The notes beneath the pieces were generated by a model that worked only from the letters and a program-made list of their open reading frames with translations, did no database searches and was not told the origin of the DNA. From positions 544,001 to 608,000 of the forward strand of contig CBDCKW010000009.1 of NCBI GenBank assembly GCA_965218435.1: a DNA stretch of 64,000 nucleotides, written 5' to 3'. Origin of the DNA: Truepera sp. GTDB taxonomy: Bacteria; Deinococcota; Deinococci; Deinococcales; Trueperaceae. A program made the translations under genes and the position numbers. Shown here in pieces: positions 1 through 64,000 of the stretch. The number at the start of each line of letters is the position of its first letter. Within the stretch, counting starts at the first letter, position 1.

Positions 1-604
1 CTAACCAGTTCTCTGCCTCAGCCAGCGGGTCAGCGCCCGGGTAGAGCCACCCTAAGTCTTGCGAACTCACCTTGACGAGACGGCTGAGGTTTAGGGCAGT
101 CTCGAGTAGGGGCTCGTAAGCGTCCCGGCTGGGTATCAGCGCCGGTCTGATATTGGGATCGAAGACGGTGCAGCGTTCTTGGTGTGCAGCCAGCGTCTCT
201 AAAATCGCAGTAGCGCCGGGTTCACGTACCAGGCTCAGCGAGCTGAACGCCAAAAACCGGGTTTCGTCGGGCAGCTTGGGACGAGGGTGAGGATCATAGC
301 GTGTATAGAGGTCGCCGACGAAGGTAAAGTCCACATCACCGCCCGACTCGGCGACAAACGCCAGCGCCGAGGGTGCGTCGTCTCTTACGATCAGCGAGCG
401 GTCTACACCGTTGGCCTCGAGGTGTTCTAAAATCGCTTCACCGAAGAGGTCGCGCGACACTTGTGAGGCGAGAGCCACCGGGGTGCCCAGCCGCGCCACC
501 GCCAGACTCACGTTGAGCGGACTGCCGCCGACAAAACCCTGAAACGCCAATGGGCCGGTCGCCTTAAAATCAATCAGAGCTTCACCGAAACAGACGATGT
601 TCAT
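1..604 (-). CDS. PfkB-family carbohydrate kinase (fructokinase-like), 3' end runs off the window
   Basis: Own translation from ATG 604: MNIVCFGEALIDF...GGSPLNVSLAVARLG...FDPNIRP...VKVS (PfkB signatures); not in the ORF track because it is truncated. Confidence 0.88.
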   Translation of the reverse strand, partial: MNIVCFGEALIDFKATGPLAFQGFVGGSPLNVSLAVARLGTPVALASQVSRDLFGEAILEHLEANGVDRSLIVRDDAPSALAFVAESGGDVDFTFVGDLYTRYDPHPRPKLPDETRFLAFSSLSLVREPGATAILETLAAHQERCTVFDPNIRPALIPSRDAYEPLLETALNLSRLVKVSSQDLGWLYPGADPLAEAENWL

Positions 605-750
605 AGCTTGAGAGAGATAACTGTAGTAGGGTTGGTCATCGTAAGCGCAGCCTACCGCAAACTATCTTCTCTGAAAAGTCAGGCCAGCGCGTCACTATTT
701 TGCTCAGACCCTATCTCAAGTAAGGTTGTAACGGGGCGGCCGAAGCCGTT

Positions 751-1911
751 TTAACGTTCGGAGAGCGCAGGATTGCGTTCAGCGGCCTGGGGCAGGGTGC
801 GGCGGCGTGGTGGCGGCAGCGTGCCGAGCCTTAGCCTGTGCTGAACCGGCGCAGGGTGCGTCACGCTCGTTTGGGCCGGAGTACGGTCACAGACCGCTTC
901 GTAAGCGTCCAAGGTTTTTAGCGCGATAGTGTCCCAACTCAGGTCGCTCAGCGTAAGCGCGGGGCGCGGTTCGGCGGCCCACTCGAGGGCGTGGCGGAGC
1001 GTCTCAGCGGTCAGGTCGCCCTGAAACGTCTTGACCCATTTGTGTCCGGCGTACCGCTGCAGGTCACTCATCGCGCCACGCGCCGGGACGAGCGCCGGGA
1101 CGTCAAACGAAAGCGAAAGCACCGCGCTCGACGAATTGAGAATGTCTTTGTAAGGTAGCGCCATCAGGTTGCTCGCACGCAGATAAAGCTGCAGGTCGTC
1201 GTCGGGGACGAACTCGAGCACGAGTTTTACCCGTGGGTCGTCGCCCGCCGCGTCCCGGAGTTCGTCCCGGAGCCACGCGTCTTTAGTGCGCCCGACGATC
1301 AAGAGGGCGAGGTCACCCTCGGGAAGTTGCCGGAAGGTGCGGACGAGGTGAGGGACATTTTTATACGCGCGGATATGACCGGTAAAACTGACCACGCGGG
1401 CGCTCTGCGAAAGGCCCAGCGCCCGCCGCGCTGAAGCCGGTGTGACGGTGTCTTGATAGTAGCCCCGGTAGTGACCGAGTGGCACGATAAAAGACGGGAG
1501 CTTTTTAAGCTGCGGAAACCGCGCTTCGGCCAGCTCGCGTCCGTCCGGGCTCAGCGCAATCCAGCCGTCTAGGAGCCGCGTAAACTGCCGCCAGAAGTGA
1601 GGCTCGAGGTGAGGGTGCCTGCCTTCATGCTGCTTTAAGTTGTGCGCCGTCCAGATGATTTTAGTGCCGCGCATCCTGGCCGCGTGCATCTCGGTTAAAA
1701 GCCGGGTCGCCTGCGCACCGGCCCAAAAAGGATTGGGGTCGATCAGCCGGTTTTCGGGCCAGTGCATGTGCCATACATCGAAAGACTTTTTAACCGGTGC
1801 ATAAGCTGAAAAGTCGGTCACGTCCACGTCCAGCTGCTCTAGGTGTGTATAAAGCTGCGTAATGTACGGTTGCTGAACGTAGTGAAGGCCGGGCCAGGCG
1901 AGAACGCGCAT
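751..1911 (-). CDS. GT4-family glycosyltransferase
   Basis: HMHWPE, WTAHNL, GHIRAYKNV, LPYKDILNSS motifs; likely start ATG 1911 (MRVLAWP), not 2076. Confidence 0.8.
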   Translation of the reverse strand: MRVLAWPGLHYVQQPYITQLYTHLEQLDVDVTDFSAYAPVKKSFDVWHMHWPENRLIDPNPFWAGAQATRLLTEMHAARMRGTKIIWTAHNLKQHEGRHPHLEPHFWRQFTRLLDGWIALSPDGRELAEARFPQLKKLPSFIVPLGHYRGYYQDTVTPASARRALGLSQSARVVSFTGHIRAYKNVPHLVRTFRQLPEGDLALLIVGRTKDAWLRDELRDAAGDDPRVKLVLEFVPDDDLQLYLRASNLMALPYKDILNSSSAVLSLSFDVPALVPARGAMSDLQRYAGHKWVKTFQGDLTAETLRHALEWAAEPRPALTLSDLSWDTIALKTLDAYEAVCDRTPAQTSVTHPAPVQHRLRLGTLPPPRRRTLPQAAERNPALSER

Positions 1912-2192
1912 ATCTGAAGATACTACACGATGTAAATAATTCACGTGACGACTGACTACAGTGATTTGTAAAAAACTTCCTATCGTAGCCTCAGCGTGTG
2001 TGCTAACTTCCCGTCGGCAAGTTGAACCAGCTTGACAACGCTGAAGAACGCGCCGCCTAAACTTCAAAAAAGTCATTCGCTTACCGGGGCGTAACCTTTG
2101 CTTTAAGCTTTTTACGGTCTACGCGCACTCACTGGAGCTCTGAGCGGCAGGAAATGACCGCTAACTGCCCCGCTGAAGAGCCCAAGCTCCGC

Positions 2193-4217
2193 TCAGTCGC
2201 CTTGGACCCGTGGTACCGAGGTACGCTGAGCTGCGCCGTCTTGATGCTGATACTGCAGTTCGTAGAGCTTACGGTAGTAACCGCCCTGCGCTAAGAGTTC
2301 AAAATGGTTGCCCTGCTCGAGTAACTGCCCTTTTTTCATCACCATAATCCGGTCAACGTTTTGAATGGTAGACAAGCGGTGCGCGATGATGATGCTCGTG
2401 CGGCCCTGCATGAGTTTTTCTAACGCGTCTTGAATCAGTTCTTCGGTCTCGGTGTCAACGTTGGCGGTCGCCTCGTCTAACACCAGCAAAATATCCGGGT
2501 TTTGTACCAAAGCCCTAGCAAAGGCGATGAGCTGCTTTTGCCCGGTGGAAAAACCCGCGCCGCGCTCACGTACCGGCGTGTCGTAGCCTTGCGGTAAACG
2601 TTCGATAAAGCTGTGTGCGTTGACGAACTTGGCGGCTTCGGTCACGCGCTCTAAGGAGATACTCGGGTCGTTTAAGGTGATGTTGCTGCGCACCGTGCCA
2701 CTAAATAAAAACGGGTCTTGCAAGACGATGCCGACGTGCCGCCGAAGCTCGATCTGGTCATAGTCTTTGACATCTTTACCGTCTAACAGGATGCGGCCCC
2801 GCTGCACGTCGTAAAACCGGCTCACGAGGCTGATGATGGTGGTTTTGCCTGCGCCAGTATGCCCGACAAACGCCACCGACTCCCCCGGTTGGATCGTAAA
2901 GTCGAGGTCGCGCAGCACCCACTCGTCCTCGTTATAAGCGAACGAGACATGATCAAAGGTCACCTCACCGCGAAAGCCGGATTCAAAGGTGTCGGCGTCT
3001 AACTCGGACATAATCTCTTCAGGCGTGTCTAAAAGCCCAAAAATCCGCTCCGCCGAGGCGGTTGCCGCCTGCAAGATGTTAAAGCGGTCACTCAAATTTT
3101 GAATCGGGCGGAAAAAATCTTGTGAATACTGCAAAAAGGCGGTCAACAGGCCGATGGTAATCACGCCGCCCGCACCTGGAGCCGTGCCGGTCAGCTGCGC
3201 CGTACCGTAGTAAAGAATCAGCGAGACCGAGACCGCACTGGTCAGCTGCACCACCGGAAAAAAGAGGCTGAACCAACGGACCTGTTCGGCGTAGGCGTCG
3301 AGCAGGTCCAGGTTAATACGGTCGAACTCGCGCTCGTTACGCCGTTCACGGTTAAAGAGCTGCACCGTTTTCATCCCCGAGAGGTTTTCAGACAAGTAGG
3401 CGTTTGACTTCGAGGTGCGCAGCCGCACAGCCCGGAACGCGTCGCGGATGCGGCTACGGACGTAGTTGAGGACGAAATACAACACGGGCATCACTGCGAG
3501 CGTAATCAGCGCAAGCTGCCAGTTGATGGTAAACATATAGACCATTAGACCGACTAACAACCCAACGTCGGCGATAATGCCGACCACGCCGTCTACCACG
3601 GCTTGCTGGATCGCCTCGATGTCGCTCGTGACTCTCGTAATCAGGCGTCCGACCGGGGTACGGTCGAAAAAACCCATGTGGAGCCGCTGCACTTTGCTAA
3701 AAATCTCGCTGCGAATATCAAAAATCACGTGTTGACCGAGCCAGTTGACCAGGTAGGTGTAGCCGTAGCGCAGGGCGAAATTGAGCACCCTAAGGCCCAT
3801 ATAGACGAGGACCAGCGTTACCACACCGCTGTAGCGGGCGCTTTCACTGAGGGCAGTATAGGGCGCGTTTACCGGTTTGAGATACCGGTCAATTCCCAGG
3901 GTAATCAGGTAAGGAAACACCGGAACGACGGCGCTATAGATAAGAAGCAGCGCGATGGCCCCAAAGACGTGCGTGCGGTAAGGGCGTAAGTAGCGCAAAA
4001 GCCGCCTCGAGATACCCCCACTCAGGCCCCGATCAACCGCTTCACCCTCTTCGTCAAAACGTCCTTCGCGCCGGAGCGCCTTAACCTTACCTGCCCGCGT
4101 TTGCCGCGCCTGCCGTTTGGCTTCTCTAATGTCGTAGTGGTCTATGTTCTGCACTGTTACGTTCTGCGCTGTATTGTTGTTCTGCACTGTATCCACCGTC
4201 ACCTCATTACGCGGCAT
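2193..4217 (-). CDS. ABC exporter half-transporter (TMD+NBD), heterodimeric multidrug/peptide type, TmrA-like
   Basis: TM helices, Walker A GHTGAGKT, FSTGQKQ signature, VLDEAT, IAHRL. Confidence 0.92.
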   Translation of the reverse strand: MPRNEVTVDTVQNNNTAQNVTVQNIDHYDIREAKRQARQTRAGKVKALRREGRFDEEGEAVDRGLSGGISRRLLRYLRPYRTHVFGAIALLLIYSAVVPVFPYLITLGIDRYLKPVNAPYTALSESARYSGVVTLVLVYMGLRVLNFALRYGYTYLVNWLGQHVIFDIRSEIFSKVQRLHMGFFDRTPVGRLITRVTSDIEAIQQAVVDGVVGIIADVGLLVGLMVYMFTINWQLALITLAVMPVLYFVLNYVRSRIRDAFRAVRLRTSKSNAYLSENLSGMKTVQLFNRERRNEREFDRINLDLLDAYAEQVRWFSLFFPVVQLTSAVSVSLILYYGTAQLTGTAPGAGGVITIGLLTAFLQYSQDFFRPIQNLSDRFNILQAATASAERIFGLLDTPEEIMSELDADTFESGFRGEVTFDHVSFAYNEDEWVLRDLDFTIQPGESVAFVGHTGAGKTTIISLVSRFYDVQRGRILLDGKDVKDYDQIELRRHVGIVLQDPFLFSGTVRSNITLNDPSISLERVTEAAKFVNAHSFIERLPQGYDTPVRERGAGFSTGQKQLIAFARALVQNPDILLVLDEATANVDTETEELIQDALEKLMQGRTSIIIAHRLSTIQNVDRIMVMKKGQLLEQGNHFELLAQGGYYRKLYELQYQHQDGAAQRTSVPRVQGD

Positions 4218-6048
4218 CTAAAGACGCCTCGAGCTGTTGCCTCTCATTGATGTCGGCGTACCAGCCGCCCGCTGCGACGAGTTCGGCGTGTGACCCCTTC
4301 TCGACCACCCGGCCCTCGTCTAACACCAAGATAAAGTCGGTGCCTTCAAACGCCGTCACGCGGTGCCCGACGATCAGGCTGGTGCGTCCCTTCGTGACGT
4401 GCTCGAGGTTGTCCAAAATCAGCGCCTCGGTTTGCGTGTCCACAGCCGATAAAGCGTCGTCTAAGATTAAAATACTCGGCTCGCGAACAATCGCCCTGGC
4501 CATCGCCGTGCGCTGCCTTTGTCCCCCCGAAAGCGTCACGCCGCGCTCCCCCAGTGAGGTGTCGTACCCTTGCGGAAAGTCTTCCACGTCACCGGCAAGC
4601 TGAACCAACTGCGCCACCCGCTGCGCGTGCGCCCGCGTGTCTTCCGGCGTTTCTTCAGGTACGCCGTAGGTGATATTTTCAGCAATTGTGTCGGAAAATA
4701 AAAACGGCTCTTGCGGGACCAAACCGATATTTTCACGTAAAACCTCGACCGGGTAACGTTTGATATTGACGCCGTCAATCAGAACTTCGCCCTCGTCCGG
4801 GTCAATCAACCGAGTAATCAGGTTGACGACCAGCGTTTTGCCCGACCCCGTATGACCGGTCAAGCCGACCTTGGCCCCCGCCGGAATCTTAAAGCTTACG
4901 TTGTCTAGCGCAGCCACCTCACCAAACCGAACGGTGACGTTCCTAAACTCGACGGCTCCCCGCACCGTTTTCAAGCTAAAATCGGTGTCGGCGTTGTCCA
5001 TCACACTTGGCTGAGCGTCTAAAATCTCCCGAAGTCTTCCCCACGAGGTAAAGCCGCGCTGCGCCATCGACGCAATCCAACCGAGCGCCAAAATCGGCCA
5101 CTGTATCTGCAAAAATAAAAACAAAAAGTCGATAAAGCCGCCGATGTTAAAGGTGCCGGTAAGAATTGCCCGGCCACCAAAGAGTAGCAGTACCGACACG
5201 GTGAGGCCGAACAGCATTTCCATGAGCGGAAAAAGCGGCCCGTCGGCTTTGGTCAGCGACAAATTACGGCGAATAAACTCGTTATTGAGTGCGCCGAAGC
5301 GTTCAGTTTCACGGGCCTCGATGCCGAAGCCCTTGACGACCCGGATGCCACTAAAGTTTTCTTGCGCCATCGCCGACACGTCCGAAAGCTGCGCCTGCAC
5401 CGCTTCGTAGCGCCGGATCACAACGCGGAGCAAGATAAAAAAGCTGAGCGTAATCAGCGGCACGATAATGAGCGTCAGCAACGCCAGATTCGCGTCCAGG
5501 GCGAACATCCGCCAGAAGGTAAAACTGAGGAGTAGAAGTGTGTTGAGGCCCTGAAAAATCCCGACGCCGATAAACTGCCGTACGGCGTTTAGGTCCGCAG
5601 TCAGCCGCGCCATCAGGTCGCCGACGCGGGTGTCGTCGTAATAGTCGGTGCCCAGACGGGTAAAGTGCGCGAAGAGGTCGCGGCGGATATCGAATTGAAT
5701 CTCCCACGAGGCGTTAAGCATCAAGCGGCGCACAACGATCATAGCGATTGACGCGACAACCGCCAGCCCCAAAACCGCAAAAACGTAAATCCAAACCGAC
5801 CCGACCGGTGGATTTTGCAGGCGGGTATAAACCTCAGAAAGTGAACCGGCTCCAGCAAAAATCGCGTGGATAAAAGCCCAGGGTGTGCTGAGCGTAACGT
5901 TGCCCGCTTCAAATGCGGCGGCGGCAGCGCCGATGACACGCGGCGTTTGCACAAACGCGGCGCTGTAAATGACGAGCATCACCGCGCCGAGCGAAAACGC
6001 GACCGGATAACGGCGGACGTAATGAAAAAGGTCTTTTAAGGTCTGCAC
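4207..6048 (-). CDS. ABC exporter half-transporter, partner subunit with degenerate site, TmrB-like
   Basis: GHTGSGKT, LSGGQRQR, ILDDALS (D in place of catalytic E); overlaps partner gene. Confidence 0.92.
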   Translation of the reverse strand: MQTLKDLFHYVRRYPVAFSLGAVMLVIYSAAFVQTPRVIGAAAAAFEAGNVTLSTPWAFIHAIFAGAGSLSEVYTRLQNPPVGSVWIYVFAVLGLAVVASIAMIVVRRLMLNASWEIQFDIRRDLFAHFTRLGTDYYDDTRVGDLMARLTADLNAVRQFIGVGIFQGLNTLLLLSFTFWRMFALDANLALLTLIIVPLITLSFFILLRVVIRRYEAVQAQLSDVSAMAQENFSGIRVVKGFGIEARETERFGALNNEFIRRNLSLTKADGPLFPLMEMLFGLTVSVLLLFGGRAILTGTFNIGGFIDFLFLFLQIQWPILALGWIASMAQRGFTSWGRLREILDAQPSVMDNADTDFSLKTVRGAVEFRNVTVRFGEVAALDNVSFKIPAGAKVGLTGHTGSGKTLVVNLITRLIDPDEGEVLIDGVNIKRYPVEVLRENIGLVPQEPFLFSDTIAENITYGVPEETPEDTRAHAQRVAQLVQLAGDVEDFPQGYDTSLGERGVTLSGGQRQRTAMARAIVREPSILILDDALSAVDTQTEALILDNLEHVTKGRTSLIVGHRVTAFEGTDFILVLDEGRVVEKGSHAELVAAGGWYADINERQQLEASLDAA

Positions 6049-6412
6049 AGCGGCCCTCCTGCAAGCAAGACCTAAGCTAACACAACCTCCAAAATGAGAG
6101 TTGTTTCGCCCTTACATGTGGTCTAAAGCTGGTCTATAAGGTGAATGTACTGAGATTGTGGTTTTGTGCGAGGTAGGGAGCGAGAAGTAGAAAGTAAGAT
6201 TTTATTGACCTTCTAAGTTTAGCGAAAGTCATGGAGTACGGAGGAGTAGAGATTAAGAAGCAAGAAAATAGCAGCCGAACAGCGAAGCTGGCGTTTTTCA
6301 CTTGCTTGAAGCTTGGTACAAAAGCAAACGTCAACCCAACCTACTAAAGTATCGGTCACAGCTTGATGATGTGTGACGATCTGAACAGGCGTCAAGCTAG
6401 TGCTAGATGGGC

Positions 6413-7579
6413 TCAGGGTAAAACCCTAGCCACCAAAAACTTGAGGTAGCGCCCTTCAGGGAATCCTGCCGGAACCGGATGGTCAGGAGCGTGGCCTGCT
6501 TCGTGAATAACTTGGGCGCGGACTCCCGCGTAAGCGGCTGCCTCACCTAAAACGCGGCGAAAGTCCTCGGGTGAGACCTGCGCGGTGCAGCTCGCGGTGG
6601 CTAAAAAACCGCCCGGTGAAACGCAGCGCAGCGCCTGCGCGTTGAGTTTGCCGTAGGCGCGGAGCGCCGCGAACCGGCTTTTTTTGTTACGGGCCAGCGT
6701 GGGCGGGTCGAGCACCACCACGTCGAATTTTTCTTTGCGCTTTGTATATTCAGTAAGCAGCGAAAACACGTCGGTACTTAAAAACGTATGGGCGTCCGGG
6801 TTGAAACCGTTGAGGGCAAAGTTGCGTTTGGCGTCTTCGGTCGCGGCCGGGGCGATATCTACACTCGTCACGTGCGCCGCCCCACCCCGGAGCGCGTAGA
6901 GCGAAAACGCGCCGGTATAGCTGAACAAATTAAGCACACGCTTGCCCGCCGCAAACCGGGAAAGTGTCTGCCGGTTGTCGCGGTGGTCTAAAAAAAGGCC
7001 GGTTTTCTGCCCGTCGTAAAGGTTGGCGAGAAGCTTGATTCCGTTTTCCTGAACCGTGACTTCAGGCGGCGGCAGTTGGCCCCACAAGGCGCGTGTTTCG
7101 CCGGAATCCCTCGAGACCACCCCGCGCAACTTGAGTGACGCACCTACAGCTTTGGCAACTTCGGGTACGAGCGCCGCCACACTTTCCGAATAGCTTTTTA
7201 GGACGGCAAACCGTTCGTAGCGGTCAACCGTAAGCCCCGGTAAAAAGTCGCCTTCGCCGTACACGAGGCGGCAAGTGTTGGTCTCCGCACCGATAGTCTG
7301 TGTGCGCAGCGTCAAGGCGTCTCTTACTCGGTTTTCAATCCACTTGCCCCCTAGCGGCTCACTCCCCAAAAGCCGCACCGCAATCTGCCCCTCGGCGTCA
7401 AAAAGTCCGTAAGCCTCGGCGCTACCGGCTCTGACCCTTACCCAGTCACCCGTTTGTAACGTGTGTTTAGACAAATGATTGCGGTAAACCCACGGATGAC
7501 CCGACTTTAAGGCGGTTTCTAAGCCGGGGTCTAAGATGAGGACTGCTGAGCTAAGGGGCACTGTTAGAAGTGGGGCCAC
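6413..7579 (-). CDS. RlmI/RlmK-like class I SAM rRNA methyltransferase with PUA domain
   Basis: GHPWVY, GQKTGLFLDHR, LNLFSYTGAFS, VLDPPT, SCT, DHP...EGRYLK. Confidence 0.88.
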   Translation of the reverse strand: MAPLLTVPLSSAVLILDPGLETALKSGHPWVYRNHLSKHTLQTGDWVRVRAGSAEAYGLFDAEGQIAVRLLGSEPLGGKWIENRVRDALTLRTQTIGAETNTCRLVYGEGDFLPGLTVDRYERFAVLKSYSESVAALVPEVAKAVGASLKLRGVVSRDSGETRALWGQLPPPEVTVQENGIKLLANLYDGQKTGLFLDHRDNRQTLSRFAAGKRVLNLFSYTGAFSLYALRGGAAHVTSVDIAPAATEDAKRNFALNGFNPDAHTFLSTDVFSLLTEYTKRKEKFDVVVLDPPTLARNKKSRFAALRAYGKLNAQALRCVSPGGFLATASCTAQVSPEDFRRVLGEAAAYAGVRAQVIHEAGHAPDHPVPAGFPEGRYLKFLVARVLP

Positions 7580-7605
7580 TCCTCAGCTTAACGAATCGCC
7601 AGCCG

Positions 7606-8343
7606 CTAGTAGTCGGTCCGGTTGACGTACCCGCTTGAGCCCCCGTACGAGACGATCTGCCCCGCACCCGCGACGACCACCGCGTTTTCCGGTATATCTT
7701 TAACCACCACACAGTTCACGCCAATCGCTGCATGATCCCCGACTTTTACCCCGCCGATAATTTTGGCACCCGGTCCGATAAAGACGTTATCTCCAATTTG
7801 CGGCGTTCCCTGACGCGCACCCCGGTTCGACTGCCCAATGGTTACGCCGTTACCGAGGTTGCAGTTTTTACCGATCACAGCGCGGCTATTGATGACAATA
7901 TCGCCGAGATGCTCCAAAAAGAGCCCCGGTCCAATCTTGGTCGTGGGCGGAATCCAAACCCCGTGCTTGTGCTGATAGTGATGGTAAACAGTCCGTACTA
8001 AGGGATAGAGGGTACGGCGCAGTACCGGACGCGCTCGGCAAAAGCTCGTCGTGCGGAGCCAAAACATATGCTTAAAACCCATATCGGTGGCGAGCGCCTT
8101 GACAAAAACGTTGAACCCTGAAGCTCCGGTTTTGCGGTAAAGGTCGGCACGTACCAGCTGCCGGTAAGCAGAAAAGCTCGGGGCGGCTGAGCTGGCTGCT
8201 CGAGCGGTGCCCGGCTGAACAGTTTTAGGTTCGGGCGTAGGAAGTAGGGGGGTACTATACCCTAGACCATGCCCATATCTACCCCGAGGTACCTGCAACT
8301 GCGGGGCTGCGGGGTGAGTTTCACCTGCTTGTACTTTAGCCAT
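7606..8343 (-). CDS. serine O-acetyltransferase-like hexapeptide-repeat acetyltransferase (probably polysaccharide-modifying)
   Basis: IGPGLFLEH, IGKNCNLGNGVTIG, IGDNVFIGPGAKI left-handed beta-helix repeats. Confidence 0.8.
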   Translation of the reverse strand: MAKVQAGETHPAAPQLQVPRGRYGHGLGYSTPLLPTPEPKTVQPGTARAASSAAPSFSAYRQLVRADLYRKTGASGFNVFVKALATDMGFKHMFWLRTTSFCRARPVLRRTLYPLVRTVYHHYQHKHGVWIPPTTKIGPGLFLEHLGDIVINSRAVIGKNCNLGNGVTIGQSNRGARQGTPQIGDNVFIGPGAKIIGGVKVGDHAAIGVNCVVVKDIPENAVVVAGAGQIVSYGGSSGYVNRTDY

Positions 8344-8478
8344 ACCGTTACCTTAGCAACTCGAGACTTTTTTTACAAAAAAGCTGTCACACTATCCTCG
8401 GTTCAGCCGTGAAGTGCAATTTTACACATGAGTCTCTGGTACCGGTCCTCTGTACTGGGCTTATGCAAACTTTACGCG

Positions 8479-9192
8479 TCAGCTTTGCAGCTCAGCCCGG
8501 TTGTCAGCTAACTGTTTGGCCTGCGCTAAAACCGCGTCGAACATCGCCGGCGTCAGTTTGCCCGTGTTGGTATTTTGCAAACTCACGTGGTAGCTGTCGA
8601 GCAGCGGCAACACACCCTTGCCAAACGTATGCAGCGCACCGTGAGAAAATTTGTAGGCGACTTTGGTCAATTGGTAACCTTGACGTTGCAACAGCTCAAG
8701 GTAACTGTTATGGGCAATTTTGCCAAGTGCCAAGACCACCCTAAGCTCCGGCAACCCCGCAAAATCTCGTTCCAACCAGCTCTGACAGTTTGCTAGCTCG
8801 CCTCTAGTCGGCTTGTTACCGGGCGGCGCACAGCGGGCGGCTGCGCTGATAAACACATCTTTAAGCGTCAGACCGTCGTCTAAGCTTTGTGCCAGAGGCT
8901 GATTTGCCAAACCGACGCGGTAAAGCGCCGGATAGAGAAACCCCCCCGAGCCGTCGCCGGTAAACATCCGGCCTGTCCGGTTTGAACCGTGCGCACCGGG
9001 GGCGAGACCTAAGAGCAAAATACGCGCGTCCGGGTCACCGAAGCCGGGAACCGGACGACCCCAGTACGGTTCATTTCGGTAGCTGCGGCGTTTTTCCCTT
9101 GCAACGGTTTCGCGGTGGGCAACCAGCCTCGGGCAACGGGTACAGGTCAGCAGCGCGTCCGGGGCCGGGTCGTAGCTTTTAGCCTTAGCCAA
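8479..9192 (-). CDS. uracil-DNA glycosylase family 5 (UdgB-like, Fe-S)
   Basis: CTRCPRL, GLAPGAHGSNRTGRMFTGD, RCAPPGNKP, SYHVSLQNTNTG. Confidence 0.92.
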   Translation of the reverse strand: MAKAKSYDPAPDALLTCTRCPRLVAHRETVAREKRRSYRNEPYWGRPVPGFGDPDARILLLGLAPGAHGSNRTGRMFTGDGSGGFLYPALYRVGLANQPLAQSLDDGLTLKDVFISAAARCAPPGNKPTRGELANCQSWLERDFAGLPELRVVLALGKIAHNSYLELLQRQGYQLTKVAYKFSHGALHTFGKGVLPLLDSYHVSLQNTNTGKLTPAMFDAVLAQAKQLADNRAELQS

Positions 9193-10345
9193 GCCCCAAC
9201 CCGGTTTTCAACCTTGCCAACGCCTCGTCTACAATCGCTGCTGAAGTTGCAAAGTTAAGCCGTGCAAAGCCCGCTCCGCCGGGGCCGTAAGGCGGCCCTT
9301 CGTTGAGCCCGACGCCGCACGCTAAGAGTTTCTCGTATAAACCGTCACCTAAGCCTAGACTGCTGAGCTCGAGCCACGCCAGATACGTTCCTTCCGGCGC
9401 TGCGTAACGACCGTCCGGCAAGTAGGTCTCAGCAAACTTCGTCACCCGGTTACGGTTACTCTGCAAATACTCCAAAGCGCCCGACAGCCACGCGCCGCCC
9501 CCCTTATAGGCCGCCTTCGCCGCTGTTTGCGCCATCACGTTGGGCGGCGTGACGAGCCCCGCACCCACCCGTTTGAGTCGGTCACGAAGCGCCGCGTTTT
9601 GCGTGATGACAAAGCCGACCTTAAGCCCCGCGATATTAAATGTCTTCGTCGGTCCCAACAGCGTCACCGTGCGCTCTGCAATTTCATCACTCAGCGACGC
9701 AAAGGGAATGTGCTGCTGACCGGGATAGACGAGGTCGCTGTGCAGTTCATCCGAAACAACCCATAAGCGGTGACGGAGGACGATCTCAGCTAGCGCCTCG
9801 AGTTCACTCCGCTCGAACACGCGCCCGGTTGGATTGTGCGGGTTGCAGATCATCAGCAGGCGGGTTTCGGGCGTAATAGCCTCTTCCAAGCCCGCTAAAT
9901 CCATCTCCCAACGCGACCCCGACCAGACCAGCGGGCTGTACTGCGCCGTCCGTCCGGTGTCGTTCACCGCCGAGATAAAGGGCGGATAGATGGGCGTTTG
10001 TAAGAGCACCCCTTCGCCCGCCGACGCGCACGCCAGCGCACCCAGATAAAGCCCCGGTACGATGCCGTGAACCGGCATGATGTCGTCCTCTTGAACCTGC
10101 CAGCCGTGCCGCTCACTCAGCCACATGGCGAGCGCCTCACGCAATCCCGGCTCACCCGTCGCGTAACCCGTCGGATAGCCTAAATTGCCACCCCGGGCGC
10201 GTTCAGCCAACGCCTGTGTAATCACGTCGGCGGGTGGGAAATCCATGTCGGCCACCCAGAGCGGCAACACGTCACCCTCATAATGCGTCCACTTCATACA
10301 GTTTTTTTCACGCATCGCCTTTATGGTCACGTCAAAAGAGGTCAT
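9185..10345 (-). CDS. PatB/MalY-family PLP-dependent C-S lyase (cystathionine beta-lyase-like)
   Basis: PLWVADMDF, CNPHNPTGRV, SDELHSDL, PTKTFNIAG; start ATG 10345 with TACACT 7 nt upstream. Confidence 0.9.
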   Translation of the reverse strand: MTSFDVTIKAMREKNCMKWTHYEGDVLPLWVADMDFPPADVITQALAERARGGNLGYPTGYATGEPGLREALAMWLSERHGWQVQEDDIMPVHGIVPGLYLGALACASAGEGVLLQTPIYPPFISAVNDTGRTAQYSPLVWSGSRWEMDLAGLEEAITPETRLLMICNPHNPTGRVFERSELEALAEIVLRHRLWVVSDELHSDLVYPGQQHIPFASLSDEIAERTVTLLGPTKTFNIAGLKVGFVITQNAALRDRLKRVGAGLVTPPNVMAQTAAKAAYKGGGAWLSGALEYLQSNRNRVTKFAETYLPDGRYAAPEGTYLAWLELSSLGLGDGLYEKLLACGVGLNEGPPYGPGGAGFARLNFATSAAIVDEALARLKTGLGLG

Positions 10346-10378
10346 GAGCATAAGTGTAACAGCCGCTAGACTGCCCTT

Positions 10379-11353
10379 ATGAAACTTCACGTGAACGTGC
10401 CCGAGTGGGCCGCCGCCATCGTCTCCGACCTGACCGATATGGACCGGAATCCGCACCCGGTAGACGCCCGTAAAGTCTCGAGCTTCGCTCTCGAGTTACC
10501 CGACGACGTGTATTTCGAGTACGCCTTTTTAGACGAAGCAAGCAAGATGCGTGCCGATCCCGAGCGCGAAGAACGCGCCGACAACCCCTGGTATAAAGAA
10601 GTCAGGGCCGTTTACGGCCCTGAGTATTACCCCAATCCTTACGCCGACCCTGATGAGCTGCCGACCGGGGAGACGAAGAGATTGAGGCTCGAGTCCCGCC
10701 ACCTAAATCAGACCAAACGTGTCAGTATCTACACGCCTAAAGGTTACGAAGACGAGCCCTTACCCACTGTTTACGTGCAAGACGGCGTGGCGCTGTACCG
10801 CTACGTCAAACTGCACCTGATCTTAGAAAACCTGTTGCGGGACGGCCTGGTACGTCCGGCGCAGCTGGTATTTCTCGAGCCCACCGACCGCACGCAAGAG
10901 TACGGCTTTAACGACCTCTATCAAAAATTTGTTTTAGAGGAAGCCCTTCTGGAAGTTGAGCAAACTGTTGCTGTCACGGACGAGCGAATTGCGTTAGGTG
11001 CAAGCTTAGGTGGCCTTGCCAGTGTGCTTTTAGCTCTAAATGACCCCAACTTATTTCGCGCCGTGGTGACGTTTTCGGGGGCCTTTTTGGGCTCCCCGGA
11101 TGACAGAGACTTTTACCGCAGCGAGCAGTCGTGGGTGCTGGATGAGCTTAAGAAACGGGACACGTTGCCGCTGCGTTTTTACACCGAAGTCGGAACCCTG
11201 GAGTGGCTTACGGACATCAACCGTAAAGTGGCTCGAGTCCTAGACGAAAGAGGCTATGAACACGTTTACGCCGAGCGCAGTGCGGGGCACAACTGGACGA
11301 ACTGGAAAAACGGCTTTCAGGGAGCGTTGACGTTTGCGTTAGCCGTAAAATAA
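10379..11353 (+). CDS. putative esterase, alpha/beta hydrolase (Fes/enterochelin esterase-like)
   Basis: YTPKGY, YVQDG, nucleophile GASLGG, GHNWTNW. Confidence 0.8.
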   Translation: MKLHVNVPEWAAAIVSDLTDMDRNPHPVDARKVSSFALELPDDVYFEYAFLDEASKMRADPEREERADNPWYKEVRAVYGPEYYPNPYADPDELPTGETKRLRLESRHLNQTKRVSIYTPKGYEDEPLPTVYVQDGVALYRYVKLHLILENLLRDGLVRPAQLVFLEPTDRTQEYGFNDLYQKFVLEEALLEVEQTVAVTDERIALGASLGGLASVLLALNDPNLFRAVVTFSGAFLGSPDDRDFYRSEQSWVLDELKKRDTLPLRFYTEVGTLEWLTDINRKVARVLDERGYEHVYAERSAGHNWTNWKNGFQGALTFALAVK

Positions 11354-11354
11354 A

Positions 11355-11681
11355 TTGATGGGCGAAGTTGTGCTGACAATCCACGATGACCTGAAACTCG
11401 TCCGGCAGCTTGTATTAGGCGGTTTGGGTGACGCTCCGGCAAGGGTGTACTTATTCGGCTCACGCGCCACCGGAAACGCTCGCCCCGCCTCGGATATTGA
11501 CGTGGCGGTGTGGCCCCTCGCTGAGTTGCCGGTTGGGACACTCGCACTCATCCGTGAAGCCTTAGAAGAAAGTCTGATTCCGTTCACCGTAGACCTTGTA
11601 GATTTATGCAATACCGATGACGCGTTTCGGGCTCGAGTCCTGGCCGAAGGGATAGCGTGGCACGAACCCAAGAACGCTTAG
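11355..11681 (+). CDS. MNT (minimal nucleotidyltransferase) antitoxin, MntA-like
   Basis: LFGSRATGNARPASDIDVAV (GS-x10-DxD); overlaps downstream HEPN gene. Confidence 0.88.
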   Translation: MMGEVVLTIHDDLKLVRQLVLGGLGDAPARVYLFGSRATGNARPASDIDVAVWPLAELPVGTLALIREALEESLIPFTVDLVDLCNTDDAFRARVLAEGIAWHEPKNA

Positions 11682-12052
11682 CCGTTGCCCGTAAAGCACT
11701 CGGGACATTGCAAACACTGCTGCTTACAGACGTGACAGATGTCGTCAGAGACGCAGCGATTCAGCGGTTTGAGTACAGCTTTGAAGCGACCTGGAAGGTG
11801 GCGCAGGCATATTTATCTGAAGTCGAGGGGTTGGGGGCCGCGTCACCTCGAGCAACGATTCGCGCGTCTCTCGAAGTTGGCATGCTGGACGAAACCGCCA
11901 CCCGCCTTGCCCTCAAAATGGTTGACGACCGTTTGAGCGTTCACACCTATAACGAAGCGTTGGCTGAAGCAATTTTTGACCGACTCGGCGAACACGCACA
12001 GGTGATGGCGGTGTGGCTTGACGTGATGGAACACAATGTTGAGGAATCCTAG
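11657..12052 (+). CDS. HEPN toxin / nucleotidyltransferase substrate-binding (HI0074-like) protein with shortened active-site motif
   Basis: RDAAIQRFEYSFEATWK, SPRATIR; motif reads DDRLSVHTY (R-x3-H) instead of the usual DDRNxxxHTY. Confidence 0.85.
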   Translation: MARTQERLAVARKALGTLQTLLLTDVTDVVRDAAIQRFEYSFEATWKVAQAYLSEVEGLGAASPRATIRASLEVGMLDETATRLALKMVDDRLSVHTYNEALAEAIFDRLGEHAQVMAVWLDVMEHNVEES

Positions 12053-12104
12053 TTATCTTTCTTTCGTACAGCCTAAGACCTCTTCACCGCGCTAAACTAA
12101 GCTT

Positions 12105-12303
12105 ATGACGCAAACCTTAAAAGCTCGAGGCTCTCCCCGAACCGCTGCAAAAAGAGGTTGAGGACTTCGTTGACTCTTTGCTGTCCAAACGTGCCGCAGC
12201 GCAGCCAAAAGGGGTTTCTTTTTCTTGGGCCGGGGGTTTGCGCGATTTGAAGGACGGAACGACTTCTGTTGATTTGCAGCATCAGGCTTCGGAGTGGCGC
12301 TAG
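12105..12303 (+). pseudogene. DUF2281-type antitoxin-like gene, frameshifted after codon 5
   Basis: ATG 12105 (TAAACT 6 nt upstream) is out of frame with KLEALPEPLQKEVEDFVDSLLSK...WAGGLRDLKDGTTSVDLQHQASEWR* (12121-12303). Confidence 0.7.
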
Positions 12304-12352
12304 GTGGTTCCAAAAAAAGACGCGCTCTATAACGAAAACTCTCGAGCTTGAT

Positions 12353-12615
12353 ATGGGACGCTATGACGAGCTGCTCTTTCAAGTGCTTAGAGGTACTTCA
12401 GACGCCAACATCACGTTTAGAGACCTAATCACCTGCTCAGCTACCTAGGATTTGGCGAGAGGGTACGCGGTAGCCACCATATTTTTAGACGCGCAGGTGT
12501 CGAAGAACGTATCAACTTGCAACGAGACGGCAGCCAAGCTAAGCCGTATCAGGTGAAGCAGGTTCGCGCCGTTATTGTTAAGTACGGTTTAGGAGGAGAC
12601 GATGCTGAAGTATGA
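12353..12615 (+). pseudogene. hicA: HicA toxin, frameshifted
   Basis: MGRYDELLFQVLRGTSDANITFRDL then shift near 12427 to NHLLSYLGFGERVRGSHHIF...INLQRDGSQAKPYQVKQVR; one base missing. Confidence 0.85.
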
Positions 12616-12814
12616 AGTCATCATTTTTTGGAGCAATGACGATGACGCCTTTATCGCCGAGGTTCCTGAACTGCCGGGGTGCGCGGCTCACGGTGACACG
12701 CCCGAAGCTGCGCTGAGCCAAGCGCAAGAAGCGATGCAGCTCTCCCTCGAGACCGCCCAAGGATTCGGCGATCCTATCCCGGAGCCCAAAGGCCGCCGCT
12801 TGCTGTTCGCTTAA
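12602..12814 (+). CDS. hicB: HicB antitoxin (short form)
   Basis: YEVIIFWSNDDDAFIAEVPELPGCAAHGDTPEAAL...IPEPKG; RBS AGGAGG upstream. Confidence 0.9.
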   Translation: MLKYEVIIFWSNDDDAFIAEVPELPGCAAHGDTPEAALSQAQEAMQLSLETAQGFGDPIPEPKGRRLLFA

Positions 12815-12912
12815 TGTCTCTGCAACTCATCAGTCAGTACCAAGCGAAGCTCGAGCGTCTCATCGCTTACGGCGGTTCCCGCACTAAAAACCTCCGTGCC
12901 GAAGAAATATAG
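12814..12912 (+). pseudogene. 5' stub of a type ISP/IIG-like restriction-modification gene
   Basis: TAATG coupling to hicB; MSLQLISQYQAKLERLIAYGGSR resembles the N-terminus of these N6-methyltransferase-endonucleases; stops after 32 codons. Confidence 0.6.
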
Positions 12913-12945
12913 GCACGGAAGAAACAACACTTTGTGCAGATAATA

Positions 12946-14121
12946 TCAGTACGTTCCAGAGGCTGTAGCAATAACGTAAGCGCCTGACGACGAAGTTTCT
13001 TTGTAGATATTGCCCCGCTTGTAGATGCGAACGGTCACTTCGCCCCGATTACACTGATTTTGTGCGCTGATGTACAAGAAGGTGCCTCTACGAACGCCGC
13101 TCTCAACGGTGTAGACATAGCCGTTACCAAAGTCGCGCTGAGCGGTTCCGCCGTCTGCTGTGGCGTAGGTTGTCAAAACGCGCCCACAATCTGAGTTGAC
13201 CCAATATCGCAAGGCTGCTTCTTGAGGCTCCGGTGGTTTGGGGTCTTGTACCATTATCTTTACACTCGCGTCATCACTCCCGTCGGTATTGGTCGCCGTG
13301 AGCGTGTAAGTTGTAGATTTTCCTGGTTTAACCGCGACATCCGAGCCTGTCACTTTGCCTACATCAGGAGAGATGCTCAAGGTATCTGCATCATCAACAT
13401 TCCAGCTCAAGGTAACTGAGTCGCCGGTTTCGATTGACCCCAAGCTCGCCGTGAAGCTGTTGATGACGGGAGGCTTTAAGACAGGCTCTGGGTCAGTAGG
13501 TGGAGTCGGCGGTGTCGGGTCGTTCGGCGGGGTGGGCTCAGTTGGAGGGGTTGGCGTTGTTGGCGGTTCAACCGGTGCCGGTTGTAAGGCCCTTGCTTCA
13601 CCCATGCGAGTCGCTAAGATATAACCTTCTATAAATGCATCTGAGCTGTCCAGCATCTCGCCGGACCCCTCGATGACTTGTCTACCTTGCGAATCTGTAG
13701 CGGCCATATTGTCCGTATCGTCGCCGGTAAAGAACAATTCACCATCAAGTATGGACACTGATAGTGCCACTCTGCCGGAGCTATATTTGAAGTCTCCAAT
13801 AAGACCAAAACCTTTTGTGGTAGCGCCACTGACGTAATCGCATACGGTACTGCTTTGGCAGACTATTGCCAAGCCAGCTCCCCGAGTAATCCCATCGGAA
13901 GTCACCTCACGGGTGATGTTAAGTGCATAGGTGGAAACCTCACCACTTGCGCTCGAGACAAAAGAAACACGCCACTCGCCTGCAAACGGTATGGCGTTAG
14001 GATCGTTGGGTGTTTCCGAGGGTGAGCTGGTTGGCGGCTCTTCTGGTGGTGTGGGTATATCAGTCTGACTGCCGCACGCGGCGAGTAAAAAAACGAAGGC
14101 CAAGGGCAAAACTCGTCTCAT
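12946..14121 (-). CDS. secreted lipoprotein with Pro/Thr linker, Ig/PKD-like domain and C-terminal MmpS-like beta domain
   Basis: RBS AGGAGA, start MRRVLPLAFVFLLAACGS (lipobox), PPT repeats, PVINSFTAS...TLSWNV...TTYTLTATN. Confidence 0.72.
   Translation of the reverse strand: MRRVLPLAFVFLLAACGSQTDIPTPPEEPPTSSPSETPNDPNAIPFAGEWRVSFVSSASGEVSTYALNITREVTSDGITRGAGLAIVCQSSTVCDYVSGATTKGFGLIGDFKYSSGRVALSVSILDGELFFTGDDTDNMAATDSQGRQVIEGSGEMLDSSDAFIEGYILATRMGEARALQPAPVEPPTTPTPPTEPTPPNDPTPPTPPTDPEPVLKPPVINSFTASLGSIETGDSVTLSWNVDDADTLSISPDVGKVTGSDVAVKPGKSTTYTLTATNTDGSDDASVKIMVQDPKPPEPQEAALRYWVNSDCGRVLTTYATADGGTAQRDFGNGYVYTVESGVRRGTFLYISAQNQCNRGEVTVRIYKRGNIYKETSSSGAYVIATASGTY
13490..13570 (-). repeat. imperfect tandem repeats encoding PPT/PTP linker
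   Basis: PPTTPTPPTEPTPPNDPTPPTPPTDPEP. Confidence 0.7.
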
Positions 14122-14212
14122 CAGTCTCCTCTTATACTGTTCCAAAATTTGGAACGGCAAAACCTGCGCCACTACATCCCCGTTGTTAGTATCCGCAGGG
14201 AAATAATACCTT

Positions 14213-14659
14213 ATGAGTGGTAGCTGGCGTAAAGATGAGTTGGCGTGGAATCAAAGGTTACTTGAGCTGCATCTGAACTTTGAAACGGTAGAGCCGTATC
14301 CGCTTCACAGAACTGATTTGCCGAACGTCAAAAATCCTAAGGCGAAACTCAAAGCAGACAAGGCGGCGGGTGACATCATCCTTGATACTCAGACGACGCT
14401 TTCCGGGGTTCCGGCGGCGGCGTGGGATTATAAGTTGAGGAGTAGGTCGGGGCTCGAGTGGGTTCTGGAGCGGTACAAAGAGCGGGTCCCGAAGGAAGGC
14501 CATAGGCATACGCCGAAAGATAAAACGGTGGCGGAGCGGTTTAATACCTACCGGTTTGCGGACTATAAAGAGGAGGTGATTTTGCTTTTACGGCGGGTGT
14601 GTGCGGTGAGTGTGGCAACTGAGAAAATTGTAGGGGAGATGGCGAGCGTAAACGAGTAA
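14213..14659 (+). pseudogene. 3' remnant of a type ISP-like RM gene (C-terminal specificity region)
   Basis: LLELHLNFETVEPYPL...KLKADK...AWDYKL..RSGLEWVLERYKE...FNTYRFADYKEEVI.LL.RV..VSV.T; methyltransferase core absent. Confidence 0.78.
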
Positions 14660-14668
14660 ACTAACTTT

Positions 14669-15088
14669 ATGCCGCTAAAGTTGGACAAAAAAGCAATAAC
14701 GGATTTTTTGAGGGCGCATCAGAGTGAACTGCGTGGTTTGGGCGTCTCACGTTTAGGTTTGTTCGGTTCGTTCGTAAGGGATGAAGCAACATCGGAAAGT
14801 GATGTAGATATTCTCGTTGAATTTGAGGCGGGCAAAAAGAGCTTTGCGGCGTTTATAGAGTTGGCGTTTTGGCTCGAGGACGCCCTGCAGCGACCTGTCG
14901 AACTCGTGACACCTGAATCGCTGAGTCCTTATCTGGCACCTCATATTTTGCCTACGGTTGAGTATGTGTTTGAATCTCAAGACGTTATCCTTCACCGTCT
15001 CAGGGCGCGTTATCAAGATATTTCGGGCAGCTTGGCAACTGAGCTTTTAGCAGAGCGACGTGTTGAGGCGGGGCTCGAGCACAAATAA
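14669..15088 (+). CDS. MNT nucleotidyltransferase antitoxin with extra C-terminal tail; no HEPN/DUF86 partner
   Basis: LGLFGSFVRDEATSESDVDILVEF...ELVTPESLSPY; extra tail SLATELLAERRVEA. Confidence 0.8.
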   Translation: MPLKLDKKAITDFLRAHQSELRGLGVSRLGLFGSFVRDEATSESDVDILVEFEAGKKSFAAFIELAFWLEDALQRPVELVTPESLSPYLAPHILPTVEYVFESQDVILHRLRARYQDISGSLATELLAERRVEAGLEHK

Positions 15089-15136
15089 ACCCGTCTCACC
15101 CTAACTTTCTACTCGGGCGTGAGCTACCATAAGCCT

Positions 15137-16558
15137 ATGGACAATTCCGACAACACCATAGACAACATCTTTGAGAACCGCGACTACCGCACCGAGAAAG
15201 ACACAATGGGCGAAATCCGGGTCCCAGTGGACGTGTACTGGGGCGCACAGACGCAGCGGAGCTTGGAGAACTTCAAAATCGGCGGACAAAAGATGCCCTT
15301 AGAGGTCATCCACGCTTTCGCCGTCCTTAAAAAAGCTGCTGCTCTCACCAACGCCGAGCTGGGCGTGTTGCCACAAGACAAAGCCGACATCATCGCCCAA
15401 GTCTGTGACGAGATGTTAGCGGGGCAACACGACGAGCAGTTTCCGCTGGTGGTGTGGCAGACGGGCTCAGGCACGCAGTCGAACATGAACGTCAACGAGG
15501 TCGTGTCGAACCGGGCGATTGAGCTTTTGGGCGGCGACATCGGGTCACAGACGCCGATTCATCCGAACGACGACGTAAACAGATCACAATCTAGTAATGA
15601 TACCTTTCCGACAGCCATGTCTATCGCCGCATACACTGCTATCGCCCAAGGGACGCTGCCGGGTGTCCGGGTGTTGCAAAAGACCTTGGCCGACAAAGCC
15701 GAAGCGTTTAACGAGATTGTCAAAATCGGCCGCACGCACCTGATGGACGCGACGCCGCTCACGTTGGGCCAAGAGCTGTCGGGCTACGCGGCACAGCTTA
15801 CGAAGAGCATCCAAGCCGTCGAAAATACGCTGCCGCACCTCGCCGAACTCGCGCTTGGCGGGACGGCGGTCGGGACCGGACTGAACGCACCTGAAGGCTT
15901 TGCTGAACGTGTCGCCGAGGTGATTGCCGAACTGACCGGCAAGCCGTTCGTTACCGCCGAAAATAAGTTCGAGGCGCTCTCTGCTCATGACGCGGTGGTC
16001 GAGGCGTCGGGTGCCCTCAAGCGGCTCGCTGTCAGCTTGATGCACATTGCCAACAACATGCGTTTGTTAGCCTCCGGGCCGCGCTGCGGTATCGGAGAAA
16101 TCACCATTCCGGCGAATGAACCGGGCAGCTCGATTATGCCCGGAAAGGTCAACCCGACGCAGGCCGAAGCCATGACGATGGTCTGTGCTCAGGCGATTGG
16201 CTGTGACGCGGCGATTACGGTAGCCGGAACGCACGGGCACTTTCAGCTCAACGTCTTTAAGCCGGTGATGATCTATAACCTCTTGCTGTCGGCGCAGCTT
16301 TTAGGTGACGCCTGCCGCTCGTTTAACGATAACTGTGCGGTCGGGATTGAGCCCAACGAAACCCGGATTCGTGAACACCTCAACAATTCGCTGATGCTGG
16401 TGACGGCGCTCAACACCCATATCGGCTACTACAAAGCCGCGCAGATTGCCAAAACCGCGCACGCAGAGAACTTGACCTTAAAAGAGGCGGCGGTCAAGTT
16501 GGGACACCTGTCTGAAGCGGAGTTTGACGAGTTGGTGGTGCCGGAGAAAATGGTCTAG
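15137..16558 (+). CDS. fumC: class II fumarate hydratase
   Basis: [47 protein letters not shown] 6 nt before ATG 15137. Confidence 0.97.
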
Positions 16559-16559
16559 C

Positions 16560-17048
16560 ATGATCGAACTGCTACCGATGACGAAGGACGAGTTTGAGGG
16601 GTATTTAGCCGGAGCGATAAAAAACTACGCCGACGAAAAGGTCAAGGCGGGCAATTGGCCTGCTGAAGGTGCGCTCGAGAGCTCAGAACGCGACTATCTC
16701 AGCTTGCTTCCTAAAGGCGTCGCCTCAAAAGACCAGCACCTGTTTTCGCTTAAAGATACAGCGACCGGTCAAAACGCCGGGATGATCTGGTTTGCGGTTC
16801 GAGAACAAGCTGGACAGCAAACCGCCTTTATCTACGACTTTTCTGTTGACGAAGCGTTTCGGGGAAAAGGTTATGGCCAGGGGGCGCTGAGGGGCCTCGA
16901 GCAAAAAGTTAAAGCTCTAGGCGTTACGTCTATTTCGCTGCATGTGTTTGGTCATAACCGCGCGGCCTGGGCGCTTTACGAAAAGCTTGGTTACGAAGTC
17001 ACCAACGTCAATATGACCAAGCGGATAGGAGCAATAAGTACCGAGTGA
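16560..17048 (+). CDS. GNAT acetyltransferase
   Basis: FRGKGYGQ acetyl-CoA motif, LHVFGHN..A..LYEKLGY. Confidence 0.88.
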   Translation: MIELLPMTKDEFEGYLAGAIKNYADEKVKAGNWPAEGALESSERDYLSLLPKGVASKDQHLFSLKDTATGQNAGMIWFAVREQAGQQTAFIYDFSVDEAFRGKGYGQGALRGLEQKVKALGVTSISLHVFGHNRAAWALYEKLGYEVTNVNMTKRIGAISTE

Positions 17049-17082
17049 CGAGGCTTTAAGCTTTTACTCATTGCTCACCACT

Positions 17083-17772
17083 TTACTTCCTCTGATCAAT
17101 CCGCTCGGCGTCTTGCGGAATATCACGGAGTTCGGCGGGGTCTAGGCCGGTGTCGAGCTGGTAGTCTTGAAACTTGAGCTCGGCCAAAGAGTCGCCGCTG
17201 CGCTGGACAAAGGTCATCGTTTCAGGGAGCCACTGATTATCTAAAATCGTCGCGTTCACGTAGCCGATGTTGGCCCCTTTGTCGAGGTTGTCAAAACGCA
17301 GATTATAAACCGGGCCGTCCGGTGAGTCTTTGTAGCCCTTGACGGTCGCTTTCCAGTTGTCCGAGCTAAAAAAGTTGCCTAAGTCGGGGGTCAAGTTGAT
17401 ACTGCCCTGCGCCGCATCCTGAGGCAACAGGCCGCCCAAAGCCTCGGGATCGTTCGCATTTAGAATGGTGATCTGGTTGGTGACGAAAAGATAGTTGTAA
17501 ACCGTTCTACCGTCTACGATGATAAAGTTGTCGGCTAGCGCGTCGGGTTGGTTAAAGTAGGCTCTGGCAAGCTCTTGGCCGGGGATAAACTGAATGTCAA
17601 CATCAAGTGTGATCTTTTGCCCATCGGTATCAAAGAGCGTCCCGGTCAAACGGAAGCTGGCGTCCTGGAGCGAGTTGCTCTTCGCCTCGAGCTTTCCTAA
17701 AACTTCGTTGGCGCTCAGGTTCTGGGCGAAGGCGAAAGGTACGAGTAGGGTTAGGGTTAAAATCCACTTCAT
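17083..17772 (-). CDS. LolA-like outer-membrane lipoprotein carrier/sorting protein
   Basis: Signal peptide (AFA/Q), PDALADNFII.DG..VYNYLFVTNQI. Confidence 0.7.
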   Translation of the reverse strand: MKWILTLTLLVPFAFAQNLSANEVLGKLEAKSNSLQDASFRLTGTLFDTDGQKITLDVDIQFIPGQELARAYFNQPDALADNFIIVDGRTVYNYLFVTNQITILNANDPEALGGLLPQDAAQGSINLTPDLGNFFSSDNWKATVKGYKDSPDGPVYNLRFDNLDKGANIGYVNATILDNQWLPETMTFVQRSGDSLAELKFQDYQLDTGLDPAELRDIPQDAERIDQRK

Positions 17773-18049
17773 CAGGGTCTCCTCGAGGGTTGGCTATGGA
17801 CGGTTGGGTGGTTGCGCACTGCTCTACACTACCGCACACGCATAGGTCAAAGAGGTATGGCTCACGCCGCTAAAGCTTAGATGAGCTTACGTTAAAGAGG
17901 TGCTAAACGCCTCTGCGCAGCGACATGAAGGTGCGTTTAGGACCTGCACACGCGAGCTTTTGCAATCGGTGTGCTAGCCTCACGTCGTCAATGTTTAAGG
18001 GTAAGCTGCAATAAAGTAAGAACTTGACACGAATATGAGAGGAGAAAAG

Positions 18050-19297
18050 ATGCGTACTTTAGCCTTTTTGGGGTTGATAGGACTGTTGCCGGTCGTGCAG
18101 GCGCAGGGGGCGGTACTGAGCCCCGAAGCGATTGTCGTCAATCCGGTACCGGCTTATGAAGTTCAGGTGTCCACGCAAGACCTTGACGGCAATACGAAGA
18201 CGAACTTCGCCGTCGGTGAGGCCATCCGCGTAAGTGTAAGGGTTACCGAAGACGCCTACGTGTACCTGTTTGACGTTCGTTCAGACGGTTCGATCAACCA
18301 GATTTTACCGAACAGATACGACGCGAACGGTCAAAACAACTTCGTCCGGGCAGACGAGACGAAGTACTTTCCGCCGGAAGGGGCACAGTACAATTTTACG
18401 GCTGCGGCACCGGCAGGGGTAGATAAGGTGATCGCAGTCGCGAGTCAGACGCCGCTTGACACGTCAACTTTAGCAACCTTTCAGCAAGACCCGAATTTTG
18501 CCTCGAGCAACCTCGGCGAACAAGATTTTGCCGAAGGGCTCTCGGTCATCGTTCGGCCCTTGCCGCAAAACGATTGGGTCACCGACACTGTGCTGGTCTA
18601 CGTCGGCGGGGCCGAGGCTCCGGCTCAGACGCAGCAAGTCGGTACCATCACCGTAACGTCCGACCCGGTTGGGGCGAGAGTTCTCATTGACGACCTGGCT
18701 GTCGGGACGACGCCGCTGCGTTACAGCGTGCTGAGCGGAACCCACCGCGTCCGGGTTGAGGCCGAGGGCTACAGCACCTTTGAGACGAACCTGGACGTGG
18801 TCGCGGGTGAAACCAGAGGGGTGCAAACGACGCTGCAAGCAGAACAGCCCGCGCAACCACTGGGTCAAGCCGGGTTTGACAGCACGCCGAGCGGCGCAGA
18901 GGTCTATGTTGACGGGCAACTCGTCGGGACGACGCCGATGACTAACGTCCGCCTTACAGCCGGAGAGCATCAGGCACGGTTTGTGCTAGACAGCGTTGGC
19001 GAAGATACCATCACCTTTACGGTGAGAGCAGGCAGCTATCAGAATGTCAGCGGGGTTTTGCAAGCTCAGCAGGGGACCTTGGAGCTGACCGGCAACGTCG
19101 GCGGGGCGAACGTCTTTATCGACGGGTCGCGTGCCGGAACGATTCCCAACGGTAGCGGCCGCCTCAGTTTTGATAATCTCTCACCGGGCAAGCACGAGAT
19201 TACGGTGACCGCGCCGGGGTACAGCACCTTCGTCGGCGAGTTTGAGATTTTAGCGGGGCAAGCGACGTCTTTAACGGTGTCACAGAGGAGTCGCTAA
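18050..19297 (+). CDS. secreted DUF4384 + PEGA-domain (S-layer-related) protein
   Basis: Signal peptide, DAYVYLF..SDG..QILPN (DUF4384), three PEGA repeats (SDPVGARV.ID..GTTP); RBS AGGAG. Confidence 0.82.
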   Translation: MRTLAFLGLIGLLPVVQAQGAVLSPEAIVVNPVPAYEVQVSTQDLDGNTKTNFAVGEAIRVSVRVTEDAYVYLFDVRSDGSINQILPNRYDANGQNNFVRADETKYFPPEGAQYNFTAAAPAGVDKVIAVASQTPLDTSTLATFQQDPNFASSNLGEQDFAEGLSVIVRPLPQNDWVTDTVLVYVGGAEAPAQTQQVGTITVTSDPVGARVLIDDLAVGTTPLRYSVLSGTHRVRVEAEGYSTFETNLDVVAGETRGVQTTLQAEQPAQPLGQAGFDSTPSGAEVYVDGQLVGTTPMTNVRLTAGEHQARFVLDSVGEDTITFTVRAGSYQNVSGVLQAQQGTLELTGNVGGANVFIDGSRAGTIPNGSGRLSFDNLSPGKHEITVTAPGYSTFVGEFEILAGQATSLTVSQRSR

Positions 19298-19366
19298 GGC
19301 CGGTACTGAAGCCTACGCTGAGGTTAGGGCGACGGGAATAGCGAGCGCCGCGTTAGACTAGCCCTC

Positions 19367-20122
19367 ATGTCCGCTTCTGAACGTGCCGCGCTACCTGAGT
19401 CCGTCACTGCTGTTGTCCTCGGTGGGGGCGGCGGTGACGCACTGTCTCAGGCAGCGGGGGTCTCAGCCAAAGCCTTGGTGCTGTTTAGGGGTCAACCGCT
19501 CGTCTCCTATGTGCTGGGGGCTTTGTGCCAGAGTGCTAAAGTCGAGCGTATTGTCTACGTCGGTGAAGCGACCCCCGCCATTACTGCGCAGACCGCGCAG
19601 GTTTTACCCGCCGGAGAAACCTTCATGCAGAGCTTTTCGGTCGGCCTCGAGGCGGCCCTGGCCCTTGCTCCAAGGAGCCTGGTGCTCGTCACGACTGCCG
19701 ACTTACCGTGGCTCCGCGCGGCAGTTTTAGACGACTTTTTGGCGGCTGCTGCGGGCGCGGCGCTCACTTATCCGGTTGTCCGCAAAGAAACGGCGTTAGC
19801 ACAGTTTCCCGAACAGCAGCGCACCTTCGTCAAACTCAAAGATGGACGCTTTACCGGCGGCAACCTGATGCTTTTATCACCTGAAATGGTCCCGATTTTG
19901 TTGCCTTTTACCGAGCGCGCCTATCAGGGCCGTAAAAATCCGCTGGCGTTAGCAAGGCTTTTCGGCTTCGACTTTATCGTCAAACTAGCCGCCGGACAGC
20001 TGAGCCTGCGGGCGATTGAGGCGCGGGCTACGCGTATTTTGGGCTTGCCGGTCAGGGCGCTCGAGACGCCCCACGCCAGCATCGGCGCAGATGTAGACAA
20101 ACCGGAGCATTTAAGGGAGTAA
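19367..20122 (+). CDS. MobA-like nucleotidyltransferase (NTP transferase) family protein
   Basis: VLGGG...KAL, TADLPW, FTGGN, DVDKPE. Confidence 0.78.
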   Translation: MSASERAALPESVTAVVLGGGGGDALSQAAGVSAKALVLFRGQPLVSYVLGALCQSAKVERIVYVGEATPAITAQTAQVLPAGETFMQSFSVGLEAALALAPRSLVLVTTADLPWLRAAVLDDFLAAAAGAALTYPVVRKETALAQFPEQQRTFVKLKDGRFTGGNLMLLSPEMVPILLPFTERAYQGRKNPLALARLFGFDFIVKLAAGQLSLRAIEARATRILGLPVRALETPHASIGADVDKPEHLRE

Positions 20123-20124
20123 GG

Positions 20125-20652
20125 GTGGCCTATTCGGTATCGTTATGGTTTGACGAAGGTGCAGAAAGGCAGATTCAGTTTGTTTGGCAGAGCTTGGCTG
20201 ATACAGGCGTAGACAAGACGTTTGCAAATGGCCCGATTCGGCCCCATGTCACGCTGGCGCACGGGTTGGAGCTGGACTTTAATCTTTTTGTCGCAACTTT
20301 GCGGGAGAGGCTCGAGACTCAACCCACCTTTGACCTGACCTTTACCAGCCTCGGACTGTTCGACTCAGGGATTCTCTATCTGGCGGCGCGGATGACCCAG
20401 ACGCTCTGGACGCTGCACCGTGATGTGGCGGCGCTAGCAGAGGCGCAAGGAGGGGGCTCGAGCCTCTACTACCGCCCCGACTTTTGGACGCCGCACTGCA
20501 CGCTCGCCGTAAACTTGACGCCGGAAGCGACCTTAGAAGCTGTGCGTATCTGCCAAAAGGTGACACCCGTTTCTGCCTCAGTCACACGCGTCGGCATCAT
20601 TGAAAACTCGAGTGAATGGGAGCTTTTAGCCCTGCCCCTGGCTGTAGTCTAA
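20125..20652 (+). CDS. 2H phosphoesterase (2'-5' RNA ligase superfamily)
   Basis: Two HxT motifs: PHVTL and PHCTL. Confidence 0.82.
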   Translation: MAYSVSLWFDEGAERQIQFVWQSLADTGVDKTFANGPIRPHVTLAHGLELDFNLFVATLRERLETQPTFDLTFTSLGLFDSGILYLAARMTQTLWTLHRDVAALAEAQGGGSSLYYRPDFWTPHCTLAVNLTPEATLEAVRICQKVTPVSASVTRVGIIENSSEWELLALPLAVV

Positions 20653-21468
20653 AAGCCCTTCGCGCATCTTGTTGGACACATCGGGGTCATCGTTATACTT
20701 TTGTGCAACTTCTTTGATGTCGTAAAAATCCCGAATCTTTTCAAACGGCAGCGTCGTATCGATCCAGCCCCGGCGGTAGAGAAGCCGGTCGGAAAGGCCG
20801 GGTAAAACCTGCTCGGGCCGCCACCAACCAAACGAACCGGGCCGCGCGTGGTCGGCGTGGAGGCCCAGCAGATTGGTACAGTTGCGGCTGATGGAGTTGT
20901 AAAAGCGGGGCTGCTCGCGCAAGATATTTGCCTCGTGGAATACATTGCGGAGCATCTTCCGGGCTTCGTGGGGGGGCATCGTCAGCGGGTAGAGGTAGAC
21001 GTTGTGGTCTTGATACACCGCCCGCCGCAAGATGAAGTCGCGTTCGTCGCCGAGCGTATAGATGAGTTCAAAGTTGTTAAACATACCGCGCAAGATGTCG
21101 TAGGATTCACCCTCCAAGACCCGCGCTTCGGCTGAAAAAGCCAGATAGTCGCCACTCCCAAACTCGAAACTGACGAAGGTATGGGCGATGGCTTCAATCC
21201 GGCTAAACGATTCGACGACGAACCAGACGCGCTTTAGCTTGCTCAGGTCGTACTCGCGGTCGTCCCACCGCCCTACAAACGGGGTTCCCGGCGCACCGTA
21301 ACGGATATTGCGTACGTCGTGGACGAGCACCTTGTCACCGTCAAAGTCTATTCGGGGCGGACGAACGAGGTCAGTACGCCACGCCCGGTCGTTGGTCGGA
21401 CGGTTTAAGTTGACTAAAAAAGCGAGAAGTACACCCAAAATAATCAGGTAAAAAATGGCGAGGAACAT
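20626..21468 (-). CDS. DUF4105 (Lnb N-terminal-like) membrane-anchored protein
   Basis: N-terminal TM, AHTFVSFEF, SAEAR, FYNSISRNCT. Confidence 0.8.
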   Translation of the reverse strand: MFLAIFYLIILGVLLAFLVNLNRPTNDRAWRTDLVRPPRIDFDGDKVLVHDVRNIRYGAPGTPFVGRWDDREYDLSKLKRVWFVVESFSRIEAIAHTFVSFEFGSGDYLAFSAEARVLEGESYDILRGMFNNFELIYTLGDERDFILRRAVYQDHNVYLYPLTMPPHEARKMLRNVFHEANILREQPRFYNSISRNCTNLLGLHADHARPGSFGWWRPEQVLPGLSDRLLYRRGWIDTTLPFEKIRDFYDIKEVAQKYNDDPDVSNKMREGLLDYSQGQG

Positions 21469-21632
21469 AAACGCAGTGTACCGGCTAGAAGGTAGGGGAG
21501 AACACGCGTGGGGTAGCTGCTTCGCCCTTACACTGCCCTGAGCATAAGGTGCAAAGCTGCAGGCTGGAAACGCTCGAGCGGGTTGTCAAGGTGGCGGGGG
21601 CGTCTAGAGCGCAACTAGAGATGAGGAGAGAC

Positions 21633-22814
21633 GTGAATATCGCAGTTTTGCTTCATAGCGGTGCGGGCGGCAGCGGGGTCGTCGCGACCGAAGTCGGGGT
21701 CGGGTTGGCGCGGCAGGGCCACACGGTTCACTTTGTGGCGAGCAGCGTCCCCTTTCGCCTGAGCGAGCACGGCCACCCGAACATCTATTTTCATCAAGTT
21801 GAGAGCATGTCGTATCCGCTCTTTGACGCGCCCCTGACGACCCTCGCCGAAGCGTCTAAACTCGCTGAGGTCATCGAAGAAAACGGGATTGACATTATCC
21901 ACGCACACTACGCCATCCCGCACGCGGCAGCAGCCATTCTCGCGCGTGATATGGCGAAGGTGCCGGTGCCCCCGGCGGTCGTTACCACTTTGCACGGCAC
22001 CGACGTGACGCTCGTCGGGCTCGACCGTGCGTATTTGCGTACGACCCAGTACTCCATTGAGCATTCCGACGCGGTAACAGCGGTCAGTCATTACCTCGCG
22101 GGCTACACCTACGCTGAAATGGGCGTGAAGCGTGATATCGCAGTCGTTCCCAACGCAGTAGACAGCGAGCGGTTTACCCCGAACGGGTCGCCGGAGTTGC
22201 GTCTGCGGTACGCGCACCCGGAAGAGAAGCTCTTAACGCACGTGTCGAACTTTCGCTCGGTGAAACGCGTTGAAGATGTAGTGCAGGTGTTTGCGGAGGT
22301 CTCGAGCGAAACCGGTGCACGCCTTTTAATGATCGGCGACGGTCCCGACCGACCCAAGGCGTTCGAGCTGGCCTCGAAACTCGGGGTTGGTGGGCGCGTG
22401 GCGTTTTTGGGGTCGTTTCCGCGGATTGAGAGCATCTTAGCCATCAGCGACCTGTTTTTGTTGCCGAGCAGCGAAGAGTCGTTTGGGCTGGCAGCTTTAG
22501 AGGCGATGGCGTCCGGCGTGCCGGTCGTGGCCACCCGGATTGGTGGGATACCAGAAGTTGTCGTGGACGGCAAAACCGGCTATTTGTGCGCTCTGGGCGA
22601 TACGGCGGGGATGGCGAACGCGGCGCTGACGCTTCTGAAAAACCCTAGCTTACACGAGACGTTTTCGCACGCGGCTCGGGCTCGAGCCGTCGGTGTCTTT
22701 AGCGAAGCACACGTGTTGCCGCTCTACCTCGAGACTTACGAACGCGCGATCTCGTCACGGCTCCGCAAATCCTCACCTGAAATTTCACCTGAGACTTCAC
22801 TGAGCGGCAGATAG
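21633..22814 (+). CDS. bshA: N-acetyl-alpha-D-glucosaminyl L-malate synthase (bacillithiol biosynthesis)
   Basis: GGSGVVATE, HAHYAIPHA, TTLHGTDVTLVG, HVSNFRSVKR, ESFGLAALEAM; RBS GAGGAG before GTG 21633. Confidence 0.93.
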   Translation: MNIAVLLHSGAGGSGVVATEVGVGLARQGHTVHFVASSVPFRLSEHGHPNIYFHQVESMSYPLFDAPLTTLAEASKLAEVIEENGIDIIHAHYAIPHAAAAILARDMAKVPVPPAVVTTLHGTDVTLVGLDRAYLRTTQYSIEHSDAVTAVSHYLAGYTYAEMGVKRDIAVVPNAVDSERFTPNGSPELRLRYAHPEEKLLTHVSNFRSVKRVEDVVQVFAEVSSETGARLLMIGDGPDRPKAFELASKLGVGGRVAFLGSFPRIESILAISDLFLLPSSEESFGLAALEAMASGVPVVATRIGGIPEVVVDGKTGYLCALGDTAGMANAALTLLKNPSLHETFSHAARARAVGVFSEAHVLPLYLETYERAISSRLRKSSPEISPETSLSGR

Positions 22815-23785
22815 GGCGTCGCGTCAAGCCCCATACCCCCTTTAGCCCCTAAACCGGCCTCCAACCGGGCGTGCGCAGCCAGCGCAATCATTGCGCCGTT
22901 GTCGGTTGCGAGTGCTAAGGGCGGGACCCGCACGTCAAGCCCGGTCTTTGCAAAACGTTCGCGTAACCTCTTATTGGCCGCCACCCCACCCGCGACGACG
23001 AGCGTCTTGTAGCCCGTAGCAGCGGTGGCCCGGAGCGTCGTCTGTACGAGGCTCTCAACGACGATCTGTTCAAAACTTGCTGCCACATCTTCTTTAGGGG
23101 CGTCCGGTTGACGTTGTAACAGCACCGACACGGCGGTTTTAAGACCGCTGAATGAAAAATCAAACCCTTTTTGACCTTTGAGCGGCAGCGTAAAAGGAAA
23201 CGTGTCCGGGTCGCCGGTTTCGGCCAGACGGCCCAGCGCCGCTCCACCCGGATACCCGAGACCCAAAAGCCGCGCGGCTTTGTCAAACGCTTCCCCGGCG
23301 GCGTCGTCGCGGCTGCGGCCCAACTCTCGGTAGTCGCCCCACGCCCGCACGTCAAAAAGGCTCGTGTGCCCACCCGACGCGATGAGGCATAAAAACGGTG
23401 GTTTGGTGTCTCCTTCAGCAAGGCTCGAGGCAATGTGGCCCTCGAGGTGGTGCACCGGCACGAACGGCAAGCCCCGAGCCCAAGCCAGCCCCTTAGCGTA
23501 GGCCAGACCGACCAGCAGTGCCCCGACCAGACCGGGACCGTAGGTCGCCGCGATGTGCGTCACGTCATCCAGCGTCACCTCAGCCTCAGCCAGCGCCTGT
23601 TGAAACACAGTATCTATCACCGCCAAGTGCTCACGGCTTGCCTGCTCAGGCATCACGCCGCCGAACGCTGCGTGCAGCGCGGTTTGCGACGCGACCACGT
23701 TAGCGATAACGCGGCCACCCCGGACGACGCCGACGCCGGTATCGTCACACGAGGTGTCTATCCCTAAAATGATGCGTTCGTTCAC
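22736..23785 (-). CDS. tsaD: tRNA N6-threonylcarbamoyladenosine synthesis protein TsaD
   Basis: LGIDTSCDDT, GGVMPEQASREH, HHLEGH, SGGHT, DDAAGEAFDK, TDNGAMI. Confidence 0.96.
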   Translation of the reverse strand: MNERIILGIDTSCDDTGVGVVRGGRVIANVVASQTALHAAFGGVMPEQASREHLAVIDTVFQQALAEAEVTLDDVTHIAATYGPGLVGALLVGLAYAKGLAWARGLPFVPVHHLEGHIASSLAEGDTKPPFLCLIASGGHTSLFDVRAWGDYRELGRSRDDAAGEAFDKAARLLGLGYPGGAALGRLAETGDPDTFPFTLPLKGQKGFDFSFSGLKTAVSVLLQRQPDAPKEDVAASFEQIVVESLVQTTLRATAATGYKTLVVAGGVAANKRLRERFAKTGLDVRVPPLALATDNGAMIALAAHARLEAGLGAKGGMGLDATPYLPLSEVSGEISGEDLRSRDEIARS

Positions 23786-23838
23786 GTGGCCAGCCTAGCA
23801 TTGACGCCCCTGCAAACCCGTATTGCTAGACTTGTAGG

Positions 23839-24957
23839 GTGAGTTTTGCTAAAACCTTAAAACGCTACCATGCGTTGGAGTCTAGGTATCTAGGGTGGGC
23901 GCGTTACGCCGTCAAGCCCGGTCTGCGCGGATATCCACTCCATCCCGGCGTTGCCTTGCTGCTCGCCAAGGCCGACCTAGAGACGGGCATACTGATTGAC
24001 GCCACCGGCTCAGGTGGACTCCTCGCGCTGGCCGCAACCGCTGAGCGGAAGGTGGTGCTCGAGACTTCTAAAGCCGCCCTTCTCTGTGCCGCCTGGACCT
24101 TTACTGACTCGGGCGTGGATTCTGACACGCAGATTGTCGCCGGTGCGCCGTGGGACGCGCCCGCTGGCACGGCTGACCTTATCGCGCTCGCGCCGCCGAC
24201 CGACCGGGGGAGTAGGCGCGTCCTAGCTGAACTGGCCGGTGCGCACGCGGCGCTTAAACCGGGAGGTTCGGCCCTGATTGTCATGCACAAAGACCAGGGC
24301 GCAAAACGCTACGAAAAGGAAGCTGCAAAGCTGTTCGGTGCGCTGAGCGTGCTCGCTAAAGACGGCGGCTGGCGGCTCGTCCGGGCCAAAAAAGTTAGAG
24401 CTGAAGGGCTCGAGGTTTTCCCTTTACAGTTTTCTGTCGCCGAGCTGAACTTACAAGCCGACCCCGGTGTGTTCGCCGCCGGAAAGCTCGACCCTGGTAC
24501 GGCGCGGTTTCTGGGCGCGGTGCGGCTCTCGGAGTTCGCCGGTCAGCGGGTGCTCGAGCTCGGCTCCGGTTACGGCGTCATCGCCCTCAAAGCGTCGCTG
24601 GCCGGGGCCGCTGTCACGGCTACCGACGACGATTTGTTAGCTGTGCGCAGCACCCACCGCAACGCGGCGCACTACGGCGCGGACGTGCGCACCCTGCACT
24701 CGGACGTAGATTCCGAGTTGCAAAACGAAACTTTTGACGCCGTGCTGATGAACCCACCCTTTCACGTCGGTAAACAGGTCGTGCTGGACGTGCCGAACGC
24801 GTTTTTAGCGGCGGCGTATGAGCGGCTAAAGCCCGGTGGCACGCTGACGCTGGTGGCGAATAAGGCGCTGCCATACGAGCGGGAGCTGACAGGGTTCTCG
24901 AGCTGGCAGACACTTTTTTCAGACAATCAGTTTAAGATTTTACACGCAGTACGCTGA
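23839..24957 (+). CDS. RsmC-like 16S rRNA methyltransferase (duplicated MTS domain)
   Basis: PGVFAAGKLDPGT, ELGSGYG, MNPPFHVG. Confidence 0.8.
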   Translation: MSFAKTLKRYHALESRYLGWARYAVKPGLRGYPLHPGVALLLAKADLETGILIDATGSGGLLALAATAERKVVLETSKAALLCAAWTFTDSGVDSDTQIVAGAPWDAPAGTADLIALAPPTDRGSRRVLAELAGAHAALKPGGSALIVMHKDQGAKRYEKEAAKLFGALSVLAKDGGWRLVRAKKVRAEGLEVFPLQFSVAELNLQADPGVFAAGKLDPGTARFLGAVRLSEFAGQRVLELGSGYGVIALKASLAGAAVTATDDDLLAVRSTHRNAAHYGADVRTLHSDVDSELQNETFDAVLMNPPFHVGKQVVLDVPNAFLAAAYERLKPGGTLTLVANKALPYERELTGFSSWQTLFSDNQFKILHAVR

Positions 24958-24967
24958 GGAGGCACAG

Positions 24968-25639
24968 ATGATCGCAAAACATCGCTCAAAAGCCTGGTAC
25001 GCAAATCTGGCCGCTGAAACTGGCGTCTACGAGTACCCGTGGACGCAGGTGCTGAGTGCGCCTAGTGGTGAAGAGCTTTTTGACGCACTGTTGGAAAACC
25101 TGCTGACGCCTGAGCTGAGGGTGCTCGAGGCCGGATGCGGTCATGGCCGAGACGCCAAACGGTACGCGCCCAGGGTTCAAAGTTATACCGGTTATGATTT
25201 CACTCCCGCTTATATTGAACGTGCTGGGAAAGATGTGCCCCAAGCCGAGTTTGTGGTGTGGGACTCGAGCCGTGAACCTCTGCCGGAGCATTTCAAAAAG
25301 CGTTTTAACTTGGTGGTTTCGCGGCGCGGCCCTACGAGTGTGATTCCGCACTTGCCGGAATTATGTGTTCCTGACGCCCAGGTTCTCTGTATCCATCCCG
25401 AAAGCGGCGCAGCACGTGTTACGGAGCGGCTGGCACAAGCAGGTTTAGAACCGGAGGCCGAGTGGCACGTCCGCGTCAGAGGATTTTTGCCGACGCAACA
25501 AGATTTCGTTGCTTATCGGCAGTTTCATGGTGATGAGCGCACTTTAGAAGAGCTTGATGCAGAGTGGGACGAGGGTAAGGAGGCTGAGGGATTTCCTCTG
25601 GAGGAGCAGCGGTATCTTTATCTGCTGCGTATGCCGTAA
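24968..25639 (+). CDS. class I SAM-dependent methyltransferase
   Basis: VLEAGCGHG, SRRGPTS; RBS GAGGAGG. Confidence 0.82.
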   Translation: MIAKHRSKAWYANLAAETGVYEYPWTQVLSAPSGEELFDALLENLLTPELRVLEAGCGHGRDAKRYAPRVQSYTGYDFTPAYIERAGKDVPQAEFVVWDSSREPLPEHFKKRFNLVVSRRGPTSVIPHLPELCVPDAQVLCIHPESGAARVTERLAQAGLEPEAEWHVRVRGFLPTQQDFVAYRQFHGDERTLEELDAEWDEGKEAEGFPLEEQRYLYLLRMP

Positions 25640-25789
25640 TTGGCACACAGTGTTTGCTTTTAGCTGCAGTGCAGAGGTTAACAAGGTCGGTGGTTCGGGC
25701 TAAAGCTATTCGGCATCTATTAGATGTTCAGCCGTCTTTAACTAACGGCAATATAACGCACTGGTGCCAGGGCTATTCAAGCGTCTAAA

Positions 25790-26179
25790 CTACCAGCACG
25801 AGATAGGAAAAACCTTAAAAGCTGGGTCTTGACTGAGCAGGGTTACACCCTCTGGCAGCGCAGGCGCTGCCAGCATCCGGTCGAAAGAGTCTTTGTGCGG
25901 GGCCTCGAGCCTCCCTGCTAGGCGCACGTGCGAACCTCGTATCGGCAGCTCTTGTGCGCCGAGTTGGAGCAAAAACCCTTCGTAAAGCTCATCATCCAAA
26001 AAGGGTGCAACTTCGGGCCATTTGCCCAGATAGTGCTTGATGCTCATCTCCCAAATACAGACTGCGCTAATTAGCAAAGTGTTTGCCGAGTTGCTCAAAC
26101 GTAAACGTGCTGTAGCGCCAAGCCTAGTAGGGTCACCGACTGCTCAGGCGAACGTATGGGTATCAAGCAGGTAGCGCAC
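25790..26179 (-). pseudogene. vapC: VapC (PIN-domain) toxin with premature stop
   Basis: GTG 26179: MRYLLDTHTFA*(TGA 26144-26146, Trp position)...SAVCIWEMSIK...HKDSFDRML; in frame with ORF 25790-26098. Confidence 0.85.
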
Positions 26180-26198
26180 CTAAGTATTTGTTCAGTGT

Positions 26199-26426
26199 TT
26201 ATTTGCCGTAAAACGTCGCTATAACTTCGTCGTCGGTGGGCTCGAGCAAGTTACTCTCAAAATGGATGGGATAAAAACCTAAGCTGCGCTTTTGCGGTAA
26301 GCCCAAACCGGTAAGTTTCGCTATAGGTTTGCCGTAACGAGAGATGATGATCTCTTCGCCGCTGCTGACCTGCTCGATAAGTTCAGAGAGCTGCGCTTTC
26401 ACCTCGTGCAAGTTGAGCGTCTTCAC
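26199..26426 (-). CDS. Phd/YefM-family antitoxin
   Basis: NLHEVKAQLSELIEQVSSGEEIIISRYGKPIAKL. Confidence 0.88.
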   Translation of the reverse strand: MKTLNLHEVKAQLSELIEQVSSGEEIIISRYGKPIAKLTGLGLPQKRSLGFYPIHFESNLLEPTDDEVIATFYGK

Positions 26427-26576
26427 ATAGCCTAAACAACCTGGTCTAAAAACGCAATCTCTACAAGCGTTGATACCCTTTGCCGGGACGTAGCTCGGGC
26501 ACCCCCGCTCCTGCTAACCCCATAAAACCTCGAGCAGTTTGCCGAAGCTGACGTCGGCGTTGCCCCGGCTACCTTT

Positions 26577-28052
26577 CTAAGCGTGTCCCAACGCTGCTTT
26601 AACCTCAGCCACTTCATCCCACGGGAGCGTTTCGTGACGGCGCTCGAGCGTCGTTTCGTGCCCTTTGCCCGTAAGTAGCACCAGGTCACCCGGTTCGGCG
26701 AGGGCCAGTGCCTGCCGGATCGCTTCACGCCGGTCGGGAACGACGAAGAATGTCTTGCCTTCGCCGCCGCCGCCGCCCTTTGCACCTTCGGCGAGCTGCG
26801 CCAAGATGCTCTGCGCGTCTTCCGAACGCGAGTCCTCTTCGGTAAAAACGGCGAGGTCGGCGTTGCGGGCGGCACTCTCACCTAAAGGTATGCGTTTGCC
26901 GGGGTCACGCTCGCCGGCTGCACCGACGACGACGATCAGCCGCCCCGACACCTGGGGCCGCACGGCCTGCAGCGCCTTAGTCAGGGCCGGGGGCGTATGG
27001 GCAAAATCCACCACGACTGTAAACGGCCCCTGCTGCACGACCTGCATCCGCCCGGGAACGCCGGGGAAGGTGGCCAACCGCCGAAGCAGCACGCCGGTAG
27101 ACATGCCTGTTTCAGCCGCGGCTGCAAGTGCAGCCAGCGCGTTTAGGACGTTGTAACGCCCGACCATCGGTAACGACGCCTCAAAGCGGGCACCGCGGAG
27201 CTCGAGTAGCCACGCCAGTCTGCCGGGAAGCTCCCGCACCTCAGCTGCGCGCCACACCGCCCCGTCAGCCGTGCCGTAACTGATACTCCGCGCCGCCCGC
27301 TGCGCAAAAAAACGGTACTCCGGGTCATCAAAGTTAAGGACGCTGACGCGGGCACGGTCAATGAGCTGCAACTTAGCCTCACGGTAGGCGGCCATCGTCC
27401 CGTGAAAGTCCAGGTGTTCGGGCGTGAGGTTCGTCCACACCCCGACGTCGTAGTCCACCTCATCGAGGCGGCGCTGCGCAAACCCGTGTGAACTCGATTC
27501 GATCACGGCGTAGCGGCAGCCGGCCTCGACAAACTGTGCGAGTAATCCTTGAACGACGGGCGCTTCGGGCGTCGTAAAGTGGCCGGGAAACGTCAGCGTC
27601 TCGCCCCGGACCTTGACCCCGGCGGTTGACAAGAGCCCGGTCGGAAGCTCGGCTGAGAGCAGATGATAGAGAAGATGGGCCGTCGTGGTTTTGCCGTCGG
27701 TACCGGTTACGCCCAGCGTATAGAGTTTTTGTGAAGGGTGGTCGTACAGCGTGGCCGAGAGCTTCGCTAAGGCCACCTTATCGTCGGGCACATAGATGTA
27801 CGGGACCGCGTAAATCCAGGGAAACGTCTCTTGTTCTTGAGGCAGCGCGGTTCCGACCACGGCGACCGCGCCTTGTGAAATCGCCCGTTCCGCGAAGCGG
27901 TGACCGTCGAGTGCGCCGCCCCGCCTCGCTACAAAAACCGAGGGGATACCCGTTTCTAAGTCGCGGGTGTCTTGCGACACGCGCAGCACATCGGTGTCGG
28001 GCAGTGTTAGGCGTAACCCGAGCGCGTTACGAACCAGCTTTGAGAGCTTCAT
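26577..28052 (-). CDS. murE: UDP-MurNAc-dipeptide amino-acid ligase MurE
   Basis: GVTGTDGKTT, TTPEA, ESSSHG, NLTPEHLDFH, VDFAHTP, GAAGERD, GKGHE. Confidence 0.93.
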   Translation of the reverse strand: MKLSKLVRNALGLRLTLPDTDVLRVSQDTRDLETGIPSVFVARRGGALDGHRFAERAISQGAVAVVGTALPQEQETFPWIYAVPYIYVPDDKVALAKLSATLYDHPSQKLYTLGVTGTDGKTTTAHLLYHLLSAELPTGLLSTAGVKVRGETLTFPGHFTTPEAPVVQGLLAQFVEAGCRYAVIESSSHGFAQRRLDEVDYDVGVWTNLTPEHLDFHGTMAAYREAKLQLIDRARVSVLNFDDPEYRFFAQRAARSISYGTADGAVWRAAEVRELPGRLAWLLELRGARFEASLPMVGRYNVLNALAALAAAAETGMSTGVLLRRLATFPGVPGRMQVVQQGPFTVVVDFAHTPPALTKALQAVRPQVSGRLIVVVGAAGERDPGKRIPLGESAARNADLAVFTEEDSRSEDAQSILAQLAEGAKGGGGGEGKTFFVVPDRREAIRQALALAEPGDLVLLTGKGHETTLERRHETLPWDEVAEVKAALGHA

Positions 28053-28230
28053 GCTGCCGACCTTTGACACCCCATCTGCTGCACACCTTGGTAGCTCATA
28101 GCTGTTTCACGCATCTATCTCAGCTAGTATAGTCGCCCTGTCAAAAAATATCACGAGTCGTGCCGTGTGCGGTAGCTGTCAGCCGAGTCACGTCGCTTTG
28201 ACGATGAGACGCGTGTCTCGAGCTCCCGTG

Positions 28231-28857
28231 CTAGGGCGATAAGATCGGTTCGGCGAGGTAGGGGCGTAGTCGTGCGAGCAGCTCCTCGAGAGCGGCCTCG
28301 TCGTGAACGAAGTCGAGGGCGTCGGCGTCCAGCACGACTTTGGGCGAAAGGTCGTACGCCGTAAACCAGCGTTCGTAAAGCGCCTCTAGTTGGAGCAAGT
28401 ACGCGTCTGAGAGCGCCGCCTCGTAGCTGCGCCCGCGCAGCGCGATGTGGCGGCGCAAGGTCGGCAGTGACGCCCGCAGGTAGATGAGCAGGTCGGGGGG
28501 CCGGAGCACGTCCCGGACAGCCTCAACCAGCGCGCTGTAGACGCTGAAGTCGCGGGCGTCCAGCACGCCCGTCTCGAAAAGATTACGGGCAAAGACCTCG
28601 GCGTCTTCGTAGAGTGTCCGGTCTTGAATCACGCGGCGGCCCGGATTGACCTGCGAAACGTGCTGTGCCAAACGTTTGGTTAAAAAGAACAGCTGTGAGT
28701 GAAACGCGTAACGCGGCATATCGGCGTAAAAATCGGCTAGATAGGGGTTTTCATCTACGGCTTCAAACACGGGCTCGAGTGCAAAACTCGTGGCCAAAAC
28801 CTCGGTTAAACTCGACTTCCCCGCCCCGATATTGCCAGCTACGGCGACAAACATCAA
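28231..28857 (-). CDS. deoxynucleoside kinase
   Basis: GNIGAGKS, ENPYL.DFY, QDRTLYED, RGRSYE. Confidence 0.9.
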   Translation of the reverse strand: MMFVAVAGNIGAGKSSLTEVLATSFALEPVFEAVDENPYLADFYADMPRYAFHSQLFFLTKRLAQHVSQVNPGRRVIQDRTLYEDAEVFARNLFETGVLDARDFSVYSALVEAVRDVLRPPDLLIYLRASLPTLRRHIALRGRSYEAALSDAYLLQLEALYERWFTAYDLSPKVVLDADALDFVHDEAALEELLARLRPYLAEPILSP

Positions 28858-28867
28858 AGGGTCCGCA

Positions 28868-29470
28868 TCAGGCCACCTGAACGCGGCGAAGAACGTCAGC
28901 CAAAACCTTTTCGCGGTCGCTTGTAGACCCTACAAAATCGTACTCGGCGGCCTCGAGCACCAAAAGCGGCGCGTCGTAGGTTTCAAAAAAGCGGTCGTAG
29001 GCGCTGCTCAGGCGCTCTAGATAGTCCGCTTCAATCGCCCGTTCAAAGGGCCGTCCCCGCTGCGCGATACGCTGCAAAAGCAGTTCCGGCGACGCCCGCA
29101 GATAGACCGTCAGGTCGGGACGTGGGGCCTTCGGGCTCAGCTGCGCGTAAAGGGTCTCGTAAAGCCGCCACTCGTCGCCTTTGAGGTTAAGTGAAGCGAA
29201 GATAAAGTCTTTGTCGAAGAGATAGTCAGATACGGTTGCGTCGTAAAAAAGTGAGCCCTGCACTAGTTCTTGGAGCTGCTTGTAGCGCGAGAGCAAAAAA
29301 AACGTCTGGGCGCTTAAGGCGTAGCGGTTGGGGTCGCCGTAAAACCCGGCTAAAAAGGGATTTTCTGTGGCAACCTCGAGCACCAGCCGCGCCCCGAGTT
29401 CGGCGGCTAACAAGCGGCTCAAACTGGTTTTTCCGGCTCCTATCGGGCCTTCGGTAACGATAAGTGGCAT
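28868..29470 (-). CDS. deoxynucleoside kinase (tandem paralog)
   Basis: EGPIGAGKT, ENPFL..FY, DYLFDKDFIFA, RGRPFE; RBS GGAGGA before ATG 29470. Confidence 0.9.
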   Translation of the reverse strand: MPLIVTEGPIGAGKTSLSRLLAAELGARLVLEVATENPFLAGFYGDPNRYALSAQTFFLLSRYKQLQELVQGSLFYDATVSDYLFDKDFIFASLNLKGDEWRLYETLYAQLSPKAPRPDLTVYLRASPELLLQRIAQRGRPFERAIEADYLERLSSAYDRFFETYDAPLLVLEAAEYDFVGSTSDREKVLADVLRRVQVA

Positions 29471-29709
29471 GACGTACTCCTCCGTAAAATAGGGTTGGTT
29501 CTTTAGGAGATAACGGGTCAAACGCGACAAGCGTCCCAAGTATACCCGGCTCGGCGTGTACTCCTGCGCGGTTCGTTTTTACAGCTGGATTTTGGGAAAG
29601 CTGAAGGTGAAAGTCTTCACTTCGGCGCAGCGCTTAAGCCGGAGTTAAGTTTTACGCGCTTTACTAACCGAACTTTCCCTCTAATAGAGGTCTAAAAAGG
29701 CGGTGGCAG

Positions 29710-30165
29710 GTGGACAGCGTACAGTACCGGGCGGTTAGCGCCGCACCCTCTGCGCGTCAGTGCGCTCGGCTCGCCGCCGCGCTCGGTGTCGAGCGGCGCA
29801 CGCTGGCGCAAGTCTTAGCCGGAGCGCAGCACAACCTGTACCACCTTCGCACTATGACGCTCGCCGACTTAGGGGCGCTCAACGTTACGCTCCGCGACGC
29901 TGAGCGCATCTTTTATCTAGTGCAGTGGGAACGGCTACAGGCCCACCTCGAGCAGTGCGAAACGCTTCCGCAAGAGGATTTGGGGCCACTTTTAGAAACG
30001 CTTACCCCGATTTTTGACCGGCACTTCAGCCGTAACATCCGCTTAAACGAAACGCTTTTGGCGCTCTACCGCACCGAATTCGGGACTCGTAAAGCTGTGC
30101 GCCCGAGCCCGCTGCCTTCCTCTCCGACGCGGCGGTTTTTACACTGGTTAAGTTTTTATCTGTAG
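29710..30165 (+). CDS. hypothetical helical protein
   Basis: 151-aa ORF filling the gap, plausible codon usage; no recognised family. Confidence 0.5.
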   Translation: MDSVQYRAVSAAPSARQCARLAAALGVERRTLAQVLAGAQHNLYHLRTMTLADLGALNVTLRDAERIFYLVQWERLQAHLEQCETLPQEDLGPLLETLTPIFDRHFSRNIRLNETLLALYRTEFGTRKAVRPSPLPSSPTRRFLHWLSFYL

Positions 30166-30241
30166 TAGGATAATCTGGTTTGAGACGGCCTTCTAAGGGT
30201 ACCGGGCAGCTCGACCTCAGTTGCTTGGCTTAAACCCACAG

Positions 30242-30270
30242 TTGACAAGCCTCTCCGACCCGGCTACTCT
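30242..30270 (+). promoter_or_regulatory. sigma70-type promoter for MFS leader
   Basis: TTGACA (30242-47), 17 nt, TACTCT (30265-70). Confidence 0.72.
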
Positions 30271-30279
30271 GAACGCATC

Positions 30280-30410
30280 ATGATAACCACCGCCTAACTT
30301 AAGCGACCTCGAGCCATTTACAACTTATTGACATCATTTACAGCTGTAGCGCGGCGATGTGCCCGCGTCTTGGCAAAGCTGGGGTGTAGACCTCATCTTA
30401 GTTGGGCGGT
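30280..30410 (+). promoter_or_regulatory. candidate translational attenuator with 5-codon leader ORF (MITTA)
   Basis: ATG ATA ACC ACC GCC TAA 30280-30297; ACCGCCTAACT (30289-99) can pair with AGTTGGGCGGT (30400-10) just before TTG 30416. Confidence 0.55.
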
Positions 30411-30415
30411 ACATT

Positions 30416-31630
30416 TTGTCTCCACGTTTGCAGTTTCCTCTGTCGTCTTACACCGTCTATCTCGTCTTGGCAGGGGCAACGGCTTTTTCCTTGACGGTTT
30501 TCGGTACCTTGTCGTCGGTTTACCGGCTTCAAACAGCCGGCCTGAGTCCGTTTCAACTCGTGCTGATCGGGACGGTGCTCGAGCTGAGCGTTTTTGTCTT
30601 CGAGGTGCCGACCGGTATCGTCGCCGACCTTTACAGCCGCCGCCGCTCAGTGATTATCGGCATGTTTTTGATTGGCGCGGGGTTTGTGCTCGAGGGCCTC
30701 TTGCCGGTATTCGCCACCATGCTCGTCGCGCAGGTCATCTGGGGCGTCGGCGCAACCTTCGAGAGCGGCGCAACCGAAGCCTGGATCGCCGACGAACTCG
30801 GCGCGGAACGGGTTGGCGCAGCATATCTTCGGGCGGTACAGGTCGGACAACTTGCCTCACTCGGTGGGATTGCCGTCGCCGTGGCCCTCGGCAGCATCTA
30901 CCTCGGGTTACCGCTCGTCGTCGGTGGGGTCGGCTTTTTCATGGTTGGTATGTTCTTGCTGCGCTTTATGCGCGAACACGGCTTTAGCCCTGCAGACAGA
31001 ACCGCTCACCCACTCGCTGCGATGGGGGAGACGCTGCAGAAGGGTCTGACCCTCGTCCGGCGAAACTCAACCTTGCTTACAATTCTCGTCATTACCGGCA
31101 TTTTAGGCGCGTCGTCGGAAACGTTCGACCGGCTCTGGGAGGCGCGTGTGTTACGACTCGGCCTGCCCGGTTTGGACGCACTTCCCGATATAGCTTGGTT
31201 CGGTCTGATCAGCGCCGGGGCGATGCTGTTGGCCTTGCTCGCCACCGAAGGGGTACGGCGCTACACAGACCGAGGCCCGCGTTTTACGGTGAAACTGCTC
31301 GCGGGTATCAGCACCTTGCTGATGCTGAGCGTCATTGGCTTTGGTCTAGCCGGTAATTTCGCGGTAGCTCTGGCTTTTTACTGGGCGTCGTACCTGCTGA
31401 GGCGGGTGAACGCACCCCTTTTTGCGGCGTGGCTGAACGGGTACTTGGAGCCTCAAACTCGAGCCACCGTTTTCTCGCTCAACAGCCAGACCGACGCGCT
31501 CGGGCAGATTGCCGGGGGGCCACTTTTGGGTCTTTTGGCTAATGTGTCGCTACGCGGTGCGTTCGGGGCAGCCGGGGTGTTGCTGCTTCCGGCGGTGCTC
31601 CTCTACTGGCGACTGTTGCATAAGACTTAG
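30416..31630 (+). CDS. MFS efflux transporter, TetA(P)-like
   Basis: LSPFQLVLIGTVLELSVFVFEVPTGIVADLYSRRRSVIIG, ESGATEAWIADE, SETFDRLW, GQIAGGP; start uncertain (30359 or 30416). Confidence 0.82.
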   Translation: MSPRLQFPLSSYTVYLVLAGATAFSLTVFGTLSSVYRLQTAGLSPFQLVLIGTVLELSVFVFEVPTGIVADLYSRRRSVIIGMFLIGAGFVLEGLLPVFATMLVAQVIWGVGATFESGATEAWIADELGAERVGAAYLRAVQVGQLASLGGIAVAVALGSIYLGLPLVVGGVGFFMVGMFLLRFMREHGFSPADRTAHPLAAMGETLQKGLTLVRRNSTLLTILVITGILGASSETFDRLWEARVLRLGLPGLDALPDIAWFGLISAGAMLLALLATEGVRRYTDRGPRFTVKLLAGISTLLMLSVIGFGLAGNFAVALAFYWASYLLRRVNAPLFAAWLNGYLEPQTRATVFSLNSQTDALGQIAGGPLLGLLANVSLRGAFGAAGVLLLPAVLLYWRLLHKT

Positions 31631-31746
31631 CGGCTAAGTGTTTTCGGGATTCTCAAGACTAAACATATAGATCGCCTTTTCAAAGCAAAAACTACACTTG
31701 TTATAGTTGTGGCTAGTTAAAGGCCATTAGCAGCGAAGGGTAAACT

Positions 31747-33987
31747 ATGGAAGTTATAGACAGAGATCAAGGTATTACGGAATCTCTAAAAGCAGGATTA
31801 GACGCCGGTCTTTTCCAGATAGACGAAGAGCAGAAGTATCTAACCTACCTCAAGGCAGGCGAAAAAAAGCGCCTTGCCAACCCGGAAGAACCCGTCCGCG
31901 CTGAAGCATATATGAAGCTCGTCCTCGAGTACCACTATCCTGCTAAGCGCCTCAGCCTAGAAGTGCCCGTCAAGATGGGTTCGGACACACGCCGCGCGGA
32001 CATCATCGTTTACGAAGATGACGAGAAGAAGAAACCTTTTATGATTGTCGAAACTAAAAAGCCTGACGTATCAGACGCGGCTTTTAGTGAAGCCGTCAAT
32101 CAAGGCTTTAGCTATGCCAACGCCTTAAGTGCCGATTTTGTCTGGGTAACATCGGGACTCAAATCCGAAGCTTACGACGCGAAGTCTTTCTACCCGATGG
32201 AGCGCGAGAGCAACCTCGTTGCTGATATTCCGAGCTATGGCGCAAAGGTCGCGCGTTACAAATACGCCGTGGGCGGCGTAGGTGGTAAAGAACTCGAGAA
32301 AGTCAGCGAGGATGTCCTGACCCGCAAATTCAAACAAGCCCATGACGCGCTCTGGGCAGGTGGAAAGCGTAATCCGACTCAAGCATTTGACGAACTCGAC
32401 AAGCTCATCTTTTGCAAGCTTTGGGACGAACGTATAGACCGTGACGACGGTGAACCCTATGACTTTCAGGTATTTACCGGCGAAGACCCGGACGACCTTT
32501 TGAAACGCGTAAGAAAGCTGTACGAAATAGGACGAGAAAAAGACCCTGAAGTCTTTCAAGAAGATGTTCGTTTGACAGGCAACGAACTCCAGACCGTTGT
32601 GGGCTACCTCGCCGAGATAGATTTGGGCGCAACTGATCTGGACAGTAAAGGACGCGCCTTTGAAGAGTTTATGGACGACTTTTTTAGGGGTGAGTTCGGT
32701 CAATACTTTACGCCGCGCCCGATTGTTAAGTTTATCGTAGATGTTTTGCCTATCACTAACGAGTCTCACGTGCTCGATACCTCATGCGGCAGTGGCGGGT
32801 TTTTGCTTTATGCGTTAGACAAGGTACGTCGTGAAGCACAAGAAAAACTTGATAGAGGTCAGTTCAGGCAACGCAACATTCACCCCCAAACGCAGATGTA
32901 CAACTATTGGCACGACTTCGCTGAAAAACGCCTTTTTGGGATTGAAATCTCGGAAATGATTGCCCGTACCGCCAAGATGAACATGATTATCCACGACGAC
33001 GGGCATACCAACGTCATAAGTTTCGACGGACTACAGTCTCCCGAACGGATGCGCAGCAAAACAGGCAATCAAGGTTTCAAAGAAAATCACTTCGACTTCA
33101 TCATTACGAACCCGCCCTTCGGCGCAAAAATCTTGTCGGATGAGCGCAGCTACATGCAAGATTATGACCTTGGCACACGCTACACTGACTGGATAGACGC
33201 TGAGCTAAAAGGCGAAGTTGTAACGACTCGCGACAGTCAAAGCTCTGAAGTGCTGTTTATCGAGCAGTGCCACCGCTTCTTAAAACCCAGCGGCATCCTC
33301 GCTATTGTCGTGCCGGACGGTATCTTGACGAACTCGAGCCTTCAGTACGTGCGTGACTGGATAGCTGAACACTACCGCATTTTGGGTGTCGTCTCGATGC
33401 CGCAAACCGCCTTTACCGCGACCGGCGCAGGCGTCAAAAGCTCCGTGATGTTTTTGCAAAAGTACAGCGACACAGAGACCGCGCACATTCAAAGCACCAA
33501 AGAAGCTGTGCAGAACAGCCTATTTGGGCAAGACGAGTACGGCCCCGCGATTGCGAGACTGGAAGAAGAGAAAAACCGCGTATTGAAACGCGGCGACGAT
33601 ACGATGAGGCAACTCGAGGAAGCACACGAAGATCACCTCGAGGCGCTTGGCGAGGTAGACAAGGCTGCTGAACGCACCCTCAAACGCGAGCTGCGCGAGA
33701 AAATCAAAGCACACCAGCGCACCGACGCCCACAAAGAGTGGCGCAAAGCCACTACCGACAGCTACAACGAACGCATCAACGCCATTAAAGAGAGCTTGGC
33801 AAGTACCTTTGCCGAAGAGGTTCAGGCCCAGCTGAGCGACTACCCTATCTTTATGGCGATTGCCGAAGATATAGGTTATGACGCGACGGGAAGAGCGACC
33901 GGCAAAAGCGAGTTGAAACCGATAATAGAAGAGCTGAGCCGGTTCATAGGTGCTGTACAAGAGGGACGTGATAATTTTTTCGCATAA
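31747..33987 (+). CDS. fused restriction endonuclease (HsdR-N-like PD-(D/E)xK) + N6-adenine methyltransferase, type IIB/type I-like RM subunit
   Basis: PEEPVR, RADIIVY...IVETKK nuclease motif; GQYFTPR, DTSCGSGGF (motif I), TNPPFG (motif IV), VVPDGIL. Confidence 0.9.
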   Translation: MEVIDRDQGITESLKAGLDAGLFQIDEEQKYLTYLKAGEKKRLANPEEPVRAEAYMKLVLEYHYPAKRLSLEVPVKMGSDTRRADIIVYEDDEKKKPFMIVETKKPDVSDAAFSEAVNQGFSYANALSADFVWVTSGLKSEAYDAKSFYPMERESNLVADIPSYGAKVARYKYAVGGVGGKELEKVSEDVLTRKFKQAHDALWAGGKRNPTQAFDELDKLIFCKLWDERIDRDDGEPYDFQVFTGEDPDDLLKRVRKLYEIGREKDPEVFQEDVRLTGNELQTVVGYLAEIDLGATDLDSKGRAFEEFMDDFFRGEFGQYFTPRPIVKFIVDVLPITNESHVLDTSCGSGGFLLYALDKVRREAQEKLDRGQFRQRNIHPQTQMYNYWHDFAEKRLFGIEISEMIARTAKMNMIIHDDGHTNVISFDGLQSPERMRSKTGNQGFKENHFDFIITNPPFGAKILSDERSYMQDYDLGTRYTDWIDAELKGEVVTTRDSQSSEVLFIEQCHRFLKPSGILAIVVPDGILTNSSLQYVRDWIAEHYRILGVVSMPQTAFTATGAGVKSSVMFLQKYSDTETAHIQSTKEAVQNSLFGQDEYGPAIARLEEEKNRVLKRGDDTMRQLEEAHEDHLEALGEVDKAAERTLKRELREKIKAHQRTDAHKEWRKATTDSYNERINAIKESLASTFAEEVQAQLSDYPIFMAIAEDIGYDATGRATGKSELKPIIEELSRFIGAVQEGRDNFFA

Positions 33988-34033
33988 GCCCCGGCGTAGA
34001 TAATCCAACTATATTTATATCTAGTTGGGGCTT
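33975..34033 (+). promoter_or_regulatory. candidate -1 programmed ribosomal frameshift signal (T-TTT-TTC plus downstream hairpin)
   Basis: Heptamer 33975-33981; hairpin AAGCCCCGGC(G)TAGATA 33986-34002 / TATCTAGTTGGGGCTT 34018-34033; S frame open from exactly 33975. Confidence 0.6.
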
Positions 34034-35360
34034 GGCAAAAGAAAGATTAGACCCTGAAATAGTTCTGTTCAATAGCAGAGCCACTAACTTTAACTATCCC
34101 GTTGAGAGATTGGCTACTTTCTTGTCGTCTCCTCCTCAATATGGAGCTAATGAAGCTGGCATCCTGAGACTCGATGATAGTGAACCCCGTTATATAAGGA
34201 TTACCGACATTGACGAGTATGGAAGTTTAGTTCCCGGTTTGGGAGTTACGGCAACAAACGTCGAGGAAAAATACTTTCTCAAAAATAACGACCTACTTTT
34301 TGCCAGAAGTGGCAACACTGTAGGCAAAAGCTATCTGCATAAATCGAGTGATAAGTCCCACGCGCATTTCTTCGCCGGGTATATGATTCGCTTCACTATT
34401 GATGCCGAAAAGATAAGTCCTGATTATGTTTTCGCCTTTACTCAGACTCGAGCCTATGCAGATTGGGTAAAGGCAGTACAGCGGGTGACAGGACAACCGA
34501 ACATCAATGCCGATGAATACAAGTCCCTACCTATTCCGCTTCCGCCCTCGAATGTACAAAACACAGTGATTGACCTTCTTGAAACAGCGTATAAAGTCAA
34601 AGCTAAGAAAGAGCAAGAAGCTGAGCGGTTACTCGAGTCTATTGACGGTGTGGTGCTCGAGGCTTTAGGCATCAACCTACCTGTTGAGGAAGAGGGGGGA
34701 CTCGAGGGACGAAAGTTCTTCCGTAGTTTCCGTGAGCTGAATGCTACAAGGCTTGATCCTTTCCCATATCAGCAACGTCGTATGCAAGCTATCCGAGCGA
34801 TTGATGAAGCTCACCTTCCCAAAAAACGTTTGCACGATGTTTTTCTGTTCCGTAAAGAAGTTGTTACACAAGCAGAAGGGTTGCCTTACATCGGACTGGA
34901 AAACGTTCGCTCAAACACAGGGGAATATATAAGCTCCAATGTGGAGAAGGAAACGTTTAATAGCGCCCTCCGCTTTTATAAGGGTGATATTTTGTTTCCA
35001 AAATTACGACCGTATCTGAACAAAGTACACCTAGCTTCGTTTGATGGGGTTTGTTCAACAGAGTTTCACGTCTTGACGGCAGCGAAAGGGCTCGAGGAGT
35101 ACCTAGCTGCATGTCTACGTTCTCGACTTATTGTCAACCAGACGTCTTGCCTAATGACTGGTAACACGCTCCCTAGGTTGCAAACTTCCGATGTGGAAAA
35201 CTTACTGATTCCTTTGCCGGATGAAACAGTTCAAAAAAACATTGGTGAAGAAGTTAGAGATGTTCAAAAACAGGTCAACCAGATTCGAGAGGAAGCAAGT
35301 CAAACAGTCGCCCAAGCCAAACAACAAGTTGAGCGGGTGATTCTTGGGGACGTAGCGTGA
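33975..35360 (+). CDS. RM specificity (HsdS-like) region with two target-recognition domains; no ATG/RBS of its own
   Basis: RLDP...YIRITDI...LLFARSGNTVGK...GQPNINADEY...IPLPP; second RLDP...KLRPYLNK...CSTEF...LPRL...IPLP; ORF-track start is TTG 34032. Confidence 0.88.
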   Translation, partial: FFRISPGVDNPTIFISSWGLAKERLDPEIVLFNSRATNFNYPVERLATFLSSPPQYGANEAGILRLDDSEPRYIRITDIDEYGSLVPGLGVTATNVEEKYFLKNNDLLFARSGNTVGKSYLHKSSDKSHAHFFAGYMIRFTIDAEKISPDYVFAFTQTRAYADWVKAVQRVTGQPNINADEYKSLPIPLPPSNVQNTVIDLLETAYKVKAKKEQEAERLLESIDGVVLEALGINLPVEEEGGLEGRKFFRSFRELNATRLDPFPYQQRRMQAIRAIDEAHLPKKRLHDVFLFRKEVVTQAEGLPYIGLENVRSNTGEYISSNVEKETFNSALRFYKGDILFPKLRPYLNKVHLASFDGVCSTEFHVLTAAKGLEEYLAACLRSRLIVNQTSCLMTGNTLPRLQTSDVENLLIPLPDETVQKNIGEEVRDVQKQVNQIREEASQTVAQAKQQVERVILGDVA

Positions 35361-36202
35361 AAATCACGTATCAGGTTGGGTACAGAAGCGACCTGGACAG
35401 CGACGAAAGTTTTGACGACCTCTTGGCGAGCGAACTTCAAAGAGCCTTTGCCGATGAATACGAGGAGGTGAGTGAGGCGGATGTGTTCGACTACTTTCAG
35501 GTACATTACGAACATCCGCTCAACGAGGACGAATCGCTAATCGCTTTCGAGTTGGACATCCCTACCGAGAAAACGGAGATTCAGCAGGCACGGCTTATGG
35601 AGGATATACACCGGCGTATTAGAGCTATTGAAGGCGTCTTTGTATTCTTCAAGTTTCACGACGAAGGTCTTTTTGGTTCATTGCAGAAGCTCTACGCTGA
35701 AATCTTTGCGCTCGAGATGAAACTACGCGAAATTGCCACGCTGATCTTTGCCGATACCTACCGGGGCAACTACCTTGACCATATCCGAGAGACGAAGGTG
35801 AAACTCTCCAGCACAGAGCTTAACCAGGGCGGTAATAACAAAGAAACCAGACTGAAAAGCCGCTTTGAAAATGAGTTCTTCCATATTTCATTTAGCGATT
35901 ATCACAAGCTGCTCGAGCCGCGTGAGCTGAAAGAGCCAGACCTGCTAAACTTTGCATCTAAAGCGGAAACCTTTGAAGACTTCAGGGATTATGTCCGATA
36001 TAGGGGTGTGCAGAATGAATACTACCGTGACTTCTTCGCGTCAATTCGTCCACATATGGATGCTCTGGAAAAGGTTCGCAACTGTGTTGCTCATGGCCGG
36101 GTAGTATCTGAAAACGAATACCAAAACTTTGAAGTCGCCAAGGCTGCTGTTCAGGAGCTGATAGATAGCTTTTTCACCGGTCTACAACAGGAAGTTGAAT
36201 GA
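35357..36202 (+). CDS. HEPN-domain putative RNase (Swt1/Abi-like) in RM operon
   Basis: GTGA overlap with S stop; LYAEIFALEMKLRE helix and R-x4-H motif LEKVRNCVAHGR. Confidence 0.72.
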   Translation: MKITYQVGYRSDLDSDESFDDLLASELQRAFADEYEEVSEADVFDYFQVHYEHPLNEDESLIAFELDIPTEKTEIQQARLMEDIHRRIRAIEGVFVFFKFHDEGLFGSLQKLYAEIFALEMKLREIATLIFADTYRGNYLDHIRETKVKLSSTELNQGGNNKETRLKSRFENEFFHISFSDYHKLLEPRELKEPDLLNFASKAETFEDFRDYVRYRGVQNEYYRDFFASIRPHMDALEKVRNCVAHGRVVSENEYQNFEVAKAAVQELIDSFFTGLQQEVE

Positions 36203-36221
36203 ACCTGACAAAATAGGACTG

Positions 36222-36719
36222 CTAGTCCTGCTTTTCATACCGCTGCTTATGCCGTGCTCTTTGCCGCACATATTCCGGGTCTTCCTTAGCCTGGACGTAC
36301 TTCTCGTAAAAAATGGCCGCTGCCGCCGCCTTTACGGGGTCTTCGGTTCGGGGCAAGGTGGCACGGCCGTGTGCGCCGCTCTGCCCTTTTTTGTCCTCGG
36401 GTACCGGCCCGTCGTACTTCTTGCCGCCCTTATGGTTCGCGTAACGCCGCGCCCGCGTCCAACCCATCTGTAAAAACTTCCGCGCCATATCCGCACCCGG
36501 AAAGTCCTCAGCCTCGAGGTAAGCCTGAAACATCTCAAAGAGTTTTTTGGAGGACACTTCAGCCACTTCCGGGTTCTTAAAGCGCCAGTGGGGGAGGAGT
36601 TCGCTCTTGTATGGTTCTACGAGTAGCACGCCCTGCTCCCCCTTACCGATACGGTAAAGCTCGGGGTGTTCCCGAAAATTGATCGTCTCAAAGTCGAGGT
36701 CATAGTCAAACGCCGCCAT
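36222..36719 (-). CDS. DUF4385 family protein
   Basis: YRIGKGEQGVLLVEPYKSELLPHWRFK, DMARKFLQMGWTRARRYANHKGG. Confidence 0.85.
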   Translation of the reverse strand: MAAFDYDLDFETINFREHPELYRIGKGEQGVLLVEPYKSELLPHWRFKNPEVAEVSSKKLFEMFQAYLEAEDFPGADMARKFLQMGWTRARRYANHKGGKKYDGPVPEDKKGQSGAHGRATLPRTEDPVKAAAAAIFYEKYVQAKEDPEYVRQRARHKQRYEKQD

Positions 36720-36787
36720 AAGAAAGTGTAGCGGGTTCTAAAAAGAAGTACGTGGCTGCTGCGCATAATTAGTTAGGAGGCACGCTA

Positions 36788-37039
36788 ATGACAACATTTG
36801 ATGACGCTTACAGCTTGGTGGGTTCAGGGGTTCCTGCGCCCGACGTACCGATGCCCACCGGCCCGCAAGAGATGCCCGACGTACCGGGGCAAGAGCCGCT
36901 GAATATACCCGGTGACGAACCGAATGATATACCGCTCGAGGTTCCCGAAACACCCAACCGCGATGCGCCGCTGGATTCACCCGGACGTGAGCAGCCGTCT
37001 GAAAACGATGACTTGCCGGGGCGAGAAGATGACATTTAG
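36788..37039 (+). CDS. small acidic proline-rich, probably disordered protein
   Basis: RBS AGGAGG; 83 aa rich in P/D/E with PGxEP-like repeats. Confidence 0.6.
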   Translation: MTTFDDAYSLVGSGVPAPDVPMPTGPQEMPDVPGQEPLNIPGDEPNDIPLEVPETPNRDAPLDSPGREQPSENDDLPGREDDI

Positions 37040-37086
37040 ATAGAGCTATGCTGAGCGGCAACTCAGATAGCGTACGAGGAGCTGCA

Positions 37087-37518
37087 ATGAGTCAAAATGC
37101 AAGTAGGGTTTTTGTATTTGGAACTTTGAAGCGGGGCTTTCCTCTACATGATGAGGGTCTACATGGTGCGACGTGTCTCGGCGCGTACAAAACGGTCAAG
37201 AAGTATCCGATGCTTGTTGCCGGACGTTGGTACGCACCTATGATGGCCTATGAACCCGGCACTGGATTGTGCGTTAAAGGTGAGCTGTACGAGGTAGATG
37301 CTAAAACACTCGAGCTTCTTGACAAGCTTGAATCTGTTCATCAGTCTGGTAATTACCGCGAAGTAGTTGAAGTTGAATCCCTAGAGACAGCGGATACACT
37401 GTCTGCCTATGTGTATGTTAAATCAAGAGAGCTGATGACGCCGAGCCACACCGACTATTTAGAAGATTATCAGGATAGAAGGTTTGTACACCCGAGCCAA
37501 AGAGCGAAAGAAGATTAG
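37087..37518 (+). CDS. gamma-glutamylcyclotransferase (AIG2-like) family protein
   Basis: VFVFGTLKRG, VKGELYEVD, LDKLE. Confidence 0.85.
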   Translation: MSQNASRVFVFGTLKRGFPLHDEGLHGATCLGAYKTVKKYPMLVAGRWYAPMMAYEPGTGLCVKGELYEVDAKTLELLDKLESVHQSGNYREVVEVESLETADTLSAYVYVKSRELMTPSHTDYLEDYQDRRFVHPSQRAKED

Positions 37519-37600
37519 CTGAGCGATTCAACTCAGGTGGAAACTAAAGATTTCCAAGCAAAAGCACCCGGCTCGCAATGACTTGTAAAGGAGGCTGAAC

Positions 37601-37825
37601 TTGAAAGTGCTTGACACGGTTGTCCTGAACAAAGATTTGCCGAGCCGGGGTTTACGTCATAACGACGTCGGTGCAGTTGTCGAGGTGTACGAACCGGATG
37701 GGCTCGAGGTCGAGTTCGTCACCGGTTCAGGCAGGACTCGAGCGTTAGTGACGCTAAAAACAGCTGATGTTCACTTGTTCGGCGACACAGATGTTCTCGC
37801 TGCGCGTTCTCTGGACGCAGCTTGA
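37601..37825 (+). CDS. DUF4926 domain protein
   Basis: LDTVVLNKDLP..GL...DVGAVVEVY..DGLEVEFV..SG.T.ALVTL; RBS AAGGAGG. Confidence 0.8.
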   Translation: MKVLDTVVLNKDLPSRGLRHNDVGAVVEVYEPDGLEVEFVTGSGRTRALVTLKTADVHLFGDTDVLAARSLDAA

Positions 37826-37870
37826 TAAAAGATTGGTATGGCTGGCTAGATATGCAACAATAGCTGCACT

Positions 37871-38884
37871 GTGCTGAAAAATATCTGTAAAACGCTTTTG
37901 CTGCTCGGTTTTGCTGCTCAGCTAAGTTATGCGCAGCCGCCATTGTCTGAGATTCGACCTAAACCGGTGGTTGCGGCTACTCTAAAGCTTTTCGACACCT
38001 ATCCCGTCGTCGGTATCGGCGAAGTGCACGGTTTGCAGGAGTTGGGTAACTTTTACGTCAATCTCGTAAGCCAGCCGACTTTTGCAAAAGATGTTGGCAA
38101 CGTAGTTTTTGAGTTTGGCAACGCTTTCTTTCAGCCCACTATAGACAAGTATCTGGCGGGCGAAGAGGTGCCTTATAAAGAGGTGAAGAAAGCTTGGACA
38201 ACTATGGTTGGGACGATGGGTTCCGACAAGATTTCAGTGATGTATGGGCAGTTCTACAAGGCTGTAAGAGAAGCAAATCGAACCTTGCCAGAAGGCCAAA
38301 AGATAAAAGTCTGGTTGGGCGACCCGCCTACAGACCCTGACGACCCGCTCGCTTACACCCCTGAACGGCCTCCAGACCGGGATGCGTTCTTTTCCGATAT
38401 CGTTTTGCAAAAGATTTTAGCAAAAGGTAAAAAGGCGCTGCTCGTCATCGGGGCAGGACATGTTGTAGACGATGGCTTGAGGGCTAGTACCGCCACAATT
38501 TTTGAATGCAAATATAGACTGCCCTATAGGTACAACGTTAGAGCGTGTATAGATGCTTACTATCCCGGCAAGCTTTTTCTTATCCAAAATCACTGGGGTT
38601 TGCCCAAGCCGTTTTGTAACCGGCAGCTGGAAGCGCGGCTCGAGTCAGGCCCAGTTCCATCCCTGACGTCCCTTCGAGACACAGCCTTAGCAACTTTTTT
38701 AGATAGCCCCGAGTGCAGCTCTAAATCTTGGTGGGGGACGCTCACTAGCGCATGGAGTAATGCGTACTTGTACTTAGGAAAAAGCGATAAGCTTATCCTG
38801 TCGCCGCTTCCTGGAGAGCCAGAAACGCCCTTCTCGAAATGGGTACATGAGGCTGCACCTTACCTCAAAAAGCCGAACGAGTAG
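37871..38884 (+). CDS. secreted protein, ChaN/erythromycin-esterase/TIKI-like fold
   Basis: Signal peptide; VVGIGEVHG, VVFEFG, RD, LLVIGAGHV. Confidence 0.6.
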   Translation: MLKNICKTLLLLGFAAQLSYAQPPLSEIRPKPVVAATLKLFDTYPVVGIGEVHGLQELGNFYVNLVSQPTFAKDVGNVVFEFGNAFFQPTIDKYLAGEEVPYKEVKKAWTTMVGTMGSDKISVMYGQFYKAVREANRTLPEGQKIKVWLGDPPTDPDDPLAYTPERPPDRDAFFSDIVLQKILAKGKKALLVIGAGHVVDDGLRASTATIFECKYRLPYRYNVRACIDAYYPGKLFLIQNHWGLPKPFCNRQLEARLESGPVPSLTSLRDTALATFLDSPECSSKSWWGTLTSAWSNAYLYLGKSDKLILSPLPGEPETPFSKWVHEAAPYLKKPNE

Positions 38885-38967
38885 TTTGCTACCAGCTTGG
38901 GTAAGACTCGAGCCCTAGTCACACTAAAAATAGCCGGTGTTCAGCTGCTTACCGAGTAAAATGGTTT

Positions 38968-39675
38968 ATGTATAGCCGAACTGCTCAATACTAAGATTTA
39001 ATCTACGGTTTCAAAGATTACAGCGCGGAAGCTGAGAAAATCACAGCTCTTATACGCGAAGAACTGCCGACTGCAAAAACGATTTTAGACGTAGCCTGTG
39101 GCACTGCTGAACACGCTAAGTCGCTCTCCAAACAGTTTGAAGTTGACGGCATTGACCTCGAGCCCGCCTTCGTAGAGATAGCCAGAGGAAAAGTCCCTTC
39201 CGGCAAGTTTTGGCTTGCTGACATGAGCGGTTTTAGTTTGTCTAAAACGTATGACGTTGTGCTGTGCCTGTTCTCTTCTATCGGTTATCTGCCGGCGAAA
39301 GAAAGAGTCGTTGCTGCTCTTGAGAGCTTCAAAAAACATTTGAACCCCAGTGGTGTCATCTTTGTCGAACCCTGGATTACGCCCGAGAACTGGGAAGTTG
39401 GCCATACAACTATGGTCACGGCTGAATCGAATGATCTTAAAATCTGCCGAATGAACGTCGCCGAACGAACCGATAACCGCTCCGTACTCAACTTTCACTA
39501 TCTCGTTGCCACAAAACAGGGCGTCGAGCATCTTGAGGAAGCTCACGAACTCGTTCTCTATATGAAAGAAGAGATGCTCGAGTGTTTTATAAAGGCGGGT
39601 CTCGAGGTTGCTTACGACGAAAGGTCTTTCGGTCGAGGTTTGTATACTGCGCACATTGCATCCGAACATACCTGA
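38968..39675 (+). pseudogene. SAM methyltransferase (TylM1/DesVI-like) with premature stop
   Basis: MYSRTAQY*(TAA 38992-94)DLIYGFKDY...ILDVACGTAEH...ADM...CLFSSIGY...VEPW; in frame with ORF 39223-39675. Confidence 0.82.
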
Positions 39676-40750
39676 GGGGTGTGCATGACTAGCGTAAAGC
39701 CAACATGGTTTGTTTGAGACACAGTAAGTCACGACCCAGGCGAAGATTGAAGTAAGCAAGGAGTAAGTAGGCGAGCGCAGCCAAGGTCACGAGTGCTCTG
39801 ACATTGGCTAAGCCTTTAACGAGTAAATGTTCAAGTTTGAAGAGTGCCTTGAGACGACCTTGGAAAGGTTCGACAGTAGCTTTGCGCAAGGCGAAGACCT
39901 CTCTAACCTCAGGGTCGTTATAGAGTCGGGTGCGCTCACAACGGTCTTCGGGGGTGTTAGTTTTGACTTGAAGAGGGGCGATGAGGCTGATACCCCGCTC
40001 GTCGCAAGCGTCGTAACAAGGGGCTGTTCGTCATAGCCGCCGTCAGCTAAGACAAGGTTAGTGTCTTCGCTCAAGCTGGCGCTGAGTTCTCGGCTGAAGA
40101 CCTGAGCGTCTTTGACGTTAGCGGGATAGACACAGATGTTGCGTGGTAGCGGGGCAGTTGCGTCAGCATTGACGAGGCAGTGTAGGCGGTAGCCAAACAC
40201 CCACTCACCCTGCCCTGAAATACCCCAATGCGCTTCTTGGTCGATATTGCCACATGAGGGCAGCTTGCGGGCTTTCCTATCTTTACTGTGCCAGACATTG
40301 CCCTCAGCGTGCATTAAACTGGAGTCGGCACTCATGACGCTTGCCTCACCGATACCCGTTTCTATAAAGTGCTCGTGTAAGGTCGTCATCGCCTGCTGCA
40401 AGCCTTTAGGTATGCGCTTGAATCTGCGACTCAAGGTGGTGCGGTGGGGCAACTGATCGAGTCCCACTAGAGCAAGCACCTCAGGTCGCTCAAGTAAATG
40501 ATCATGCAGCGTCTTGAAGCCGCTGATGCCTTTGACGAGTGCATACAAAAACAGCTTGATTAGGCTGCTTTCTCCGTAGCTGTAACGGTCTAGCGTTTTA
40601 GGTAAATCCAGTTCATCAACCAGGCTCAAGTAGCTCTTCAGGTCTAGTGTTATCATTCTCCAATGCCTCCTTCATGGCGTTTTCGCTTTCTCCATTGTAG
40701 GAGGCTCTATCTTTATTCGGCTTTTCGTATCTTTATGTGCTCACCCCTCA
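39673..40750 (-). mobile_element. ~1.08-kb insertion sequence with DDE transposase (IS982/IS5-like)
   Basis: Inverted repeats TGAGGGGTGTGCA (39673-85) and TGCTCACCCCTCA (40738-50), 12/13 match; flanks CATAcc and CATAaa. Confidence 0.85.
39689..40656 (-). pseudogene. DDE transposase, frameshifted near 40020
   Basis: PHRTTLSRRF, ADSS (D), WG...WVFGYRLH, ADGGYD (D); continues in another frame CYDACDERG...RKATVEPFQGRLK (E). Confidence 0.85.
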
Positions 40751-40893
40751 CATAAATAGCCTTCTGAAAATGATGATCTACCTGGAATAGAAGAGATCAC
40801 ATAATTCCGGTTTTCTGCTAAGCTAGCTGTTCAAAACGAAGATGTACTGGCGTTGCACTTAATAAATCGTCCAATTTTGGAGTTGATCAGCAG

Positions 40894-41529
40894 ATGAGTA
40901 TCAATAAATTTGGAAGCATTCTTTTGAATGAGGAGCAAGAACGGCTACAAAATTACGCTGCGCATCTGATGGAACCTGATACCCAGCGAACGCTTTTGCT
41001 CACCGCGCACCTCGTTTCTGAGCGTCTGCTTAGTGAAATGATTGAGACAAAACTTTTCTATCCTTCAGTTTGGCTAGATGGGGCTGATTACCGTGACAAA
41101 GTGAACTTGGCTCGAGCAATGAACCTTATTGGTGAAGATGAATTACGGATCTGTCGTGTGCTGAATTCTGCGAGGAATGCTGTAGCTCACTCTCTTGAAC
41201 CATTATCGGAGAAGTGGCGTGTTGAAGTTTTTAGATTGGCATTTGGACATAGTAAAGTAGAAAACGAAGTATCTGAAGCTGAGATTTGGCGCAAGGCGCT
41301 TGTCGAACTCATTATCTACGTTGCGGCACCGTGGCTTTACGCAGCATTTCAAAGCAAGCATTCAGCACTCCGCAAGCAGCATAAGAACCGTTGGATGGAG
41401 CTGATGGCTGAGCAACTGCAAACAGTCCCTGATCTCAATGCAGTAGTTGATAATGCTACTGAGCACAAACGCCTTGCAGAAGAAGTTGACCTTCTACTTG
41501 TGAAGGAGCTACAGGATAAGAGCAGCTGA
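40894..41529 (+). CDS. HEPN-like protein (MtlR/DUF4145-like)
   Basis: LLTAHLVSERLL...KVNLARAM...LNSARNAVAH (R-x4-H); AT-richer than flanks. Confidence 0.62.
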   Translation: MSINKFGSILLNEEQERLQNYAAHLMEPDTQRTLLLTAHLVSERLLSEMIETKLFYPSVWLDGADYRDKVNLARAMNLIGEDELRICRVLNSARNAVAHSLEPLSEKWRVEVFRLAFGHSKVENEVSEAEIWRKALVELIIYVAAPWLYAAFQSKHSALRKQHKNRWMELMAEQLQTVPDLNAVVDNATEHKRLAEEVDLLLVKELQDKSS

Positions 41530-41581
41530 AGACTATCGGTTTTAGGAAATTCGAATTATATTGCACGTTGAGTCTTTTGAC

Positions 41582-41618
41582 AAAAGCACCCCACATTCAC
41601 AAACGGTGCGGGGTGCTT
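41582..41618 (-). terminator. intrinsic terminator-like hairpin
   Basis: AAGCACCCC (41584-92) / GGGGTGCTT (41610-18), short T-run on minus strand. Confidence 0.5.
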
Positions 41619-42246
41619 GCTTAAGTTATGGTGTTACTTCTGCGGCCACTCCGGGTTCGGCACAAAGTCGGTCGGGTCAAGTTCATACCGCCCGACGTCT
41701 TTTTCGTGTTTGACAATCTTGCCGTAAACACGCTGCACGTCGCCTTCGACGAGCCCGTAATCGAAGGCGTCCCCGATGTCGGTTTGTTTGCTCTATCTCT
41801 GGCTCGCTGCCTTTGACTCCCAGGTCATCAAGTGGGGACTGCGTAAGCTGGTCGACCGCACGTCCAGAAGAGACCGCAGTAGCTTTTGCATCGGCTTCGA
41901 CTCCTTACTTCTACTTCGCTGCATCCACCAACGCTTCGTCCCTGACAACCTTTCTTGCCTTATCCGTGAACCGCGAAGGTGTTGGGTGGCTAGTAGTTCA
42001 CTCAACATCTATTGTCGGCTAGATGTAAAGAAATGACTCGTGCCAGACAAAAGTTTCGCTTGAGCCTCTGTAACAAAACTTGTTTGTCGGAGTGCTGGAT
42101 ACCTGTTTTAGGCTTTTGTCGCATACTTAGCTACTGTACATAGACTGAAAAATTGACATCAAGACCGCCTCACGGTAAAACGTAAAGCGGTCTGTAAAAC
42201 TTTGTGGCACACCGGATGATAGGCAAGGGTGCAGAAAAGAGCAACG

Positions 42247-43977
42247 ATGAGCGAATATCCGAGACCGCAATTAGAGCGGCAACACTGGCAAAGTCTGGAC
42301 GGGCAGTGGCAGTTCTCCTTTGATGAGGGTGAAGTCCCCGGCGAGGTCTCGTGGACGCATGAAATCACCGTCCCGTTTCCGCCCGAGTCCAAACTTTCAG
42401 GCGTTCACGACGAGGACTTTCACCCGTGCGTGTGGTACCGCCGGACGGTTCAGGTACCGTCTGAGTGGAGCGGGCAGCGGGTACGGTTGCATTTCGGGGC
42501 GGTGGATTATCGGGCGCAGGTCTGGGTCAACGGTCAGCTCGTCGTCACGCACGAAGGGGGCCATACGCCTTTTTGGGCCGACATCACGCCCGCGCTTTCA
42601 GGTGCAGAGGCAGAGATTATCGTGCGCGCCGAAGACGACCCGCACGACCTGGCTAAACCACGCGGTAAACAAGACTGGCTCCGTGAGCCGCACGGCATCT
42701 GGTATCCACGCACGACCGGCATCTGGCAGACGGTTTGGCTCGAGCCTATCCCCGAAACGCACCTCGGCGAGCTGCGGCTGACGCCTGACGCAAAGGCGTT
42801 CGGGATTACGCTCGAGGCGCAAGTTGTGGGAGATAGCGCCGACCAAAACTCACCCTTGAGCCTCGAGGTCACCTTGCGTTTGGGCGACGAAATACTCGTC
42901 CAAGATACTTTCGGTGTTGTGAACGGACGCGTTAAACGGACGCTTCACCTGGAAGACCCCGGCATTGACGACGCCCGCAGGCGGTTGGTCTGGAGTCCTG
43001 ACCGACCGACGCTGTTAGACTTAGAGCTCGTACTTAAGCGTAAAAACGAAGTTGTGGACGAGGTAACGAGCTATACCGCGCTGCGCTCGGTCAGCACCCG
43101 TGGCGGCAGCTTTTTTCTCAACGAGCGCCCCTACTTTTTACGGCTGGCGCTTGACCAGGGCTATTGGGACGACTCACTGCTGGCCGCGCCGAGTGACGAC
43201 GCGCTCCGTAAAGATGTCGAACTCGCCAAGGCGATGGGGTTTAACGGGGTGCGTAAACACCAAAAGCTCGAGACCCCCCGCTATCTCTACTGGGCTGATA
43301 AGCTGGGCCTCCTCGTCTGGACGGAACTGCCGAGCGCCTACGCCTTTACGCCGCAAACCGGTGAGCGCCTCACTAAGGAGTGGTTGGAAGCGTTGAAACG
43401 CGATTACAACCATCCGTGCGTGGTGGCGTGGGTCGCCTTTAACGAGTCGTGGGGTGTGCCGGATTTGCCCCTTTCAGCGGCGCAGCGTAACCTCGTCGCG
43501 GCGCTTTACCATCTGGCCAAAGCGTATGACACTACCCGGCCGGTTGTCGGTAACGACGGCTGGGAGCACGTCGCCGCCGACCTCTTTACCATCCACGACT
43601 ACACCAGCAACCCCGACGTGTTGCGGGCGCGTTACGGCAGCACCGGGGAGCGGGATTGGCGCGTGCGTCCGGCAGGGCGTGACCTGCTGTTAGACGGAGT
43701 AAATCTGGGAGACGCGCCGGTCGTGTTGTCCGAATTCGGTGGCGTGCGTTACGCCCGTGACGGCGAGGGATGGGGTTACGACCAGGTGGAAAGCTCCGAG
43801 GCGCTTTTAGAAAAATATCGGGCGCTCGTTGCGGCGGCCTCGAGCCCCGGTCTAGCAGGGTTTTGTTACACCCAGTTTGCCGACACCTTTCAAGAGCAAA
43901 ACGGCCTATTGTTCAGCGACCGCACCCCCAAAGTCACGTTAGACGACCTCCGTAAAGCGACGGCGCAGCGGCGCTAA
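42247..43977 (+). CDS. glycoside hydrolase family 2
   Basis: YPRPQ, LHFGAVDY, HEGGHTPF, GIWQTVWLE, MGFNGVRKHQK, FNESWG, SEFGG, GFCYTQ. Confidence 0.9.
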   Translation: MSEYPRPQLERQHWQSLDGQWQFSFDEGEVPGEVSWTHEITVPFPPESKLSGVHDEDFHPCVWYRRTVQVPSEWSGQRVRLHFGAVDYRAQVWVNGQLVVTHEGGHTPFWADITPALSGAEAEIIVRAEDDPHDLAKPRGKQDWLREPHGIWYPRTTGIWQTVWLEPIPETHLGELRLTPDAKAFGITLEAQVVGDSADQNSPLSLEVTLRLGDEILVQDTFGVVNGRVKRTLHLEDPGIDDARRRLVWSPDRPTLLDLELVLKRKNEVVDEVTSYTALRSVSTRGGSFFLNERPYFLRLALDQGYWDDSLLAAPSDDALRKDVELAKAMGFNGVRKHQKLETPRYLYWADKLGLLVWTELPSAYAFTPQTGERLTKEWLEALKRDYNHPCVVAWVAFNESWGVPDLPLSAAQRNLVAALYHLAKAYDTTRPVVGNDGWEHVAADLFTIHDYTSNPDVLRARYGSTGERDWRVRPAGRDLLLDGVNLGDAPVVLSEFGGVRYARDGEGWGYDQVESSEALLEKYRALVAAASSPGLAGFCYTQFADTFQEQNGLLFSDRTPKVTLDDLRKATAQRR

Positions 43978-43978
43978 C

Positions 43979-45028
43979 ATGCGTTACTTGCTCGTCTCTA
44001 TCCTCTTTTTACTAGGGGTTGCTCGAGCCGCCCCCATACCTTCTCTGCAAGACCTCATCATGGTTGATGCGAAGGTCGGCTGGGGGCTGAGCGCCCAGCA
44101 GCTCTACCGTACCGAAGATGGAGGCGAGGGGTGGCAAACTGTTCCTTTCGGGCGGCTTGCCGACGAAACCTTTTGTACGCTCGGGCGCGGCGCGACACGG
44201 CGTGCGGTCTGGGTAGCCTGCACGCCGCTGCACTCGAGCCTTGTGACGCAAGCCGAAGGTACCCTCTACCGGACGGAAACAGCGGGAGAGAACTGGGCGC
44301 ATAGTCCGCTACCGTTAGGGGGCAGCGTTTACGTTCAGCGTCTAAATAAACAGCTCGGTTACGTCACGACCTTGATCGCGCAGGGGATGGGGCACGTAGA
44401 TTTCGGCTTTGCCCAAACTATTGATGGTGGGCAAAGCTGGCAAGTTGAGAATACCAAAAATCAGCGGCCGCTCGGTCAAAACGGCCAGACGTTTCCGACT
44501 TATGACGCTAAAGGTGACGGTTACTTAGGGATCAGCCCCTTTGCACAGGAGGGGTTTATGCTGCTCCTAAAAAGTCAAAATGCGGGTCAGACCTGGACGC
44601 CTACGCGTATCGCTGCGCCGGAAACCTCTACAATGATGACGCCGGACATCCCGGTGGTGCTCGGTCCAACAGTCCTGGTTGTGGCGAGGCTCGAGCGCCT
44701 TCAAGCCAAAAATGCTCATAGCTTTGCGCTTTACGTCAGTCACGACGGTGGACAGACTTATCAGCATGGGCAACGGGTGAGCTTTACGGCGCTCCCGGAT
44801 TGGCCGCCGCAGATTAAGGCGTCGTTTCTCAGTACAAAGTGGGGCTTTGTCGCGGCCGGGTCTACCTTGTACCGCACCAGCAACGGTGGTAAAAGTTGGT
44901 GCCGAACCGGAATCCCAAAAGAGCCGGTGGTGGCGTTTACCTTTGTCAACACGCAAACAGGTTGGTTCCTGACACGTAAGGCACTTTACCGCACTACAGA
45001 CGGCGGCTGGCAGTGGCAGCGGCTGTAG
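43979..45028 (+). CDS. secreted BNR/Asp-box (YCF48-like) beta-propeller protein
   Basis: Signal peptide; repeated TEDGGEGW, TIDGGQSW, SQNAGQTW, TSNGGKSW, TTDGGWQW. Confidence 0.75.
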   Translation: MRYLLVSILFLLGVARAAPIPSLQDLIMVDAKVGWGLSAQQLYRTEDGGEGWQTVPFGRLADETFCTLGRGATRRAVWVACTPLHSSLVTQAEGTLYRTETAGENWAHSPLPLGGSVYVQRLNKQLGYVTTLIAQGMGHVDFGFAQTIDGGQSWQVENTKNQRPLGQNGQTFPTYDAKGDGYLGISPFAQEGFMLLLKSQNAGQTWTPTRIAAPETSTMMTPDIPVVLGPTVLVVARLERLQAKNAHSFALYVSHDGGQTYQHGQRVSFTALPDWPPQIKASFLSTKWGFVAAGSTLYRTSNGGKSWCRTGIPKEPVVAFTFVNTQTGWFLTRKALYRTTDGGWQWQRL

Positions 45029-45048
45029 CGGTATAGAGGCCATCTCAA

Positions 45049-45080
45049 AAACCTTTTTGGGCTGAGGCCCAAAAGGGTTT
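45049..45080 (+). terminator. hairpin downstream of GH2-BNR operon
   Basis: AAACCTTTTTGGGC-TGAG-GCCCAAAAGGGTTT, 14-bp stem with one G-U. Confidence 0.6.
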
Positions 45081-45284
45081 GACCGAGCTAGGCGAGTAAG
45101 ATAGGACGCTCTAAGTCTAGAAAATCATTTTTGCAATAGGTTTTAGACTGTCAAACCTGCACTTACCCTGACAACCTACCCTTCTTGTTATGAATTCAGC
45201 GGTTCATCCGGGTACGCTCGAGCCTGTCGGCGCAGATAGCTTTGGCCTAAAAAGCCTATATCGGACGACAACCTGTATCAAAGC

Positions 45285-45318
45285 TTGACGAAACCTGAAG
45301 TCAGTGTTAACGTTAACA
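45285..45318 (+). promoter_or_regulatory. promoter with overlapping LacI-family operator
   Basis: TTGACG (45285-90), 17 nt, TAACGT with extended TG; perfect palindrome TGTTAACGTTAACA 45305-45318. Confidence 0.75.
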
Positions 45319-45348
45319 AGAAATAAAATTTACAACCGGGAGACCTTT

Positions 45349-46413
45349 ATGAAAGCACTTCGGCTGGCCCTTAGCGGTGTAGTATTGGGACTTTTTACCC
45401 TGACGACCCTCGCGTTTGCGCAGGACAAAGGCACGATCGGTATCTCGATGCCGACCAAATCTTCAGCCCGCTGGATTGCCGACGGGAATAACATGGTCGA
45501 ACAGTTTAAGGCGGCGGGTTACGACACCGATTTGCAGTACGCCGAAGACAACATCCCCAATCAGTTGGCGCAGATTGAAAACATGGTCGTTAAAGGGGTG
45601 GACGCCCTGGTCATCGCGTCAATTGACGGCACGACGCTTTCCGACGTGCTGGCTCAGGCTGCAGACCAGGGTATTCCGGTGATCGCCTACGACCGCCTGA
45701 TCCGCGACTCTGAAAATGTTGACTATTACGCGACGTTCGACAACTTTCAGGTCGGCGTGTTACAAGGCAGCTATATCAGAGACGCGCTCGATTTAGAAAA
45801 CACCGACGGCCCCTACAATATCGAACTCTTCGGCGGGTCGCCCGACGACAACAACGCCTACTTTTTTTACGACGGCGCGATGTCGGTGTTGCAGCCCTAC
45901 ATTGACTCGGGCAAGCTGGTGGTGAAAAGCGGTCAAACCGGGATGGACAAAGTTTCGACGCTGCGCTGGAGCGGTTCGGCGGCGCAAGCACGAATGGACA
46001 ACCTCTTAAGCGCGTACTACTCGGACGCCCATGTTGACGCGGTGCTGTCACCTTATGACGGGCTCAGCATCGGGATTATCTCGTCTCTTAAAGGGGTCGG
46101 CTACGGTAGCGGCAACCTGGCGATGCCGGTTATTACCGGTCAAGACGCAGAAGTTCCTTCGGTCAAGTCGATCATCGCTGGGGAGCAGACCTCGACGATC
46201 TTCAAAGATACCCGCGAACTAGCCAAAGTTACAGTTGAGATGGTAGACGCCGTACTGAGCGGGGGCAAGGTGCCGGTCAACGACACAAAAACTTACGACA
46301 ACGGTGTTAAAGTCGTGCCGTCTTACCTGCTTTCACCGGTCCTAGTTGATTCTGAGAACTACAAAAAAGTGCTGGTTGATAGCGGTTACTATACCGCGGC
46401 CGACCTTCAGTAA
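45349..46413 (+). CDS. chvE: multiple monosaccharide ABC transporter substrate-binding protein
   Basis: [55 protein letters not shown]. Confidence 0.92.
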
Positions 46414-46445
46414 GCTCAAAGGTTTCTGACGGATATGTAGGCGGC

Positions 46446-46480
46446 AAGCGTATGTGCGCGTGAGCGGCGCACATACGCTT
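46446..46480 (+). other. strong intercistronic hairpin after SBP gene
   Basis: AAGCGTATGTGCGC / GCGCACATACGCTT perfect 14-bp stem. Confidence 0.7.
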
Positions 46481-46638
46481 CTCTCTAGCGGCGAGTCGGC
46501 ACGGTCAAAGTTTGAGAAGCACCGTTTGTCTAAAAACCGAGTCTAAACTTCGCCGATAAGTACGCACTTTCTGTGACACTACTAGCAGCAAGATTTGGAA
46601 AGTCTGTTAAGTCAACTTCGGCTGATGAGTGAGAGGCT

Positions 46639-48225
46639 ATGTCAGAGTCCAAGTTAGAAGCCAGGTTAAAGCCTGAGTTAGAGTCTAAGTCAACGATTTT
46701 AGAAATGCGCAACATCACCAAGACGTTTCCGGGCGTCAAGGCGCTTAGCAACGTCAATTTGAGCGTTCGGGAGGGGGAAATTCACGCGCTCGTCGGTGAA
46801 AACGGAGCGGGCAAATCAACCTTGATGAAGGTCCTTTCGGGCGTCTACCCCTACGGCAGCTACGAAGGTGAGATTTTTTATCAGGGGCAACCGTGCCGCT
46901 TTAGAGATATTAGCGACAGCGAAAAGCTCGGCATTATTATTATCCACCAAGAGTTGGCGCTGATTCCGCTGCTGTCAATTTCTGAAAATATCTTTTTGGG
47001 TAACGAGCGTTCAAAGTTCGGGGTCATCAACTGGTCTGAAGTGGCGCTGCAAACCCGCGACCTGCTCGCCAAAGTTGGCCTTAACGAAGCGCCGGACACG
47101 CTGATCGCCGATATCGGTGTGGGGAAGCAGCAACTCGTCGAGATTGCTAAGGCGCTCGCTAAAAAGGTCAAACTGCTGATCTTAGACGAGCCGACCTCGA
47201 GCCTGAGTGAAAGCGACAGTGAGGCGCTCCTAGAGCTGCTCCGTGAGTTTAGGGCACAGGGCATCACCTCGATTTTAATTTCGCATAAGCTGAGTGAAAT
47301 TTCAAAAGTCGCCGATTCGGTGACAATTTTGCGCGACGGCGAGACCATAGAAACGCTTGACTGTCACGCGCGTAAGGTCAGTGAAGCGCAGATCATCCGG
47401 GGGATGGTGGGCCGCGAACTTACCAGCCGTTACCCCGAACGGGACGCGCGTATCGGTGAAACGATCTTCGAGGTCAAAAACTGGAATGTGTTTCATCCGC
47501 TGCGGAGTGAACATCAGATCGTCCGGGACGTAAACCTGCACGTCAAAGAGGGGGAGATTGTCGGGATTGCCGGACTGATGGGCTCAGGGCGTACCGAGCT
47601 AGCGATGAGCCTCTTTGGTCGCTCGTACGGTCAGCGGATCAGTGGTCAGGTGCTGCTGCGGGGTCAAGAAGCCGACGTAAGTTCGGTCGGTAAGGCGATT
47701 CGCAGCGGTCTCGCGTACGTGACCGAAGACCGCAAAAGTTACGGCCTGATTTTGGGGCAAGACATCAAACACAACATCACGCTCGCCAATTTGGACGCGT
47801 TAACGCGCGGGCTGGTCATCAGCGAACCTGAAGAGTTTGCGGTCGCTGAACGCTACCGGACACGGCTCAATATCCGCTCCTCGAGCGTGTCACAAGAGAC
47901 GCTCAACCTTTCCGGGGGCAACCAGCAAAAGGTAGTCCTGAGCAAGTGGCTGTTTGCCGACCCTGCCGTGCTGATCTTAGACGAGCCGACCCGGGGCGTT
48001 GACGTCGGGGCGAAGTTTGAAATCTATACGATTATAGGTCAGCTCGCCGCCGAAGGGAAAGGGGTGATTTTTATCTCGTCGGAGTTGCCGGAAATCTTGG
48101 GCATGAGCGACCGTATTTACGTGATGAACGAAGGGCGAATCGTCGGAGAGATGCTCCGTAAAGACGCGTCACAAGAGAAAATTATGCGCGAAATCGTCAG
48201 TCTCGAGGGGAGTAACGTCGCATGA
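46639..48225 (+). CDS. gguA: multiple monosaccharide ABC transporter ATP-binding protein (GguA/MmsA)
   Basis: [32 protein letters not shown]. Confidence 0.9.
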
Positions 48226-49415
48226 GCAGCGTAACGGTAGGAAAAAGCAGGGCGCAGGGTATCGGTGAACTCTTTCGCCGCAACGTTCGGCAGTACGGGA
48301 TGCTGGTCGCGCTGTTAGCGATCATGTTATTTTTTCAGGTACGAACAGACGGCGTGCTCCTCAAACCGCTCAACGTCACCAATTTGCTCTTACAAAACTC
48401 GTACATCGTCATCATGGCGATTGGAATGCTTTTAGTGATCGTCGCCGGTCATATCGACCTGTCGGTCGGTTCGGTGGTCGGGTTCGTCGGCGGGCTGGCC
48501 GCCATCATGATGGTCAACTATCACATTAACTGGGCCTTAACCGTCATCGTCTGTCTGCTCGTCGGGACGCTCGTCGGCGCGGCGCAGGGGTTTTGGGTGG
48601 CGTTTTTAGGGATGCCTTCGTTTATCGTCACGCTCGCGGGGATGCTGGTTTTTCGGGGCCTGAGTTTGGCGCTGCTACAAGGGCAATCCGTCGGGCCGTT
48701 TCCGGACACCTTCCAAAAACTCAGCTCGGGGTTTATCCCGGACTTTTTTGGCAGTGAACTGCACCTTACCTCGCTGCTATTGGGTGGGCTCGTCTCGCTC
48801 GCGCTGGTCGTGCTGAGCGTGCGGCAACGTCGCGCTCAGCTGCGTTACGGGCTGAGCACCGAACCGCTCGCTTTTTTTGTGCTGAAAAATGCGGTCGTCG
48901 TCGCGGCGATTATGTACTTGTGCTATCTGCTGGCGTCGTACCGGGGACTGCCGAACGTCTTAGTCATCATGTTCGTATTGCTGCTGCTCTATTCGTTTGT
49001 CACGACCCAAACGACGGTGGGGCGGCGGCTTTACGCGCTCGGCGGCAACGTCAGGGCGGCAAAACTTTCCGGCGTTAAAACCCAGCGCCTGACCTTTTTG
49101 ACCTTTATGAATATGGGGTTTTTGGCGGCGCTGGCCGGACTGGTCTTTGCGGCGCGGCTGAATACCGCCACGCCGGGAGCCGGAACCTCGTTTGAACTCG
49201 ACGTGATTGCGGCGGCTTTTATCGGGGGGGCGTCGGCAACCGGCGGTGTCGGAACGGTCGTCGGCGCGGTGATCGGGGCGTTTGTCATGGGCGTGATGAA
49301 TAACGGGATGTCCATCCTAGGGGTCGGCATCGACTGGCAGCAGGTCATCAAAGGTTTGGTGCTCCTACTCGCGGTGTTTTTTGACGTGTACAACAAAAAT
49401 AAAGGCTTATCTTAA
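48222..49415 (+). CDS. gguB: multiple monosaccharide ABC transporter permease (GguB/MmsB)
   Basis: [33 protein letters not shown]. Confidence 0.9.
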
Positions 49416-49460
49416 CCGTGGTCTTAACCGCGAACCGAACCGCAAACCGAGGTCGCTAAG

Positions 49461-50522
49461 GTGTCCCAAACGTTCAAGTCGCCCGGTAGAGTGTCCGGTA
49501 AGTCGCCCAGGGCGGTGACGCTCAGCGACGTTGCCGAAGCCAGCGGCGTCTCGCATCAGACGGTCTCGAGGGTCGTTAACGGCAGTCCGCAAGTTGCCGA
49601 GCTGACCCGCACACGGGTGTTAGCTGCAGTTTTTGAACTCGGCTACCGCCCCAACACGGCGGCCCGGCAGCTCGTAACCGGGACCTCGAGAACGGTCGGT
49701 ATCATCAGTTTTGGAACGAGCTACTACGGGCCTGCGCAGATGGTCGGCAGCGTCGAGCGGGCGCTGAAAGCTCGGGGTTACGGGTTTGTCTTCGCCTCGA
49801 TCGACACGCTCAGCTTGCCCGAGGTTAAGCGCGCGTTAAAAGACCTCGAGCGGCATCAGCTGGCCGGACTTATCTTGGTCACGCCGCTCTCTAAAGTGCG
49901 GCTCGCAGAGGTACGGGCGCTCTGCCGCAACCTGCCGTTTGTGATGATTGACATTCGTAAGGGAGCCGAATTGCCCTCCGTTTTGTTCGACCAAGCCTAC
50001 GGAAGCGAGCTGGCAACGCAGCATCTGCTGGATTTAGGCCACCGCACGGTTTACGAAATCAGCGGGCCGCTGGTGTGGTCGGGGGCGCTCGAGCGCCACC
50101 ACGCTTGGAAAAATACGTTGCAACGCGCGGGCGTCTCGCCGGGGCTGAGCGCCGAAGGAGATTGGACGGCGGTGGGCGGCTACCGGGCGACGCAAACGCT
50201 GCTAAAACGTTCTGCGCCGGAGTTGTCTTTTACGGCGCTGGTCGTCGGCAACGATCAGATGGCGCTGGGGACCGTTGCCGCACTACGTGAGCACGGCTGG
50301 CGTGTTCCGGGAGACGTATCGGTGGTCGGTTTTGACGACGTTCCCGAGGCGCGCTTTTACAGTCCGCCGCTCACCACGGTGAGGCAAGATTTCGAGGTTT
50401 TAGGGCAGGAGAGCGCACGCTTTATCGTTGACCTGATCGAAGCGCCGGAGCCGCCCTTGGGGCAGCTGCTGCTCAGGCCCGAACTCGTGGTGCGCTCGAG
50501 CACCGCCGCCCCGTCACAGTAG
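49461..50522 (+). CDS. LacI-family transcriptional regulator
   Basis: TLSDVAEASGVSHQTVSRVVN, NDQMALG, SVVGFDD, PPLTTV. Confidence 0.92.
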   Translation: MSQTFKSPGRVSGKSPRAVTLSDVAEASGVSHQTVSRVVNGSPQVAELTRTRVLAAVFELGYRPNTAARQLVTGTSRTVGIISFGTSYYGPAQMVGSVERALKARGYGFVFASIDTLSLPEVKRALKDLERHQLAGLILVTPLSKVRLAEVRALCRNLPFVMIDIRKGAELPSVLFDQAYGSELATQHLLDLGHRTVYEISGPLVWSGALERHHAWKNTLQRAGVSPGLSAEGDWTAVGGYRATQTLLKRSAPELSFTALVVGNDQMALGTVAALREHGWRVPGDVSVVGFDDVPEARFYSPPLTTVRQDFEVLGQESARFIVDLIEAPEPPLGQLLLRPELVVRSSTAAPSQ

Positions 50523-50594
50523 TGTCCTAAAACCACGCCTTAAAGCTGTGACCGGCTCGGACAAACTGAGACAAACCTTGTAAGGAGGTCAGAG

Positions 50595-52292
50595 ATGTAC
50601 ACCATCGGCATAGATTACGGCACCGAGTCGGGCCGCGCCCTTTTGGTCCGCGTAGACGACGGCGCTGAACTGGCAACCGCCGTTCACGTTTACGGTGACG
50701 GTGTGCTGGACCGCACGCTCCCTGACGGGACTCGGCTGCCAAACGATTGGGCGCTGCAAAATCCGGACGATTATCTCGGGGTTCTGAAACAAGCGGTACC
50801 TGCCGTGCTAAAAGAGAGTGGGGTCAGTGCCGACGAGGTGATCGGCGTCGGGATTGACTTCACCTCATGTACGATGTTACCGACACTTGGCGACGGGACG
50901 CCGCTCTGTTTTTTGCCTGAGTTAACAAGTGAACCGCACGCGTGGGTCAAACTCTGGAAACACCACGCCGCGCAGCCCCAAGCTGACAAGATCAACGCCC
51001 TGGCTGCCGAGCGCGGCGAGCCGTGGCTGGCGCGTTACGGCGGTAAGTACTCATCGGAGTGGTTTTTCTCTAAAGCTCTCCAGATTTTAGAAGAAGCGCC
51101 GGAAATCTATGACCGGGCCGACCGGCTGATCGAAGCTGCCGACTGGCTCGTCTGGCAGCTGACCGGGGTCGAGACGCGCAACGCCTGCACCGCCGGGTAC
51201 AAAGCCATCTATCAAGACGGCAGCTTTCCCTCCCGCGACTACTTCGCCGCGCTGCACCCCGACTTTGCCGAGGTGGTGGACACCAAGATGTCTCGAGACT
51301 TAGTTCCGCTCGGCGCAAAAGCTGGAGGTTTAAGCGAAGCAGCGGCGCGTTGGACGGGTCTCAATCCGGGTACCGCGGTAGCTGTCGCCAACGTGGACGC
51401 GCACGTGACCCTGCCGGCAACGGGTGAGGTCGCGCCGGGAACCTTCGTGATGATTATGGGCACCTCGACTTGTGACGTGCTGGTGGGCGAAGCACTGCAC
51501 GAGGCTGAAGGGATGTGCGGCGTCGTCGCAGGGGGCATCATCCCCGATTTTTACGGTTACGAAGCGGGGCAGTCGGGCGTCGGCGACATCTTCGCTTGGT
51601 TTCTTAACCACAGTGTGCCCCCGGCGTTTCACCACCAAGCCGAGACCGAGGGCCTCAGCTTACACGGACTGTTAGAACGCGAGGCGGCTAAGCAGCGGCC
51701 GGGAGCACACGGGTTGTTGGCACTCGACTGGTGGAACGGGAACCGCAGCGTTTTGGTTGACGCAGATTTATCGGGGCTGCTGGTGGGGCTGACCTTGGCG
51801 ACACGGGCACCCGACATCTACCGCGCCCTCTTAGAGTCAACGGCGTACAGCAAACGCCTTATCGTCGAAGCGTTTGAGGGGAGCGGGGTGCCGGTGACCA
51901 AGATCATTGCAGCGGGTGGGTTGCCCGCAAAAAACCCGCTGCTGATGCAGATTTACGCCGATGTGCTGGGCCGTGACATCTTTGTAATCGGGAGTGAACA
52001 GGGTCCGGCTTTAGGGAGCGCCATGCACGCGGCGGTGGCAGCCGGAGCCTACCCCGACATCGGCGCAGCCGCGCAAAAGATGGGGCGTCTCAGCGACGTC
52101 AGCTATCAGCCCAGCCCCGAAAATGTTGCAGTTTACGGCGAGCTTTATAGAGACTACTGCTACCTGCACGACCTCTTCGGCCGGAGTACCGTCAAAGAAC
52201 CTGGTGGGGTGATGAAGCGGCTGCGTAAACTTAGAGGAGCGACTACCGCAGCCACGAAGGAAACCTCAGTTGAGGCCGGAGTGAGAGAATGA
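50595..52292 (+). CDS. araB: L-ribulokinase
   Basis: IGIDYGTESGRA, DFTSCT, KLWKHHAAQ, YGGKYSSEW, MGTSTC, DWWNGNRS; RBS AAGGAGG. Confidence 0.93.
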   Translation: MYTIGIDYGTESGRALLVRVDDGAELATAVHVYGDGVLDRTLPDGTRLPNDWALQNPDDYLGVLKQAVPAVLKESGVSADEVIGVGIDFTSCTMLPTLGDGTPLCFLPELTSEPHAWVKLWKHHAAQPQADKINALAAERGEPWLARYGGKYSSEWFFSKALQILEEAPEIYDRADRLIEAADWLVWQLTGVETRNACTAGYKAIYQDGSFPSRDYFAALHPDFAEVVDTKMSRDLVPLGAKAGGLSEAAARWTGLNPGTAVAVANVDAHVTLPATGEVAPGTFVMIMGTSTCDVLVGEALHEAEGMCGVVAGGIIPDFYGYEAGQSGVGDIFAWFLNHSVPPAFHHQAETEGLSLHGLLEREAAKQRPGAHGLLALDWWNGNRSVLVDADLSGLLVGLTLATRAPDIYRALLESTAYSKRLIVEAFEGSGVPVTKIIAAGGLPAKNPLLMQIYADVLGRDIFVIGSEQGPALGSAMHAAVAAGAYPDIGAAAQKMGRLSDVSYQPSPENVAVYGELYRDYCYLHDLFGRSTVKEPGGVMKRLRKLRGATTAATKETSVEAGVRE

Positions 52293-52954
52293 GCCTCGAG
52301 CCTAGCACCACGGCAGCCTTAAAAAAAACCGTTTGCGACCTGCACGCTCTCTTACCGGCTAACAACCTCGTTGCCTGGACAAGCGGCAATATCAGCGGCA
52401 GAGTCGCGGGTTCAGGCCGCATGGTCATTAAACCTTCGGGAATCGTGTTTGAAGACCTTACGCCGGAAAACATGTGTGAGGTTGAGCTCGAGACGCTAAC
52501 AAATAAAAGCCCGCACAAGTTTTCATCTGACACTGCTACCCACGCCTATATCTACCAACATATGCCCGAGGTAGGCGGAATTGTCCATACCCATAGCCCT
52601 TACGCAACTGCCTTTGCCGCAATCGGTCAAGAGATTCCCTGTTTTTTAACGGCGATGGCCGATGAATTCGGCGGCCCAATCCCCTGCGGCGGCTTTGCCT
52701 TGATCGGGGGTGACGACATCGGGCGTGAGGTGGTGCGGGTGCTGACAGATCACAGATCACCTGCACTTATCTTGCAAAACCACGGCGTCTTTACGGTCGG
52801 CAAAACGCCCCAAGCGGCGGTCAAAGCCGCCATTATGTGTGAAGACGTGGCGCGGACGTCGTTTTTAGCGTTGCAACTCGGCCAGCCCCTGTCTATTGCC
52901 CCGGAAGACATCGCCAAGCTCTATGACCGTTATCAAAATGTTTACGGCCAGTGA
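52289..52954 (+). CDS. araD: L-ribulose-5-phosphate 4-epimerase
   Basis: WTSGNIS, IKPSG, SSDTATH, HTHS, NHGVF, YQNVYGQ. Confidence 0.92.
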   Translation: MSLEPSTTAALKKTVCDLHALLPANNLVAWTSGNISGRVAGSGRMVIKPSGIVFEDLTPENMCEVELETLTNKSPHKFSSDTATHAYIYQHMPEVGGIVHTHSPYATAFAAIGQEIPCFLTAMADEFGGPIPCGGFALIGGDDIGREVVRVLTDHRSPALILQNHGVFTVGKTPQAAVKAAIMCEDVARTSFLALQLGQPLSIAPEDIAKLYDRYQNVYGQ

Positions 52955-53115
52955 GACATTTTGGGTCGTGCGTCAACTGGGCTCATCTCGCTTTAGGTAT
53001 GAAGGAGAAGATATCCGAATGAAATGCGGAGAAGCTCTAGTTTTTACCCAGTGGGGTTCAAAGCTAAAGCTGCAGGGTTGTGTCGCATAAGGGGCAGAGT
53101 TATCAGGCGCAGCTG

Positions 53116-53360
53116 TTTCCGGTGCTCGAGCTCGTAGCTTGCGTGACCTTAACCAAGAAGCTGCCGAACGCGCTGCTTAGACGTAGTAGGTCGAGGCACT
53201 AAGCGTCAAAGCACTGTCACTCGTTCTGATATAGATGTCATTTTGGACCTTACCGTACCGTAAGCGCACGCTGAAGTGACGCTGCGGGCGCTTGCGGCGG
53301 GCAAGTGTGTCCACCTCGAGAAACCGCTAGCACTAAACTGAACTGAGGGCGAGCGTCGTT
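53116..53360 (+). pseudogene. degraded Gfo/Idh/MocA oxidoreductase fragment
   Basis: FPVLELVAC...DIDVILDLTVP*AHAEVTLRALAAGKCVHLEKPLALN* with several stops/shifts. Confidence 0.72.
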
Positions 53361-53566
53361 GCGGCTGTCCCTGCACCGGGTTTGCGCGTAAGCTGTGCTC
53401 TCGGCACGCTTCTGGGTGCAAATATCCATAGGCAGTTAAGGGGTTACAAACGACGTCAGAAAATAGAACTACTGTTCGCTCACCTCGGTAACTTCCGGCA
53501 TTAGTCGTTCGTTATGAGCGTTAAGCAGAAAACTTCTTTAGCTTTCTCTAACTTGGCTACATTAAA

Positions 53567-54721
53567 TTACTGCCCAGGTGTTTTTGAGATGGGTTCTAGT
53601 AATACAGGTTCTCCGCCTTTTAGCGATGACTGCTGCAAGGCCAGAATGATCTCCTGATCAAGCCGTGCTTGTTGCGGACCATAGCTAGGGTCTTTTCCTG
53701 TATGTACCGCTTCTATTAAACTTAGCAAACATGAGGCTACGCCAATCTCGTCGTCGTGCCACTGCACTCCGTGGCCCTTTTTGGTCTCTATCAAAGGGTT
53801 GTCCCAACGGACCATAGGGATGTTCGGGTCACCGGTGTGAGCGACAACAGCGATCAGTGCACCACCGTCACTACGTTCAAAACGGCGTTCTATTGTAAGG
53901 AAGTGAGGTGCTTCTTCGCCAGCAGCTAGTACGCTGAGTTTTTCTACAGTCTCCAACCCGAGTCCAACGGTTATACCCATACCTTTTTCTGCCAGAAAAC
54001 GACTGCTCCGCCACCAGCGTAACGGTGAGTCGTAACCAACGTCGGTCCAGTGAAATATACCCAGCCGCCCGTCTTCAAACTCGATTATGCCGTGTTCCTG
54101 AGTTTCTGTCCTTGAACCGTTCGTACCAGCTAACCGCGCCCAGTGCGGCGCAAGACCATAGTCGCGTACCAGACCCATTACTTGTACTGGTTTGGCATCA
54201 AAACCCAGATAGCTCCGCATCACGCTCACGCCGTGATAGCCGTGACCAGCAAAGTCGTTAAATGAACTGTATACACGCCCAAAAAGCCCCGTGTCGAGGA
54301 GTTTGAGCTTAATCTGCTCCATTGGGCGTCGGTGGAACTGTTCAGCTACTTCGATCTTCAGGTCACGTTTAGCAGCAGCAGCAATGATCGCGTCTGCTTC
54401 GCTGAGTTTATGAGCAATAGGGGTCTCTAAAAGCATGTGAAGGCCATGTTCTACAGCCATGAGTCCGACTTCACCGTTGGCGCTGTAAGAGACCGAGGCA
54501 ATCCCGACTTGGGGGGCTGTATCTCGGATGAGGTGGTCTAAATTCGTATACCAGGGTACCCCTAAGCTTTTGCCCAAACGCTGCGCCGACTTTTCGCTGC
54601 GCCCCCAGACTGAAACAAGTGACACCTCGCTCGCGAGCGCCTTCAGGATGGGGCCGTAAAGGTAATCTGAACGTGCCGCAGTGCCAATCAAACATACACG
54701 GATAGGGTCTTTAGAGGTCAT
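53567..54721 (-). CDS. Gfo/Idh/MocA-family oxidoreductase
   Basis: IRVCLIGT, HMLLETPIA, VAEQF, YHGVS. Confidence 0.75.
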   Translation of the reverse strand: MTSKDPIRVCLIGTAARSDYLYGPILKALASEVSLVSVWGRSEKSAQRLGKSLGVPWYTNLDHLIRDTAPQVGIASVSYSANGEVGLMAVEHGLHMLLETPIAHKLSEADAIIAAAAKRDLKIEVAEQFHRRPMEQIKLKLLDTGLFGRVYSSFNDFAGHGYHGVSVMRSYLGFDAKPVQVMGLVRDYGLAPHWARLAGTNGSRTETQEHGIIEFEDGRLGIFHWTDVGYDSPLRWWRSSRFLAEKGMGITVGLGLETVEKLSVLAAGEEAPHFLTIERRFERSDGGALIAVVAHTGDPNIPMVRWDNPLIETKKGHGVQWHDDEIGVASCLLSLIEAVHTGKDPSYGPQQARLDQEIILALQQSSLKGGEPVLLEPISKTPGQ

Positions 54722-54939
54722 TTCACTTATCCTAAACTTTGGGAGGATAAGATACTACCGCTGAGCTCGACATAGGAGCGTCAAGTCTCGGCTACTTCGG
54801 TGAAGCTGTGTCACGTCATGCCGTAGTGACTAACGTGCGAAGATAAATAAGTTTTCTTTGCTTGTGACAAAGCAGTCCGTATTCTAGACATGACGCTCGA
54901 GCCTGCGTAAAAGGTTGCTGAGTGCTTCACAACCCGGTT

Positions 54940-55959
54940 TTATGATGGCGGCGGTGCCGTGCTTAACCGTTCGATCAGTCGAGGGTAGAGCGTGCGCTGA
55001 TGGCGGGGGGTATCTGGCTGTTGGATCAGAGCCAGAAGGTAATCAACCGTTTGCTGACCCATAGCTGCAAAATCTTGATAGACAGTCGTTAACGGCGGCT
55101 CGAAGAAGCTAGCTTCCGGGATATCGTCAAAACCTACAACTGAAACATCTCTGGGTACCTCTAAGCCCTGCTCGCGAAGTGCCCTCATTGCTCCAAGTGC
55201 CATCTGATCATTGGCAACAACTAGAGCTGTGAACGGCTTTGCCAACTGTTTAGCGGCACTGTAGCCGCTACGAGCCGTCCAGTCTCCTACGGCTCTAGGT
55301 CCAGGAACTAGTCTGGCTCCATGTAACGTTGCCTCCCAAGCTCTATGCCGTTCTAAGGCGCTGTACCAGCTAAGAGGGCCACAGATTTCTGCGATTTCTC
55401 GGTGCCCCAAATCTATAAGATGTTGTGTGGCAAGCCTTACGCCCTCAGTCTGATCTAAAACTACTGAGGGCAACTTAGCGTGTTTAGGGACGTCGGTCAT
55501 AACCACCGGTAGTGGTCTTTTAAGAGATAAAAGCTGGCTGGGCTCGAGATTGACCGACGGCGCAATAATGACAATTCCATCGACAAATTGACTGGCAAGA
55601 TCGTCTATCGCTGCCTGCAACTGCTGAGGAGAAGGCACGTCGATGTTACGAAGGGCGAAACCGTAACCTCGCACTCTTACCGTCTTCTCAATTTCGCTAA
55701 ACATTTGCGCTGGGCCAAAATAGTTGGTCCCGTAGCTAACTATTCCAATAATGTTAGAGCGACGCGTCACCAACCCTTTCGCCGTGCGGTTAGGTCGGTA
55801 TCTCAGGGCGTGAACAGCTTCTAGAACGCGCTGGCGCGTTTTTTCAGACACATTAGGGTGGTTGTTAACAACCCTCGAGACGGTCTGATGCGAGACGCCG
55901 GCAACGCGTGCAACATCCTCAAGAGTGGCTTGCTTGTCGCCAAAAGTGACCACAGACAA
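54940..55959 (-). CDS. LacI-family transcriptional regulator (paralog of 49461-50522)
   Basis: TLEDVARVAGVSHQTVSRVVN, YFGPAQM, NDQMALG, PPLTTV. Confidence 0.92.
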   Translation of the reverse strand: MSVVTFGDKQATLEDVARVAGVSHQTVSRVVNNHPNVSEKTRQRVLEAVHALRYRPNRTAKGLVTRRSNIIGIVSYGTNYFGPAQMFSEIEKTVRVRGYGFALRNIDVPSPQQLQAAIDDLASQFVDGIVIIAPSVNLEPSQLLSLKRPLPVVMTDVPKHAKLPSVVLDQTEGVRLATQHLIDLGHREIAEICGPLSWYSALERHRAWEATLHGARLVPGPRAVGDWTARSGYSAAKQLAKPFTALVVANDQMALGAMRALREQGLEVPRDVSVVGFDDIPEASFFEPPLTTVYQDFAAMGQQTVDYLLALIQQPDTPRHQRTLYPRLIERLSTAPPPS

Positions 55960-55986
55960 ACCTTACCAGAAGAAGGATTGCAGAGA

Positions 55987-56000
55987 CGTTATCGCTAACA
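55987..56000. promoter_or_regulatory. LacI-family operator (autoregulatory)
   Basis: CGTTATCGCTAACA, similar to TGTTAnCGnTAACA. Confidence 0.6.
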
Positions 56001-56106
56001 AACTAGACATATTTATATGTAGACAATATAGCTAAGCCTTGTCTTGACAGTAACAAAACGTAGATTTTAGCTTTTGAAAACACACAAACTGTAGTCTTAA
56101 CGCTCA

Positions 56107-56150
56107 TTGACAAGATACACCAGATATGCTACCGTTTGTTAGCGTTAACA
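56107..56150 (+). promoter_or_regulatory. promoter and LacI-family operator of ABC-GH42 operon
   Basis: TTGACA (56107-12), 17 nt, TACCGT with extended TG; TGTTAGCGTTAACA 56137-56150. Confidence 0.75.
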
Positions 56151-56401
56151 AAATATTGAATGGTTTGGGTTCTTGTCAACCTTATGAAGGGTGGTTGCTA
56201 TGTAAGTACCGAAACGACGCCGCAAGGTTACAGATCATCGCTAGCTGCGCTGACTGCCTTTACGCAGACTTGCTCGCTATGTAGTTCAAACTTGTGTATC
56301 AGCAGGGTGAAGGCGTACACCTTTTTGACATTACAGACGATTTTGAGAGACTAATCCTGCGAACTCTCAATCTATCCAAGACTTAGGAGATAAAACTGCT
56401 C

Positions 56402-57694
56402 ATGAAAAATGGTGACCATCTAGTCTTAAAGCCGGGTTTTCGCATTTTTGGAATCTTGGTTGCAGCCTCGGCACTTATCTTTACGACCGCAGCGGCTCAA
56501 ACGCCCCTTCAGTACTGGGGCTGGGTTGATGGCAGCGAAGAAGCCGTCGCGTTGTGGAACCAGACGCATCCTAATGTACAGGTCAACTTCACACGTACAA
56601 CAGCCGGCACAGAGCACTACAACAAGGTTAAAACCGCGGTCACCGCAGGTTCCGGCGGCCCCGATGTGGCGCAGGTTGAGTTTCAACTGCTGACTAGTAT
56701 GGTCGTGGCTGGTGCGGTTCAGCCAATCACGCAACAAGCAGCTTCGGCGGAGGATCAGTTTATCGACTGGACGTGGCAGCAGGTCAGCCTCGGCGGAGAT
56801 GTTTACGCCATTCCGCAAGACATTGGGCCGATGGGGATGTTTTATAACAAAGAGCTCTTTGCAAAGTACGATATCACGGTACCGACCACTTGGGATGAAT
56901 ATGCTGCTGCCGCAGAAAAGCTTCATAAAGCGGACCCGTCTAAATACATCGCGCATTTCTCGCCCGCTCAGGTAGGTCAGTTTGCAGGTTATGCCTGGCA
57001 AAATAGCGCTAAATGGTTTGGAATTGATGGCGATGCTTGGCAGGTGAGTTTAAGCGGCGCTGAAACGAAACGAGTTGCCGACTATTGGCAAGGTCTTATT
57101 GACCGCGATCTCGTCAAGGTCGAAACAGACTTTAACCCAGCTTGGTATAAAGACCTGCAAGACGGAAACATTGCTACCTGGATTACTGCCGTTTGGGGTG
57201 CGGGAACATTGGCGGTTAACGTTCCTGGAGGTTCAGGCAAGTGGGCGGCAGCGCCCATGCCCCAATGGACTACCGGCGCTGCGGCAGCGGGGAACTGGGG
57301 CGGCTCGACCACAGCCGTGATCACGGGGAGCCAACACGTTGATGAGGCCGTCGCGTTTGCTGTCTGGCTTAACAGTGATCCGGGTGCGCTCGAGGCGATG
57401 ATCAAAGCTCAAAACATCTTCCCGGCGACGAAAGAGGGTGCAAACTTGCCCATCATGAAAGAAGGTAACGCCTATTTCGGCGGGCAGGTGGTCAACGACG
57501 TGTTTGCTGAAGCGGCAACTAGTGTCGATCCGTCTTGGACGTGGGGGCCGACGATGGACCAGGTTTATGCCAACCTCGGTGACCAGTTTACGGCCGCCAC
57601 GAACGGTGACGAGACCCTTTCGGTAGCACTAGATACAGTACAAGGAAACACTGTGACAGCGATGACGCAACTGGGTCTAACGGTCGTACGCTAG
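56402..57694 (+). CDS. oligosaccharide ABC transporter substrate-binding protein
   Basis: Signal peptide, GPDVAQVEF, YAIPQDIGPM, GNWGGS; RBS AGGAG. Confidence 0.88.
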   Translation: MKNGDHLVLKPGFRIFGILVAASALIFTTAAAQTPLQYWGWVDGSEEAVALWNQTHPNVQVNFTRTTAGTEHYNKVKTAVTAGSGGPDVAQVEFQLLTSMVVAGAVQPITQQAASAEDQFIDWTWQQVSLGGDVYAIPQDIGPMGMFYNKELFAKYDITVPTTWDEYAAAAEKLHKADPSKYIAHFSPAQVGQFAGYAWQNSAKWFGIDGDAWQVSLSGAETKRVADYWQGLIDRDLVKVETDFNPAWYKDLQDGNIATWITAVWGAGTLAVNVPGGSGKWAAAPMPQWTTGAAAAGNWGGSTTAVITGSQHVDEAVAFAVWLNSDPGALEAMIKAQNIFPATKEGANLPIMKEGNAYFGGQVVNDVFAEAATSVDPSWTWGPTMDQVYANLGDQFTAATNGDETLSVALDTVQGNTVTAMTQLGLTVVR

Positions 57695-57709
57695 TATGTC
57701 CATTCGGTG

Positions 57710-57745
57710 GGGTCGGTGCGTCCAAGCGACCGACCCGCTTTTTTT
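57710..57745 (+). terminator. intercistronic terminator-like hairpin after SBP gene
   Basis: GGGTCGGT / ACCGACCC followed by T7. Confidence 0.6.
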
Positions 57746-57760
57746 GTTCGGGAGGTTTGG

Positions 57761-58696
57761 ATGATGAGTAGCGTTACAGCAAAAACTCCCAAGGTCAGGC
57801 AGAGGCGGGTGTTATTTAATTGGAGAGGACTTGCAGGCTACGCTTTTGTCGCGCCGTTTATGGTTATCTTTCTCGTTTTTCAGCTTATTCCGGTCGGCTA
57901 CGCGCTCTGGCAAAGCGTTCACGCAACCTCGAGGTCCGGGTTGGGAATCGGCGCGGCCACCGTCCGCTTTGTCGGACTAGCAAACTACATGCAGGCGCTC
58001 CAAGATCAAGAGTTTGTCGCCGGTGTTTTACGGATGCTGCTTTTCGGCATCGTTCAGGTCCCGATCATGCTTGGTCTAGCTCTGCTACTAGCTCTAATTT
58101 TCGATTCTTCGTTTGCTGTTTTTAAGTCGTTTTTTCAGCTCTCGGCTTTTTTGCCCTACGCTTTACCCGGTATTGTAGCGTCGATTCTCTGGTCATTTCT
58201 TTATCTTCCTGGTGTAAGTCCAGTCGTTGCTGTCCTCCAGGCGCTGAATTTGCCTCATAATTTTCTAGGTCCGGGGTCAGTCCTTTGGTCAATCGCCAAT
58301 ATCGTCACCTGGCAGTGGACGGGCTATAACATGCTTATTATTTTTGCGGCCCTGCAAGCTCTGCCGCACGACGTTTTTGAAGCTGCCCGAATTGACGGCG
58401 CAAACGAATGGATGATCAATACTCGCATCAAAATTCCGCTCGTGATTCCAGCAGTCATTCTTACAGCGGTCTTCTCAATTATCGGGACCTTGCAACTTTT
58501 TTCTGAACCAATGATCGTTAGGACGCTTACCAATAACGTTACAACGAAGTTTACGCCGAACATGGCAGCTTACAATATCGCTTTTGGGAACAACAACCCC
58601 AACTACGCAGCGGCGGTTGCGGTCACGCTCGCCGTCGCGACCTTTATCTTGTCGTTCGCCTTTATGAAGCTGGCACAACGGGGAGCTAGCTCGTGA
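57761..58696 (+). CDS. carbohydrate ABC transporter permease
   Basis: FVGLANY, EAARIDGA loop; RBS GGAGG before ATG 57761. Confidence 0.9.
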   Translation: MMSSVTAKTPKVRQRRVLFNWRGLAGYAFVAPFMVIFLVFQLIPVGYALWQSVHATSRSGLGIGAATVRFVGLANYMQALQDQEFVAGVLRMLLFGIVQVPIMLGLALLLALIFDSSFAVFKSFFQLSAFLPYALPGIVASILWSFLYLPGVSPVVAVLQALNLPHNFLGPGSVLWSIANIVTWQWTGYNMLIIFAALQALPHDVFEAARIDGANEWMINTRIKIPLVIPAVILTAVFSIIGTLQLFSEPMIVRTLTNNVTTKFTPNMAAYNIAFGNNNPNYAAAVAVTLAVATFILSFAFMKLAQRGASS

Positions 58697-59559
58697 GTAC
58701 GGTTCGTCGTCGTACACTCGTACCGGCACTTGGCTCACGGTCACTCACATTGATATTTTTACTTGTCGTAGCCGGCTACTGCTTGCTGCCGGTCTCGTGG
58801 CTGATCTTTGCCTCAACCAAAAGCACTGGGGACCTTTACGGCACGTTTGGGTTCTGGTTTGCTAAGTTCAATTTTTTTGAAAACTTAAGACGGCTCGGAG
58901 CGGAAGACGGCGGTATCTTTATCCGCTGGATGCTCAACTCAGTTATCTATGCGGGTGTAGGCGGTTTGCTGAGCATGTTGATCTCGGCGCTGGCTGGTTA
59001 CGCTTTGGCTAAACATAAGTTTGCCGGAAAGGAGCTGATCTTCGGCGTCATCTTGGGCGGCGTCCTGATCCCTGGCGCAGTGCTCGCGCTGCCGCTCTTT
59101 TTGCTGCTCAGTAAGCTCGGACTGACCAACACCTATTTAGGGGTTTTGCTACCGAGTCTGGTCAGTCCGTTCGGGGTCTATTTGTCGCGCGTCTACGCTG
59201 AAGCTTCTGTGCCTGACGAACTGCTCGAGGCTGCCCGGGTTGACGGCTCCGGCGAGTTTAGGACCTTTTTTACGATGGTGCTACGGATTATGGGTCCTGC
59301 CCTCGTAACCGTGTTTCTTTTTCAGTTTGTCGCCATCTGGAACAATTTTTTCCTGCCATTAGTCGTGCTCAGCCGAAACGAGCTATTTCCGGTCACGCTC
59401 GGCCTCTATGCGTGGCAAGGTCAAGCACTCGGCAATCCCGATATTGTCAGCCTCGTTCTTACCGGCTCACTAATTGCAAGTATTCCGCTTGTCATCCTTT
59501 TTTTCTCACTGCAGGGCTACTGGCGCGCCGGGGCTACTGCGGGCGCTGTCAAGGGTTAA
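58693..59559 (+). CDS. carbohydrate ABC transporter permease
   Basis: ELLEAARVDG, WNNFFLPLV, GAVKG end. Confidence 0.9.
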   Translation: MSTVRRRTLVPALGSRSLTLIFLLVVAGYCLLPVSWLIFASTKSTGDLYGTFGFWFAKFNFFENLRRLGAEDGGIFIRWMLNSVIYAGVGGLLSMLISALAGYALAKHKFAGKELIFGVILGGVLIPGAVLALPLFLLLSKLGLTNTYLGVLLPSLVSPFGVYLSRVYAEASVPDELLEAARVDGSGEFRTFFTMVLRIMGPALVTVFLFQFVAIWNNFFLPLVVLSRNELFPVTLGLYAWQGQALGNPDIVSLVLTGSLIASIPLVILFFSLQGYWRAGATAGAVKG

Positions 59560-59562
59560 CTC

Positions 59563-61635
59563 ATGAAAAAATCACTGCAGACAGAACATTTTAGCTTAGG
59601 CGTATGTTACTACCCTGAACACTGGCCTGAAGACCTCTGGAGGGACGATTTTCAGCGGATGCGCGACCTTGGCTTTTCAGTCATCCGCGTCGCGGAGTTT
59701 GCGTGGACGATCTTTGAACCTGAAGAAGGGTCGTTCTCTTTTGATCTTTTCGACCGGGCTATCGACCTGGCTCACGAACACGGCTTAAAGGTTATCCTCG
59801 GTACGCCAACGGCGACGCCACCCGCTTGGCTGACCCACAAATATCCTGAAGTCCTAAATGTAACCCAAGCAGGCGTTCAGTACCAGCATGGTGAGCGGCG
59901 GCATTATAACTACAACGCTCAAGTTTACCGTGAGCTGTCTGCCCGGCTCGTTCGCAAACTAGCTGAACACTATGGCCACCATCCAGCGGTCATCGGCTGG
60001 CAAATTGACAATGAACTCAACTGTCAGATCGATGTATTTTACGCGGAGGCTGACCAAACTGCATTTCAGAGCTGGCTTAAAGACAAGTACAGCACTTTGG
60101 CTGAACTCAACCACGCTTGGGGAACTACCTTTTGGAACCAAACCTATACGGCTTGGGCGCAGGTTAAGCTGACCGGGCCGACACCCAGTCACTCGCCCAA
60201 CCCGCATCAAGCACTCGATGAAAAGCGATTTTTTTCAGCCAGCGCAATTTCGTTTGCCTGTATTCAAAGCAATATTTTGCGCGAACTTGCGCCTGACCAG
60301 TGGGTTACGACCAACGGTCTCTTCGGTCACCTAGACAGCCATCAACTCACTGAAGAGGCGCTGGACTTTATTTCGTACGACTCTTACCCTAATTTTAGCA
60401 CCCTTTTGGACAAAGGATTTGGACTGCTTGACCGTTACTGGAGCTGGAATCTAAGCAAAGTGCGGAGCATTTCACCTAACTTTTGTGTGATGGAGCAGCA
60501 GTCAGGACCGGGTGGATGGACGAATATTATTGCGCAACCTTCACCTAAACCAGGGCAGATGCGTCTCTGGACCTATCAGTCGGTAGCCCACGGCGCGGAT
60601 ATGGTGCTTTATTTTCGCTGGCGCACCGCGACGATGGGGACAGAAATCTACTGGCACGGCCTTAACGACTACCATAACCGACCGAACCGGCGGGTTGCTG
60701 AAGCCGCGCAGATTGGGCGGGAGCTCGAGGTGTTGGGACCACGTATTGTCGGGACCCAGCCATCGGCTCAAGTCGGTATGGTGTGCGATTACGACAATGA
60801 TTGGGACGGTGAGCTAGACAACTGGCATGGTCCTTATACGCGTCAAAGTATTGAGTCTTGGTTTGCCGCTTTGCAATACAAACATGTCCCTGTAGACGCG
60901 GTGTATCTACGGGCTACCACAACGCTTCAAGACCTAACTAAATACCAGGTCCTCATCTACCCGCATCCTGCTATTTTGAGCGACACCACGGCCGCACTAC
61001 TCACCAAGTACGTAAACCAAGGTGGGAAACTCGTCTTTGGTTGTCGTACAGGGTATAAGGACACAACTGGGCAATGCTATATGCGACCGTTTCCAGGTCC
61101 TGTGGCAGACCTATGTGGTATTACAGTTACAGACTTTACACGTATTGGGCCAAATGAACAGGCACCTACCGTGCGGTGGTTCGTGGAGGGCGGCCTCGAC
61201 GCGGCAGCCGACAGCTTTAACGATGTCTTACAAGTAGAGGCGTCTAGCGCAGATGTGTTAGCCGAGTATGTCGGTGGTTACTACACCGGCTTACCCGCGC
61301 TTATACGGAACCGTCTAGGGGATGGCGAAGCCTACTACTATGGCGCGGTTTTCAACGAGGAAGCGGCAGCAGCCTTGATCACGCAACTTGGCTTGGTATC
61401 GCCACTTGACGATTTGATAGATCTACCACAAGTGGTTGAACTGTGTATCAGAGAAAACTTCCGATCCGGGGAAAAACTGATCTTTCTACTTAACTATAGT
61501 GCTGAAGAACAGGTATTAGATTTCCGCGGGGCTGTCACTAATTTAATCACAAAGGAACAAGGGCAGGAATCAGTAGTACTAGGGCCATTCGGTGTATGCG
61601 TTCTGACTACTGATAAGTACGCTAGTCAACCTTAA
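59563..61635 (+). CDS. GH42 beta-galactosidase (or alpha-L-arabinopyranosidase)
   Basis: GVCYYPEHW, AEFAW, TPTATPPAW, WQIDNE, MEQQSG, YFRWR. Confidence 0.92.
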   Translation: MKKSLQTEHFSLGVCYYPEHWPEDLWRDDFQRMRDLGFSVIRVAEFAWTIFEPEEGSFSFDLFDRAIDLAHEHGLKVILGTPTATPPAWLTHKYPEVLNVTQAGVQYQHGERRHYNYNAQVYRELSARLVRKLAEHYGHHPAVIGWQIDNELNCQIDVFYAEADQTAFQSWLKDKYSTLAELNHAWGTTFWNQTYTAWAQVKLTGPTPSHSPNPHQALDEKRFFSASAISFACIQSNILRELAPDQWVTTNGLFGHLDSHQLTEEALDFISYDSYPNFSTLLDKGFGLLDRYWSWNLSKVRSISPNFCVMEQQSGPGGWTNIIAQPSPKPGQMRLWTYQSVAHGADMVLYFRWRTATMGTEIYWHGLNDYHNRPNRRVAEAAQIGRELEVLGPRIVGTQPSAQVGMVCDYDNDWDGELDNWHGPYTRQSIESWFAALQYKHVPVDAVYLRATTTLQDLTKYQVLIYPHPAILSDTTAALLTKYVNQGGKLVFGCRTGYKDTTGQCYMRPFPGPVADLCGITVTDFTRIGPNEQAPTVRWFVEGGLDAAADSFNDVLQVEASSADVLAEYVGGYYTGLPALIRNRLGDGEAYYYGAVFNEEAAAALITQLGLVSPLDDLIDLPQVVELCIRENFRSGEKLIFLLNYSAEEQVLDFRGAVTNLITKEQGQESVVLGPFGVCVLTTDKYASQP

Positions 61636-61758
61636 GCCAAGTTTGTGACCGATATCGACTGTGTACTACAGAGTATAGTCGAATACGGGTAATCAAACTT
61701 TCGCACTATAGGGCTATAGAACCAAACAGGTTCTAGATAAATATTGATGGGAGTTACT

Positions 61759-63261
61759 ATGTACAATCTCGCCGCGCCGCAAATCTGGTTGGTCTGCGGC
61801 TCACAGCACCTCTACGGCCCCGGCCCGTTAGCCGAAGTCGAGGGTCACGCCCGTGAGGTCGCCGAAACCCTGAACGCGTCCGAGGCGGTGACGCTCGAGC
61901 TCGTCTACAAGGGCCTCTTAACCACCCCTGAAGAGATTCGCACCCTCTGTTTAGACGCGAGCCGTGACCCCGACTGCGCCGGGTTGGTCGTGTGGATGCA
62001 CACCTTTTCCCCTTCACGGATGTGGATCGGTGGCCTGCAAAGCTTAAGCAAACCCTTATGTCATCTCCATACCCAGTACAACCGCGATTTGCCGTGGGCA
62101 GAAATTGATATGGACTTTATGAATCTCAACCAAGCCGCGCACGGCGACCGCGAAGCGGGCTTTATGCACACCCGGCTGCGTTTAGGGCGTAAGGTCGTCG
62201 TCGGACACTGGCAAGACGTCGAAGCGCAGGCGCAACTCGGTACGTGGGTGCGGGTCGCGCACGCCTGGAGCGACTTGCAAGGGGCCAAGTTCGCCCGCTT
62301 TGGGGACAACATGCGGCAGGTTGGCGTCACCGAAGGCGATAAGGTCGCCGCTGAAATCCGCTTCGGCGTTTCGGTCAACGGTTACGGCGTCGGTGATTTA
62401 GTCGAACGTGTAGACGCGGTTTCAAACGCTCAGATAGACGAGCTTACCGACGTTTACGAAACGAGTTACGACGTCGCTGACGGTCTGCACCAGGGTCAAG
62501 AAAGTCACGAATCATTGCGGTATGGGGCACGCCTCGAGCTCGGCCTCCAGGCCTTTTTGGAAGAAGGCGGCTTTAAAGGCTTTACGACGACCTTTGAAGA
62601 CCTGCACGGTTTAGCACAGCTTCCCGGTCTAGCGGTGCAGCGCCTGATGGCTGACGGCTACGGCTTCGGCGCAGAAGGCGACTGGAAAACGGCGGTGCTC
62701 TTACGTGCCCTCAAGGTAATGGCGGGGGGCGAGCGTACTTCGTTTATGGAGGACTACACCTATCATCTGGACCCGGCAGGGCCGCTCGTTTTAGGGTCGC
62801 ATATGTTGGAAGTCTGCCCCAGCATTGCGGCTGAAAAACCAAGACTCGAGCTTCACCCTCTGGGGATCGGCGGCAAAGCCGACCCGGTGCGTTTGGTCTT
62901 TGACGCGCCCCCCGGCCCGGCACTCAACGCGTCGCTGATTGATCTGGGGAACCGCTTCCGGCTGATTGTCAACGAAGTCGAAGCGGTGTCGCACCCGCCG
63001 CTGCCAAACCTGCCGGTGGCACGGGCGGTGTGGCGCTGTAAACCCGACTTTAAGACGGCCTTAGCTGCGTGGCTTTATGCGGGCGGCGCACATCACACGG
63101 TCTACAGCTACGCGCTAAAAAGTGAGCATATGGAGGACTTTGCCGAAGTCGCCGGGATTGAGCTCGTGGTCATTGATGACGACACCAGACTCAGAGCGTT
63201 CAAAAACGAGTTGCGGCAGAACGATCTCTACTATGTTCTGGCTCAGGGGCTCAGGAACTGA
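61759..63261 (+). CDS. araA: L-arabinose isomerase
   Basis: [50 protein letters not shown]. Confidence 0.95.
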
Positions 63262-63434
63262 GAGCAGATCAGGATACGTTCTGGTGACGCGTTTACCATG
63301 ACCAACGACCAAACTGCGCAAGCGAGCTTTTCTCAGTTCAAACCTAAAGGTAGGCTAATATCTCAGAATCCTGGGAGCTATACTTTGGGGCGATGCGTGG
63401 CGTAAGCGCATGAGATGCTGGCTCGAGGGGGCTT

Positions 63435-64000
63435 ATGATTCACGATTATGGTGATGAGGTTGCCTTAGAAGTTGACGGCTGGACCGTTTATGCACCCGCG
63501 GGTGAACCGCTTGTCGAGGTGCTCGACCGGCTCAAGTCCGGTGTGGCCCACGTCTGCTATCACTCGGCGCTAGGGCCGCTGCAAACGTGTGACACCTGCC
63601 TGCTCGGTCGAGATCGGTGGGACGCTGCAACGTGCGTGTGGTATCCCGGTTCAGGCGGGGCTCGAGGTGCGGACGGCGGCCCCTCGAGCCGTTGCCGCGC
63701 GGCAAGAGGCGATGCACCGTATTTTAGGCAACCACGACCTTTACTGCACCATCTGTGACCGGAATAACGGCGACTGCGACGTCCATAACGCGACTAAGCT
63801 GTTAGGGCTCGAGAATCAAAAATATCCCTTTCAGCCCAAGCCTTACGAAGTAGATAAAAGTAACCCGTTTTACCAGTACGACCCCGACCAGTGCATCCTC
63901 TGCGGACGCTGCGTCGAGGCGTGTCAAAACGTGCAGGTCAATGAAACACTCTCGATTGACTGGCAGGCTGAGCACCCGCGCGTCTTGTGGGACGGCGGCG
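63435..64000 (+). pseudogene. formate dehydrogenase alpha subunit-like molybdoenzyme (YjgC/FdhF type), frameshifted, runs off window
   Basis: HVCYH..LGPLQTCDTC then +4 nt shift near 63600 to VE..RACG...NHDLYCTICDRNNGDC...YDPDQCILCGRCVEACQ. Confidence 0.8.

Follow-up and report, generated by a model that had tools for sequence, protein, structure and literature searches.

A candidate programmed −1 frameshift between the RM and S frames of a BsaXI-like restriction-modification locus in Truepera sp.

The RM and S reading frames and their surroundings

The window, that is, the whole stretch analysed, is 64,000 nt of DNA from Truepera sp. (assembly GCA_965218435.1, contig CBDCKW010000009.1, forward strand, positions 544,001–608,000). 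It carries a restriction-modification locus with the following main features, given in window coordinates:

31747–33987, + strand: RM gene, 746 aa; N-terminal PD-(D/E)xK-type nuclease (HSDR_N_2) fused to a gamma-class N6-adenine methyltransferase
31888–32058, + strand: predicted nuclease catalytic residues E48, D85, E102 and K104, by analogy to BsaXI E73/D90/E105/K107
32785–33120, + strand: methyltransferase motifs, SAM-binding CGSGGF (aa 347–352) and NPPF (aa 455–458)
33975–35360, + strand: S reading frame, in −1; 461 codons with TGA at 35358–35360; two target-recognition domains (TRDs), no usable start of its own
35357–36202, + strand: HEPN-like gene, 281 aa, overlapping the S stop (GTGA)

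The RM protein matches PF13588 (E = 7e-20) and PF02384 (E = 3.5e-36), and its best match in the PDB is RM.BsaXI (8w0p, E = 1.5e-42). The S frame matches PF01420 in two stretches and also gives HsdS matches. Two traits of Type IIB enzymes are thus present, a PD-(D/E)xK nuclease fused N-terminally to a gamma-class N6A methyltransferase and an S module with two TRDs, of the kind that reads a bipartite site. The locus is neither of the single-chain kind, as RM stops at 33985–33987 and S lies in −1, nor of the kind in which a separate S has a usable, conserved start. No ATP-dependent motor subunit adjoins RM/S among the ORFs of 25000–43000 and within the limits of the island. Its sequence marks RM as BsaXI-like (Type IIB-like), with a two-TRD S frame downstream in −1.

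The HEPN-like gene is cargo of the same island and lies outside the frameshift. Its product is linked at 0.97 to an ApeA-like HEPN cluster in the ESM Atlas, carries an RxxxxH motif at aa 241, and has a homologue in only one of the 160 other loci compared. A related strain has 659 different bases in place of a region within S (34708–35314).

The RM family is large: of 8000 proteins scored, 7535 reach E ≤ 1e-100, and P/F/N-F-x forms the C-terminus in 109 of the 120 best. Some family proteins are annotated in their sources as plain type I M subunits. Nine plasmid records matched; of the three examined, one (L175) has RM without S downstream and two are distant longer ORFs. Viral contigs held no relative of the locus, and a distant DNA search of E. 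coli genomes with 33300–34300 gave no match.

The RM/S junction in the window and in related loci

The RM gene ends GAT AAT TTT TTC GCA TAA, and the features of the junction are:

33961–33966, + strand: SD-like element GAGGGA, 8 nt 5′ of the heptamer; anti-SD pairing −6.3 kcal/mol
33969–33974, + strand: stops TGA TAA, closing the S frame right before the slip site
33975–33981, + strand: slippery heptamer U_UUU_UUC (Phe-Phe), class H_HH.U_UU.Y, in X_XXY_YYZ phase
33985–33987, + strand: RM stop codon, one codon past the heptamer (62 distinct loci: 48 TAA, 14 TGA)
33986–34033, + strand: predicted 3′ stimulatory hairpin; 33986–34002 pairs with 34018–34033, conserved core 33988–34031
34032–34034, + strand: TTG, the annotator's likely S start; not conserved, lacking an SD, in the 3′ arm of the hairpin

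The initial annotation had placed T-TTT-TTC in the right phase before the RM stop, with the S frame closed by a stop just 5′ and opening at 33975; reading of the ORFs bears out both points. Because of the TGA TAA pair, no upstream start can serve S. A scan for starts gave no usable one for S, where the annotation had noted no ATG or clear RBS. TTG 34032, the first start-like codon of the frame, lies in a hairpin arm, as annotated; its anti-SD pairing is +1.0 kcal/mol, i.e., none.

The −1 offset lies at a run of six T. Homopolymer runs are prone to error, and the possibilities considered were a fused gene broken by misassembly and an S frame decayed to a pseudogene. Contigs of two sequencing runs (X1 and X2, which may be from the source sample) show no differences and no gaps against 31500–36299, and contigs of a second study (X3 and X4, about 92% alike) span the junction without gaps. 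Public contigs therefore read T6 and not T7, and the assembly error allowed for in the annotation did not appear. S is full length here, and 71 further loci, from genomes as well as metagenomes, show an identical offset. The S frame is shortened in six of the 72 loci with this arrangement, intact (≥440 codons) in 60 and cut by contig ends in the other six. Error or decay is extremely improbable.

The comparison covered 161 loci, including the window, and classes were set by the position of the RM stop, not by the heptamer. Seventeen loci were dropped (RM C-terminus absent, or contig end) and eight that read past the usual stop were handled apart; RM ends at the window's position in 72 loci and earlier in 64. 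Dereplication at 90% left 62 and 57 distinct loci, respectively. RM proteins of the class ending like the window (frameshift class) keep the aligned nuclease residues (E48 59/59, D85 62/63, E102 62/62, K104 62/62) and the motifs CGSGGF (62/62) and NPPF (63/63).

An H_HH.U_UU.Y heptamer stands one codon before the stop in 71 of the 72 loci and in 61 of the 62 distinct ones, against 7.3 expected from synonymous choice. Only L156 departs from it, with an imperfect T_CCT_TTT. In the genome of the window, 2 of 2758 long reading frames (RM included) carry such a heptamer at that place, which gives the level expected by chance, and the genome's second RM paralogue is GTGA-coupled and lacks it. The first triplet (CCC in 39, TTT in 20 and AAA in 2 of the 62) and the encoded residues vary and the slip pattern is kept, with all 61 fitting H_HH.U_UU.Y, so the in-phase heptamer is conserved beyond the needs of the protein. 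This class is among the most shift-prone motifs measured in E. coli, according to PMC4066793. Among the 57 distinct shorter-ending loci the X_XXY_YYZ pattern occurs in only three (Fisher 5e-29 for heptamer against RM end class, the rows being related by descent). In one locus (L006) the RM stop is lost, and its closest protein (P0002, 91%) stops four codons farther on.

The hairpin of the window has 16 bp with two G-U pairs and one bulge (z = −4.56; 0/200 shuffles as stable). The 16-bp pairing is as described in the initial annotation; the spacing of 4 nt given there is not, since homologues keep the stem only from 33988 on, which leaves 6 nt between it and the heptamer. With shuffles that preserve the S peptide, the frameshift class has a median z of −3.57, with 51/62 below −2, compared to −0.03 and 3/47 for the homologous stretch of separate-start loci (the 47 of the 57 distinct shorter-ending loci that could be anchored) and +0.36 for downstream windows. 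The 9-bp outer helix is 94% paired, and 14 of 16 pairs show double-sided changes (0/500 shuffles). A structure a few bases 3′ of the heptamer is thus conserved with covariation. The hairpin was also considered as a terminator and rejected: it does not list as a terminator for either strand, and the T run precedes it on the 5′ side.

Of 62 distinct loci, 54 have an SD-like element stronger than in synonymous shuffles. Where such a 4-mer is present (56 loci), it stands 7–8 nt from the heptamer in 45. The element is a probable 5′ frameshift stimulator, and may in part be a relic of the ribosome binding site of a coupled-start state.

A separate S protein could instead begin with TTG 34032 or with an AUA, a non-standard start codon (33984–33986) overlapping the RM stop, with the hairpin merely tuning coupling. 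Separate S genes are common in the family: 62 of the 64 shorter-ending loci, which lack the hairpin, have a start overlapping or just past the RM stop, and a separate S also occurs in two genomes from the family to which the window belongs (L162 and L163). In the frameshift class, however, the commonest S-frame start position is shared by 24 of 62 loci and lies inside the stem with a weak SD. The −1 frame aligns from the heptamer onwards with real S N-termini of coupled loci, and the 19 codons upstream of the unconserved, SD-less TTG are homologous to such N-termini, so that a start there would remove 19 conserved residues. Most loci have CTA as the codon that overlaps the stop, and the SD-like element lies about 18–20 nt from it; three loci (L049, L129, L157) have GTG or TTG overlapping the stop, without an SD. 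A separate start would also leave the retention of the heptamer without a reason, and is very unlikely.

In an RM tree of 124 rows (≥600 aa; FastTree only, without topology tests), the frameshift signal appears in several branches, with nine state changes, and close relatives switch among separate RM + S, frameshift and in-frame fusion with T9. The signal is also present in two relatives of 42–44% identity (L164 and L173). As the loci are related, their counts overstate independence; 41 of the 63 frameshift-class rows form one CCC clade. Overall, the expectation that homologues ending like the window would keep the heptamer and a covarying hairpin with no conserved S start held, and loci whose S has an independent start fall into a class of their own that lacks the hairpin.

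Predicted products and subunit stoichiometry

The SD-like element, U_UUU_UUC, a 6-nt spacer and the hairpin are all in place, conserved and, in the stem, covarying. On these sequence data, we put the probability of programmed −1 ribosomal frameshifting at the RM/S junction at about 0.9. Ribosomes would pause at the hairpin, and part of the time both tRNA-Phe would re-pair one base back and go on to read S. Shifted ribosomes would yield RM-S, and the rest would stop one codon later to give RM. The computed sizes of these predicted products, 746 aa (85.0 kDa) and 1204 aa (136.7 kDa), agree with the ~85 and ~137 kDa initially annotated.

Alternatively, the T run might slip in the DNA (phase variation) or during transcription by RNA polymerase, and not on the ribosome. 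The window has T6 where relatives have T7 or T9, and a 1201-aa in-frame relative has three Phe. Against this, 38 of the 62 distinct loci have only C3T4, and PMC5009743 describes efficient slippage by the polymerase on runs of nine. The hairpin, moreover, is still untranscribed while the polymerase sits on the run, and the four contig sets, in a format that drops rare variants, show no junction indel. A polymerase- or DNA-level origin is a shade less likely still than a separate S start.

One RM and one RM-S would assemble into a counterpart of the (RM)2S trimer that BsaXI/BcgI form. The full model, frameshifting with RM + RM-S assembly, appears probable, if less firmly so than the frameshift alone. 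In such an assembly the shift rate would set the subunit stoichiometry, and a ratio of 2 RM to 1 S would require about 50% shifting or a surplus of RM. The idea draws support from the analogy of BsaXI, an (RM)2S enzyme (PMC11997821), from that of the engineered EcoKI MS fusion, which requires free M in vitro (PMC3510504), and from natural fusions with T9.

Such in-frame RM-S fusions are found at the same junction. All nine DNA-level fusions that join a two-TRD-type S (cyanobacterial) carry T9 there, and loss or gain of one base leads to a translation stop within three codons (six tested). The T9 run is likely a mirror-image counterpart of the frameshift. In a distant single-chain family (PADLOC PDLC03624), an A9 run lies at the RM-S boundary in 14 of 20 loci examined. 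We tentatively suggest, at rather less than even odds, that recoding is a general route to 2 RM : 1 S for two-TRD Type IIB-like enzymes, solved in at least three ways at one boundary: a −1 ribosomal shift from default RM (the window locus), T9 slippage from default RM-S (the cyanobacterial relatives) and the A9 run (PDLC03624).

The frameshift could also be real with RM-S working as a homo-oligomer, in which case free RM would be surplus, or would add nuclease domains in cleavage, or a low shift rate would cap the amount of active enzyme. TstI, a single chain, is reported to act as a homotetramer, so free RM is not always needed, and BcgI is described as requiring surplus RM subunits to cleave (both PMC4081073). 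On the other hand, the separate, frameshift and T9 states interchange in close relatives and can all give two RM per two-TRD S. Four half-S-length fusions, which need no slip, show none, lacking such a run or FF, and the need of the EcoKI MS fusion for free M points the same way. A homo-oligomer is unlikely, yet the most credible of the alternatives to RM + RM-S assembly.

Comparison with known systems

Nothing in the open-access literature searched was found to describe a frameshift in an RM system, and the word does not occur in the main text of the two BsaXI papers (PMC11997821, PMC9159934). The supplement of PMC3711429 lists a 59-gene DNA methylase cluster that may bear on novelty. Conserved chromosomal −1 frameshifts are few in bacteria, with none found described for restriction-modification in the literature searched. 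If the reading is correct, a large family of defence enzymes would have a subunit ratio set by recoding, and S starts would be wrongly annotated across it. It also offers a direct test of how two-TRD single-chain Type IIB enzymes bring a catalytic unit to each half-site.

The locus resembles BsaXI and BcgI (PDB 8w0p; PMC9159934, PMC11997821) in having a nuclease-methyltransferase fusion followed by a two-TRD S, in an island without a motor subunit. It differs in that S lacks its own start and is entered in −1 via a conserved slip signal, and in the length of RM (746 versus 911–916 aa). The predicted 1204-aa trans-frame product has the same domain order as the single-chain enzymes AloI, PpiI, CjeI and TstI (RM-S, about 1250 aa), but in the window locus this product would make up just a share of the output, beside free RM. 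The imbalance of 1 RM to 2 TRDs in single-chain enzymes is called a mystery in PMC3874165 and "not entirely clear" in PMC4081073; if genes of AloI/CjeI-type enzymes also make free RM, the puzzle may be partly apparent.

The engineered EcoKI MS fusion (Type IMS, PMC3510504) provides a parallel, as M + MS rebuilds the 2M:1S core and the C-terminus of M lies near the N-terminus of S. Unlike the window locus, it is artificial and Type I, with a separate HsdR, and its free M was proposed to stem from proteolysis or stalling rather than from programmed recoding.

As regards recoding, E. coli dnaX and the −1 cassettes of the IS1 and IS3 families likewise use a heptamer with stimulators to obtain two products, one short and one long, from a single mRNA. 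The dnaX layout comprises an SD and a stem-loop as stimulators, and the T9 slippage of Thermus thermophilus dnaX parallels the T9 fusions. In contrast to dnaX and the IS elements, the heptamer here is the Phe-based H_HH.U_UU.Y rather than A_AAA_AAG, the shift would make the longer product, and the host gene is a defence enzyme.

The RM–S junction and its surroundings

The nuclease-methyltransferase gene (RM) is followed by a specificity sequence (S) in the −1 frame, and the relevant features are as follows.

31747–33987, + strand: RM frame, with its TAA one codon past the heptamer
33975–33981, + strand: heptamer T-TTT-TTC, one codon ahead of the RM stop
35357–36202, + strand: HEPN-like gene, 281 aa, RxxxxH motif, overlapping the S stop

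Directly 5′ of the heptamer, TGA TAA closes the −1 frame, which is open over the 461 codons that follow, and the hairpin has a folding z of −4.56. All elements of the −1 frameshift proposed in the initial annotation (RM end, heptamer, closed-then-open frame, hairpin) were found in place. Across the genome, a heptamer of the same class lies one codon ahead of the stop in 2 of 2758 long frames, the window's RM included. Two runs of one sample yielded contigs with no difference over 31500–36299, and in a second study the contigs of a strain with 92% identity span the junction gap-free.

The 746-aa RM consists of an HSDR_N_2 nuclease domain and an N6-adenine methyltransferase, its closest solved structure is RM.BsaXI (E 1.5e-42), and its predicted catalytic residues and NPPF motif are almost invariant in 124 relatives. 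The −1 frame encodes two Methylase_S stretches. By architecture, this is a Type IIB-like system. In a related strain (contig of run X4), 34708–35314 is swapped for 659 other bases, an apparent replacement of the second target-recognition domain (TRD). Joints in related contigs (~31606 to 36262) skip the entire RM-S-HEPN block and mark an empty site, so that the three genes form a small variable island, with a GC content of 43–54%, down from ~60%. The HEPN-like gene, which has a homologue close to RM in 1 of the 160 other loci, may encode a ribonuclease that backs up the RM system. Downstream, where GC is also low, an ORF at 39808–40656 (− strand) appears transposase-like by eye. The genome carries a second RM and S locus (G000:C9:3927523-3922732, − strand; 30% identity), which is GTGA-coupled and has its S frame interrupted by a 311-codon ORF resembling an insertion-sequence gene.

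Conservation among related loci

Related loci from genomes and metagenomes (160, or 161 with the window; 17 without an RM end) were classed by the position of the RM stop relative to the window's protein, without using the heptamer as a criterion. The stop is at the window's position in 72 loci, and an X_XXY_YYZ heptamer lies one codon ahead of it in 71. The 62 distinct loci after dereplication carry CCCTTTT (38), TTTTTTC (18), TTTTTTT (2), AAATTTT (2), CCCTTTC (1) or an imperfect TCCTTTT (1); the 61 heptamers compare with 7.3 expected from synonymous codon choice. All 61 match the H_HH.U_UU.Y pattern, which Sharma et al. (PMC4066793) count with the E. coli motifs of highest efficiency.

In 64 other loci the RM stop lies 3–9 codons earlier, and in 62 of these a start codon overlaps the stop or follows it closely, usually as ATGA or GTGA and with a good Shine-Dalgarno (SD) sequence. 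The heptamer pattern, found in 3 of 57 distinct loci of this coupled class, was put down to chance. Their S N-termini align with the −1 frame of the heptamer class translated from the heptamer, so whatever is encoded 5′ of a TTG or GTG there is genuine S sequence. Across the heptamer class no S start position is shared, the most frequent one occurring in 24 of 62 loci at most.

In the heptamer class the hairpin begins 6 nt 3′ of the heptamer. Against shuffles preserving the S peptide and the codon usage of each gene, its median z is −3.57 (51/62 below −2); the value is −0.03 for the homologous stretch in coupled loci (3/47 below −2) and +0.36 for windows deeper in S. RNAalifold predicted a 9-bp helix, and an inner helix was added from single folds for the covariation scoring. 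Double-sided changes occur in 14 of the 16 pairs, with scores matched by 0 of 500 shuffles, and sliding the partner strand left 40–57% paired versus 90% for the actual pairing. Loci whose RM ends like the window's keep heptamer and covarying hairpin and lack a shared S start, as the frameshift proposal had anticipated. In 54 of the 62 loci an SD-like element is stronger than in synonymously shuffled sequence; it mostly lies 7–8 nt 5′ of the heptamer and may descend from the ribosome-binding site of the coupled state.

The signal does not depend on exactly where the stop lies: six related proteins (P0002, P0006, P0011, P0015, P0018, P0020) retain both Phe codons with the zero-frame stop shifted a few codons into the hairpin, and locus L006 retains them with that stop lost. 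A P/F/N-F-x C-terminus, predicted by the heptamer class, occurs in 109 of the best 120 protein matches. Named frameshift-class loci belong to Pseudomonadota (22), Bacteroidota (10), Thermodesulfobacteriota (2), Balneolota and Chloroflexota. Junction states cluster on the RM tree yet require 9 changes (FastTree only), and 41 frameshift rows fall in one clade, so locus counts are not independent. The more distant loci L164 and L173 (42–44% identity) keep heptamer and hairpin; two relatives within the family to which the window belongs have coupled starts.

Signal, conservation, covariation and the absent S start are direct observations, and we put at about 0.9 the probability that the junction carries a real, well-conserved −1 frameshift cassette. 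Two tRNA-Phe (the genome has one, GAA) would slip in tandem at the heptamer, giving the trans-frame fusion RM-S (1204 aa, 136.7 kDa) alongside the unshifted RM (746 aa, 85.0 kDa).

In-frame fusions and homopolymer runs

In nine loci (L013, L018, L019, L020, L027, L158, L169, L170, L171), those with a name being from cyanobacteria or next to them, RM and S are joined in frame across the junction, and all nine have T9 exactly there (per-locus chance given the peptide, 0.09–0.49). One T more or less ends translation within three codons (6/6 tested), and the usual-place hairpin is weak or absent (six tested). Thermus dnaX has a T9 run with a reported ~50% transcriptional slippage (PMC5009743). These fusions are candidates for a mirror-image state, in which transcriptional slippage would supply free RM. 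Phase variation is an alternative for them. S is intact in five, broken in three and cut by the contig end in one. Four other fusions of ~945–980 aa (L024, L149, P0016, P0088), with room for one TRD only, join RM in frame to a half-length S, lack the T run or FF, and are probably homodimers with a symmetric site. Such a distribution of T9 is expected if recoding is needed only for a two-TRD S.

The single-chain RM-S family PDLC03624 (PADLOC model, 1271 positions) was searched in three samples of 401 genomes. Lys-Lys-Lys stands at the RM-S boundary in 14 of 20 loci examined, every one A9 or A10 (~codon 856–897; L180–L183, L186, L188, L190–L192, L194–L198); six have no run. All 14 boundary tripeptides are all-AAA against 8.7 expected from codon usage, versus 3 of 13 elsewhere in these genes (Fisher 3e-5), and with one base lost, translation would meet a stop a few codons on. 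Genes with the run are of 25–35% GC, and the loci are related to one another. For AloI and CjeI, reviews describe the imbalance of 1 RM to 2 TRDs as a mystery (PMC3874165); the run is a lead only, and would bear on that puzzle if PDLC03624 includes AloI or CjeI.

Comparison with known systems

Both ingredients, the frameshift cassette and the RM enzyme type, are already known; searches of open-access full texts found no description of a programmed frameshift in an RM system. BsaXI is described as an (RM)2S trimer (PMC11997821), of which RM + RM-S would be the equivalent. The reported homotetramer of TstI (PMC4081073) would count against such an assembly. The full model, frameshift plus RM + RM-S assembly, is a prediction that we consider likely, though less secure than the cassette itself. 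An engineered EcoKI MS fusion is reported to be active in vitro only with added M (PMC3510504), and so such pairing can work.
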